The notes below the pieces were generated by a model that worked only from the letters and a program-made list of their open reading frames with translations, made no database searches and was not told the DNA's origin. From contig OZ004609.1 in NCBI GenBank assembly GCA_963924565.1, positions 29,450,001 through 29,514,000 on the forward strand: a DNA stretch of 64,000 bases, given 5' to 3'. Of this stretch, positions 1-64,000 are shown in pieces. Both the position numbers and the translations under genes were made by a program. Source of the stretch: Ascidiella aspersa. Lineage: Eukaryota. The stretch's first letter is position 1; every line of letters starts with the position of its first letter.

Positions 1-597
1 TTTAGTCATTTTTTTTCTTTTTAATACTAAACTTTAAATGACTTTTTTTTAAACTGATTATAGTGAAGAAAGGTAAAATAATAAATTCAAAATATTTAAC
101 ACACAAATAGGTTTATCATTTTAATAATAAAAATCAATTTTAAGATTTCAAATAATAATATATAAAACTTATTTCCAGTTCAATTGCCGGATTCACCAAT
201 ACATACAGTAAACACATAAATCACAAACGGTTTATTCTTTTGTGTAAAATATTTACTGTTGAAACAGTGCTAAGAAATTGGAGAGTGCTTGGCAGATAAC
301 TCTCCTATTATCTCCCTCTCTTATGTAAACAAGAGTGATCACCACTGAACTCAATGGACTCAGAACCGCCCCCAGCTTTTCAATAAATAGCAAACATTGT
401 AGGAATTTTTGCAATGCTCTTTTTGTATAAAATATGATTTTATAGTTTTAAGCAAGCGTTGATGCATCAAAAAGCATACACCGGTAAATTTTTTGATAAA
501 AATATAAGACAAATGTGTTGTCAAATGTTGTAAAATGACTTTTCCATCTTCAAACAAATGATGTGTAATGAGTGCCACATGTGCCTTAGAAGTTGAT

Positions 598-655
598 AAA
601 TGATGGCATGAACAGTCATTGTGTTGTAAATGATGGCATGAACAGTCATTGTGTT
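598..655. repeat. Two-copy 30-bp tandem duplication (AAATGATGGCATGAACAGTCATTGTGTT)
   Basis: Direct repeat at 598 and 628. Confidence 0.9.
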
Positions 656-795
656 CTTGACAAGTAATCGCCAGTCTTTGTTCTACTAAGTGGAGTATAT
701 ATCTGGAAACACGTTCCATACCCACTCCAGTCAACATGAATGTTGAATGTTAACTTAGAGCACTCTGTAACCTTGCGCCATGTTTCTGCTCGCAG

Positions 796-3700
796 TGCAA
801 GGTTGAGTTTGCACAAGACAATCGAGGACCTCGAACAGCAGCTTTCAACTTACAAAAAGAAACACGAAGAGATAAAAGCGGGAAAACAAGACGCTTTAAA
901 GCAGGTTGGTGGCGACTAGCAATCTAGTTCTCCATGTATACTTCTTTCATGAAATCCCACTTTCTAAGCTTACAAACACCATAATGGCTTGCTATATAAT
1001 AAGAATATCAAACACCATGCAGAAGTAGGTATCATTTTTCTAATTGATATTCTTATTACATCTTACTGCAGTCTCCAACCACTATGCTCCATATGCTTGC
1101 TATATGTTTCTGGTGTTTCCATAAATTAAGTAAGTCAACTATTTTGTTGGGTCGTTTTGTAGCTATCACGGATACAAGAATCCCACCGGTCAGATTTGGT
1201 CCGCATCAATCAAAACCTTGAAGAGGAGTTGGAAAACCGTTCTCAAATGGAAAGAAAAATACATGACCTACGCGAAGAGGTGAACCTTTTCTTTAATTGA
1301 GTGTTGAAAAATGCATTTTTTGTTACAAAAACTAGCAGCGGTATGTCTAGCCCGGGAGAAAATCTTTCAGTTAATTTCTTAGCGCAATTTTTTTATACTT
1401 TTAAAACAAGAAAACAAAAATATCATAACTTGTACAGGTCACCTAAACGTTGGAGAACAAATATAATTACCAGAGGCTCTTTTATGATATAATTGTTTGA
1501 TAAGTATCAATGCCTGGTAGCAACAGTTTGTGTCAAAAAATAGGTTTTTATTTTAATTAAGGTATCCAGATCTGCCATTTGTTTGTTGTTGTTTTTTGGA
1601 AATAGTTTTAATAAAATTTCCAGACGCCCACGCTTACAGCTTTACTCCACGTTTAATAAAATATAACGCAATTATTTAGGCTCACGAAAAGCGTAATCTG
1701 TTAAATTTTAACGATAGTAACGAACTTAGTACACCGAAAGCCATCGCAGACTCGCCGAATCTGTCGATCAATGATGCAAGCAGGGCAGGTTAGAAAAACA
1801 GCTCTACTGCAGTAAGGCTCAGAGAGGAGCGAGTCTCGACCTGTGTATGTAAGTTGGTAGAGCGTCGGTCCCGCTATGACCAGAGGTCGTGAGTTCGAAC
1901 CTCACTGCAGGGAATTTTTGTCTAACCTGCCCTGCTTGCATCATTGATCTACAATTCGGCGAGTCTGCGATGGTTTTCGGTGTACTAATGGTACGTAAGC
2001 CGTAATCGTTGGTAAAAAAGCAGCTTTAGAAGGACTAGATACAGTCGTTAACATACATATGTTTGTGCATCTTTCATAAGTAAAGAACTTGCGTCTTTTC
2101 TAAGATCGAAAGGCTCCAGGAAGAGAACACGAGCGAGTGGGGCAAGCGCGAAAGGCTGGAAACGGAAAAGCTGCAGCTGGAGCGGGAAAACAAGCGGCTG
2201 AAGACGAACGGCGAGGAGCTGTCGACGGAAATGGAGCGGCGGAGAAAGTCGACGGCTGAGGAGCGCGACCACGAGTTGCAGCACGCACAGACACAGCTGC
2301 ACGACCTTACTGAGGTAGGTAGGCGACTTGCAGGCTTTAAATGCTCAAATGCTCGTAGAAAGTTGGTTGTAGTGAAATATAACGCTACTTTGCTGTTTTA
2401 AAATGTAACTGCTCCCATGCTGAGTAATATGCATCTAATACTGCCCAGGGAAAATACGGCCCGCGGGCAGCATCCAGGCCGTCAAGCAATTTAATGCCGT
2501 TAAGGCTTATTTTGCTTAAAACAATTGTTTTTTGGTATTTTCTGCGCGAAGTTGACAACACATCTGTAACTGTATCCTAGTCTGTTTTGTAAAATGTTCA
2601 CTGTGATGTCATTGAGGCAAATAAATAAAAAAACGAGACTTTGAATTTTTTTTTGTTTTTTTTGTAACATTTGGTTACACCACGTTTTCCATGGACGGAT
2701 CCAATGATGACCCCACCAAACTCTATTTTTACCTGTTTTAAATACTAAAATAGAAATTTGTCAGCGAAAGATCACACCCTTAGCAAAACATGTATCCTCA
2801 CAATTTTAATATACTTTACACTTTCTTGTCTGAGTTAAAATCGGTCATTTTATAAGTTCTAGTCATTAAGAGAGAAATATATTTCGCCAATCCGGTATCA
2901 TTCGAATTAGGAGACTGATGATGCCTGATTTTCACTCAAACAACAATGAATTATACGACACTCCTATAAGTGGATTCCTGAACATCCACGTTATTTTAGT
3001 TACATCAATTGGCGGAATGCAGGCTGTAGAGTCAGGGCTGGACTCGGGACTCGACGAAATCGCACGTTTGACCGAAGTCGGACTCGGGTTGATTTTTTTG
3101 GCGAGAGTCGGACTAGGGTTATTTTTACCCGACTCCGCAGCCCTGGTTTACATATACAGTTTGCCATTGTCCTTACGATTTCATCGTGTCGCTTTAAACA
3201 GGAACTGAACGATCTGCGACGTCAGTACACCAAGGACCAAAAGCTGCTGGAAGACAAACAGGAGGAGCTTTCACACAGCAAGCGCAGGTCGGAGAAGCAC
3301 GAGACCGAAGTCAGGGCGTTGCGAAACCGGGTCGAGGAAATCAAGAAGCAGCAGACGAGTACCGAGGACGAGGTAAAACAAATACAGTTTTCTGGCCGCT
3401 TTTTTCAGCCACAAATCGTGATCTTATTTTTTTTTTAAACGGGCGTGGGGAACATTTTTTATGCTGCGGACGGCGTTATGAGACAGGCAATGTTTTGCTT
3501 AACAGCCTTTGAAACTACACCTGTTACCTGGAAGATTTACCGAAAGTCGGGATATTCAGGAATATCGTGCAAGCAAGACAGGGCTAGAAAAATATAGACT
3601 TTGGTCAGGTTCAACCTAACGTTTTAATTTGCCTTACCGAAAGGCTAGATCGCAGTACATGCTGTAGAGCAGCTGTTCTAGATCGGGGGTCTACAAAGAA

Positions 3701-5056
3701 TTTTCAAAGGGTCTGTGAAGTTTTTGAATTTGCAGCAGGATTGATGAAATATTATATTTCAAAAACGTTGGTGCTTTTTTTTTGTATAGTAGATTCGAAC
3801 ATTGGTATTTTTTGTGTTTATTTACCCTAAAAGCATTAAACATTTTCGATAACTTTTAGGTTGTCCGTGGCCGCCTCAAGGACATTAAGGGTCCGACAAG
3901 ACAAATAAGTAGAAAACCACTGGTGTAAATTGTATAGTTAATTATAATAGCAATGATTTGAAAACTTAAATCAAACTTCTATACTCGGTTTTTAAGGGCT
4001 TATTTGGAAGCAAAAGTTTGACAATACTTAAAACAAATTTGACGTTGTTGCATTACTCCAGGTTCATAAATATGCAATTTTGTGCGTAATTTGGCCTTGG
4101 TTTTGCGCTTATTTGCCTGTTTTTCAAACATTTTTATGTTGCATATTTTCTAGTGTTTTCGTACTACCATTGCATGCCAGCAGGTTTGTGAAGAACCCGG
4201 TTCTCTGAATTATGTGGTCAGAAAATCGCACAAATTAGTCAACATAAATCTTGCTTATAGCAGCAGACACGACAATACGATTGCGCATAATATAAAAGGT
4301 CGATTCGCTATTACAACGATACTCTAAACCTAAAAACTTGTTAATCATGCTACAGTCCATTTCGAGTCAAAAAGGGACGCGAATGGTAACAGCCACTGGT
4401 TCTTCTAACAAGCGAAATTTGGCAACAGTTATTACATTTGGCACATTGCTGTAATTTAGAAAAAATGGAAATTAAAAAAATGGAAATTTTAGAAAAAATG
4501 GAAATTAAAACATGTCGTGCAATGCTAAACAGAAAAGCGTTTAAAATACGAATTGTGTTACGGTCTATATTTTGCCGACCATTTCTTATTTATTATTTCA
4601 TAACCGCAACGCAATATTACATTACTTTTAATTTTGTTAGCTTGATGTCGCCCAAAATCAATCTAGAAAGCTGTTAAGGGTCGTAGAAGAGAAGGATGAA
4701 GAAATGGAGAAAATGCAAATGCAAATTGGCCAACTTCAAACGAGGTTGGTTTGTTTTCTTGAACCATGTTGAAGTTATTTAGGAATTATTTCTAAAACAT
4801 CAGCTTCAGCTTGTTAATTCGATGTAAGTGACCCCTAAAAGCATTGTTAAAATTTTTTTCTAGAAATATTATAGTAGTATTTCACAGCATATTTACAAAT
4901 TCGAAGGGTAATCACAAAACTAATTTATAAACTTTTTTTATCCTTAGATTAAGAAGAGAGGCACCGACACCATTATCTTGGCAAAAGCAAACGTTCAGCA
5001 GAAATACAAAAGATCCTGATATTACAATTAGCTCAGACTCTTCTTCCGATGTGTAA
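796..5056 (+). CDS. CCDC102A: Coiled-coil domain-containing protein 102 (CCDC102A/B family), 3' part; 5' exons lie upstream of the window
   Basis: Phase-consistent GT-AG exons 796-904, 1163-1279, 2105-2314, 3202-3372, 4641-4744, 4948-5056 (TAA). Translation includes IERLQEENTSEWGKRERLETEKLQLERENKRLK and HETEVRALRNRVEEIKKQ..EDELDVAQNQSRKL, matching the CCDC102 motif EWGRRERLETEKL. AATAAA at 5561. Confidence 0.85.
1726..1988. mobile_element. Fold-back element with ~70-95 bp inverted arms enclosing a degenerate tRNA-like (Pol III A/B box) sequence
   Basis: Left arm TTAGTACACCGAAAGCCATCGCAGACTCGCCGAAT..GATCAATGATGCAAGCAGGGCAGGTTAGA is the near-exact reverse complement of 1921-1988. The interior (~1840-1912) has AGTTGGTAGAGC (A-box-like) and GTGAG-TTCGAAC-CTCAC (T-arm/B box). 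Confidence 0.75.
3020..3146. repeat. Interspersed repeat with GAGTCGGACTCGGG subrepeats ending in GACTCCGCAGCCCTG; related copies at ~39965-40148 and ~58283-58358
   Basis: Shared terminus (G)ACT(T)CC(A)GCAGCCCTG and repeated GGACTCGGG/GTCGGACT motifs at three loci. Confidence 0.65.
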
Positions 5057-5817
5057 TATAGTATATTTTATCGCTATTAGTGCCTTTTTATATCATTCCT
5101 ATTGCATCCTGTTGTTCCTCTCCTCTATTGCAAATTGATACATTTTTGTTTCTCTTTTGATCACTGTTTTTATTATTTGTGCCAAAGTCTGGCTGCACTG
5201 TTTTACCTTTTTATCACATCTGTACTGTACTTTACTGAAATTATTTTTTTATAAACAACATTTTTTATATTACCAATACAGGAAATCAATTTCCATGTAA
5301 ACCAATTCATTTGCTTTCCATGCGAGTTTGCTGTAAAACTTCAATATAAATCTTGTTCTGTTCTTTTCATATGAGAGCTGTGTCTATTTTTTTAATATCT
5401 GCAAACAAATTTTTAATGCTTTGTGCAATGTGTGTGAAGTTCATATAAAATTTATGTTTCTACTCACTGTAGCTTTCAACCTCAATCTACTTACCATGAT
5501 GTAACAAGTGTATTTCAATGTGTTATTTGTATAATGCTTTCCTACCTAGCAAAATGCTTTAATAAAAGTAGAAGGTAACTGTAAATATATCCTGTAATAC
5601 ATTTTTATCTTCCTAAAGAAGGTAAGTTATCACTCAAAGTTCAGAAGTATAGCAGATTTATTTTTTTCAAAATGAATTCTATTGCACAGTGAAAATACAG
5701 AGCATGATATGACAAAACAATAATAATACACCAACATCAGGTTTGACAAAGCCTTTAAATTAAATGAGATGATTACAATTAAAGTGCAGTAAAACTGGTT
5801 AATTGTCTTGGCAGCGA

Positions 5818-7692
5818 TTAGGAATACCAGACTGTGTTAGAAAATGGACTTTCTCTTTCCCAGAAATCAACAGCCTTTACTCTGAAAAACCCTTTAATTT
5901 GTTCTGACGCAATAAAAGTAAAAGATGTAAAAATAGTGTTAACCTTGTTAATTGTCTTGAAATTTTTCTGGTTGACAACGGTATATTGGACAATGTATGT
6001 TTTAATACATTTAGAACTGATATTTGCATCACTCCAAACAATAAGCACCTGATTAGCTTGTATGTGATGAATTTGCAGTTGAGTGGGTCCATCTGGAAAG
6101 TCATTTGGTTTCCAACAAATTTGCTGCAGAGTAACACCAGGCAGTGGTAATATAACATTGGAATGATAAACTCCTTGTTGATCTAAAATCACATCTACTG
6201 GATCAGAGCAATGTGGTCCTTCTACTTCATGCAGTTTATCTAGCTGTGCTGCAGTTGGAAATACAGGACTACCGAAACTTTTCCAAACAGCATAGGGGTT
6301 TGTATACTTGTTGCTTAACTCGCAGGTGACAGCCTTAATATTGAGAGGCTTCGGTTGGAGATCAGAAAAGTTGTTGTATGTAAGACTAACTTTAACAGAT
6401 CCCTGACCAGGAAAAGTGTCATTGCTGTTGTACAGCAAAGTTGAAACCTCCATGGTTTTGCAGCTGGTACAAATTGCGGCAATGCCATCAATAGTTTCCT
6501 GAGAGTTTGAATTTAAATTTAGGTCAACTTGAACATCTCCCAGCTTTGCCAAGAGCCCCATAACAACCAAGGCAGGCTTCTTTACAAAATGCACATATCT
6601 CGGATTAGTGTTGTTTATTTGAAACCTAGCATTCAAAGTGCGCTGTGTAAAGAAATTTGGAGCAAAGCTAAGGAATCCATTGTCATTGCTGAGTAGGGCA
6701 TATTTGATGTTACTCCGACTTTTGTTGGCAATAATTCTGGTTTGATGCTGCACTATAACTTTGGTGATAATGGCTGCATAGGTAACATCAGCGCGCCACC
6801 ATTCTGGCTTGTTCCAACCTACCAAAGGGTCAGCTTCATCATTGAAAACTGGCGTAGAAGATAGAGATGGATACATAGAGAAAATTGTATCAAAGGTGTT
6901 AAGCTCACCATTTATAATGTTATCTGCCAAACCATTTCCTTTTTGGTGAATTGATATAAAGTCAATAGGAGTTCCAAATTTTCCTGTGATAAAGTTTCTT
7001 CCATTGGCACAATGTTCCAATAATGCATAGCAGCGTTTTGAGTGCTCTGTTGTTCTGCATGATCCGCCTGGGCCACCAAATGTCAGAGCTGGATGGGCCT
7101 CAAAAAGGCCTTCATAACAGGCATCATAATATTTAAGAAAACCTTCGACAGATATTTTAACATCGTCAAAATCTTGGTTGTCTGGTTCATTCCAGGTCTC
7201 AAAATTCCATTTGGCAACATAGTCTATTCCATGCATGACGATATAACGGTTTGCAATGGTGGACACCAAATTCTTAAACTGCGTAACTTGTGTCACATTG
7301 TCAAAGTTTGAAAAGACGTTTGAGGGATTGCCCATAATCTCAAATCCAAGATGTAAACCATTTTTGTAAAAGAAAAACACCAGTTGGTCCAACTTGTTAA
7401 AGTCATAGTGGCCATCTTTAACAGTTATCAAATCTAACAACCAGTGGATGCGAACTTGCTTTATTCCACTGTGTGGTACTGAAGAAACAAGAAGAAGATT
7501 CTGCTTCATATCTTCTGAAAGTAAATACTGACTTGCATTTTGGTGTGGCAAAGGAGGGCACAGGCCAGTGCTTTCCCAGAAATGTTTAAGGGGAGCTTTG
7601 TGCTCCAATGTTGTTACAACAATTTCGGAATCACCAAATGCATTAGATACTATACCCAGCAAAAACAAGCAATTTCCAAAAATAACCAACAT
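5818..7692 (-). CDS. IDUA: Alpha-L-iduronidase (GH39), single-exon CDS, 624 aa
   Basis: Signal peptide; HFWESTGLCPPLPH; QVRIHWLLDL; catalytic acid/base motif WNFETWNEPD; nucleophile motif FNDEADPLVGW; WRADVTYAA; LLSNDNGFL..FTQRTLNARFQ; C-terminal Ig/FN3-like domain (FRVKAVDFW). Confidence 0.96.
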   Translation of the reverse strand: MLVIFGNCLFLLGIVSNAFGDSEIVVTTLEHKAPLKHFWESTGLCPPLPHQNASQYLLSEDMKQNLLLVSSVPHSGIKQVRIHWLLDLITVKDGHYDFNKLDQLVFFFYKNGLHLGFEIMGNPSNVFSNFDNVTQVTQFKNLVSTIANRYIVMHGIDYVAKWNFETWNEPDNQDFDDVKISVEGFLKYYDACYEGLFEAHPALTFGGPGGSCRTTEHSKRCYALLEHCANGRNFITGKFGTPIDFISIHQKGNGLADNIINGELNTFDTIFSMYPSLSSTPVFNDEADPLVGWNKPEWWRADVTYAAIITKVIVQHQTRIIANKSRSNIKYALLSNDNGFLSFAPNFFTQRTLNARFQINNTNPRYVHFVKKPALVVMGLLAKLGDVQVDLNLNSNSQETIDGIAAICTSCKTMEVSTLLYNSNDTFPGQGSVKVSLTYNNFSDLQPKPLNIKAVTCELSNKYTNPYAVWKSFGSPVFPTAAQLDKLHEVEGPHCSDPVDVILDQQGVYHSNVILPLPGVTLQQICWKPNDFPDGPTQLQIHHIQANQVLIVWSDANISSKCIKTYIVQYTVVNQKNFKTINKVNTIFTSFTFIASEQIKGFFRVKAVDFWERESPFSNTVWYS

Positions 7693-8279
7693 GCTTTAAA
7701 TGTAGTTTTCCACATAAATCAGTTAAAAACAATTGAATAAGGGTGAAAGGTAGTTCATCAAATATTTATTGCTGCTTGTTAAAGGTGACGTTTTTAAACA
7801 TTTGTTTGAACAATTTTGTTGAATAATAGGGAAAATACCCTGATTATTTTTTCGCAAGGTAAATTTGTTTTAAGGGTAAATATTTCTCGGGTGAATAATT
7901 TTTAACAAAACTATAAAACAGAATAAAATGAAAGATTTTTTTTAAAACAATTTGTTTTGATCAAATTTTACTTCACCAATTTGTTCAAAAAAGTATACGA
8001 ACCAAAAACCAGATAATTAACCAGTGAATTTAATATATATAAAGGATCGCAAACACCGCAAGCTGAATCAATCGGAAGGACCGCAACGATTTGCCAAGAT
8101 TAATGGCGTGGATAGTCCTAACCTAGGGCTGCAAAACATCAGGATTTACCTGGACATGACTGCAATTTTAGGCATACTCTTTGTGTCCACGAGGCAGTCT
8201 TTACCTTGAGCAATCCAGTTAGTGGGATAATTTTAATAACGTTTGGTGTATAATAATAGAAGGAAGATATACCTTAAAA

Positions 8280-8625
8280 CAGGAGTTCTTGAACTTTTTT
8301 ACCGCAGACCCCTAAATTTTTGTTCCTGCCTCGCATGGATCAGTGTAGGCAAAATATATTTAGAGATGACGTCATAAATTTACGTCATAATACAAACAGA
8401 CTTTAGAAACTTGCTGTTTCCGGTCCAAAAAAATGTGAAATGAAATCAAGTCAAGTCAAAGCATACTCAGTGCAAAAACGTTCATGTTTAACTATAGCCT
8501 ACTCTTTTCTTTTAAAAATAGATTGATTAAATATACACTAATAGTTCAATTAGGCTTACATGGACCTCCTAAAACTAGTTCACGTTCCCCCAAGAGGTCC
8601 ATCGACCCCAGTTTAAGAACCCCTG
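8280..8625. mobile_element. hAT-type MITE, family 1
   Basis: TIRs CAGGAGTTCTTGAACT / AGTTTAAGAACCCCTG; 8-bp TSD CCTTAAAA / CCTTAACA; same termini as 42822-43135 and 53307-53594. Confidence 0.8.
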
Positions 8626-10299
8626 CCTTAACAGCACATTATGAGTGCATCGACGGGTGGGCCCTAAGTGTGTCTGGGATTCTACAGTTTCGAAAATGGT
8701 AGGCCTATGCCAACCCTAACCCCAACCACTCTCTCTAACCCCAGCCCCGACTCAACTCTAAACCCTAAGTGACCTATGCGACATCTGATGCAAGACTTGA
8801 GATCCTGTACATTTAGATGTACCAGATTAGCTAGACTTGTGTAACAAACTTTTAAGCAAGGAATTATCTCTTTTAAATCGAGCTGTGAGGGGGAGTGGCG
8901 CTTTATTAATCTGTAAGAGCAATGTGATCGCTACCATATTCACCAATAAAATGCGCTTGTATCACGAAAATGACATTTTGCAGCTCACAAAAAAGTATCT
9001 GCACAGGAGTTTGAACCACGGTAAAAGTTGAAGCAAAAAAGACGAACTTAAATGACAATCCTAAACGTACTTTCCATCAAAAAAGTAAAACCCACGTCTG
9101 TATTAATACGAAAATGAACGAAATGACAGACAAGATTTACCCACTGCCGCTTTAGCCTTCCACAGACATCTGTTAGAACCAAAGTGCAGTTCGCAACGGA
9201 AAACCTTTGCGGAAAACGTACACAGCAACAATGCGGATACTGAAAACAAACACCTCATCGCAGAGCGAAAGCCATTCTTTAATTACCAAAACTTAAAGCC
9301 ATTACAATAAAAAAAACTTACGCAGCACATAGTATCTATGGACGACCGCCAAACAGGAGCCTTCAGAAGAATAATCTCTTGAGCTATTCCATGATATTTT
9401 TTCTCAAACTAGGGTAGCGCATGTTAACTCGAAGCCATTTTTTAGAACAAATTTTAAGGCGATTTTTTTGCCACGTTTTAACGACGTTAAAGCGTCAATT
9501 AGGCTGAGCAAAACATGCCCTTTGGACCAAAGGCCTGGATCAACAGATTAAGTATTGAACATGTATTGATGTTCTAAAAATGTCGAAATCCTGGCAAACT
9601 AATTTTAAAACATTAGAAAATTAAACCTTTTTGCGAAAAATATATCTGGCTCATAAATGCCTGGAATTTATGCGCAAATGAAAAGCCACGTAAAAAAAGC
9701 GAAAAGCTCGCATATTATGGAAGTGGCTGTAAAATAAATTGTACAAATCACAGTACAAGCAGAGCCATTACAATAGCTTCTCGTTTTGTGCAATGCGTAA
9801 AAAAGTTCGGAACTTGAGATATTGACAGGACATACGTTTTAAGTATTTTTAGTTATGGTTTTTAACTGTAAATAGACGCCATTTTAAACAGGATTTTAAT
9901 TGTTTCTTTGACGATACACTGCACAACAACATCGAAATAAAATTTTCAGCCCGCGCGATTAAGGACGACACGCGTTCACAAATTCGAACTGCCACAGTCA
10001 GGGAACGAAGATATTGCCGCATACGCAAAAATGGGACAAAAGCAGTGGACGACTTGCCAAATACGCAACACCTCGAACAATGAGGAGCGGGGCGTGGTTT
10101 CGGCGACGCTTTGTGCAGCGCAACCTGTGTACAAAAATAAACACCACTTTCGTCACAAACTCTCGCGTGATTTCCTCTGTTTGCGCCACTTTTTGGGTTC
10201 CGACCAGTTTTAGCAGCTTCGAAGGCGCGCTATGCAGCGGTTGGAAATCACCTTCCGCGGTCGGTTTTGCTGAAACTTTTGATCAAAGTCTAGCCAAGG

Positions 10300-13200
10300 T
10301 CATGGCTTAAGGATCACTTGGAAGCTGGACGAGACCTCGTTCTTGATGAGCGACACGGCAAACGAGGACTCGTCCTTCATCGCCGCCACAACGTCGTCGG
10401 TGACCAGCACGTGAATGGAGGAGCGCGCTGGCTGGTAGAGAACGCGCGAGATGTGCGGGCGACACGAGGGCTCCTGATCCTCAAAGATACACGCGCCTGT
10501 CGCCTTTACCAGCTCGCCGACGGTTGGCCGCTGTAGGTAGAAGGCCTTGTAGATGGCCAGCCCACCAGTAGCGCTGTCGCCACTTGCTGATACTGCTGTT
10601 TCTGTGGCAGGGGTTAGGTACAAGGTGAGACGCGGACGCGTGGCCTTGGCCCTTAGAACGTTAAAGAGTCGGATGCCATCGGCGTGGCCGCAAATCTGGA
10701 TCAAGTCGTCGCGCGATAGGGTCAGCAGGTCGGCGCCGTTAAAGTTGCCGAAGGTCTTGGCGAAGGCAGAGAAGCGCTGCCGCTGCAGCCACTCCTGCGT
10801 TTGTGCCACGGTCGCGCCCTCTGCTAATGCGCCGTGGTGCTGGCTGTGGTGATGTTGGTGGTGGTGGGCTTGCTGTTGGGAACTACCACCGTTTCCCAGG
10901 TCTGGTTTCGAGCCGGTTTGTTGGGCACTGAGTGACGATGACGTGGGAACGAGCGCCACCGACAGAGAGTCGTTAAGCTGCGTGTTGTAGCTGCCCACGC
11001 TCCGACATCGCCTGTCAGAGTAGCTCGAGCTGGCGCCGTTGTTGTGGTGCGGAATGATCGAGTATTCCTGCCGGGACATCACAACGTCGGACGCCTGCTC
11101 CATTACGCGCGTTCGCTGTTGTTGCTGCTGCTGCTTTTGAGGCAGGAGCTCTTTGCCCTGGTCGACTTCCTCACCTTGCGAGTAAATGGGTAGGCACTCG
11201 CTGAGCAGCGTCGAATCGTAGGACGGCTGGTACTTAAGCTTTTCTTGGGCGGAGCGTTTCTCCATTTTGTCCTTGTCGGTCTTCTGCTTGCGGTCGGCAC
11301 CCTTGGGCTTGAAAACCTTGATCTGGCAGCTGGCCGAGTGGATGTGCTGGCCAATTTCGCCCGCACCGTCGATTGTGTAAGTGTCGAGCTGAATACGAAA
11401 GGGCACTCCCTTCTCACCACCGTGCTTGCGTGCTGTAAACTCGGTGCTAATGCAGTGCACCTGCACCCAGACTGACGCCTCCTTGTCGACATCCCAAACA
11501 AACTCAACCAGGTTGATATGATCCGGGTGCTCCTTTGGTTGGATGACGCCCATCGACATCGGCAGATCGATGTTAAGAAGGCGGTCGCCTGGGCGGCTAA
11601 ACTTCCAATACTGGAACTGCTCAAACTCACTGTACTGCAGCCGGCGGTCATGGAACACAACACGCAACTGGCTTTTAACAAGGTGCATGCTGCCATTGTT
11701 TGAGATGTCACGTAGCTGCTTGAGCTTAATCTCGTACGACTGGCCCTGGTTGAGGTAGGTCAGAGTCTCGTCGCAGACCTTAGTGGCAGGTGAGGTGGGT
11801 GCACAAAGCATGTACTGCAGAGGGGGAAGGCCCTGGTTGGCGCTGAGCAGGCCGTCCTGCTTGAAGATGGGCAGGTTTAGCACCTCGCTCATGTTGTATG
11901 CGTTGGCGCCAATTTCTAGGCCGAGGCCAGACAGGTTCGTGTCAAAGTCCTTTACCAGGTCGGACTCCATTCCATCTAGTTTCACCCAGGACGATAGATC
12001 TCCTTTGGACAACTGAAACAAAGCAATCCAATAATTTAGTTAATCATACAACTTTTATTTCTAGGAAAGAAAATGAATTCCATTTAATTTTTGTTCAAGG
12101 TTAAGGCTGGCGATAAACCTTGACGGATCTCAACATAATGCATATGTACTGCACATTTCATTTTATCTACTACCTAATTCCATTATTACCTGACAAATGT
12201 ACCCAGCTAGAGATTGAATAGATTGTACATATTGAATTAAGTAAACCAACGTTCATTGTATACAGCAAGATAATTTGCTTTTTTACACAATCAATGGCCC
12301 ATTGTTAATATGACACACAACGTAAATAATTACCTTGTAATGCAAATAGCTTATATTCAAAGCAAAGCAGTAACATAATGATTAGCCAGTGGAGGTCAAT
12401 GGGTTTATATACAGGTAAATAATTATGTGTTGAACCTGCCGAATTCAAGTTTGGCTCTGGCATCATTTATATCTGCTTTGAATTTTACCAAACACCACTG
12501 ATATGATAATTTAATATATAATAAGTCAAAATACGCTTTGTATGCAGCAGGTGTAACTAGCTTATGTTTGAATACAATCAACTGAAATGTTTTTAGAGAC
12601 TCTCGACCAACTGATTCGGTAAAAAACACTTATTAGACATTTTAAGCGCTAATTGCATTTTAAGCCAGCGATAGAGATTGATTTGTTACGTCAAATAATG
12701 CTTTATTAGGCTTGTTACGACAATAATGGTCATTTTAAAGTTCCGCTTGTGTGCCACAGCTACTGTAATGACGAAACACATATTAAATGCCATCGACCAG
12801 GTGAAATGTGGCGATCCACCCCCCCCCCCCCCCCCCTTTGGCTACCCCTGGTATATAGCATAACAATCCATTACCAAAAGCCTGTTCTGGGGTGATATAT
12901 GTTTTATACCAAGTTTAAAATGATTATCTTAGAATAAAGAAAATAAAACATCAACTTGTTTTACTTATATATAGTAAGGCAGGTTACTGGAGAATGTAAA
13001 TTATATAACATGTTGTTAGAATGCAAATTAGACTGCAAAAAATATGATTAGCAAACCAATCAACAAATATATGAAAGCTTCATACGAACATTTTCAGTGT
13101 TTTCAACTTCAGCAGTGTTGCTCGAACTGGAATTTACATCGCTGCCAGTTCCGCTTGATGAAACGCTTATTATTCCATTTGGGCCGATGTCAAAGGAATG

Positions 13201-13659
13201 GTGATTGTCGTTTTCAATGTCCTGCAAACTCTCGGTAAGAGTTCCGATAGAGGAAATTCGGGAAGTATAATTTGGTGCAGAACTGGATGAGCTGGTATTG
13301 CTGCTTGGTGGAGAGCTGGTATGTGGAGCTGGGGAAGTGAGTTGGCGGACACTGACAATGTGCTGATCTTTTTGTCTTCCCTGGATGTGTGACAAACGTT
13401 GGGTCGACAGAGGACCAACAGTGGTCGGAAGCTTTCTCTTCAAGGTCTTTTGCTGCAGCTGGTCATCGTCGAAAAAGTCCAAGAACTGGCTGGTGTTGTT
13501 GTCAGACAGCAGCAAGTTTCCGACCGCCTGTCGCTTGCTCTGCTCGCTGTTGGATGGAGCGACTGTGGGAACGACGAGCAGGTAGGTTTTCGATGACGAT
13601 GAAGGAGATTCAACTTGGGATTTGGAAGCCAGGTTGCCCTTTTTATGGACCTTTTTCAT
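10300..13659 (-). CDS. TFCP2: CP2/LSF-family transcription factor (TFCP2/UBP1/TFCP2L1 co-orthologue)
   Basis: Exon 12012-10300 encodes DFDTNLSGLGLEIGANAYNMSEVLNLPIFKQ, the CP2 DNA-binding domain (ETLTYLNQGQSYEI, HCISTEFTARKHGGEKGVPFRIQLDT, CQIKVFKPKGADRKQKTD), a SAM-like domain (FNGADLLTLSRDDLIQICGHADGIRLFNVL) and C-terminal ILK. A probable upstream Ser-rich exon 13659-13090 joins in phase 0 via AAT|GTTCGT..TTTCAG; this exon is less certain. Confidence 0.88.
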
Positions 13660-16094
13660 GCATCAGCTAGTCTTACAGGTTTTGCCTACTTTCGCCACAC
13701 TTCAGATAGAGATTTTAATTTTATTTACAATAATGCTGCAAATTAAGAGGTTTATGTCGTAACCTGATACAACTCACAGTTTAAAAAGAAATTCCAGTTT
13801 ACATAAACATATATACAGTACTGTTTATTAAGTAACCAAAACAGACAATTTTTGTTAAAGGTTTTTATGAACTGCTGAGACCATGAGTTTAACTATTTAA
13901 AAAGGCTCCTATCTTCTTCTAGCCAAATCCTTGTTTCTTTGGACTGAAATCGCTTATTTTACTGATATCTGAGGCCTAACAAACCGAACAGCATGACTTC
14001 TTGAAGAGAAACAGTTACAAAAACAATTTATTACTGCAGGTGACTTTCGGAATAACCCAATTAAATTTTCTACGTTTTAGCCTCTTGATATGTCTTCTAT
14101 TCGGATATTAAAATAAATAGGCCTTATTAATACAAGGTGACTACCGACAGCAACATAACATAAAGTAAATACTTTCGGATATTTTTAGTACAGAAACAAT
14201 GATCTTGATAGGTTATAAAACAATAAACAGCAAATACCACACTTGGAGTCAAATAAGGACAGCAAGATTAGCATACAGCTTACCCTTGCTGTCAAACTTA
14301 TAAATAACACCAGCTTAGTTAGTGTTACAGGTTCTGGAAAAACTGTAAATTAGCTATACAAGTGATGTGAAATTTTATATAAAACAAGTGCATAAATATT
14401 TCTGAATCTGTGGAATCAAACATTAAATGCACAACCAACAACGCTGAGGCCAAAACAACAACGAACATCAACAGTAAAATCGCTATGTTCCATAGTGTGC
14501 ACTCTGAAATTTCCTGTCCTGTGATATGCGTTAATTAAAGCAGATTGTTTACAAATGTGTATGAAAGTGATGAATTGACAAACCACGAGCAAATTATCGT
14601 AATTTTTTAAGCATGCATTTTTTATGATAAGATTTTGCACGAACTGAACTTGATTTATTAATTTAAACTTTTACAAGATACAACATTTCGCATAAAAAAT
14701 TGTTGCAACTCTACGCGTCGATCGTTTTAATTTATTTTGCGAACAGTTTTGTTATGGTTGAATGGCTATCACGTTCTGATTTCGGACAAAGCGCAAATTT
14801 GTTACATTGCAGTTTTGCAAATAAAATTTGCGAGACTACCACATGACATTAAAGTCAAACTAGGATATAAAATTGGCAACAAAACGCCAAAAACATGAGA
14901 AATGGTCAATACTGCGAGTGCGAAGTGTTTATCCCGTTTTCTTCAGTAGTTATGTAACCATCTAGTTTTTAAAGGTGTAACAAACCGATTTTATGTGATA
15001 AAAATGAGAATAAAGTCTAAATGCGACGTTTCACGACAACGATCGTCAAAATACAACCGGTCATGAATATGCGTATGCGACTGGGAGAAAGGTTAAGCTT
15101 CGACAAAAATCAGAAAATCATGCGGGACATTATAAAAATCTAAACTCAATAGGGGAGACCGGAAATACCGCGTACGCGGGAATGAATCGAACGCAACTTA
15201 TATTTGTATCTGGCCTGGTTTTAAATTAAGTATTGTCAAACCGGGGCTGAATCGACACTTTTGCTTTGCTACGAAGGAACCGAACCGAATTCCCAAAAAT
15301 CCTTTAACCCGAACTGAAAATTAAACCGGAAAAACACAAACGGTTCGACTCTCTGCTTTTTTTAGCCAACTTCGTTTGTCTATAAAATTATGGTTTAAAA
15401 TGTAGGTAAAACAATACAAGCAATATTTATTAGGCTATAACTGCGGTAGGCCTATACGTGTACCATGAGTATAATTTGTTTACCGATTGCCAAAATGCTT
15501 TAGTTGTGGATCTGGTGGTGGGATGTAAATATACTTGGAGAAGTAAATTTTATATCACAGTGGGTTATGAGGCAGGCATCTTATTTTTTATTAAAATCAC
15601 GACGGTGGCGACGTATCCCCGACAAAATTTACTAGATTTGAGAGGCGAGCCTGATAGTTTCAGGATATAAAAAAATGTTTTCTAGGATATTTATTTCGCC
15701 CATAAAGGATTTTTGTTTGGGCATGATTTTTTTTTTTCAGGGATGGCGTCGCAAAGTTACGTCATAACACACCGTTACAAGGTTAAGTTAAAACGTGACA
15801 CCATAAGAAGTAACGATAAGAACAGCACACAGTTTAGATTTGAAGAAACCTCCAGAAAAATTCCAGTCGGGTGCCGAAAATCTATGTGCTTAAATTAGTG
15901 GGTTTGTGAATTTCGTTTCTTTTTTGGTAATATGTTAAACACGCAGAATATGTGATAGGTCTATTCTACGTTGCAAGCAAGTTGTCCTATATATAACCCA
16001 AAGCATGTCCAAACTTACCCTGGCATCGTGATAACATCGGACATTTGAGTGCCCATTCGGAGTCATTTTTGGTGCTTGTCTGATTGATTTAAAG

Positions 16095-16752
16095 CAGGGG
16101 CGGGCAACATACGGCCCGCGACGGGATTTTAAGCGGCCCACTGACAGTTTCCGGTTGTGGCCCGCGGCCACATTCTGCCACAAATAATAGTGATTGCTAG
16201 TTATTCTTTAGATTCTTTGTTTTGTGTTAACATTATATTTAGAATTTACACTAAATATTTCCCATGGATTTGATAAGAAACGTAAGTTTGACGAAGAGGG
16301 TCGCGAATTTAACAAGTATTGGATGCAAAAATACTTTTTCACTCAAGTCGACAATAATCAGAATTGTTCTATCGAATGACAAAATCTGCCTCAATCCGAA
16401 TGGTGAAAACAAACGATTATGGTTGCACATCAATCATAAAGAATGTTTGCATGTTATAAGATGAATAGGCTATATTTCTCTACTAAATACATGATTAGTA
16501 TTGATACTTTTAGTAGCGAAATATTGTTAACTTATAACATTCAAACATACTGATTTTTTGTTTACCAAGTTCTGTCTTATAGTTTATTTTTTGCGTCGGG
16601 AAGAAAGCAGTATGTTGGATGTGCAATAAAAGTGTTGCCGTGTTTAAATAGTACAACTTTAGCCGCAATTATTTGGCAGTACCTAATCCGGCCCGCCAAG
16701 TACTTTATTTTCCCATATCTGGCCCGCCGACCGGAGAAGTTGCCCGCACCTG
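16095..16752 (+). mobile_element. Non-autonomous hAT (Charlie/SPIN/Buster-like) deletion derivative with a transposase N-terminal remnant
   Basis: TIRs CAGGGGCGGGCAAC / GTTGCCCGCACCTG; TSD ATTTAAAG / ATCTAAAG; subterminal CGGCCCGC motifs. 16275-16352 reads KKRKFDEEGREFNKYWMQKYFFTQVD and 16601-16675 reads KKAVCWMCNKSVAVFK*YNFSRNY. Confidence 0.85.
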
Positions 16753-17423
16753 ATCTAAAGGAACCCTAAGCCTATCATTTTTCGACAAAGGATTGGCTTA
16801 TTTAAAGAAGCAAAATTTATACACATATGTATTTTTACAAAAAAGTTATAGACAATAAGAAGGTACGAGCCATCCCCGGTCTCTCATATATTTTCGAATG
16901 CGTTCGTATTGATTGCCCTTAAAATGTGATTTTAGTTTCTTCTTTTTTGGTAGGTCACTACTGGACCAGCACGCCATTAATGGTCAATAAGAGGTAAACG
17001 TAACTTTAATTATTTTCAGCCGCGAGGTAAAAACTTAAAAAATGTTGCAACACTTTAAAATCGATCACTTCTACGTATTTTATGCCTACGAGGACTGCAA
17101 TATAGTTTAACAAGATGATCAAAAAAAATAGTGTGGTCAAATCATGACGCAGGCCACTGAGGCAAGTAATGTAGCATCTTGTCTATTTATTTTGACCGAG
17201 CACAAAGGCAAGCAAAAACATAACGCTGTTGTTCGACTGCCTGGTTCGCAACAGGTAAAAGGGCGGCTTCGTGACCGGTTAGAATAAAAAAAGCAGGTAA
17301 AACACCAACAATAAATAAAATCGAGTGCACGCGTCGATACAACAGGAACACGAATTTCAACTAAAGCAGGCCGTATCATCAAAAAACGTAGGAAAAATTC
17401 ACATTAGATGACAGTGGCTTTGA

Positions 17424-20400
17424 TCACGCAATTTCCTCTTTAGAGTGTTGGTGAATCTTCGTCGACTTCTCGACGTATTTTGCGTAGGCGTACATGACCC
17501 CACCTCCGAAGTTTATTACCTGGCCGGTGACGAAGAAGGGAGTGGCGATAACCCCGCCAAAGACGAACATGCCTGTCGCGAGTAAATTATAGGCTAATGA
17601 CCAAATGGAGGCTTATATAAGGGCTTGGAGGCTTATAAGGGCTTTGCAGACAATAGAGTCGCAAATAACTTACGCTATAGGTAACTTCACTTTCGGTAAA
17701 AAATCAAGTATAAACTGTTGGTTAAGTTTATTAGGTCGACGTCAGAATGGCAAATCGGTTTGAAAGGCGGACACGTAGGCTACGGCGTATTAAAAATAAG
17801 CGATTTAAAAAAGAATATAAACGATTTGAGTACATTTGCCGCAGTCCCTTGTCATGTATGCTAGGAAATTGGAAACGTGGCATGTAAAAACTAAAAATGA
17901 TTCTGACCATAACGTCGGGTTGACCTACAATACAATGCAGGGCGTTTATATAGGTCACAAAAGGTCAAGATACGCTGTAAATTGTTTTAGTGTACTGTGT
18001 AAGTGCGCGGGAGACGCGTCGCCATCACTTTTCGTTCAAAGTTAAGAGTTTTCACACAAAACCAATAAATAAACGTGAAGCTCCACTTTTAACGCTTGTG
18101 TTGTTCAAACGCCACCATTGGCAGTTGACGTCGCCCAATATTGGTATCGCAAAGTTTGCAACAAATAAAATGCCCAAAAGGTTGGTAGTCATACATCATA
18201 AAAAATATATCGGTCCATTTTTGTTGGTTATACATAAACTCGAATTTAAATACCACGCCTTGCTAACGAGCGTTGTCTTTTAAGTTAACCTTATAAGCTG
18301 CGTAAAGTTTTGTGATGTTAAGCTTTACAAGAAACTCATAAATGTACTGTTTGTTTAAAAAAAAAATCGAAAGTTAAAGTGTACAGAGCAATTTGCATAG
18401 GTTATACATAAAAACGCGGTTTAGTTGACCATAACAACAGATTTACTATTAAAAGGCCACAAAACGCTGCCGCTACGATTTTACCGATTACAATCCATGC
18501 AACCCTTTTCGCCAAAGACATTCGACGTGCAATGCTTGTCCAAAGCCCTGCGAGAGACGTCATTTAAAATAACAAACGGTCAATATAGTAAATCTATACT
18601 AAAAAACCTATTTCTGGCTTATATTTCGTTAGCGTGGTATTTCGGCAAAAATCGTCCCGGAAAATTGTTTGCCACTAAGTTTGAAATGAAGCCAATGCTT
18701 ACCTAAAATAGTGGTGAAGGCGCTTTTGATTACGCCTACACAGGTGGTGGTGAGCGCCGAGTTGACGGTGGTGCATAAGAACAGTGAGTAGTTGAGCACA
18801 CAGCCCGAGAAGGAGACTGTCAAAAAGCTGACAATAAATCGAGCGTTCGTCCAGTGCTCGTACGACAGCACGTTTCCCGCTGAAACTGCAAAAAACAGTT
18901 TAAGGAGCACTTATTGTGCGCTGTTTAGTGCAATGCATCAACAATACCCCGTAGGGCTATACTTGTAACTGAAGGGAAACTTCCAGTCGATTGCACCGAG
19001 ATGGAACTGTGCAAAGGCTTATAAATGACTCTATTTGGATCACTCGTCGTGCCATTCGTCGTGCCATTCGTCATGCAATAACTTATCCCGTATTTAGCGA
19101 TAAACTGGGGCAAGATGCGAGCAACTTAAAGTTAAACATGTAACAGTACAACGAACGGTGTTGGTTTGGTTTGACAGTTTATCATGGTATGTCTTGGTCC
19201 AATTTATCACGCAATGTTAGAAAGCATTTGGGAACGTCGCGTTGGTCATTTTTTGCATAGTATGAGCACATATAAAAATTGTAGCCCCATTTCAGCAGGA
19301 TTTGCAATAAACTTCAGCAGGATTTACAATAAAAGTGCAACATATTGTGTAAGAGGTATACACTGTAGTGTACACTGTACATAGTAATCAAAGAAGGTAT
19401 GCCCCCTTTAATAGGTTGGTTTTATTATAGAAAACAAGTTTCAATTACAACATTTAGAAAGATTATGCAGTTTCAATTTCAACCAAAATTCAAAGCTTTT
19501 AACTCCAAGATTCTGTCAGGCTAAAAACACGCCGCGGGTTTGCCTTTCGTCGTCTATTCGACGTGTCGCCTACCTGCGCAAATTAAAAAGCTTATCGGAA
19601 TGCAGTTAAGCGTGTTGATGTAGAGCAAGTCCAGCGTGGAGAGGTGCTCCTCGTTGCCGGCATTCTGCAGCGTGATCAGGTACATCGCCATAAGAATCAC
19701 GCTCGACAGTCCGAACAGGTACGAGCGCAGGTCGAACTGCAAATCGCCGATGGCTACAAAGATAAGAAGGCGCGTTTATTGCAGTTTTTATTATGGCGCC
19801 TTGGCGTGTTTGGTAGGACCGTCGACAACGGAATTTGCGCTAGTCAGTTCGGGCTAATATATTACCTGCTCTCTTATATATAGCAGATGTGGGCAAACTG
19901 AGACTTTTGAGCTGTTTTTTGTTGCTCTTCTGGTCGAAGAAAAACATCCAAAAATGATAGAGGTTTTAGCTTATATTTCATCTTTGTCTTGTTTATTAAT
20001 TTATTTTTTTTTAATAAAACGCCTCACTAAACTAGTTTAACCTGTGATGTAAAATTGCAGTTTTTCTCCTTTTTAGAGAACCAAGCCACAACGAGGCTCG
20101 GCTGTTGCTGTGACTTTATATAACAATGTATGTTAAACTCCATACTATTTCGTCTTTTGTTACAACGCTTTTAAAATTATGTTATGACCTCCAGAGGCAA
20201 CCCTCGCGAGTTTAACACAAAAAACTTTAAGCCATGTTAAGCGTTTCTATAAATTATCACATTTAAAAAGTTGCTCGCGTTCATCCCTGTAATATAGTCT
20301 GTAAAAATAAGAAATGTTTAACCAGAGACTCTACTTGGCATTATTGTGCGATCACACGGCAAATTATTATTGTGGTGTCATTTTATTTTATAGTTAAGGT

Positions 20401-22514
20401 AATTAAAAAAGAGTAAAACGACATACCAGATTTGCGTCACATTTTAATCTGAATAATTAAGTTTGTTATTAATGGCAAAAATGGACAAATAAATGATTAC
20501 GTACAACTTTAAACTTTCTGTAAAACGCACAAAAAAGATTATACTAGTAGTAGTACTCACAATTCGAGGACTCTATGCCGATTCAATAAGAAAATTTTCC
20601 CTAAGGCTCTTGTGTATAGATTTGGTCAATTTAAAATCCTTATATACGGCTTGAGCGAACCTCCTCAAAAGACCCATTTCGAAATAGAATAAGTGGCTTC
20701 GGCGTGGAACTGACTTTCCGTATTTCGCCCAAGGGAAATGCTTTTAATAAAACACAGTGAAGCGGTTTATGCCAGGCATTTACATGTGAGTAATTTATTC
20801 ATCTAGAACAAGTAAGCAACTGTATTTTCGCACTTTAAACTCGCAAAAATTTTAGCAAAAGTTATAAGTTTTTCATTTTATGGCACGAAATAGTTTGGCA
20901 ACTGTTATGTGCAAGAGTCGATTTTAAGTTACCACGTTCTGGTCCTTCTATACCTTTTTCGAACTGTTATATTTTTTAAAGTTCTACTTTCCCATCCGGT
21001 TTTGAATTACACTGCTCTATAAAGAAAACAAAAAAATCCGATTTTGCGAAGTTTTGTTTTCGCTATAGAACAAGAGCCTGTTCCGTATCGGAAACAGCTG
21101 TAAAGAGTCTAGAACACAACGTAACTTCCATTTAAATATGACAGGGACATCAATGCCTCGTCGGCTTGACCTAAATGTATTACCGTTATCGGGCAACGGC
21201 GCTCTAACAATGCAGTGTTACATTGTTGATTTTTGCCTGCTGTTCACATGTTTAAACTAGTTGTAAATCTCCGGCATCCTGCTATTGTGCGCGGTTCGCG
21301 ACGAATGCGTAGCACGCGGCCGGCTAATTAGCTGGCAAATCGCATTGCAGCCAATATGGCCTGTCGTTCGCTCAACGCGCAAAAACGCATGACGCCGTTT
21401 CGAAGCCGATACTTCCTGCCTTGCGCCAACCGACCTGCTATTACTGTTCCCATGGTGATGACGATGATGGAGCAGATGACGAGGAACGTCTGTCGCTTCG
21501 AGAAAACGGCAAAGCCGAGCAGCATGCTGGCCAGGGGAACGCAGCGACGCATCGCGTTGTACATTGGCACGTTCATTCCACCGAGCGCGAACAACGCTGC
21601 GTACAAAATAAGATGTTTGAGTTTAAGTGAAACGCGAATGCTGGCGTTCTGGGCATTCATGGTCCGACGCCCACACTTAAACTATAGGGATTTCCGATAC
21701 TTGACATTCAATTTTGAAATCCATACCAGATGTTTTATACAAAAAGTATTGCGATCTTATCCCATACCAAATGACAGTATTCCTGTACTTACACATGCAA
21801 AATAGATGAATTTGACCTGTTTGAACGATCAAACGTATTTGGTTTACCAGTTGTTGCTTTTCGATGAACTTATTGTTCAAAGTAAATCACCTCATTGGAT
21901 TACATAACAGTCTAAAATTATTTTTTATTTCGTAAAGGATCGGTACCGATACTATATCTTGGCACCGGGCATCAACTCCAATCCGATATTATCAGACTTC
22001 CCTGCTTACAAATTCCGTTTATGCCAAACCATGTGACGTTTTGTTTAAGTTCAGTGTTAAAACCAAACTAGGCCTATTTGTAACTGTTAAACATTTATAG
22101 ACATGGTTGATTTTAAAAGACAAACAGATCGCATTTTTCATAAGGCCACGCGTGGTAGATTGTAAAAATTTCACAGCCATTATTTCTTGAACTATTTCCT
22201 TTTGCGTGCCTGTTAAATCAAGGGCCCCAATTACCGAACAGCGTGTTGGAAAGGTAAAATACGCTGAGCGCGCAACAGGACCGGGCGCCGGCTTGCGTGT
22301 AGCCGTGCAGCTCAATCCTTCCAGCCCACTTGAGAAATCGAAGACAGGCGCCCAGCATACAGAGCTGCGACAGGACTAGCACGGCCGGGTGGTCGAAGGA
22401 CCAGGAGGTGAGGAGAAATTTGTTGAGAAAGTTCATTGAGGCCGACGCGACGCCGTAAAATGTGGCGGCGAAGGCCATGGCAAACAGAGAGTGCTTTCCC
22501 GCCGACGGCGACAT
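17424..22514 (-). CDS. SLC35D3: Nucleotide-sugar transporter, SLC35D family (closest to SLC35D3 type)
   Basis: Exons 22514-22235, 21596-21435, 19753-19574, 18885-18703, 17572-17424 (TGA), all phase-1 junctions. Motifs: FYGVASASMNFLNKFLL, MNVPMYNAMRRCVPL, GDLQFD, CTTVNSALTTTCVGVIKS, MYAYAKY. Probable 5'UTR intron (acceptor ~22649, donor ~24876). Confidence 0.82.
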
Positions 22515-23837
22515 GTCTACAGCGGTTGCTTTTCCGTTGGCCGCTTCTCAAGACTGTTGCCACCTGGACAGGTGTTATATAAGCACCGCCTGCTTTTCGT
22601 TGACGGCCTGCTTGATTAGACCCAACACTTAACTGACTATTGAGGTATCTGCAAGAACACAAGGAAACGTCCGTTAATGTATTCGTAAAACCAACGAACG
22701 CTCAGTTTGACGTATCAAGTACACTACGTCACAGTTAAGCAAAGTAACGAACGATCATTGAAGCTATCTGAAAGAAGTCGGTATAAGGGGGTTCCTTGTA
22801 AGACAAGGTTATTAAATGAATGCATAAACAATCTGTGGTGAGTTTCGAACTTACATGCTCGGGCATGTCGGGTCCGTCGCTCTACCTCAGGGGTCAGCAA
22901 CTTCACTAGTCGCGGCCCAAAGCCAAACTTAAGGTCTCCACGGGCCGTTTGTCATTGGTAAAAAGCAAGGGCGGCCGTCGCATTGAATAAAACTTTATAA
23001 AATTTGTTACTTCCGTTTTTTTTTAATAAATAAGCACTATTTTATATATTGGGGGTAAATCTGATATTCATCTTTGTTAATAGGGTAAAACATACAAAAA
23101 GGTTAAAAACACTGCTCTATAAAGTAATTCAAGTGCAAGAAATGTTGTTACAGAGAATTTTAAAGAAATATTGTTAAATATAGAGTCCTGTTGTCGCAAA
23201 CCGGATCTTCGCTGTTTAAATGGAAACGGTTCCATATTACATAATATAAGGCTATTAGCTTCGGTCATTCATCACTAAAAAAAATCAAATGTGACGTCAT
23301 AAATACAATTGTTAGCCAGCCAGACGAAACTGCTTCTCCGCTGCTAAATTATTATTGGTTTGTTCTGTTTATTTTTTTCCATTGACAACTAGTCTAGGGC
23401 GACCCCCTGAAAACCTCTTGCTATCCCCTTAGGGGTCGAGACCCCATGGTTGGTAACCACTGGTTTAAATGAACAAAACGTTCATTTTCGAGGAAGCGAT
23501 GAGACACGCGACGCCTTTGGCTGAAAAGATTGTATAAAAATAGGCTTTGAAATTCCAGAAACATAATTGAGCTTCACACAATATTTTTGCATTTACTTTG
23601 TTTGAATAGGTTAAAAATAAAATTAGATGGGGCAAGTGGCGTCCTCTCCTGGGCCCGACTTTGGGCGCTTGTGTTTCATAGCTCAAGGTAATTTTTTTCG
23701 CTTAAAAAAACGAAGACCTTTGGCTTTAAACAAGTGTAATTCGGTATAGGTCTCAACATATAGCTGGTAACACACAATAAGACCTAAAAAGCAACAACAC
23801 GTCAAGCAGAAAAATCTATAAAACCATGGTATTTAGA

Positions 23838-24322
23838 CTATACCGACATAATCAAGCCAAATTCACATATCAACGACAGAATAACAACTTAATCGTCTGA
23901 ATAAGACATTAACATGTTAGAATAAGTAAAAAAATTAATCGGAATAACACCTTAATGGAAAAAATACTGCCTAAAACTGATACGGTATGGGGCGATCAGG
24001 GGCCGTGGATCTGGCATCGGCCGGTTTGGTGACGATGATTGGGCGCCCTAGTTTAAATGGCGCTGCTGTTTTGGACCGGATTGTTTAGCCCTGTTTGGGG
24101 TTTTTGCTAGGTAATGCGTGGCGTTAGCAAATTGTTTAGGGTTGAAATTATTAGGGGTGGGGTTTAGGGTTAGGTAAAATGTTGTGAATGCCTAATTGTG
24201 ATCATTTGTCTTATTTCGATTTAGACGAGATTACGTCAATTAGGTGATAGTCCTGTTTTGGTCTTATTACGAACTTTGTTTTATTCGAACATTAATCTTT
24301 TTTCTTATTTCGGTCGTATGGC
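23838..24322. repeat. Degenerate inverted-repeat element with GAATAA/TTATTC subrepeats and a central TAGGGTT tract
   Basis: Left part is rich in GAATAA(G/C)AC, right part in GTCTTATT/TTATTCG; TTTAGGGTTAGG at ~24162-24174. Confidence 0.45.
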
Positions 24323-26529
24323 TGGAGTCCGTATAACTCGTATATCTGCAAAACTATTTTTTGGTTATTGATAGATTTAGATTACACAAAAACATACTTC
24401 CATTGTTACTAGTTTCACGGCGTCGGCGGTATATGTATGCCGCATTTAGGATGAAAAGATTACCTCAAAACGTAATCATGTTATAGATACAAATAAATCC
24501 GAATGACGTACATTGGCGGACGGATCGTAGGTTCCGGACCACTGTTCTACCACAAAAAAATTCGTCTATAGGCCTACATCCGATATTAATTCGGTCGTAT
24601 AGGGTATACCGGACTCCTGGCTGCCTGTTTAAAGACTTCTAAACTTAATAAATAGTTAAAAATACACCTAAATTGCCAAGCGTTTAAAATAATAATTTAT
24701 TTCTGTTGAGACTTTTGTTAAGCTTTAAAACTTTTCATATATCTGTTGGGGCATCGTAAGTTTCAAAACTTACACATAATATTTCATCGATTAAAACATA
24801 TGTTTACAACCTCAATAAAATTTTAAATTGTAACAATACTGGTAGCGGGCGAAACTTGTTTAGGTTGTATATTCACCTGCTTTCTGTTGGAACTCTGCAT
24901 TTCTAAACAACAACATTCCCGGTCAGTAAGGCTAAAGAATAAATCTCGTCGGCTAAAAGCATTACAGTCCTAAAGCAGTGTCTAATTACCGAGATAACGT
25001 GGACTCTAAGCTGCCGTCCAATAATCAGCATTAATTGCCGGAGGCAAGCGCGGCAGAATGTAGTCACTCAGGAAATTGTTGCAAGACGAATTTGCTTTTC
25101 GTGCGCCGTGAAATAAGCTTGAACACACGCACACTCTGTTGTTTTGGCGTCTATCCAATATTTAGCTGCGCAGACAATGTACGCCCAAGATATGCCGTGT
25201 ATTCCTATCACGTTTGTAAATTGCTACTGGTCTATTAGGCCCTCAGACTTAAGCTGTGTTAAACTGCTTTGTTCTGATCAATCAAGACATTGCACAGTAT
25301 TAGACCATTCATAGCTCGCCAACGAATTACACTGAAAAACACGACGTTAGTTTCACCCGTGGTTGAATCAAACTAGCCAACAAGGTTGGTGTTTTACCAA
25401 CAAGATATTTTTCAATAAACGGCGTGTTTATTACAAGCTATGGCTGGCTGGCTTGACTTGAATCACCGGGTCGTGAGACGAAAAAGGTTTTTCGTTTCGG
25501 TCGATGCGCTTTGCCACATACACTCCGAATGACACTACATATAACACTGATTATAAGTGCCTATTCCATTCGAGGTAAAGTAAGTCAAAGATGACGTCAT
25601 CTGACAGAATTGCTTTGCTTTAGCGCTTTCAGTTATATATAGCACAGAATATTTGCTTAAGATTGAGGGCCGAAACATTTGACAGGGTTGTAATGATGTC
25701 ACGCAAAATCGGGCGCGAAAACAACTCTGAGCTATTAGGTTAGCCAAGTCATTTTTGCAAAATAACTAAGTCTAAGTCACGTCCCAGACCAAGTCATTGT
25801 CTTTTAAAAAAATGCTAAACATACTCAATTGCTGAGCATTTCCCGTTCTACGTAATATTATGCATATCAAACATCAAAAAGGAAACAAATAGCAAGTTAG
25901 GATTTTTACATTTAACCAACCATTAACCAAAAGTGATCAAATTTTACTGATATGTATTCAATTAAAGAACTTATATTTGAATCTAGTCTCTTGCGTAAAT
26001 GACTCAACCTTAACTCAGGAATAGTGACTGAAGTCATTACAACACTGATAGTTAATACAAATCTTTGTTGACTCAAAGGTATACAATAGTGATGTTACAC
26101 TCCCTCATCAATGGAACCACTGGGAGCCTCCCTATAACTGCATGCTATCCCTGACCATTCATTTTATTTCAAACTCGAATCATACCCAACCACACCATTT
26201 GATTTTTTATTTAGTTATGTTATATTTGCCTTGCAAGAATTCATAAACTCTAGATTTTTTTGTGTTGTCAAAGCTTGACAAAGTTTATCTTTTTCTCCGG
26301 TCCGGTTTGAACTTGCGTTATATTAGGTTTGATTTGCAGGACAAGAACTTGAAACCATTAATTCTTAATTATGAACATAGGAATTTTTTTATGAATTTTA
26401 TACTTATTATAGTTTATGTGGCAGTTCTGGATTAACATGCTTGGTTTTTAAAGTGTAAATTTAAAGCTTCATACAAAATCCTTATAACCTAAATTTTGAA
26501 ATCTGATTTGTGATTTCAGAAGGCATAAC

Positions 26530-27183
26530 ATGGATGCTAAGGTAAATAGAAAACATACACTGTATGTAAAAGATGTCTTGCCTGCCAAAACCACTAGGCA
26601 TATCAAAAATGCACCAGATATTAACACAATGGTTCAAGAGCAACTATCTGCAGTAAAATCCCTGGAAGAAAAATCCAAAGCAGAGAGAAACAATATAATT
26701 GCTATGCTTGGCAATGTTACCGAAGTTCAAAACTACTCCAACTGCACAGTTTTCGGTTACGATTTCCTGCAAGAATTGCTAGCAGAAGTTGAAAGCGATG
26801 AAATGGCATTGCGAAACAAAATTCTTGGTAAACAGGAAACTGTGGAAATGTTTAAAACTGCAGTGAACAGTAATGAAGTGGATGGTAGTTACCTAGAGGC
26901 CTCTCGTATGGACCGTGACAAACTTTCAGAAAGTCTATTTGTAATTGTAAACAATAGGGAAAAGTTATTTTCTGCCCTTGAGGTTTTTCGTCGAGTTGCT
27001 CTTCCCCCAACTCAAGCTGAGACAGATCACAAAATTATAAGCATAAAAGAGAACTATATTTCTTTACAAACTGCTCTGAAAGAAGAACATAAAAAATTAA
27101 AGATGTACACAGATTGGCAGAAAAACCCAGAACTAATGTATAAGCAGACAAAAGCAAAGAAAGAAATAAATAAAGAAAAATAA
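26530..27183 (+). CDS. Uncharacterised 217-aa predicted helical/coiled-coil protein, single coding exon
   Basis: 654-nt ORF in AT-rich DNA, preceded by acceptor TGATTTCAG (ends 26519) 10 nt before the ATG; AATAAA at ~27380; K/E/L-rich composition. No family recognised. Confidence 0.7.
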   Translation: MDAKVNRKHTLYVKDVLPAKTTRHIKNAPDINTMVQEQLSAVKSLEEKSKAERNNIIAMLGNVTEVQNYSNCTVFGYDFLQELLAEVESDEMALRNKILGKQETVEMFKTAVNSNEVDGSYLEASRMDRDKLSESLFVIVNNREKLFSALEVFRRVALPPTQAETDHKIISIKENYISLQTALKEEHKKLKMYTDWQKNPELMYKQTKAKKEINKEK

Positions 27184-27782
27184 ATATGATTCCGCCAAAA
27201 CACCAATGACAAGTTGCTTGTTACTAAAATCTATGCATAAACTAAATTTTTTTAATACTTGTCCGTTTCAATTGCACTAACTGAAGGAAGCCCTTTTTTA
27301 AATTGCAACTAATGTTACTGTATTTCTCTTTATTTTTTAATCATAAATTTTTAGCGCACTTAATACAACATTCTGCAGCAATAAAGCCTGATTTTTTTTC
27401 AAACGCATCATATCCTTGTAAAATCATAAAATTATGAATTTTTTTTGTGGCAATATTTTTTCTATTTAGTAAAACATTTATCACCACTTAACAACTTGTA
27501 TTTTATAAATACTAGAAAATAAAAATCACTGAAACTTGATTTTGTAAAAAATGATTTATTTTAAATAAAATATGAAACATTGCTACACAAAATATAAGGT
27601 AACAATTACCATAGTTTTTATATATTACCACCAGAAGAGCAAAGTATGTCTTCATTTCTGGTATCCATAAATTTTGTTAGAAGTAAGTGCACATAACATG
27701 TATTAATAAGAGCCAATGTGAATATTACTTGTTTTTCTGTTTTGTTGACTAGACTACAGCTAACCTATATAATAAAAACTCT

Positions 27783-29938
27783 TTATGTGGAAAGATATTC
27801 TTTGATAATGGAAATTGCTTGTTCTTTCCTTTGGAGTTTTACAGCTTTGCCTTGCATCCTGTTGGCCTTTGCCATGCCTTTTCCAACAATTAGTTCAGAA
27901 ACAGATTGGCTGCATTTTTCTATAAATGTGCCAGGGCCCTTTAATAAAAACATTCCCTCTCCCTTTTCATCTCCAGTAGTGAGGAACAAACATACCTAAA
28001 AAAGCAGTCTTATTTGCATAGCAAACTACTTGAGGGTACAGAGTTAATACATAAACAAGTTTTACAAAAAAAACATTTTAAATATATGCCAATTCATTAA
28101 AATCAAAACTGCCATTTGAACTTACAGAATCATCCACTTCATTAGCAATAATGTTCATAAATTCAACATTTCCTTCTTTGCGATGGATGGCCACAAATCT
28201 AAACGGACAGGATGTTAATCACTATTAACTTTAATAACAGTGCAATCCAATATTACTTTTCATGAAGTTATATTACTTTTCATGTTTCTGGAGATATGAT
28301 TCATTAATTTTGTGAGCTTCCAAAAGAGCAACATCCCTCAACAAGTTTGTGCAATTCTTTTGAGCAACTTTCATTTGACTAATAGTTCTTTCCACTGCAC
28401 TAACATGTTGGTCTGCTCCGCACTATAATATACAGGAGTTATTCTAACATTGTGTACACAACAAGTATTAAACAGGTAATTTACTTTCAGGTGTTTTGTT
28501 AGTTGCCTTTCTGTTGCAAAACATTTGTCGGCATAGGTCAGAACTCTTTCACCAGCCAGAAATAACAAGTTTGTTTTCCCTTTTTTTCCTTTATCAGCAG
28601 ATAGCAACTTGATACATTGCAAGTCAGAAAGATTTTTCACATGAGTGCCGCAACACATGTTAGCTTCTATGCCTTTCATTTCAACAATCCTAAATCAAAA
28701 GAGTAATGTTGACCTGGTTTTCTTGATTGTTATTCCTAGGAAATGCACAACACAATCCTGATAAATGTAATGTATTTGAATAGTTGAGAAGACACATTGT
28801 ATAAGTCTAGTTTTAATTAGTATTTTATTTTAAAACATTTTAGGTGAAATATTTTATGTTATGTTCTACCTAGACTTTAAGTCATTTACAAAACTGAAAT
28901 ATACCGTCACCGGTTTTAACTTTGTGTAAACAGTATAAAATAAATCTAATAAAATTGTGGTTAAGGATTGCAAAAAGGTGGTTCACAGTAAAAAAATGTT
29001 CACAAAATCCAGGTTCGTCCTGGATTATATAATTACTTCAATAATTACAAATAACACAAGGTTACTGTATGTTTAACTTGCCTAACATCACCAACATGAT
29101 CTTCTGGTAAGCCTCTGGTACGCACTGTATCTAAAAGAGGTGAATTTGCTTGAGTGACATGAACTACAACAGGGGTCGAGTCTCTTATTGCCTTGTTTAT
29201 TAGTCTAAAAAAAGTTCATGTTATTGGAAGTCAGATGTACAAGTGATGGTATGCTACCTTTCAATGTGCTTTATTTGGCACTCTTTCATTTCTGGTGTGT
29301 CCAACTCAATAAAAGAAACTGATTTCCCCAAATCCCATGAAGTGGTTTTGAATCCGAACTCATTATCAACAATTGCAGTGATAAGATGTTGTCCACTACA
29401 AAGGTATAAAGGTAAATGATTTTTTGTGAAGCGATAACCAAACTTAAATTAAAAATTAATGACCTATGCTGTTGCATGTGATCAAATCTTCTTTCCCAAT
29501 CCAACACAATATCTACATCTTTACCCACAGTAATTTCAGTCTCTACAAAATGGACCGCCTGCACAAAATACTCCAGGAAATAAACAAATACTTGCAAATT
29601 TAACTACAACGTTTCATAAACAAGTTGAAAGCTATGTACCTTATCAGCTTTCCTAGTCACCCTCTTAACAGGGACATTGTTTATAGTGCCTCTGTCATCC
29701 GGTTGGCCCCCGCCTTCAGGAAATAATATTGTATCCTCCAGCACAATGTTAAATCTGAACAACAAAGCAACTGCAGTATTTTTATCTTTAAGATGATTTT
29801 GCATTAAATTGTTTATAACTACCCAGTCGTTTTTTGTAGTTTTCCGTTGGTTTCGACTTTACAAGTAGCTGGTTCACAAGATATAACGCTGGTGTTAAAT
29901 CTAGTAGCATAGCTGTCAGCCTGGCACATAAATACCAT
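27783..29938 (-). CDS. AARSD1: Alanyl-tRNA editing protein (AlaX-type)
   Basis: Exons 29938-29823, 29754-29640, 29558-29464, 29395-29258, 29204-29082, 28689-28485, 28422-28277, 28198-28126, 27995-27783. Motifs: LEDTILFPEGGGQPDDRG, DWERRFDHMQQHSGQHL (HxxxH), NMCCGTHV (CxxxH), KGKKGKTNLLFLAGERV. Confidence 0.95.
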
Positions 29939-30574
29939 TTTACTTGAGAAAGATATTAAACTCCTTTTTAAAAAACAATGCTTCAAGTGGAAATAAAACA
30001 TATTCTTCACTTAGGGGGATTCCGAATTTAACAACTTTATTTGTTTTAACATTTTTATGTCGTGATTGATTTTATAGTTTGCTGTTTTTTACAGATTATA
30101 TGATCAAACTACAATATAGAAAAAAATAAAATGTCTTATTTTATTTTAGATTTTTCGTGTACGCTGGAAAATTCAAGAAGATTAAAAAATGGTTTTAGGA
30201 GAAATGCTTCAGTTGGGTCATTAGACCATGACGAAACTACCTGAGGGCCTGAGGCTAGGGAGAGCGAGGGGATATTGTTAAATAATCATCATACGATGCA
30301 TCATCCACCAATATTAAGACTAAGTTGAGGTTTCGGTTTACAGCTTTTAACTAAGAAAAGTACTGGGCACTGGTCTAGAATCCTATCACAACGCACATTA
30401 TTTGGGTTAGGTTGCGGTTGGATTCTAAACCAGCGCCGCAAGCACTTATTTTATTTCAATTTAAATAAGCAAAAATAATAACGTACATGTTTAAACTTTG
30501 GTAGTGATTTGTTCGTTATTTTTACTAATTGTATTTTTCACAGATAATTTTATATCACTTTGGTGAATTATAAA
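29939..30574. promoter_or_regulatory. Putative bidirectional promoter between AARSD1 and PLEKHA8
   Basis: Divergent start codons at 29938 (-) and 30575 (+), 636 bp apart. Confidence 0.6.
30365..30438. mobile_element. Tiny inverted-repeat element (MITE-like)
   Basis: GGCACTGGTCTAGAATCC ... GGATTCTAAACCAGCGCC inverted arms around a GGGTTAGGTT core. Confidence 0.55.
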
Positions 30575-33500
30575 ATGGAAGGTGAGCTTTATAAATGGAA
30601 TGGCTATTTGACTGGTTGGACAACCAAATACTTTGTGTTATACAATGGTTCAATATGCTATTATCCAAACAAGGTTACTTTTTTTTATCATACTATGATT
30701 TTTTTGTTGTCAAATATAATTACCTTAAGGCAGGAGTTCCCAACCGTTTTGCGACCTCGTACCACTTGGACGCTCTGTACTGCCACGCGCATACCACTTC
30801 TCGCAGAACAACTAATTTGTTTGAATTGTATTGTCCTATTTTTAGCTTACAACTAGCAATTATTGAAATGCTTTATGTAGCTGAAGCTATAAAACAGTAG
30901 TTGATATTTATCAAGAGCAATGAAAATATATCTATTTCTATATTTGACATAATTAACGCCCACTGTCCCACAGCGTTGTACAGGGTTTAAAACAACTGTG
31001 CACAATTGACATGACCTATATTTTGAAGATCATAGGCTTCGGTATTATTTTTTTGTAAAACAAACCAGATAAACAAAGCATAAATTTGTGAATCCATTTT
31101 TTTGTGAAAAAAAACGGAAGCTACTCGCGTGCCACCTAAAAAGCCTTCACGTACCACTAGTGGTACGCGTACCACAGGTTGGGAACCCCTGCCTTAAGGC
31201 CTGTTTACACTACAGCTCCACATGAAATTTGTACTATGGCTGCATAACAGATTGAAGCAAAATCACTTTTGCTAGCTATATGGGGCTTGAGTTTAGCAAA
31301 GCGTTACGCTCGCCACAATAGAAATTAGTTCCAAATTATGCTGTTCTCAGCTCAGCATTGTTAGAATGTGTAAATGTAATTGTTTATCATTTTAATTCTG
31401 ACAACACCGTATGATTTGGGGTATAGTCATACTAATATGATTTCAAGACATGTTTTAAAAACATTTTAACTTGATTACTTTTAGATTGCTAGAGATGACA
31501 ACAAACCAGCAAGTGAAACTCTTAACATGGGTCTATGTGAAATTGTCCTTGACACCAACTCCACTACACAGTGGGAATTAAGGACACCAGCACAGTCTAA
31601 AATATGGTATTTACGTACCGTATCAACACCAGAAAGAAACCAATGGATAAAAGCACTTGGTAAAATAATGTCAGAAAAATATTTTATATTTTTAAAAATC
31701 GTTCAATCCTACTTATAAATACTTATGGTTAATTTTGGGCACATAGTTTTGCAAATATTTTACCATAAAAAATATTATATAGGTTTCCTTAAAACACACA
31801 AATAAACTAAATGTTGAACTACCGTATTTATTTGCAGGCTAACTGATTTAACATAATGGTTTGTTTACTGTGCCATGCAAAGTAAATTTGAAAAATAAGA
31901 CTTGCATGATTAAATAGGTTAACTAAAAATACCTCAGACATATATATATAAAATCATTATCTTCATTTTCAATCTTTATATTTCCTATAACAAATATAGT
32001 AATTCAGACGTTTTTAACACTTGAAACCTAGGTTCAGCTAAGGCATGTTTGCTTGATACCACTTCTCTCCACTCATTTTCACGAAGCACTTCAGTTGAAA
32101 GTTCAAGTCAATTGATATCTTCCGAGCTTGTACAAACAGAGGATAAGAAGCAAGATCAGTCTCCTTTAAATGAAGATAATAACTTTGACAACTTAAAAGA
32201 GGAATCAGATGGAATTAATGATTCAGGTTTTCAACCACTATAGAACATATCTGATTAAGGTTGTATTGTTTTAAGTCACAAGCAGTCAAACATAAATTGG
32301 AACTACAATGGAGTTTGAAGTTGTAATTTTATTTTGTTCAGGAAATGGCAGTATGAACAATCTTTTGGTTAATGTTGATTCTTCAAGTTTTATGTTGGAT
32401 CAAACCGTTGATTATCCGAACCATCTCAATGATTCCCTTGCAAAGCAGTGTGATAATGCACTGACACATGTAAGTTCGAAAATGCAACTTTTACTGCCAA
32501 TTAAAATATAGACAGGATGGGTTTAGTAGTGTGGGGTTTTTTATTGGGCGACTATTATTTAAAAACAAGTAACACATTTGCAATAAATGCTAGTTGGTCT
32601 GAAAACAACAATTAAGCTAGAGAGTAAAAACATTCTAGTCTACTATACATGTTTAAACTCTTATTTCAATTCAATATGTCCTCTTCTTTTACATGGTAGA
32701 TCAAACAACTGCATTCCTGTTTGACCTTACCTGAAGCACCAAGAGACATAAAAGATGTAATAAACGAAGTTGAAGTGTCAATCGAAATCCTTACTGGTAG
32801 ATTAGCAGAATTCAAATTAGCGATCATGACTGCGTCTCAATCCAGCACAGAAGGACAACGAGTTCTTGATGATTTTCCCAGCAGTGTTGACAGCATCTCA
32901 GAAATTGTAGAACCTGATGTGAAAAAACAAGAAGAAATCTTTCCCACCTTTTTTTCCTCCTGTGAAACACACTTTGGCGATGTCTTGTCTGCCTCTTTAA
33001 CAGAAGAGGGTCAGTCACAAATTCCATTGAAAATTTTTCTGGATGCTTGTCAAAGCTACATGGATTATTTTGAAAGACTGGCCAGTTCGTATATGACGCC
33101 GTTAAAAACTGACATTCAGGGTAACATTGACAAGATTCGCAAAGTTGCCGCAGCCAATCCTAGTTACCTAACCTTGCAAGTAAGAGGCTCTTATTGATAC
33201 ACGCTTTTTGATTGTTTCACAATGTTTTTTATCAGTGCTTTGAGGCCCCTCAATTTTCTTCATCTGTCTCTTAAAATATAGTTAACTTTTTTAACTACGG
33301 CAGTTTATATATATGGATAAACCAGATCATGCCTTTGGTTTCTTGTTTACTGAACCTCACAAGAAACTTGCTTGTTATACTTTTTAGGATATCCTCAAGC
33401 ATGAGATTTCAACAAATCAACACACAGGTCCCGATACTGGAACTCAGGCACTTTTGTGGCTGAACAGGGGCTTGCGTGTCATGAGTAAGTATCTTCTCAA

Positions 33501-34060
33501 TCTGTTTTTGGAAGATAGTGAAACGAAGCATGACCCTGCTGGCAGTCTTGTATCAGCCTATTCAAAGCTACTTTCTATGCATCACAATTGGATGGTACAG
33601 AGATTGTTTAAGTAAGAGCATTTGAAAATATGACTACGCTTTTATAAATCTTGTATTGCAAAAATAAACCATAACACATTAATAGGGTATTCTAAGTAAT
33701 ATATTTAGTGTATTGTGATAAACATTGAAGTTTGGGATATAGTGGTAATCTATTCAAAATGGGCAGATTTTACAATTCTGTGACTTTATAATTGCAAATT
33801 TTTTGGTGATAAACATTAAAAATTCAAACTTAAACTCTTTTAAAAACAGAATGGGATTAAAAATGGTTCCTAACTATGAGTCATTCAAAGAAAGCATGGC
33901 CAACAAGGATGCCTTAAAGGAGTTAAAAGCAAGCAAAGAACAATGGGAAAGTTACTTGGATGAAGAAATTAAAAAGCAGGGTATTTTGTACTCAAATGAC
34001 ATGTGGACTGTAGCAGAACGTGTTTGTGCCTTGTACAAAGCATACAATATTAAAGTTTAA
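30575..34060 (+). CDS. PLEKHA8: PH-domain plus GLTP-domain glycolipid transfer protein (FAPP2)
   Basis: Exons 30575-30673, 31485-31659, 32032-32226, 32342-32469, 32700-33179, 33388-33611, 33850-34060. PH domain MEGELYKWNGYLTGW..ERNQWIKALGSAKACL; GLTP domain PTFFS..PLKTDIQGNIDKI..TQALLWLNRGL..HHNWMVQRLF. Confidence 0.9.
30731..31191. mobile_element. hAT-type MITE in PLEKHA8 intron 1
   Basis: TIRs CAGGAGTTCCCAACC / GGTTGGGAACCCCTG; perfect 8-bp TSD CCTTAAGG (30723-30730, 31192-31199); subterminal GTACCAC repeats. Confidence 0.9.
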
Positions 34061-34542
34061 CCGTATTATTTGTTTACTAATGCTTTTGAATCATTTTATT
34101 TTTTTAGTATTTTCTATGCACTATACATCGTTGTGCCTTTTTCTTGCTTTTGTATCATATTCAGCAGAAATGTGCTTTAACTAATCTATGTCAACATATC
34201 AAGACAAAACTTGGCGGATGTATCATGTTTAAGTTTTTTTTGATTCTTTGCGACGCACTGGTTATTAATTGTTTATATGAAATGAGTTTCAACATGCCGC
34301 TTTTTTATACAAAGCCTCAAGTACACGTTCTATATTACTGGATGCTTATGCTTGCAATTAAATAAAGATGCATAATTGCATGCTAGTAACAATTACAACC
34401 TGTTCTGCTGATGGCTGACATATATTTAAATCACATGAGGGTAAGCTGGGTAACAGCCATTCAAACACAAATAGCTACTACAGATATATGTATTCTTAAT
34501 TAATTCTTCTGAAAAACATAGAACCAAGCATATTTATGTGTT

Positions 34543-36130
34543 TCATAAAACTGTGTTGAAATTTTTGTCGAACCAGTTTTTAAGGTGTGCACATTGCTTT
34601 AATTGGCAATGTTTCTTCAATGTTGACAGCACAAGGGCGTCTGCTATAGTTGCTTCGTTTGTGACCAACCATGGTTGCTTGGTGATGGCCTTCTCAAGGC
34701 GCTGCAATGCAGAGGACTTTTCTTGTCCCGTACAGGTGGAAGAAGAAAGATTGTCGCATAAGTCCATGTATTCGTCTGAAAATGTGGAGGACACCAACAT
34801 ATCTTCATCTTTGTTGTAAATGTTTAGCAATCGCCCAAACAGTCGCAAGGCATTGCTTTCGCCTTGGATTGGGATGCACATAGTGGGACTTGTCACCATA
34901 AATAGAGCACCAGAAACTAAAAAATATTGCATATATGGTTAATGTTTTTCATACCATCTACCTTCATTCCATTTAATAAATATTTTAAGCTTAAATTAAG
35001 TTAATAGAGAAACAGCGTGGGAGTTTTTTTGTTTTTGATGTATATGTTGATAAGCTCTATATTAGACAAACCATTTTTCCAAAGAATTGTGATGATTATT
35101 TTTTTCTGGCCTCTGTTCACAGAAATCTCATTCACAAAGCTCTCATCAACAAGGCAGTTGTTTGGCAATGAAGAATGGCGGTGAACTTTTAACATAACAT
35201 CAAACTGAAACAACAGTGATTAGTCACTTGCTTTTTAGAAACATTTTCACTAGGTAGCTTGTACTCTTTAGTCCACAATTTACACAGTAACTGTTACTTG
35301 AACTTTAAATTATTGCCGCTTGTGTCGAGAAACCTACCACTTTTTTACAGTAAGGAAACATTTTGTCAAAATTGAGAATAAACATAATATTAATACTTTA
35401 CCAACCAAAAACAATGTAATCAATATAAATGCTTTGACGAAATGTGGTAGGATTCTAGACCAGCAACCAACTGTGACTTGTCTATAGAGAAATAAGGTAG
35501 GCTTTGCAAAGCACATACAAAATAAAATATTTACCTTTTTCCTCAGCAATTTCACTATATATTTCAAAGCATGGGGTGGGTCATTCGGATTGACATGGAT
35601 AACAAAATCTTGTACTACATCCTCTCTTTTCTTTAAAATTTGACACTGATTAGTTCAGAAAGTAATGTTAGGTAATAATATTACTGTGTTTTTACCTGAA
35701 CTGGTTGTTTACATAAAGAATTAGTTATTAAGCTCTGATCCTTATTTCCGATTTTACTTAAAAGGTGTTCGATGTTTTGTAACAACCTTTCTTGGCGAAG
35801 TTTCAACTGCTTCAGTTCTGGAAGGACCTGAAGTTACAAAAAATACAAAAAGTTGCAGCATAAAATGTGTTGTGTTGCAACTTCGTAATTTGTTGCACAA
35901 GGTGGATAAAAAACTTAAACATATTCAACAAAAAAGCAAAACATTATAGCTAGCATCAGTTAGAAGGTATAGGATAGCATGTGTTTTTAAGGTGCTATGT
36001 TGTGTCTTACATTTGACGCTTCTCTGGCAATGATCGGAGCAACCGCGTACATGACATCTGGTAAAACCACGTTATTATTCGAGAAATTGTAATGTGGACT
36101 GGCCGTGTACATTGTTGTTCCACTATCCAT
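34543..36130 (-). CDS. AIMP2: Aminoacyl-tRNA synthetase complex-interacting multifunctional protein 2 (p38/JTV1)
   Basis: Exons 36130-36011, 35827-35696, 35645-35535, 35204-35072, 34916-34543. Motifs: MYTASPH..VLPDVMY, LKLRQERLL, DFVIHVNPNDPP, VHRHSS, ITILWKN, PIQGESNALR, GST-C-like PWLVTNEATIAD. Confidence 0.9.
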
Positions 36131-36456
36131 CCTAATTTTCTATTTTAAACGCAAACGTATAACTAAAAACGGAAGGTATGTATCAACACGCTACTACAAA
36201 GCATGGATCACTGTTCGAACTTCGAAGTCAAACGCACGCTGGACCCAGACGAAATTTTCTTTATCGATTCACTTTTGCGCGATTAGTTGCGTACCACGTG
36301 ACGTCCATTTCAGAGTGATTCTATGGCGTTGTTGTGAACGGCCGAAGATATTGGTGGGAAAAATTAAACAACGTTTGTTCACTAGGGGGCCACGCTAGAA
36401 ATCTGCACCAAAGTTGCGTGCCAGGGGAAGTTTTTAGCGGTTTGGGCCCTGCCAAG
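36131..36456. promoter_or_regulatory. CpG-rich putative bidirectional promoter between AIMP2 and BPTF
   Basis: Divergent ATGs at 36130 (-) and 36457 (+); local CpG enrichment within otherwise CpG-poor DNA. Confidence 0.65.
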
Positions 36457-39400
36457 ATGCCGCGGATTTCGCACAAGAAGTATTTGGACGATTTAATGGA
36501 GACTTCGCCGTCGGACGGGCGGCTTCGTCTCGAACTACGCAAGCTGAGCAATTCAGACGGCTGGATTTCGGCCACCCGAGAGTCCAGGTAGGGTCGGGCA
36601 CTTTTGCTATTTTTGTAAACAACATTTTGCATGTTTACTCATGCATTAAATGTTATTTTAAGTTGAAGTGTGTGTTTACCTTGTTTAATTGCGTTCAGTT
36701 GTTACTTACCTTTTGAATTCCTTTGTTACAGTATGTTTTAAAAGTCGTTTACGGCCAAATTGACTTGTTTCTCATCTCATGAAAATTAACTTTATTTTCA
36801 CAAAGACAGAAAAAATGTTATTATTTGTTTTAAATTTTAATTACTGTAAATGCTTATACAGGCCATGGTAAAAAATCTAGTGTTATGGCATTCAAATTTG
36901 GTTGCACCTCACCTGAAGAACGGTGCAATGTAATTTGGTTGACTATTGACATACAGTAAACTTTATGATGTATCAGCAGCATGCATTACTACACTTTTTC
37001 TGTAAGTTACTTTCTGTAATCCTTGGTTGTCATCATTTACCCAACCAATAATATTTAATACTGGCTAACCAAGTTTCCAAACCATTTTTGTTGGTGTTCA
37101 ATCATACAACTAAACTCTTCAAATATACACCAGCAAGGCACATGTGCATTTTTCAAACACTGTGCTCAAAACCTAAACTGAACAGATCTGCCAAATTGCA
37201 TTCTTTATGCTCTGAATTTTTTTTTTTTGCTTTTCAGTAACAGCAGCAGTAGAGCTTCCACTCCTGTCTCCCATTCTTCTAATCCAATTGGAAATGGTGG
37301 AACTAGTTCAGGGGCAAAACGCGGAAGGCCCAAGAAGAATTCGCTTGGAACACCGCACAACCACAATGCTGTCAAGAAGAAGAAAGGAAGGCCAAGGTCC
37401 GATAAACCCAAGCAGTTCAAGATGGTGCTGGAAAAAGATGATGATTTTGAAGTCGACTACATTTCCCCAGATGATGTATGATTTTTTATTATTAAAGCAA
37501 AATAAAAATATTTTTTAACATAAGTGAATTGCTTGTAACATGTACTTTAATTGGGGATAGACCAATATATTGATTTACAAATCCTCAACCCTGATATTTA
37601 TCTTTTACTTAAATATTGGAATCAAAAAAATTTGGTTGATATTTTGGCCGATATTTTTTTTTGTGAAAAAGAAAAAAGAATTGTATTATTTTTACAAAAA
37701 AAGATCTCTTGTTCAGCATTATGACAAGTTAATAATATCGCAAAAAAGAGCTTAATAAAAGCAGGTCACCTACATAAACTGAAATGTTATTTGGATTTCA
37801 AATCGTCATGAAACTGAAAAAATTTCTGTTTAAACTATTGAAAAAATTTGTTTTCCAAAAAATGTTTTTGAATTATATTTTTATATATCTGTATGCAATA
37901 CAATCTACATCATTCAGGCCTTTTTTGTAAAACCAACTAAATTTAAATTATGTGTGAAATACATAAATGTCCATTATATATATATAAAAAAAAATTGAAT
38001 AATTTTACACAGTTTTACCAGATGTCATGTCCATAGCCCCTAAAAAAACATTAAATGTAAATTTATTAATAGGCAAGTATCTCTGAAAGCGAAGATAAGG
38101 AAGCCACATCTGTTGGATCACTTTCTGATCATGAACACTTCTTGGATAATGAAGATGAAGATGCTTTATCTATTGAAGGTTAATTGAAACTATTTGTTTG
38201 GCTTTTGAACAACGTCATTAAGTTTCTTTATACCACCCAGCTACCCACACACCTGTTTTGCTGTTATATGTTTTCTAAATTGATTTCTTACAAAGCCTAA
38301 AAATGTAGTCATATTTAGGCAACTCTTTTTTCTTTGTGTGTGGAATGTCCATGTTGTCATTTTTCTGTTTCTTCTTTAAATCTTTATATGTCTTTGAATT
38401 GATTTATGTTTTGAAAAGTCTTTGAAAAACACAATATTTTTCTAAAATTCCTAAAATAGTCTTTAAATTGATTTTATTTCCAAAAAGTGCCATTAAAACA
38501 TCAAGAAAAAATCTTTGAATGTCTTTTTTTTTCTTTTTAAGTAAATTATGTTTTTACTATACAGGATTTACTTCTGCATTCTGGTCCGAAGAAGAAGAGG
38601 AAATGGATGATGATGAAATTCCAAAATTAGAACTGCCAAAGTCTTCCGAAGACCTCTTGATTCCAAATAAATTAGTGTTGCCTTGCTTGGCTGTCTATGA
38701 GGTAAATAACATACATTATTATTTTAGTAGTACATTATGTTTTAAAAATACTTAACTGAGCTATTACAACAATATGTTTGGTTGGATCACACTCAATATT
38801 ATTCATTGCTTTAAATGAGTTTTCTTATATATCTATAAATATGTATGTATATATAACTCCTGTTAATTATTTGAGTTTAGTCCAAAATTCAATTTATATT
38901 GTTGTAATTGTGGAAAGTTTTTATGCCATGGGAATTTCATTCTACAAAGAAAACGCTATCTGAGGTTGTTTTACGGACATCTTATGTTCTTTACAGGTTT
39001 TAAGACATTTTCGTAGCACTCTCAAATTGTCACCAATGTTGTTTGAAGACTTTTGTGCAGCACTTGTGTCTACAGATACAACCATAATGCTCAATGAGGT
39101 AAAAATTGTTATTCATAATTCAAATCAAAATTGTTTGGGTACATTTATTAATTCATTGACTGAGTATATAGTTTTAAAAGTATATAGTTTTAAAATAATT
39201 TGAATATTTTAAATCCACAGTGTCACATTGCACTTCTCAAAGCATTGATCAAAGAGGAAGATAGCCTGAACACGACATTTTCGCCACAAGACCAAAAAGA
39301 TGCGTACAATGTTGCCTTCTATTTCATTGACTATTTAACCTGGCCCGAAGTGCTCCGGTACTATGTTGAGAGTTCCCCAGAGTTTCATTCCGTCTTGCCT

Positions 39401-42400
39401 ATTGTAGAGAACAAAGACTTTCCCTCAGTGGACCCTGAGCAAAAACTAAAGGTACATGGAGTTTTAGTTTACCTTATTATTACTTTCTTCATATTAGATT
39501 TTATTATCTGGCATAATTTATTTTTACCCTTGCAAAGAGATGTGGTAGGCCAGTTGTTAGCATAATTCACTGAGCGGACATTGTTGTATTTATTGTATTC
39601 TTTCCGATGTTTCAATTTTTTCCAAATTGTCCTTTTGTCAAAAAATGGCAAACTTTACAAAAAGTAATACTTATATAGGTACTTCAATTCCTTTGCAACA
39701 TGTATGTGTCATCCACTAAAATTCGCGACGACCTAATGATGGACGGAACGATTCATTATGATGATCACTGCCGTGTTTGTCATAGACTGGGAGACCTTTT
39801 GTGCTGCGAAACCTGTCCAGCAGTTTATCACTTGGCATGTTGCAACCCTCCACTCAAAGAGGTCAATAATTGTATTTATTTTTTTTCTTGTTTTAGTGGT
39901 AGCACAACCGTGACTTGAGTCATTTTAATGTACTTTTGTGCCCCAGCATGTATTGAAATAATGAGCAGGGGGACCTGACTGAGTCTATTTATTTAGCTGG
40001 AGTTAGACTTGGTAAAGTCTTAAATCTGACGGTTGTTTATTGATCTTGACAGAAACGGTAAATTGTGCCGAACTCAGAAGTCTGACTAAAGTTTTTCTTA
40101 CGCCCAGAGTTGGACTTGTTTCTTTTTTAAACGACTTCCAGCAGCCCTGTTAATTATAAATACATATTTTTCAGAAGCTTGACAAAGTAATAAATATATA
40201 TATATCGCATAATTTTATAAGTAATTTTTCACACAATTTATTTTTCAAACTGATAACTGTTGCTTTCCTAGTTTAAATATTAGAAAAGTAGTTCATACAA
40301 AGTTTCTGCTTTGCAGCAATTTTTGGACTTTGTTAAAAAAATAAAATTATTGATCATTACCTATCCGGTAGTTAGTTACTTCTACTACAACAAAAGAAAA
40401 AATAAAGAAGAAATGGAAAAATGGAAATTTGCTTTTTAATTCACACAGTATGTGTCCTGAAGTGACCCGATAAAACTGTAATATTGGACATTCCTAAGAT
40501 AAACATAGTGAATTGTTAAATATTTTCACATTCTTCTCTCTTGCAAATAGGTTCCAGATGATGAGTGGCAATGTGAAATCTGTGTGGCTCACAAACTGAA
40601 TGGAGTCACCAACTGTGAGTCGGATAGGGAGACCAATGGTCAGTATCTACGCCACGACCCAATCGGCCAGGATCGCTACGGAAGGAAGTACTGGTTTCTA
40701 GCACGCAGACTCATAGTGTAAGTAAACTACTTGGTTTTGAAATACTACGATACTGCACTCAACAAGTTTTGCCTAAAGATCACTTTTTCCATTTATTTTT
40801 ATAAATTTTACACTTGTAAGAAAAACTCTAAAAAAATGTCTTAACAAAAGTGTTGCTTTGATAATACTAAAGCCTATTCTAAACCACCTTATGATTGACT
40901 ATAATTCAACTAAAACATATGAATATAAACTAATTTTCAGTAATCAGTTTACTGTATAATGTACCTCCATCAGGTGTGTTAAATGAAGGTCCATAATTAG
41001 TCTTAGGAAACCAGAGCACAGAAATGAAAGCTCTGTTTGTGACACACATATTATTTTTTTTAAGCATTCCAGCTAACTATTTTGCCAAGTGTAACTCTGT
41101 TAAAAGTATTTAACATACCAGATTTTCCAAAAATCAATTTCCATTATCAGTACTAATATTTTCTATTTTATACTTTATAGTGAGGATGAAAAGGAGACTC
41201 TGTATTACACAACATATGATGAGTTTCTTTACTTGAGGAGCAAATTAGATGCTGACAAATATGAAATGGCACTGTGTGAGGTAACCGGTCAACGTTAATC
41301 AAAATAGTGTTTATATTTTATCTTTTTTGTTCTGCATATTTGGATTTTTTTATATTTAACAAAATTGATTTAAATTTTTATAAATAAAAAAATTAGAAAC
41401 AAGATTTTAACTCAATATATTTCCCTTTCATACATAATGCTAACAGCCTTAACTGCACACATGCATTACTGTTTTGCATTGTTGATTAGGCACTGTTAGA
41501 TGTGGAAGAAGATTTTCCGAGACAAGCAAAAGTTACCGAGCAACTCACAAATGATGCCAAATGGGCAGAAGAAGCCACCACATTCATACAGAAGCAAAAA
41601 GGTGAAACACTGCTGAAAAACACATACACTTTGTTTGTTGATTAGTGCTGTAAAACAATATTGTTTGCTCAGATCATGTCAAGCTGAAGATTGAAGAAGA
41701 AAAAAAGATCGAAGATGAAAGAAGGGCGGAAGAACAGAAAAAGAAAGACGCAGAGATGAAACTTAAACGGGAGCAACAGGAAAAAGAAGAGGCAGAGATA
41801 AAGGCTAAAGAAGAAGAGGCAGCAAAAGAAAAGAAAGAAGTGGAAAAGAAAGCCACAGAAGAAGAGGCAGCTAAAGTGGAAAAATCACTTGATGAAGAAG
41901 TGGAAAACACTCTGGTTAAATCAGAAGCAGCAGCACAAGTGGAAAAAGCTTCCTTTGAAGACATTTCTAACAAAAAAGATGGACTGTCAGAAAAACCATT
42001 GGAGGATGACTTGAAGACAGGAGCCCTGAATACTTTGACAGAAAATCAAAAAGACATTATTGCCAAAGAAAACAATGACTCCCTTCAAGATGAGGTAAAA
42101 ATGGAAACAAAGGAAGAACAACTTTCTGAACCGAAATGTGAGGCTTCTACTCCTGCAGCTACAGTTGGAAAAATGGATCCTGAAAAAAAAGGAGTAAAAC
42201 AGGAACCTGTACCAATGGAAATGTCAAAAAATCCTGAAGGTATATGTTGTGTACCTTACTTTGCTTTATATTTGTATAATCAGTATGATTTCCAATTATT
42301 TTAGTATATACCAAAATAGCCATAATTTAAGAAGGCTAGTTTAGTGGAACAAAAAAATCAATCAATATATTACTTTTTGCATGTGTGTAAACTCAAATTA

Positions 42401-45400
42401 AAAACTCTAAAATAGTGGATTGTGGTCAGGATATTCGGTTTGCTCTTAAAAATACATTCATCTTTTTCAGGAAAATCTGTAGCATCGAACGAAGAACCAC
42501 CAACTACTGGTACAGAACCGCCCAAACCAGAAGTTTTGCCTTTAAAAATCACGGAAGAAAAAGTCCCTGTTGAAAATGGAAAAATTGCAACGCAGACAGC
42601 AAAAGTTGAATTAACTGAAATGCAACAAAACTCACTTGCAATGATGCCTAAAACAACACCTCTTGCAAACAAGCAAAACAGTCCGATGCCAATTAGATTG
42701 GCTAACATCAAAGTTCCACTTGCTAGATGTGATGCAATGGTGTCTGCTGCCGGTATTACAAAACCACCTTCGAAATCTTTAGCTGTAAGTGTATTTTTTT
42801 GTTTTTTCCATGCAACTAGAGCAGGGGTTCTTAAACTCATTTTACCGCGGACCCCTAAATTTTTTTTTGCTTCGCGTTTTCCACAATAGGCAAGAAATTT
42901 TCAAAAATGGCGTCCTAAATTGACGTTACAATCATATGGTCTTTGAGAAATATGCTGATGATTAAAGTCTAAACACATTCAGTGCTAAAACGTTTTTATT
43001 TTTATTCAAACTCTTTTGTTTGAAAAATTGATTATTTCTTAAATATGCATCAATATTTCAATTTGCCTTTATGCACCCATAAAGTTAGTTCCCAGACCCC
43101 CAAGGGGTCCATTGACCCCAGTATAAAAATCCCTGAGGCTTTATGCCGGATGCATTTTAAGAGAAAACCGAATATCACTGACCATTGCCTTCTCCAGGCT
43201 GTAAATATCATGCCAAAGATCCAAGCGAAACCTGCACCAACTTCAGCAAACCTGACACAGTTACGCAATCTGTTTGTGCTCGGAAAAGATGGAATGCGGA
43301 CTCCAATAACTATTGGTCCTGGCGGAAGGATTATTACTGGTCAGCCACAGAAAATTTTGTTGCTGAACCCTCAGCAAACAGCAAACAAAGTATGTTTTTA
43401 TGTTATGAATCACTAGCATTTATAGTTTCTACAGTACTTAAATATTTTTTTTTCTTGTTAAATTTTTTTGTCACTTAAATTTTTTCCTACTTAAAATTTT
43501 TTCTATCTTAAATATGTTTTGTTGTTTTAACCAAGAATCAAACTCCAAATTCTACGAAGATTAGCAGAGAACTTCGGCGATTGCAGTTTAGTGGACCTGG
43601 TCCTAAAATGCAAAAGATGGTGACTCCCTTGATAAAAAGACCCCCTGGAAATGCTATAGGTATTTAGCGTACAATCTATCATAATTTTAGTTTAAGCGTA
43701 TCTAAATAATATTGATATATTTTTTTAACATTCTTCCAGTAACTTCACAAGCTCAAGCCAAAGAAAGCAAGCCAAGCCCACAGAAGGAAAAGATCATGGT
43801 CAAAATTCCGACAAAGCCATTTAAGTAAGTTGTTGCCAACTAAACATATTTTGCAGATGCAGTTTACACATTAACATATTGAGAAAAAATTTTGTAATTT
43901 TAAACTTGAGTCTTCTAGATTTATATAGCAGGAAATAGGAATGTTACATGAGTTTGACATTTTATTTCAATACTGATACCAAATATATTTTTTGGAGTAT
44001 CAAAATTCGATGCTATACCAAATATTGTCAGTATTTTCGCAAAACAAGCAAAATTAATAAAATATGTTGTTGTTCAGAATATTAGACCCAGTTTGGGTTT
44101 AGTGTAAAGTTTGTTATCTCCAATTGCTTTGTTAATCTATTTTAATATTTGATAAAATTACCTTTGAAGGTAGAATCGCTGCTAATAATTGCAATCATGA
44201 CTGAAATTCCTATTTTAATTTATTATCGCATCTGCACCGATACCACTCAGCCACGGAAGTACAGATTCTACCACTTGGCATTAGGTGTTGGCTTCGATCT
44301 GATAAAATTGGCCATTTCTAGTAGGAAATAACAAGTCCTACCGATAACTTTGTTATTTACTTAAAAAAATCAATTTGTTATTGCGTGCAAATACAGTTGG
44401 CCATTAGTCATTCAAAGCCCTATTACAAAGGATTGGGTTGGTTGCAAATAAGAAAATTTATACTCTTATATCTCAGGTTGGGTGAAGATGGTGGTTACAA
44501 GCATTACAAGAACTACTACACTGAGAACACCCTGGCATTAAACAAGTACCAGCATAAAGAGGATAAGGATAGAGACAGGCATGTCGGTCACAAGTTCTGT
44601 GTTGGTGGTCCGGTGGAATTTGAATGGTCTGGAGAGCAATATGGATCTCGGGTACGCGAAATTTGTTTTAGTTAAGTAGTGACAGATAACTGTAAGGCCT
44701 GGCAATCAAGAGCCCGATAACTGTAAAAATTGACAATTCAGGGCCAGATATAAGATGTTGCTGTGCTATGTGCTTTGATTGTTAATGTTATAAACAAGGG
44801 AAACATAAATATTTAATTAGATAGAAACCTTTAGAGAGATTTATGAAATTTTTGTTCAGTTTTAAAAACATTAATTTTAATTTGAAATTGCATCCGGAAA
44901 CATTCAAACAATATTTTATCCTCTTAAGGGCAATATCCTAATCAAAGTTTTGTGATTTGGACCGTTGGTGTACATTAAAAAATATTTGATTTCTTAAACC
45001 CGGTAAATCAGCCATTGGTTGTATTTCTGCACTAATGATGAGAACACACACTTACGCAATAAACTTTGTTTTGATGTGCGTTTAATAATCTTCTCTCTGA
45101 AGTAGCAAAATATTCTGCCAAGGCTGTGTCTTAATTACAACTTATTTCTTAAACGAAAATTTTAACCTTGCTTTAAAATTGACCAGACGGAAATTGTCCA
45201 CACTCTTCGCTCTGCACTGTTCCGCTTCGAGCAGCAGATTCCGCTTTGTTTCATGCATTCCAAATGGGAGCAATATCGCAAGATGTGGGGTCGCATGTTC
45301 CTCAAGAATGACTCTCCGAGGGCCTTTGCTGTCGTGCTGGGAATCCTTGAGATGGCCATCAGGGCCAATGTCAAGAAATCTGTTTGGAAGGAATCAATGG

Positions 45401-48400
45401 GACAGTCTCGGTAAGTTTTTATTGATTTTTGTATGTAGTTGCGGTGTATCGGTGTTGAAAACGGTGTGTGTTGAATGCCCAGGGCTAAAAATCTTTAAAA
45501 TGCACAGTAAATACAACATGTAATACTTTCGTTTTCTAGCATGAGGCGACTACTTGCTAGTGAGAAAGAGTTGCATGAAAAAAAGAAAAAGCACAGGATC
45601 AAAGCTGAAGAAGATACAGCAAACCGTAATGCTGTCTGGTGCAAATACCCCTTGCCAGTCAGAAGTGTGCTGGTCAGTATTGATTCTATTGCTTATCATA
45701 ACCTGTTTGCTGTCACCTAACATTTAAAAAAAAATTTGCACAAGCTAAACTGTATGTTCACGATGTAACATTTTTTGTACTGGACTTGAGGTAATTATCA
45801 TATGGTTTTGCATTTGCTGAAAATAACAGTCTTAAACTTTTTTACTCCACCTAAATCGTATGTTCAGTGTTCACACTAATATTTTTTGTGCGGGAGACTT
45901 GAGGTAATCATCAGGTGGTTTTGCAATAATCTTCAATATTAATTTTTAGGTCTGGAAGCAAAAAGGTGAAGAGTATAGGATCACAGGCTACGGAGGATGG
46001 ATGTGGCTCTCATCCTCGTTCAAGTCAATGAACAAACCATACAAGCGGAAACCACATACCACTGTCAGAAAACCCAAGATCAAACAGGAACAGCTAAATA
46101 GCGAGAAGGAAAAGTCCTTGGAAAAAGATCAATCTCCTCCTGAAACCCCGTCACTGGCGACTGAAACTCCGTCAGTGGCGGCTGAAACTCCGTCAGTGGC
46201 GGCTGAAACTCTGTCAGTGGCGGCTGAAACTCTGTCAGTGGCGGCTGAAACTCTGTCAGTGGCGCCTGAAATTCCGTCAGTGGCAGCTGAATCTCCATCA
46301 GTGGCAGCTGACCCGCCATCAGTGGCAGCTGACCCGCCATCAGTGGCAGCTGACCCGCCATCAGTGGCAGCTGACCCGCCATCAGTGGCAGCTGACCCGC
46401 CATCAGTGGCAGCTGACCCGCCATCAGTGGCAGCTGACCCGCCATCAGTGGCAGCTGACCCGCCATCAGTGGCAGCTGACCCGCCATCAGTGGCTGCTGA
46501 CCCGCCATCAGTGGCAGCTGACCCGCCATCAGTGGCTGCTGACCCGCCATCAGTGGCTGCTGAAGCTCCACCAGTGGCAGCTGAAACTCCACCAGTAGCA
46601 GCTGAAACTCCAACAAGTGTGACACCTTGTAGTGAAGCTCCAGTTAAAACTTACGAAACAAATGAGTCCCCCGACTTGTCAGTCAGCAAGGAAGAGCCAG
46701 AGAAGATGGAAACCTCCGAAACCCCACAAGACAACACAGAAGCTACACCGCCAGCTAACCAAGAAGAGGTGGAGAATACTATACCATCGACAAATAAACC
46801 TGATGAAGATCCAGTCATACACAATGAAACAAAAATGGATGCCTCCCCGAATACAGTAAAAGAAGAGGTTGTGATAGAAGCACCAGCGTCCAAAGCAAAC
46901 CAGGAATCTGAAGAATCTATTGCAACGACAGCAGTTAGTGATAGCCCAAAAGCTCCTGTAGAAGAGACCGATACAAAACCAGAACAATCGGCAAGTGAAG
47001 CAACAGATAACAAGCCATCTGAACCAGCACCTATTGAAGAAAAGACTGGGGATCCCACTCAAGATACAAAACCTTCCTATGTTGATTTGGCAGCTGAGGT
47101 TGATGCGTTAGTTGCCAAATGTGATGTCATTGACATTTCGAAGAATTTGTTAGTACGATCGGTACTATACAATCTGAAATGGCAGCCAACAAAGATTGAC
47201 AAACTGCTACGTTGGAGGTATTTTTTAGATTAAAGTAATCATTCATAAACAGTTGGAATTGTAGAAAAAATTGGGCAAATCTTTGCAAACCTATTGCTAA
47301 GATAAAAAATTTAAATATTGTTACTATGATTTTTATGCAAATTTAACTAAACCTTTACAAGTTGTTGTTATTTCGGATATTTTAAAATTTCAACTAGGAT
47401 TAATAACCTTTCTTTTAAATATCTTTTGTGTTATTCTATGTGTGTAACAATGATTTTGTTTAACTTCAGGATGCTTCAAGAAAACGTTAGGTTAAAAATG
47501 TTGCAGGAAGCCAACAAACCACCGACAGACAAGCCGCCAATTGCAAAATCAGTCGAAGAAGACTCAAGCAATTGCACAACAAACTTAGAGATCAGTGACT
47601 CGGAAACTGATTCGGTTGCGAGTGCAAATTACTTGGATGAGTCGACAGAATCAATCGACAAACCTGCAAGCGTCCCTGGTCCAAGTAACTCTGATTCCGA
47701 TGTTGCTAGTGGTGAAACTAATCCTGAAACTGTGAGTGAGGATATCGCTTCGGTCTGTCAAAGTACTCCACCTGTTGTCAGCTCGGCTCCGATGGTCACA
47801 GATAGTATTCTTGCTGACAAAATCACCAAAAGTTCTGAAATTCCTAGCACTACGCAGACTCAAACTACCTCTCCCAAACCAAGCACAGACCTTCCGGAGG
47901 ATAATATGGAAGTAGATGTTGTTAGTAAACACTGTCCGAAAGACCATGATTCAGCTCTAGCTACAGAACATGGTAAAACAACCACAGACTCTGTACCAAA
48001 TACAGAAACTGTTTGTAATGGCCTTGACAGCCCAATTTCTTCAACTACACTAGAAAAGCATGTGACGACAACCACGACTGTGACCACTACGATGACCAAA
48101 ACAGTTCTTGTCGATTCTGAAACCAGTCAGTCGAGCGAAAATCAAATCTCCACGGTTACAACGTCAAGCACCAAAGTCGAGACAACAACCACTTCCAAAA
48201 TTGATGTGGTATCCACCAGTGTTGCAACGGATTCAAAGTCAGCAGCTACTGAATTAAATTCATTATCACAGCCACCATATACCTCAGCAAAGAATGAAAA
48301 TGACCGTATTTCAGAACCTGAGAAAAGTAAAGTTGTATTCGGTTCCTACGACTCTATTTTTAAATCATCTTCAATGGAGGTCGACCCATCTTTAGGTCTC

Positions 48401-51400
48401 ACAACTGAAGTTACACACCGACAGGTATCCAGGCGTTTCCGTACCGTGAAAAAAGCCGGCATCACAAAGCACATCGAACTCTCTAAGGTGACGCAGTCAG
48501 CAACGTCAAAAACGTGGAAGCTTAAAAGATCACCTGCCGACACAACGAAAAAGAAGCTGAAAGATGTCAAGGTTAGTATTTAGCGGCTAGGAAAGTTAAA
48601 TTGCAATATTTTAAATTTATTATTCGATTTTTTTATTAATATGACAGATGCCTCTTCCCTGGAAGTTTTCTTGTGGAGTTGGAAGAAAAAAGAACATATT
48701 CAGGTAAGTTGTGTTTTTTTACCTAGCGTAAAGGTTTCGGTTGTAAATTGTAATGGGTAGTACAACTTTGTTTGTAGCAATGTTTTTATTCTTAGTCGTT
48801 GTGTGTAAAAATCCAAATGTTAGATTAAAGTCGTATGACAATGAACTTAATAACGTTTTCCTTTTAGACTTCCTTTAAAATGCATCAGAAATTTGGCTTT
48901 AAAAGGAGGGATTGCATGGAATCCAAAAGGTTTTCACATCACTCCAAAGTGGCCTGCAGGCATTGGTAATTCAGATAATAAAGAATACTTATTGTAGTAA
49001 AATTCCAACCGTTTTTTTGTAAAATTTGTATAATAATGTTTTCTGGTTTTCTAACCCTAAACCACTGTGTCTTGGACCTTTATTACTGTAAAAGTCCTGT
49101 AAAGATTTTGTTGCTTGAATATTGTAAAATAAAACCCTTCAATATGCTTGATCCTTGCATTGCAAAACAAGTGAAAAATTAAAATTTTTACTGTTCTTGT
49201 ACAGAGCTGTTTTGGCCATACCCATGTCCACGTCCGACGGTTGGAACAGTTTGGAGGTACAAGATTCAAAACGCTGCCACTTTGTCGGCGATAGCTCACT
49301 TGCTGCGAATTCTTTGGCACAGCATTAGATGGGATGACATCATTACCTCTCCACCAACAGAGTAAGGATTTTCTCAGTATACTTATAGGGTTAAACAGGC
49401 TGGCAGAATCTTGCCAGCCTTCCGGTGCCGAGAATTTTTGGCCTAAATTCTTTGTTTTTTTGGTTGCCCCCTTAAAGTTAAAATAATGTGTTTTCCCGAG
49501 AAATGTATAAAATTTGCCATGTTAAAGTGATTAACAAGGCTGTTAACAAGTAAATCATATTCCAAGACGTGGCGCAAAATTTTTGTGTTACTTTAACAAA
49601 TATATAAATAAGAGACATGCTAAAGTACAACCTGGGGTCTGGAGTAGCACATGTCCGTTTTTTTCATTCCGCAACAATGTTACATAAATAAGCAGTATTC
49701 GGGCGAACTCATGAGCAAACATGCAGCGCAAAACCAGATTAAAAAACGCGAAACAATTTTTTGGTTAAATAGGGGAAATTTTTAATATATATTGCTTAAA
49801 ATAATGATGTTTATAATCAAATTTAATAGGAATTGTTTACCCAGTTTAGAATCACACAGTCAAATGCAACATGCCATAGTATGATTAGTGGCTATGGGCT
49901 GAATAGATTTGCCTGAAACAGAGACAGAATCATAGCAAACCAAGGGTAAAGTTTGCGCAAACCGCGAAATTTTTTTGCATTTACGTAATTAAAATAGCCA
50001 AAAATATAGTTTAAGGCTTAAATGGAACAGCACGGCCTAGCTCCCTAGTACATCCTCTTAAGGCCCTTGCGAATGTTGTATACCTGTCTATTTAACAAGA
50101 ATGGAGACTGAAACAACATGCTTCTGTAACTTTTTTAAGAATGACACAATAAAATTAATTTCTCCAAACTGTAGGGCGTAATGTTACTACATATTCTGCA
50201 TTTCAAAAATATATGTGATTAAGTATGTGTAGAAACAACAATTTTTTCAAGGAAAAATGGATGTTTTAAAAAAAAATTTGGGGGGGGGGTAATTTTTTTT
50301 TGTACCAATTTTTTCGGTTTTCTGGCTCATTCTTTGGCCGACATAGTCGCCAATTCGCCAGCATTCTGCCATACTGGGGTTAACGAATGGATGATTTTCA
50401 AGGGTCCTAAAAACTGTAGTATAAAGTGACATGTTTTGGGTAAAATCTATTTATCTTAAACTTAGTGGAGAAATTGCGAAGGAACAAAAGCAATTCTTTA
50501 GCTTAGAAAGAAAGTTAAAACGGTGCCAGAATCTTACCTTCTTTCTTTCTCGTCAGGGATAATGTTCACGTTGTTCACAATGATGAAGATATCATCACCA
50601 CTGAGTTGCTCAAGCGTCGTGATGTCGACAACAGTGGCTTACATTCAGAATACTTTGTCAGAAGAATACAAATGCCAACTGCTGAATATGACGAAGAAAT
50701 TCCGCAAAGTGAGTAATTATTAACTTTGTGATTTTTACTGATTGATTTATATCTATTGATATGTCGCCTGGTGAGGCGAATTATGTTTTGTGATTTTAGT
50801 TTAAGTGTGTTTTGGCCACAATTTACAAGTTATCTCCAGTGAAACATTTATATTTAAAGAAAATTAAAATAAAATATTAATGTTCAGTTTTGTGTATGAC
50901 CACTAGTTCAAGCATCTTCCATCAGACCTTAATATGTTACTATTAACTGTGTTATATATATGTCAAAAATTTGCGTTGACCCCACTAAGGTTGACAGCAT
51001 TCGGATATATTGCTATCTTGACAGTGATATTTAGTACAAACTATTAAACATTCTAAAGATTTACAATGGTCGCACCAACAATACCCTCCCTAACAGAGAC
51101 TGTTATTTGTCAGGTGAAGCTTACACCCCGTCATCCCGTTCAGGCCTGCGTGCCAGGGTCCGCAATATGGGCTTGAGAGAAAGAACGAAGAGAGAAACTT
51201 CCTCAAGCCCAAGAGTGGAAACGCTCTGGCTACCCGAGGATCGTATTGCTCTTTGGCAGATCAGACAGTTCCATGCAGCGTACGTTGGTTTTTTCTAATA
51301 AACGGGTTAATCCTAATCAGGCTTGTAGCTCACCAGACACCACTAATACAAACTGTAAAGTTTTTTTCAATTTTTAAGACAGATACGTGTGTGTTGGTGA

Positions 51401-54400
51401 TAAAGTCTTAAAGGTCACGTTGTATACAGTATTTTTTGCATTATACAGTTATTTCCACAATTTTATAAAACTTCATCTGACTATGTTCGTTGGTTATACA
51501 ATATTTTGTATGTTGATAAAATGTTATAAAGCGCTATGCTCCGGATATCAGGAAACTTTTCAACTTATACCTTATTATAAAGGAGAACAAAAAGTATCCT
51601 GTTTTTGTATTGTTTTCTAATGCAACATTAATAACATAACTAGTAATTAAATATTGGAAACTTCCAGGCTGAGGACACAGCTACAGCAGAAGACCAACCA
51701 TATCTTCACCTCCACTAACACCCCTCCCAGTATATCGTCAGTGTCTGGTACAAGGTTACGAATCACGCCACACATGGCTAATCAAACGCAAACGCCAGTG
51801 GCAACTAAGCATGTAAGCATGTCTGATAATGTTGTTTTATCCGTCAAATCACCTAAAGGGTGGTCCCTTTTTAATAGTGCGTTAAATACGACTGGCTGTC
51901 TCTTGGCAGCTTGCGTTTATCAGCAAGACAACACTCTGTGCCTGGCCTTTTCCTGTGGCCAGCTTCAATTTTTCATCTTGCCACAATATTATAGAGATGC
52001 TAGTGCTCCAGCTATATACATATAGTTGGTTTGCTTGGACATCTCTGACAACTTTTAAAAACACTAGGATGGGGTTTCTCCTCCAACGTTAATATTTAGC
52101 CGTCCCTGTAATCTGTATAAAGTAGAATCAACAGTGTTTTAGGTTTCTAACCAATATTTAACCATTTCTTTCCTCCAGGTAACCGTCACCCCTGCTTTGT
52201 TACAACAAGCGGCTGCCCTTCATCGAACACAAATGGACACTTCGGCTAATCAGAGAAACCTTGATGCGGTATTTGACTGACACCATAATAAATATTATAT
52301 TCTAAATCAGGGGTCAGCGGCCTAAGGCACTGATTATACAAGGTTTAAAATAACAATCAGTTTCTGCGTGTGTTTGGATTTACATGCATGTGAACCACCT
52401 ACATAATATAACATTAAACAAAAGATGCAACAATGCCTAAAACTTTATTACGGTTTTAATCAGCCATAATCCGCACATGCTTAAAACAACTGATTCACGA
52501 TTTAATGTTTGTTCGTGTTAGTAAACCAGCATTTTTTTTGTTTACTTCTATTTAGCTTCGTGAATATATTACAGTTTTTTTCTTATGATTATTAATAAAA
52601 AGTTGTTTTTTTATGAAAAGGTTTTTCAAAATTGTTTGAATTATTGGCAAAAAAAACAACTTTTCTCTGCATTTGTAGATGAAGAAGTTCGTGGTGAAGA
52701 CGAACTTCGGTAACGCAGCAAAGCCAAATGAACAACACCTTATACGTACTCAGCAAGGTGCGTCCTGGAAAACGCTCTTTAAAATTAACGTCATAAGCTA
52801 AAAACCACCAAAAAGTATTTAAGAATAACAAAAGACAAATACTAGTGTGCAAAAATATAATAACGAACATATTGCGGTAGGGAAACATCAGTGTTTATTA
52901 TTTTTTAGGTGCCATGCGCACGATAACTATCAAATCACCGAATACAGGCCAACAGCAATTCATTACATTAAAGGCACCCACACCAGGTATGGAGTAAAAT
53001 AAATAAATAAATTTTTATGTGTCTGTTGTATTTTTGCATTTGCTTTCTGTCCAATGAAACAAGTATTCAAACACAACGTGGATAGCATTGTTGAAACTTT
53101 TTAATATGCATAACAAGTCTGTGTCTCTGTCTTCTCAACTACCACTATTATGGGAAAAATTAAATCTGCGTTTTTTGTCACACGTTTGTTTTTTGCGTCT
53201 AATCATACTAATCTTACCTTTATTTTTATTTTTGATTAGTTTGAAAAGTCGGCGAGGTCGAACTGGAAAGTTACAGCTGCTTTCTAATAACTCGTAGAGA
53301 ATAAATCAGGGGTTCTTAAACTTTTTTTAAATACAGACTCCTACAAAAATTGGTTCGCGTGGACCAGGGTCGCCGTAAATAAAACAAGAAATACTTAAGA
53401 AAATTGCTGTTTTGAGTTCAGCAAATAGGAAACTCAAATGAAGTCTAACATCAAGTAGAAGGCGCCATGACGTTTTTTTTTCAATTCGACTATTTATTTT
53501 TAAATTATGCACTACTATTTTATTTAATCCTTTTGGACCCCTAAAATTGTCCACGTAACTCCAAGGTGCTACAGACCCCAGTTAAAGAACTAAAGTAATC
53601 CAGCGGAAAATGGCGTGTTTACAGGTCAAAACCAGTCGACCCCAATCTCTGGCGCTTCGGTTGGTAACACATTCATTCAGGTGGCTGGCGGACAAGCTCT
53701 CATCAAACCTAGCACCCAGTACATTGTACAGGGAAACAAGATGATACCTGGCAGACAAATCATCTTCAAACAGAGTAGGATAGTTATTTTTTTATTTTTT
53801 TCCACACTTCCAACTATTTCGGCTAACGCTAACTTTAAGTTACACCCTTTTTTGGCTCTATTATCCAATTTAAGAAACTATGCCATGTCATTATAAACAC
53901 TTACTGTTTTGGCAAAGTTAATTTTTAAAAAGAGAAGAAATCTCCTTGCCCTCGCATGTAAATGACGTTAAATAAAAATTTTTCTGTCTCAACAAAAGTC
54001 AGTCGTTTCTTTGTTCTTAAGAGAAATATATTTCGCCACAAAATAAGGCATCATCTGTCTTAACTGTTTTGTTTGTGTTACTTTATTTAAAACACAGTTA
54101 CATTTCGTAAAACCGATTTGATTTTACAATACTTGAACGTTGCAAAATTTTTATACATTTTATGACGAAACCACCTTGCTTGATCAATGATCAGGCTTTG
54201 ACGCAAAAAAATTTCAGGCATACATTTTATGAAAAAAAAATTATGTCACTCTATACGTATTTAAACATTTGCTCGGAATTAGTAGCTACTTTATGTTGGA
54301 TAAGGTAATTATGCTTTAGTTATTTTATGCATACAATCATATCTTCCCAGGTCTTTCGGGTAATTACGCTGCTGCCAACCAACAACCAAAGGCAGTGCTT

Positions 54401-57400
54401 GCACCTTCGCATCCCACAATCAGGTTAGTTGCAGGAAAATGTATAGAACTGAATAAAAGTTATAGCAGTTTAATTCTCTTGTTGTTCAACATACCGTGAC
54501 GTTTTTCGTGTTAACAGGTTGGGGAGCAAGCCGTCTCCTGTGATTGTTACGCCAGCTCCCACGCCCCCTAAAGTTACCCCAACTCCACAACCTCAGCCCC
54601 AGCAACAGGTAACCCTTAAATGATCATTTTTACCCTCTTTACCCTATAACTAAGGATTTTGTTTTGGGGGGGGGGGGATTAAAATATATAGGGAATGGTA
54701 GCTAACCTAGCTGTTTTCGTTGTGGCAGAAAAAATATAATATTATCTTAATATCCGGTATGTCTAAAAAGGGCAGTAGGAGCTAAATCTTTGCCACTGAA
54801 GTTTTTTATATCAATTTGCAAAAGGCCCTAATTTAATTGCCAGAAGTACGTTAAAAATGCCTAATTGTGTACAATTTACAATTTTAAATCATTGGTTATA
54901 GTAGCGTTTTCTGGTATAGCGAAAATGTGATTGCATCGTTGGCCGCACGCGGGCCGCATTAAAAGGTTGTGCAGGCCTGCTTTACAGTTACAAAAATACA
55001 GACACTTGTATGTTCTGACAAATTCACATCGAGAATTTTCTCTGTACGCAGAGCACCCCGGTTGCGGCTGGCAAGTCGTCGACTAGGATGCAGGTGACAC
55101 TTTCCAGCGCCCAACTCAGCCAGCTTATGAAGGTTGGAACCGACACCAGGGTTCGAGTCTCCATCAAGCTCAGCGACGGAAGGCCAGGTGAGATTAAATG
55201 CACTGAAGGAACTACCATGTTGAAAGGAGTAAAGAGATATTCGAAACGTTTAAAATGCTTTCTACTTCTATATGACCTATTCTTTCCACTTGGGAATAGT
55301 TTTTTTTATAAAACTCGAGGAGTTGTTTTCTGTTAGTGCATTGTACAACTAAACGGTGATGTTACACATATAAAAATTATCTCACTTTACGACTTTTGAT
55401 TCATTTGATCAATCTACTGCCAGACGTAGCTTTTTTTATTGACATCCTCGTTTTACAAGTAAAGCAAAAAACGAACTTTATTGTTTATCGTGATTGTGAT
55501 TAATAACAATAAAGCTTTTTAAATCCATATCTGTTTTAGACAACGTATTCACGAGTAAGGTAGAAGTTTTGTACAACGCCTAACGTTAAAAGCATCGTTT
55601 CGAGTTGTAACGCTTCCAATGTCAATCACCTAGGTATCGGGCAACTTCAGGTGATTCCCCCCGGGAGCCAGGTGAACCCAACTCAAGGTCAGCAGTTGAT
55701 GCAGTGCAAGGTCGGCAACGAAGTTCGAAAGTTCCTACTCACGGCCCTATCGGAAAAAGGTCGGTTTCAAGTCGAACCCTTTGTCTGCCGTTATTGTGAA
55801 GAACTGGGAGCCTTTGCCATTGGATAAAGGGCGATTTGCCGGGCTTGCCACTCTTTTATTAGAATTAGATAGGGGTTGTTTCGCCTGCGCAAGTTATTTT
55901 TTTAGTCCAGCGAGTTAAACTGCCTCCTTCTTAAAATGCGCATGGGCGTTTTAAACTTCTCCGACTGTCGTTCAAAAGTATACCCTGTGCTACAAATAGG
56001 TTACTTTATAACTTAGACTATTTTACCAAATTAGGTAACGTTTTTTATCTTATAAATTTAAACACAGCGCTTAAGCCTACCTCCTTTTCTCCAACAGTCC
56101 CATCAACCCCCTCCACTCCTTCGGCAACCACCCCCACTACCCCGGCGCCGCTCCTGCCCCCCATCTCGGCCCTGCTTTCGCCCCCCGGCGTCACAGCGGC
56201 CAACGAGGTCAGCGTTGAGGCCCCGACCCTCAAGCACCGGCTCCTGCAGCTCCAGCAACGGCACCAAGGCCTGATGCGTCAGCCCGGAACCGACGTTAGG
56301 CAGCTGTTGACCGACAAGGACCCTCTGTGGGGCGGAAGGTAGGGGTGTTCTACAACTACGTTTTTTATGTTTTGGTGGGTTAGTTCAGGGGTGGCCAATG
56401 AGTTAAGGACCAATAGCCGCATGTTATACTTTGTTAACCGCGAAGAGCCACACTTTACACATTGGCATCAATTTTCGTAATCGCATTGCTTAAGTTTGAA
56501 ACCACCTTCTTAGGCCGTCGGGCGCCAGCGAGAAGGCTCATGTTCCCGAGCGAACGTCGAAGAAAGAAATGTCGGAAAAACCAAGAAGAAAGCACATTCT
56601 CTCGAGAGAGACGAGGGAGGAACAGCAAAGGTTTGTTCAAGTTGTTTGGTTAAAGCAAATTTGTGTTCGCAATCCGATAATTTTCGGTCAGGCAAGATAA
56701 CACTCTGTGCCGGGCCTGCTTAGTGGCCTGTTTCAATTTTTCGTCTTGCTACATTAGACCAAGTCGCTTACATTTCCTGTGTTTTGCATGTTTAGCCAGG
56801 GTGTAAGTTGACTTGTACAACACTCTAAAAAGCATTAATGCATGGTGGCCACGAGGTCTTTGATTGTCTTTAAACTGATTTACGTATTGAAAAGCCTTTA
56901 AAAAACCCTGTGTTTTTTTAACACTTTCTTATTGTGTTGCCTATGATATTTATAATGTTCAGGGTTGTTCCTAAGCAAAAATTTACACTCGCCAGTTTGG
57001 CGAGCGGCTATCAATCAGCACTCGCCAGGACGAAATAACACTCGCCAAATTGATTGGCACGCCGTCTGCAAATTTCCGTCCTAGCGCGGTCATTTCTTGG
57101 GTTATCGTTAACCTGTCTTTTCTATACGTAAACATCAGAGATTGGAAACTTTAGATTTTGCGCGGGAGAGACAATTTTGCAGCTTGGCTGTAATAATTGT
57201 AATAACGTCTTTGGTTGTTTGCCGGTAAACGACTTTTTTAAACGGGCCAAAGAGTCTTTATTACGAGCTTCGAGCGTGACTTCGACCAACCTTATTATTT
57301 GTGTAGTGTTGAAGGTATTTGCGTCTTAGTGTATAAGGAAATAACTGGCGCTAAGTAATATTTCGCTTAGTAGTGGTGCTTAACACAAGTTGTCCTACAC

Positions 57401-60400
57401 CAACTAATTAAATTTCTCGCCGGAGCCAGTCGCCAGTCTGGCGAGTGGGTGTCAATCAGCACTCGCCAGGAGCGATTTGCACTCGCATTGGCGAGCCCAA
57501 CCCTGATGTTTTTTTGTTTTTTTCGATTTATATTAAAAAAATCATTGTGATTTTGTCTTTGGAAAGCGATAATTTTTTTTGAAAAGTCCTTAAATGTCTT
57601 TGAATTGTTAAATAAAAATGTGTGGCAATCCTATAATATCTAAAATTAAAAAACAAGTTGTTTAACTTAGACAAGCAAGTCTAAACATATCAAATATTCT
57701 CGAGTCATATGGTTATAAACACATAGTTACAAATTTAAAAAAGAAAAACAACTGTCATTAGCGCGTAAACGGAGAACACAATTTAGTACAGGCGTTATGA
57801 CAATCCTTGTTGTCAATTGTCATTGTTGTTTTCTTAATTTTTTTCAAACCCCAGTGAGTATTAAAAAGTATACGGTAATGTGGTAAAAAAGCAGTAGTTC
57901 TTCCTCCTTAACTAGTCTTTGTAAATGGCCGTGGTTGACTAATTCTAAATAGGGCAATCATGTGGCGCTATATAAAGACAAATCGCACAACCGCATATTA
58001 GCATTGTCAGCCACTGCAACTGAAACAAACAAGCATCAGTAGAAAGGCTAGAGCTCCTTACTGCTTGAAGCACATACACAACATGAAGAGCAAACCAAGA
58101 ATAAAATCACACGAGCCCAACCCAACACATGAAATAAACCACAGAGAGATCAGACAACATAGAAAACTTAACAAAATTAGATAACTTAACAATACTGATT
58201 TAAACCTAACGAAACTAATGTTTATCTTCCAAGGACAGTTGGCGTCCATATCAGTTTCGAAATTTGGTAATGCGTATGCGTACGTCGGACTCAGGACTCG
58301 GGTAGTTTTACGCGGTCTTACACGAGTCCCGAGTCCAACTCCGACTCCGCAGCCCTGGTATATGAAAGAATTCGTTTTTCCTCGACTTGTACACCGATAC
58401 CAAGTGCGTCATTTTTTTATCTAAACCTAACGACTGAGATGTTTGTCTTCCCAGGAAAGCGGTCGTCCAGCAGGTGATGAAGTCGCTCTTGGATCGGATC
58501 GAGCGCAAGGAGGAGCTGGATGCTCGCAGGAGGAGAAAAGAGGCGCACATCGAGCAGCAGAAGAGGAAGAGGGAGAGCCTCGACGAGGTAAAGATCAAAT
58601 AAACGAAACAGAACTGTGTTTAAGTGACTTTGAGATTGCATCCGTTGGAAGCAATTATTTCTGTTTTACTGGTTAGTGAGAACTGTGCCTTCTTACTATG
58701 TTGAAAACGAATAGAGAACGTTCAAAATGGTACCTACTTCTCTGTGGGCTGATATTTTTATTACGTCGTACTACAACCTCCAACCATTATGCTCAACAAC
58801 GTTCAAAATACAAAGCGATGAACGTTGTTTTATCGCTGTGTAGTTTGAACGTGTCTCGCACATTTTTTATCTCTTTTTTCTTAGTGTCATTTTATTTTGC
58901 GCCCTGTTGGCTGTGTGTGTCAAAAAGGCTTGCCGTGTAGGAAGCCGAAACGTTAGTTGAAGAAATATATGCCAGACGAACCTATTTCAAATATACTATG
59001 CCTGGTAGCAACAGCATATTTATTTATTTACACACATTGCTGATAAAAATAAGGGTCTAGTAGAAATCAATGCTTTGTTTGCCTTACTAACATATCGCAA
59101 AACGTTTGTGTGTCCATTCCCACTTTGGCATCGCCTTGAAGCAATCACAAACATAATGTCATATTGTGCGACACGCCATCATCTATTGTGTAAATAGGTG
59201 CATTATGCAGTGGCGCGTTAGTTAAACGTAAATCAATTAATCAATGTCTACCCTTGCTTCTCTAAACGAGTGCACCGCGACCCTTTTTCACTTGCGGCAC
59301 ACTTAACAGAGAAAAAACAATTCGGCGGAAAATCTACAAAATATATATCAATCGATAGAAGACAACATAAACAAATATTCAGGGCAACTGAGAGAAAAAG
59401 GACCCTTTCAGTCCAAAAATTTGACGTAATATCTTACGGCCTTTCTAAATCATCTATGCTTTTTAAGCAGCAACCAGGTTTTAACTTCTGCAATGCGAAC
59501 CAAGAAGAAAATATAGGACAAAAACTGCAAATTATAGAATGACAATTCATGGTTTTTAAGGGTATGGTTATTCTCCCCTTCAGCTTTGGTATAAAATTCG
59601 AATATCTTTGTCTTATATTGTATAGCGTAGACGCGCGAATCACTTGGTACTTTATTTTCTTAATCCGGCAATTGAACGTAAATCTACTGATTGTAGAAAT
59701 GTTGCCTTCCTATAATGTTACCCTAATTCTAGTGATTCTTTATATGTACCCTTATAAAAAACGCAAGTAAAACACCTACGGAAACGCCGCGGCGCATCTG
59801 GCATCTTCTCGCGTCACACCAGTTAAGGAGCACTGTTGTAAACCTCCCTAACTTTACCAGGTGAAGTCGCAGCAGCGTTTCCACCACCGACTGTTGAACG
59901 CGCTGCGCAAACACGAGGACCAAGTCAAGCAGGAAATCCGTAAGCGACGCAGCATCACCGAGAAGTACATGACCAGGGTCGTCGAGGTGCGTACTTTAAT
60001 GTTTTTGTAATATTTAAAACAGTTTCCTCTGGCAATATATATATATGCCTGGTAGAAACAGCATATTTAATGTTTTTGTTGTTGTTTGGTAATATATTTC
60101 GGACGAGCATAGATCGTTTGCTTCCTTGATTGGCTGCAGTGGTCGTATGCTAAGTTGTAAAAAACTAGAAAAAGTGGATTTTTGTGTTGAGCTCACATGT
60201 GTTGGTATGTCTTCGTTACTGTGCGTTTTTAGGGCTAATTTTCGTACAAATAAACAAATTCAGTATCTAACTATCTTTTACACGTTAAGGCAATCTAGAA
60301 AATGTGAAACGATTCCTAATTAGAAATTATTGCGGCAACCAAATGCTAAAAGCCAAGGCAAAACTGCTATATATTTTGAAAATTACTATTTTATTTTAAA

Positions 60401-63400
60401 AGCCATTTTCAAATGTGAATAACCAGAAATTGAAAAAAAAATGTAGCACTGGTTTCCAAGGTGAAACTCAAATCAAAGAAACAGCGCGCTATAGGTCTAA
60501 CAAAGCACACCTTACTTACCCAATACACTTGGCGTGGTTTAGAACGAGTTGTACGAAGACCAGCTCAAGCTCGGCAGGAAGCGCCCGATCGCCTCCAGCA
60601 CGCCCCTAGCGGCCACTCCGGTGCGGCACGCCACCAAGCGGCCGCGCAAGTCAGGCAACCTTTCGGCGAGCGAGTTCCCGCCGAGCAGCTACGGCAACGT
60701 ACTGGCCGAAAGCAACCGTCGCAAGTCGAATTCGCCCAAGAAGGGCCAGCAACGCCTTCTTCAGGAGCAGATAGATCCCGTGGCCGCAATCAAGCGTGAA
60801 GCCGCCGCGTCGATCGAGGATGACGTCACGGCCGGTGCGCCAGCCAAGAAGAAGAAGATGATCAACACGTCGAGCAAGCTCTACTGCGTCTGCAAGACTC
60901 CCTACGATGAGACCAGGTAAGCGTAAAGCCGACTTCCGTAACCAAGTATGCCGCCACTCAGTTGTCAAGCCTTATTTTTATACCGCTTTTGATTTCTGTT
61001 TTTTTTTTCGTCTCTATAAAAATGTGTTTTTTAGATTTACTGAAACGTTTCACAAACAGTAAAGGATGAGAAACGTGTATTTCGCAGAAATAAAATCTGC
61101 CCGTTGCTCATAAAACCTATTTGCCTATAGTTAGTCGTGTGTTTGAATTAAAAGCTTTGGAATACCACTGTAATCGGGAGTGATATTTTTCTCGAGCTTG
61201 CTTTGCTTGCGTAATTTATCTACCATTAGGTCTAACGGATTTCGCCCTTTAACCTCCAGGTTCTACATTGGCTGCGACCTGTGCATGAACTGGTTCCACG
61301 GCTCGTGCGTCGGCATCTCGGAGAAGAAGGCCAAGGCGATGGAGACCTGGGTGTGCCGGGACTGCGCCAAGGAACAGTCGGCACCGCAGCAGGAGCTCTA
61401 CTGCTTCTGCAGGACGCCCTACGACGACGCCCAGTAAGTTATGGCCCCGTTAGTTTTTTTTGTTACAAACGTTTTTTTAGTATTTTCCTAGTTTGAAATG
61501 TGGTAGGTTTTTCTGTCGCACCCTTCGCCAGTCAACACCATTTTACATACAGATACAAAATTTTATAAATTTGCCCTTTATAAGATTGGCGCAAAACCAG
61601 CGAAAACAAGTTGTCGACTTTTAATAGTTTACTATAGTCCTGGTATCCTCGTACACAGCTAGCATGATAAATATTTTTCTTATTCTGCGTTAAATAGACT
61701 AACTGCAAGATAACACTCTGTGCCAGGTCTTTCTCGTGACCTGCTTCAATTTTTCGTCTTGCAAAATTGAATTTTTCGATCGTTCTTTGTATCTCCAACT
61801 TGTTGTTAGTTGTGAATGTGGATACATAGTTCGGTCGACACAACTGAACGTCAACGGCAAAAAAATCCTTGCTAGGAACAACTCGAATGTTCTATGTAGT
61901 AAATGCGAGTTAGAAATTTGCTTGAAATGTGCCCTAAACTCGAAAGACACCGACTTAACTGTAAAAAAAAACAAGAATCTTTATTTACAACCTTTATTTT
62001 TTTTTTATCTTTATTTTGACGTGAGTTTTGCTTAATCGTCACTCCCCGTAAAACAAACTATCAAGCTTTCGACTTTTAAAAGGTAAATTTACTTATGAAA
62101 TTGAAAAATTAACAAACAAGCTAAATAATCTTGCCTACCTTAAACCAATTTGTTGCCATATAACCTGAATAACATGACCTTGACGTATTCCGTTTGCCCT
62201 GCTTTTTTCCAATGTTAATGGCATTAATTGGTATAAAAAGGCTGTTCTCACTCTGATGTAATATATCGGTCATCGGAGTAAACTACGTAGTAAGAATAAC
62301 AAAACCCATACAGAAGTAGGTAACATAATAAGCAAATAAGCATATGCTACCTACTTCTGTATGGGTTTTGATATTCTTACTTACTACAACCTCCAACAAT
62401 TCTACTCCGGAGTAAAACACAATTTACCGGGCATCTCTTTGACCCGGCGCACCCCAAGTAAACAAACCACCACACCTCAGCTGTGCTTAGCTAAAGTGTA
62501 AAAACAACATATTAAACATCAACGAGCTATAAACACTAAAGAAAACACCTCTCCTGTACTTAGGTTCTACATCGGGTGCGACGCATGTCAGGACTGGTAC
62601 CACGGCTCGTGTGTTGGTATTAGCGAGGAAGAGGCGTCGGGAATCGAGAGCTACACTTGCCCGAGGTGCAAGGAGAACTCGCGCGACGCCTCACAAGAGG
62701 GCGCACTGAGCGAGCGCGACAACTTCAACCTGACCAAGATCGTTCGCCACCTCTACGTGAGTCATGTTTAGGGGATATCAAAGTATGTGAAAAATTGAAA
62801 TTCAGGCTGCATTTCGTGTAATTTGTTAAATCAAACAGGATGCTAATCCTCGTTTAGTCCTAACACATTTGCAATTGACTTATAATGCAATATAAAATGT
62901 TTAATGTCATACAAAATGCGGCCATTGTTGTCACGAACAGACATTAATTTCATGCTTGTGTAGTTTTTTTAATTAAAACGATTCTTATCCTTATTGGCCC
63001 GAGCTGACTTCATGTCCAACGCCTCCCTTGTTTAACTCAAGAAGATTTATAAATGGATGAATCGTCCGTATATGCTCTGCTTTTTGCTTAGTGTTGCAGC
63101 TGTATAATGGTGTTATTTAAAACCATTGGCTCTTATAAAATGGATTGAAAGTTTGTTGAATAAAAAGCTGCTCCGAACAAATTATTCTACAGACCATAGA
63201 TGTACTATAAACTTTCTTATCATCCAGGCAACTCGTTATCAACCGATTTTCATTGTTTTTTTATCCTAATTACCAATGATAAGTAAAGTGTGACTTGGGC
63301 AACACGCAGTCCTTCTTCGACTGAACACTTTGTCGTTTATTGTTTCAGGGCCACAAGATGGCGTGGCCGTTCCTAGAGCCAGTTCGCGAGGAAGACGCAC

Positions 63401-63433
63401 CTAACTACTACAGGGTGGTCAAGCGCCCGATGG
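36457..63433 (+). CDS. BPTF: Nucleosome-remodelling factor subunit BPTF/NURF301; 3' end continues beyond the window
   Basis: About 40 exons, e.g. 36457-36587; 37238-37475 (AT hooks KRGRPKK, KGRPR); 38565-39451 (DDT: [20 protein letters not shown]); 39679-40717 (PHD: [36 protein letters not shown]); 44477-44651; 45187-45410; 45950-47217 ([18 protein letters not shown]); 49205-49361 ([17 protein letters not shown]); 56514-56630; 58455-58587; 59861-59986; 60543-60916; 61260-61433; 62564-62756 (two PHDs); 63349-63433 (bromodomain [16 protein letters not shown]). Some internal low-complexity exon boundaries are approximate. Confidence 0.95.
42822..43135. mobile_element. hAT-type MITE, family 1 copy
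   Basis: CAGGGGTTCTTAAACT..TTACCGCGGACCCCTAAATTTTT and GGGGTCCATTGACCCCAGT..CCCTG match 8280-8625. Confidence 0.75.
45029..45106 (+). ncRNA. SNORD7: Box C/D snoRNA guiding U6 snRNA A47 2'-O-methylation (mgU6-47 type)
   Basis: C box ATGATGA 45035-45041; D box CTGA 45097-45100; short terminal stem. The 11 nt before the D box (TAATCTTCTCT) are complementary to U6 AGAGAAGAUUA, and the D+5 rule gives A47 in human numbering. Lies ~85 nt upstream of the 3' splice site at 45186. Confidence 0.85.
45751..45927. repeat. Diverged two-copy intronic duplication
   Basis: TATGTTCA..ATTTTTTGT..GACTTGAGGTAAT(T/C)ATCA..TGGTTTTGCA occurs twice, ~110 bp apart. Confidence 0.65.
46142..46612 (+). repeat. Coding 21-bp minisatellite in BPTF, 22 units of a 7-aa repeat (12 x DPPSVAA core)
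   Basis: Unit GACCCGCCATCAGTGGCAGCT x12 (46310-46561), flanked by 8 upstream and 2 downstream diverged ETPSVAA-type units, all in frame. Confidence 0.97.
51923..52053 (+). ncRNA. SNORA28: Box H/ACA snoRNA, SNORA28-like copy 1
   Basis: 5' hairpin GCAAGA/TCTTGC with pocket AACACTC + ATTTTT and upper stem CTGGCC/GGCCAG; H box ACAATA 51983-51988; 3' hairpin AGAGATG/CATCTCT and CCAGCTATA/TATAGTTGG; ACA at 52048-52050. Confidence 0.85.
53307..53594. mobile_element. hAT-type MITE, family 1 copy (degenerate right end)
   Basis: CAGGGGTTCTTAAACT start; GGACCCCTAAAA..GACCCCAGTTAAAGAAC end. Confidence 0.65.
56692..56822 (+). ncRNA. SNORA28: Box H/ACA snoRNA, SNORA28-like copy 2
   Basis: Same 5' hairpin (upper stem CGGGCC/GGCCTG); H box ACATTA 56751-56756; 3' hairpin CAAGTC/GACTTG, CTTACA/TGTAAG, CCTG/CAGG; ACA at 56817-56819; 131 nt, like copy 1. 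Confidence 0.85.
56960..57505. mobile_element. MITE with CAGGGTTG/CAACCCTG termini and CACTCGCCA/TGGCGAG subterminal repeats
   Basis: 8-bp TIR flanked by ATGTT on both sides; a ~45-bp block CGCCAGT.TGGCGAG.GG.T.TCAATCAGCACTCGCCAGGA is present near both ends. Confidence 0.75.
58727..59025. repeat. Interspersed repeat family (CCTACTTCT..GATATT..TACTACAACCTCCAACC..ATGCCTGGTAGCAACAGCAT); pieces also at ~1000-1090, ~1447-1530, ~60025-60070, ~62275-62410
   Basis: Shared motifs CAGAAGTAGGTA, TACTACAACCTCCAAC and ATGCCTGGTAG(C/A)AACAG at the listed loci. Confidence 0.6.
61705..61845 (+). ncRNA. SNORA28: Box H/ACA snoRNA, SNORA28-like copy 3 (variant H box)
   Basis: Same 5' hairpin with upper stem CAGGTC/GACCTG; H-box position reads AAATTG (one mismatch to ANANNA); 3' hairpin TCGATCG/CGGTCGA and TGTATC/GATACA; ACA at ~61840. 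Confidence 0.75.
62287..62387. repeat. ~42-bp near-perfect inverted repeat (hairpin)
   Basis: GTAAGAATAACAAAACCCATACAGAAGTAGGTAACATA pairs with TATGCTACCTACTTCTGTATGGGTTTTGATATTCTTAC across a ~15-nt loop. Confidence 0.9.
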
Positions 63434-63947
63434 GTAAGTCTTTCTGCTGCGTAAACCGTGTCTTCTGAGTTATTATGGCTAAGTTACTGTCAACACCTAA
63501 TCAAAAAATAATGTGTAAGAGTAAGTGAAACGTTTTTAAGGGCGTAATAACTGCGTTCTATCGAACTATTTTTCTATGTATGGCCAGCTAAACTAATATG
63601 CGCAGAGAGTGTATAATTTAACTTAATCGGTTGTGTTATGATTTCACAAAATCATAGTAACTTAGCTTTAAAATTATGCAAAACTCGTAAAACTAAAATC
63701 GATGAAATTGTGTATAGATTACAACAATCGAAATTCTCACAATTGTTAAATTTCGCCTTGAGTTTCGGTAATGGCTTCCGCTATAACTCTTTGTTAACCT
63801 GTCAGAGTCGTAGACCACTTCTGTATCACCTTACCAAATCATATGCCATTCTTATTTGCGTAAGGCCCCTTTGCGTTAGTTTTCCTTGTGGGTGTCGAGC
63901 TAAACCTAGTTTCTTCGGGTCGTCACGGCCATAGATATATCACATAC

Positions 63948-64000
63948 GCAAGCCAACACTCTGTGTCGGGCCTTTTCAGTGGCCCGCTTCAATTTTTCGT
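63948..64000 (+). ncRNA. SNORA28: Box H/ACA snoRNA, SNORA28-like copy 4 (5' hairpin only; truncated by window end)
   Basis: GCAAGCCAACACTCTGTGT CGGGCC TTTTCAGT GGCCCG CTTCAATTTTTCGT; the boxes would lie beyond 64000. Confidence 0.7.

What the first reader, a model, noticed from the sequence alone, without database searches (positions are those of the whole stretch)
51923..64000. Four intron-dispersed H/ACA snoRNA paralogues with a covarying 5' hairpin aimed at one 18S pseudouridine site
Seen: a ~60-nt unit recurs at 51923, 56692, 61705 and 63948 in four different BPTF introns. The pocket strands AACACTC and ATTTTT are invariant, while the upper stem shows compensatory changes (CTGGCC/GGCCAG, CGGGCC/GGCCTG, CAGGTC/GACCTG, CGGGCC/GGCCCG), which points to selection on RNA structure rather than a decaying transposon. 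The pocket sits 15 nt from an ANANNA box in copies 1 and 2. Known: 18S rRNA has the conserved GAAAAAAUUAGAGUGUU, and the pocket leaves the second U unpaired, equivalent to human Psi815 (SNORA28) and yeast Psi759 (snR80), from recalled numbering. Inference: intron-to-intron amplification of a functional guide.
Basis: partly seen in the sequence, partly recalled or inferred. Interest (0 to 1): 0.8.

Follow-up and report, generated by a model that had tools for sequence, protein, structure and literature searches.

The report
Four intronic SNORA28-type H/ACA snoRNA genes
Four introns of a BPTF-like gene each carry a small guide RNA gene of a well-known kind (H/ACA snoRNA, SNORA28/snR80 type), all aimed at the same conserved uridine of 18S ribosomal RNA; this looks real but ordinary, and RNA production could not be tested.

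Summary
A roughly 62-nt hairpin recurs four times on the + strand (window 51922, 56691, 61704, 63947). These are the only four copies found in the 308-Mb genome.

- **Structure:** each copy is the 5' half of a full hairpin-hinge-hairpin-ACA unit.
- **Target:** the invariant pocket pairs 7+6 Watson-Crick bp around U766 of this genome's own 18S, 15 nt from the H box. That site corresponds to human 18S-815 and yeast 759, the 5'-pocket target of SNORA28.
- **Conservation:** flanks and 3' hairpins are not alignable, while the 5' hairpins are 83-90% identical. None of 17 guide or closing columns varies.
- **Covariation:** it is not significant with four copies alone. It becomes strong once 15 distinct homologues from metagenome contigs are added (10 of 15 pairs compensated).
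- **Host gene:** the host has DDT, PHD and bromodomain exons, the BPTF/NURF301 architecture. Homologues elsewhere sit in PRPF19 and COPG, so the host gene varies by lineage.

Limits:
- No copy reaches Rfam's SNORA28 cut-off.
- None keeps SNORA28's second guide, the one for 18S-866.
- Copy 3 has an off-consensus H box (AAATTG).
- The one RNA run available was too shallow to test expression.

Verdict: new members of a known kind; modest interest.

The parts
51923..52053 (+). Copy 1, a full H/ACA unit. 5' hairpin 51923-51981, with pocket strands AACACTC at 51930-51936 and ATTTTT at 51968-51973. H box ACAATA at 51983-51988. Closed 3' hairpin. ACA at 52048-52050. It lies in a short intron of about 320 nt (about 51859-52178, inferred from open frames and GT/AG).
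   Evidence: (89 bits). Sub-threshold full-length Rfam matches to SNORA77 (22.5 bits) and snopsi18S-841 (20.2 bits, the clan of SNORA28).
56692..56825 (+). Copy 2, a full H/ACA unit. Pocket strands at 56699-56705 and 56736-56741. H box ACATTA at 56751-56756. Closed 3' hairpin. Tandem ACAACA at 56817-56822. In two other individuals the SNP 56712 G>A turns the G.U pair of the upper stem into A-U.
   Evidence: (90.1 bits). Full-length SNORA28 match of 26 bits, E 0.6, below the 65-bit cut-off.
61705..61845 (+). Copy 3, hairpin-hinge-hairpin-ACA. Pocket strands at 61712-61718 and 61749-61754. AAATTG at 61764-61769 stands in place of the H box and is off consensus at its last position. ACACA at 61838-61842. 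It lies in the intron that splits the second C-terminal PHD finger (exon ends at about 61434; next exon starts at about 62560).
   Evidence: (91.5 bits). Sub-threshold SNORA35 match of 23.2 bits.
63948..64000 (+). Copy 4; only its 5' hairpin lies inside the window. Pocket strands at 63955-63961 and 63992-63997. The unit continues beyond the window (L004 1494-1658): H box AGATTA at window-equivalent 64007-64012, a long branched 3' domain of about 100 nt, and ACA at 64107-64109. It lies in the intron after the first bromodomain exon (63349-63434).
   Evidence: (92.4 bits)
38964..63434 (+). Host gene exons on the same strand. DDT domain (38964-39200), PHD finger (39679-39915), two C-terminal PHD fingers (61174-61434 and 62502-62768), bromodomain start (63349-63434) and bromodomain end beyond the window (L009 1427-1852). 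This is the BPTF/NURF301 architecture.
   Evidence: Pfam on single exon translations.

Best explanation
These are four paralogous box H/ACA snoRNA genes lying in sense orientation in four introns of a BPTF/NURF301-like gene.

Inferred mechanism, from the established H/ACA pathway:
1. After splicing, the intron is trimmed to an RNA of about 130-165 nt, bound by dyskerin/Cbf5, Nop10, Nhp2 and Gar1.
2. The shared 5' hairpin opens its pocket onto 18S rRNA. AACACUC pairs with GAGUGUU and AUUUUU pairs with AAAAAU.
3. That leaves U766-A767 unpaired at the base of the upper stem, 15 nt from the H box.
4. U766 is then isomerised to pseudouridine.

This is the site served by the 5' pocket of SNORA28 in vertebrates (human 18S-815, yeast position 759). 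The four 3' hairpins are unrelated in sequence, mostly closed stems with no convincing rRNA target. They most likely serve only as the structural second half of the particle together with the ACA box.

- **Shown here:** the sequence, copy number, fold, complementarity, spacing, conservation pattern, homologues elsewhere and host gene.
- **Inferred:** processing, protein binding and the pseudouridine itself.
For: - **Copy number.** Exactly four copies exist genome-wide, all on the + strand inside one gene.
- **Fold.** The MFE fold of each copy is hairpin-hinge-hairpin-tail with an open 5' pocket.
- **Complementarity.** The pocket pairs 7+6 Watson-Crick bp, with no G.U, to the genome's own 18S around U766, with 15 nt to the box in all four copies.
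- **Boxes.** Copies 1, 2 and 4 carry ANANNA boxes, and all four have ACA after the 3' hairpin.
- **Selection pattern.** The hairpins are 83-90% identical. None of 17 guide or closing columns varies, against 15 of 42 elsewhere in the hairpin (Fisher p 0.0025). The 3' hairpins and the 300-nt flanks are not alignable.
- **Covariation within the four.** Two upper-stem pairs covary. A population SNP at one of them (56712 G>A) keeps the pair intact.
- **Homologues.** Metagenome contigs yield 20 matches to the model, 19 of them outside this genome, giving 15 distinct sequences. In that set 10 of 15 pairs carry compensatory changes, 94% of cells are paired against 78% in shuffles (0 of 500 shuffles reach it), and slid controls pair 21-45%.
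- **Family signal.** SNORA28 is the best Rfam family for copy 2 and for the homologues (26-43.5 bits, full length). The L033 homologues also keep SNORA28's 3' antisense element CCTATTCC.
- **Literature.** SNORA28 guides 18S-815 and 18S-866, and 815 is found in every vertebrate examined (PMC6984369). The yeast equivalents are 759 and 808 (PMC8522698).
Against: - **No expression evidence.** The only RNA run had 0 reads on copies 2 and 3, but the host exons were covered less than 1x, so the result is uninformative.
- **Rfam threshold.** No copy reaches any Rfam gathering score.
- **Copy 3.** It has AAATTG in place of ANANNA.
- **Copy 4.** Its 3' domain is unusually long and branched.
- **Weak covariation alone.** Within the four copies the covariation is not significant.
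- **Ascertainment.** In the metagenome homologues the pocket sequence was fixed by the search pattern, so its invariance there means nothing. That alignment was also fitted to the model.
- **Search depth.** The genome-wide covariance-model search scored only 150 of about 126,000 first-look candidates.
Confidence: 0.85

Rival explanations
1. Only some of the four copies are working genes. Copy 3 (H box AAATTG) and/or copy 4 (oversized 3' domain) are decaying or poorly expressed paralogues, kept similar by recency or gene conversion rather than by selection on each copy.
For: Copy 3 lacks the last A of ANANNA, and copy 4 has a branched 3' domain of about 100 nt. The 3' hairpins of all four lack a pocket with an rRNA target above the shuffled background. 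Four guides for one site are redundant.
Against: Copies 3 and 4 score as high on the model as copies 1 and 2 (91.5 and 92.4 bits). They keep all 17 guide and closing positions while their flanks are unalignable. Copy 3 carries a fully compensated C-G to U-A change. An independent homologue in a PRPF19 intron also reads ANANNG (ACACTG) at the H-box place. A contig from another individual carries copy 3's 5' hairpin unchanged (record 13).
Confidence: 0.3
2. The unit is a fragment of a mobile element (SINE, MITE or retroposed snoRNA family) that landed in these introns by chance and has no function.
For: The window holds real high-copy repeats close by, for example the palindrome at 62293-62377 with very high word depth in DNA runs.
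Against: The 308-Mb genome holds four copies, none in antisense and none outside this gene. DNA-run depth over copies 2 and 3 is single-copy, at about 59 and 106, the same as neighbouring unique sequence. Guide positions are invariant and stems are compensated.
Confidence: 0.02
3. The conserved hairpin is an intronic cis-element of the host pre-mRNA, for example a splicing or stability signal, and the match to 18S is coincidental.
For: All copies lie in one gene and no processed RNA has been shown.
Against: The same hairpin with the same box spacing occurs in introns of unrelated genes (PRPF19, COPG) in other organisms. In each case it is followed by a second hairpin and ACA. With the pocket fixed by the fold, a chance 13-bp Watson-Crick match around a U in 10 kb of rDNA is expected roughly 4 times in 100,000 (my own estimate, not a tool result), and the matched site is a known conserved pseudouridine.
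Confidence: 0.03

Closest known systems
SNORA28 (ACA28; Rfam RF00400, clan CL00033) of vertebrates
   Same: It has the same H/ACA architecture and the same 5'-pocket target, human 18S-815 (PMC6984369). The antisense letters are nearly the same in the Rfam consensus (ACACUCUGUG ... CAAUUU). It is the best-scoring Rfam family for copy 2 and for the metagenome homologues.
   Different: The scores (26 bits here, up to 43.5 in homologues) are far below the 65-bit cut-off. None of the four copies carries the 3' antisense element for 18S-866, although the own 18S keeps that site. This genome has four copies with four unrelated 3' hairpins. The host gene is BPTF-like rather than the vertebrate host.
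snopsi18S-841 / snoR66 (Rfam RF00545, same clan) and yeast snR80
   Same: These are H/ACA guides filed in the same Rfam clan as SNORA28. Copy 1 gives a full-length match of 20.2 bits. Yeast position 759 is the equivalent target (PMC8522698).
   Different: The match is well under the 50-bit cut-off, and genome-wide the family's best hit lies elsewhere at 23.7 bits. The assignment of snR80 to yeast 759 is from my memory and was not tested here.
Multi-copy intronic snoRNA isoforms within one host gene
   Same: Several paralogues of one guide sit one per intron, in sense orientation, in a single host gene. Homologues in PRPF19 and COPG contigs also come as two copies 0.7-2.6 kb apart. Lineage differences in copy number, order and intron position of snoRNAs are described in PMC6984369.
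   Different: Here only the 5' hairpin is shared. In the L033 and L022 homologues the two copies also share their 3' hairpins.
SNORA13 / snR35 (guide for the hypermodified 18S uridine, yeast 1191)
   Same: The 3' hairpin of copy 2 holds 12+5 nt complementary to UUGAC-UC-AACACGGGAAAU of the own 18S. That is the U of GAC-psi-CAACACG (PMC3045603).
   Different: The box spacing is 10 or 13 nt, not 14-16. The pocket would need a refold costing about 15 kcal/mol (-22.0 against -7.3). The genome has two genuine SNORA13 genes above Rfam's cut-off that use a normal 6+6 pocket. This is most likely not a working guide.

Membership tests
Box H/ACA snoRNA (class) | Hairpin-hinge-hairpin-tail secondary structure | tested here: met
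   The MFE folds of all four copies give two hairpins separated by a single-stranded hinge, plus a short tail.
Box H/ACA snoRNA (class) | H box ANANNA in the hinge | tested here: inconclusive
   Met in copies 1, 2 and 4 (ACAATA, ACATTA, AGATTA). Copy 3 reads AAATTG.
Box H/ACA snoRNA (class) | ACA box 3 nt from the mature 3' end | tested here: inconclusive
   ACA follows the 3' hairpin in all four copies. The mature 3' end is unknown because no reads covered the loci.
Box H/ACA snoRNA (class) | Bipartite antisense pocket around an unpaired U-N, 14-16 nt upstream of the box | tested here: met
   7+6 Watson-Crick bp to the own 18S around U766-A767, with 15 nt to the H box, in all four copies.
Box H/ACA snoRNA (class) | Accumulates as a stable small RNA bound by dyskerin/Cbf5 | not testable with these tools
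One RNA run was available. Host exons were covered less than 1x and the copies had 0 reads.
SNORA28 (Rfam RF00400) | Score at or above Rfam's gathering threshold (65 bits) | tested here: not met
   Copy 2 scores 26 bits. No hit passes the cut-off in the window or the genome.
SNORA28 (Rfam RF00400) | 5' pocket directed at 18S-815 (yeast 759 equivalent) | tested here: met
   for the pairing; PMC6984369 and PMC8522698 for the family's target. That own U766 is the same site as human 815 rests on the identical local sequence in Rfam's consensus guide and on my recall of the human 18S context.
SNORA28 (Rfam RF00400) | 3' pocket directed at 18S-866 (antisense CCUAUUCC) | tested here: not met
   The element is absent from all four copies and present in the L033 homologues. 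The own 18S keeps GGAATAATGGAATAGG. PMC6984369 reports that this second function is variable even among frogs.
BPTF / NURF301 (host gene) | An N-terminal DDT domain and PHD finger, and two C-terminal PHD fingers followed by a bromodomain | tested here: met
   Pfam hits on single exon translations: DDT 7e-11, PHD 5e-6, 2e-9 and 1e-9, and bromodomain 6e-10. Orthology was not tested by a tree.

The most novel reading that the evidence does not exclude
The four genes are a natural case of hairpin-level modularity. One selected 5' guide is combined with four independently acquired or re-evolved 3' hairpins. One of these, in copy 2, is an emerging or redundant guide for the uridine that becomes the hypermodified m1acp3-pseudouridine of 18S helix 31.
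Probability: 0.15. Interest if true: 0.5.

Novelty: new member of a known kind. Interest (0 to 1): 0.3.

Why it matters
The result adds four unannotated guide RNA genes, and a new host gene, to a deeply conserved snoRNA family. It shows that Rfam's vertebrate-centred SNORA28 model misses them.

It is a clean example of selection acting on one hairpin of an H/ACA RNA while the other half drifts. It also shows the family changing host gene between lineages (BPTF here, PRPF19 and COPG elsewhere).

It does not change what is known about how such guides work. Redundant intronic paralogues and variable second pockets are already described for this very family (PMC6984369).

Tried and rejected
1. **Rfam at gathering thresholds.** Nothing was found in the window. 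Genome-wide SNORA28 and snopsi18S-841 searches found nothing above cut-off.
2. **Expression.** The one RNA run (X3) covered BPTF exons less than 1x and gave 0 reads on copies 2 and 3, so it is uninformative.
4. **BPTF as host elsewhere.** tblastn with the window's exon translations found no BPTF exons in the metagenome contigs that carry homologues. L032 is simply this same genome.
5. **Paralogous introns, or duplication that carried flanks along.** Only a 16-nt motif shared by copies 1 and 3 turned up (TGCGTTAAATA-GACT, p 0.016 before correcting for 12 comparisons). The look-alike GTAAGG...GCGTTAGTTTT motifs near copies 3 and 4 were not significant.
6. **Targets of the 3' hairpins in the rDNA unit.** Nothing rose above shuffled controls for copies 1, 3 and 4. 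The copy 2 match to the yeast-1191 site was rejected as a probable non-guide on spacing and folding energy and because true SNORA13 genes exist.
7. **Weak extra hits.** The fifth model hit (C6:26045694, 27.6 bits) has a different pocket. The best genome-wide SNORA28 hit (C3:32216683, 27.3 bits) holds ACCTATTCC but shows no clear hairpins or ACA box.
8. **snRNA targets** for the 3' hairpins were not searched.


Full report
**Observation**

The pattern AACACTCTGTG-N(15-35)-TTCAATTTTTC matches four times in the window, all on the + strand. It matched in none of 100 shuffles. The same pattern finds only those four places in the whole 308-Mb assembly, with none on the reverse strand and none in the reversed control.

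A covariance model of the 67-nt hairpin plus H box scores the four copies at 89-92 bits. The next genomic hit scores 27.6 bits and has a different pocket. One caveat applies: only 150 of about 126,000 first-look candidates were scored.

**Anatomy**

Each hairpin is the 5' half of a complete H/ACA unit. The unconstrained minimum-free-energy folds give the following layout:
- a lower stem (GCAAGA/TCTTGC);
- an open internal loop formed by AACACTC and ATTTTT;
- a 2-bp closure (TG/CA);
- a 3x3 internal loop and a 6-bp upper stem;
- a single-stranded hinge;
- a second hairpin;
- ACA.

The units are:

| Copy | Coordinates | Box in hinge | Note |
|---|---|---|---|
| 1 | 51923-52053 | ACAATA | |
| 2 | 56692-56825 | ACATTA | |
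| 3 | 61705-61845 | AAATTG | off consensus |
| 4 | 63948 to about 64112 | AGATTA | runs past the window end; about 100-nt branched 3' domain |

It fails at the last position of the box in copy 3.

**Target**

This genome's 18S genes contain TTTGAAAAAATTAGAGTGTTCAAAG. With the pocket as folded:
- AACACUC pairs with GAGUGUU and AUUUUU pairs with AAAAAU;
- that makes 13 Watson-Crick pairs with no G.U;
- U766-A767 is left unpaired, 15 nt upstream of the H box, in all four copies.

A loose scan over all possible pockets is noisy, with shuffled rDNA reaching scores of 10.5-15.5. The weight therefore rests on the fact that the pocket given by the fold is the one that matches.

The site is a known one. 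SNORA28 is described as the guide for 18S-815 and 18S-866, and 815 is present in every vertebrate examined (PMC6984369). The yeast equivalents are 759 and 808 (PMC8522698). Rfam's SNORA28 consensus carries the same antisense letters. The link between snR80 and yeast 759 comes from my memory only.

**Selection**

The four 5' hairpins are 83-90% identical. None of the 17 guide or closing columns varies, against 15 of 42 other hairpin columns (Fisher one-sided p 0.0025).

Outside the hairpin and H box nothing aligns:
- Pairwise local alignments of the 3' hairpins are no better than shuffles.
- Alignments of 300 nt upstream and downstream are likewise no better.
- The one exception is a 16-nt motif shared by copies 1 and 3, which does not survive correction for multiple tests.

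Two upper-stem pairs covary, one with four pair types. With four sequences this is not significant.

Two DNA runs from other individuals add a small point. The only difference inside copy 2, 56712 G>A, converts the G.U of that covarying pair into A-U.

**Homologues elsewhere**

A scan of metagenome contigs with the pocket pattern returned 58 loci. The model accepts 20 matches. One of them, L032, is this same genome at 100% identity over 2 kb.

The remaining sequences give 15 distinct rows. In these:
- 10 of 15 pairs show compensatory changes;
- 94% of cells are paired, against 78% in shuffles (0 of 500 shuffles reach this);
- slid controls pair only 21-45%.

The pocket in these sequences was fixed by the search pattern, and the alignment was fitted to the model. 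The lower and upper stems were free, however, and they covary (for example GCAAGA/TCTTGC, GCGAGG/CCTCGC, GCAAAG/CTTTGC). An ANANNA-type box sits at the same spacing.

SNORA28 is the best Rfam family for these homologues too (32.6-43.5 bits, still under the 65-bit cut-off). The L033 group keeps SNORA28's second antisense element, CCTATTCC. This chain of evidence ties the window copies to the SNORA28 family.

**Host genes**

Exon translations were searched one by one. They give DDT, one PHD, two C-terminal PHD fingers and a bromodomain on the + strand. That is the BPTF/NURF301 architecture.
- Copy 1 sits in a short intron of about 320 nt.
- Copy 3 sits in the intron that splits the second C-terminal PHD finger.
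- Copy 4 sits in the intron after the first bromodomain exon.

Exon borders are inferred from open frames and GT/AG, not from reads.

In other organisms the homologues lie in PRPF19 (U-box and Prp19 WD40 exons, two copies) and in coatomer gamma (two contigs, one of them with two copies). The host gene therefore differs by lineage, which published work describes as common for snoRNAs (PMC6984369). Earlier notes of this scan call the genome ascidian and report U17 copies in ARID1 introns. I did not test either statement.

**The 3' hairpins**

None of the four copies carries the 18S-866 antisense element, although the own 18S keeps that site. A pocket scan of the rDNA unit gives nothing above shuffled controls for copies 1, 3 and 4.

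Copy 2 gives a 12+5 match to UUGAC-UC-AACACGGGAAAU. This is the uridine that becomes m1acp3-pseudouridine, since yeast 1188-1198 reads GAC-psi-CAACACG (PMC3045603). I treat this as probably non-functional, for three reasons:
- The spacing to ACA is 10 or 13 nt.
- The open-pocket form costs about 15 kcal/mol relative to the closed stem (-22.0 against -7.3).
- The genome has two bona fide SNORA13 genes above Rfam's cut-off with a normal pocket.

The simplest reading is that the four RNAs are single-guide H/ACA RNAs with a structural 3' hairpin.

**Expression**

This was not testable. Only one RNA run was offered. About 6% of it was read, host exons were covered less than 1x, and copies 2 and 3 had no reads.

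**Verdict**

The copies are not transposon debris. They are four redundant intronic guides of the SNORA28/snR80 functional type.

They fail Rfam's own score threshold and lack the family's second guide. I therefore file them as new, divergent members of a known kind rather than as textbook SNORA28. Interest is modest.

Noticed in passing
window 62293-62377: A near-perfect 85-nt palindromic hairpin in the same intron as copy 3. It gives sub-threshold matches to several miRNA families on both strands. Word depth in the DNA runs is very high (about 92,000-166,000 against about 60-100 for unique sequence) and many chimeric joints to 58770-58794 appear. It looks like a high-copy MITE-type repeat, not a miRNA gene.
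   Followed up: partly
window 45029-45106: A box C/D snoRNA-like unit in another intron of the same gene, with ATGATGA and CTGA boxes. The stretch before box D (AATCTTCTCT) looks complementary to the AGAGAAGAUU segment of U6 snRNA; that U6 sequence is from my memory. There is no Rfam match at E up to 1. Another reader of this scan has already noted it.
   Followed up: partly
L073 1501-1631 (G000:C2:24483931-24484061) and L074 1501-1631 (G000:C1:39702781-39702911): Two nearly identical SNORA13 orthologues above Rfam's cut-off (59.5 and 53.8 bits). Their 5' pocket (TGTGTT / GTCAAA) fits the GAC-U-CAACACG site of the own 18S.
   Followed up: partly
window 56776-56787 and 56807-56811 (3' hairpin of copy 2): ATTTCCTGTGTT plus GTTGA are complementary to 18S UUGAC-UC-AACACGGGAAAU, the site of the hypermodified pseudouridine. 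This scores above 30 shuffled controls, but the box spacing is wrong and the hairpin is strongly closed.
   Followed up: yes
L075 (G000:C3:32216683-32216807): The best genome-wide SNORA28 match (27.3 bits). It is an AT-rich stretch holding ACCTATTCC, the antisense element for the 18S-866 equivalent, but it shows no clear double hairpin or ACA box. Where this genome encodes a guide for that site, if anywhere, remains open.
   Followed up: partly
window 56894-57681 and 58273-59060: Stretches of the long intron downstream of copy 2 have DNA-run word depths in the tens of thousands, indicating high-copy repeats inserted in the intron. One individual's contig skips 56960-57516, so this may be an insertion polymorphism.
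   Followed up: no
L022 2517-2645 and 5114-5243; L030 9020-9087 and 9761-9828; L033 7165-7300 and 8659-8790: In other organisms the same snoRNA also occurs as two same-strand copies 0.7-2.6 kb apart, in PRPF19 and COPG introns. Unlike in this window, the two copies in the L033 and L022 contigs share their 3' hairpins.
   Followed up: partly
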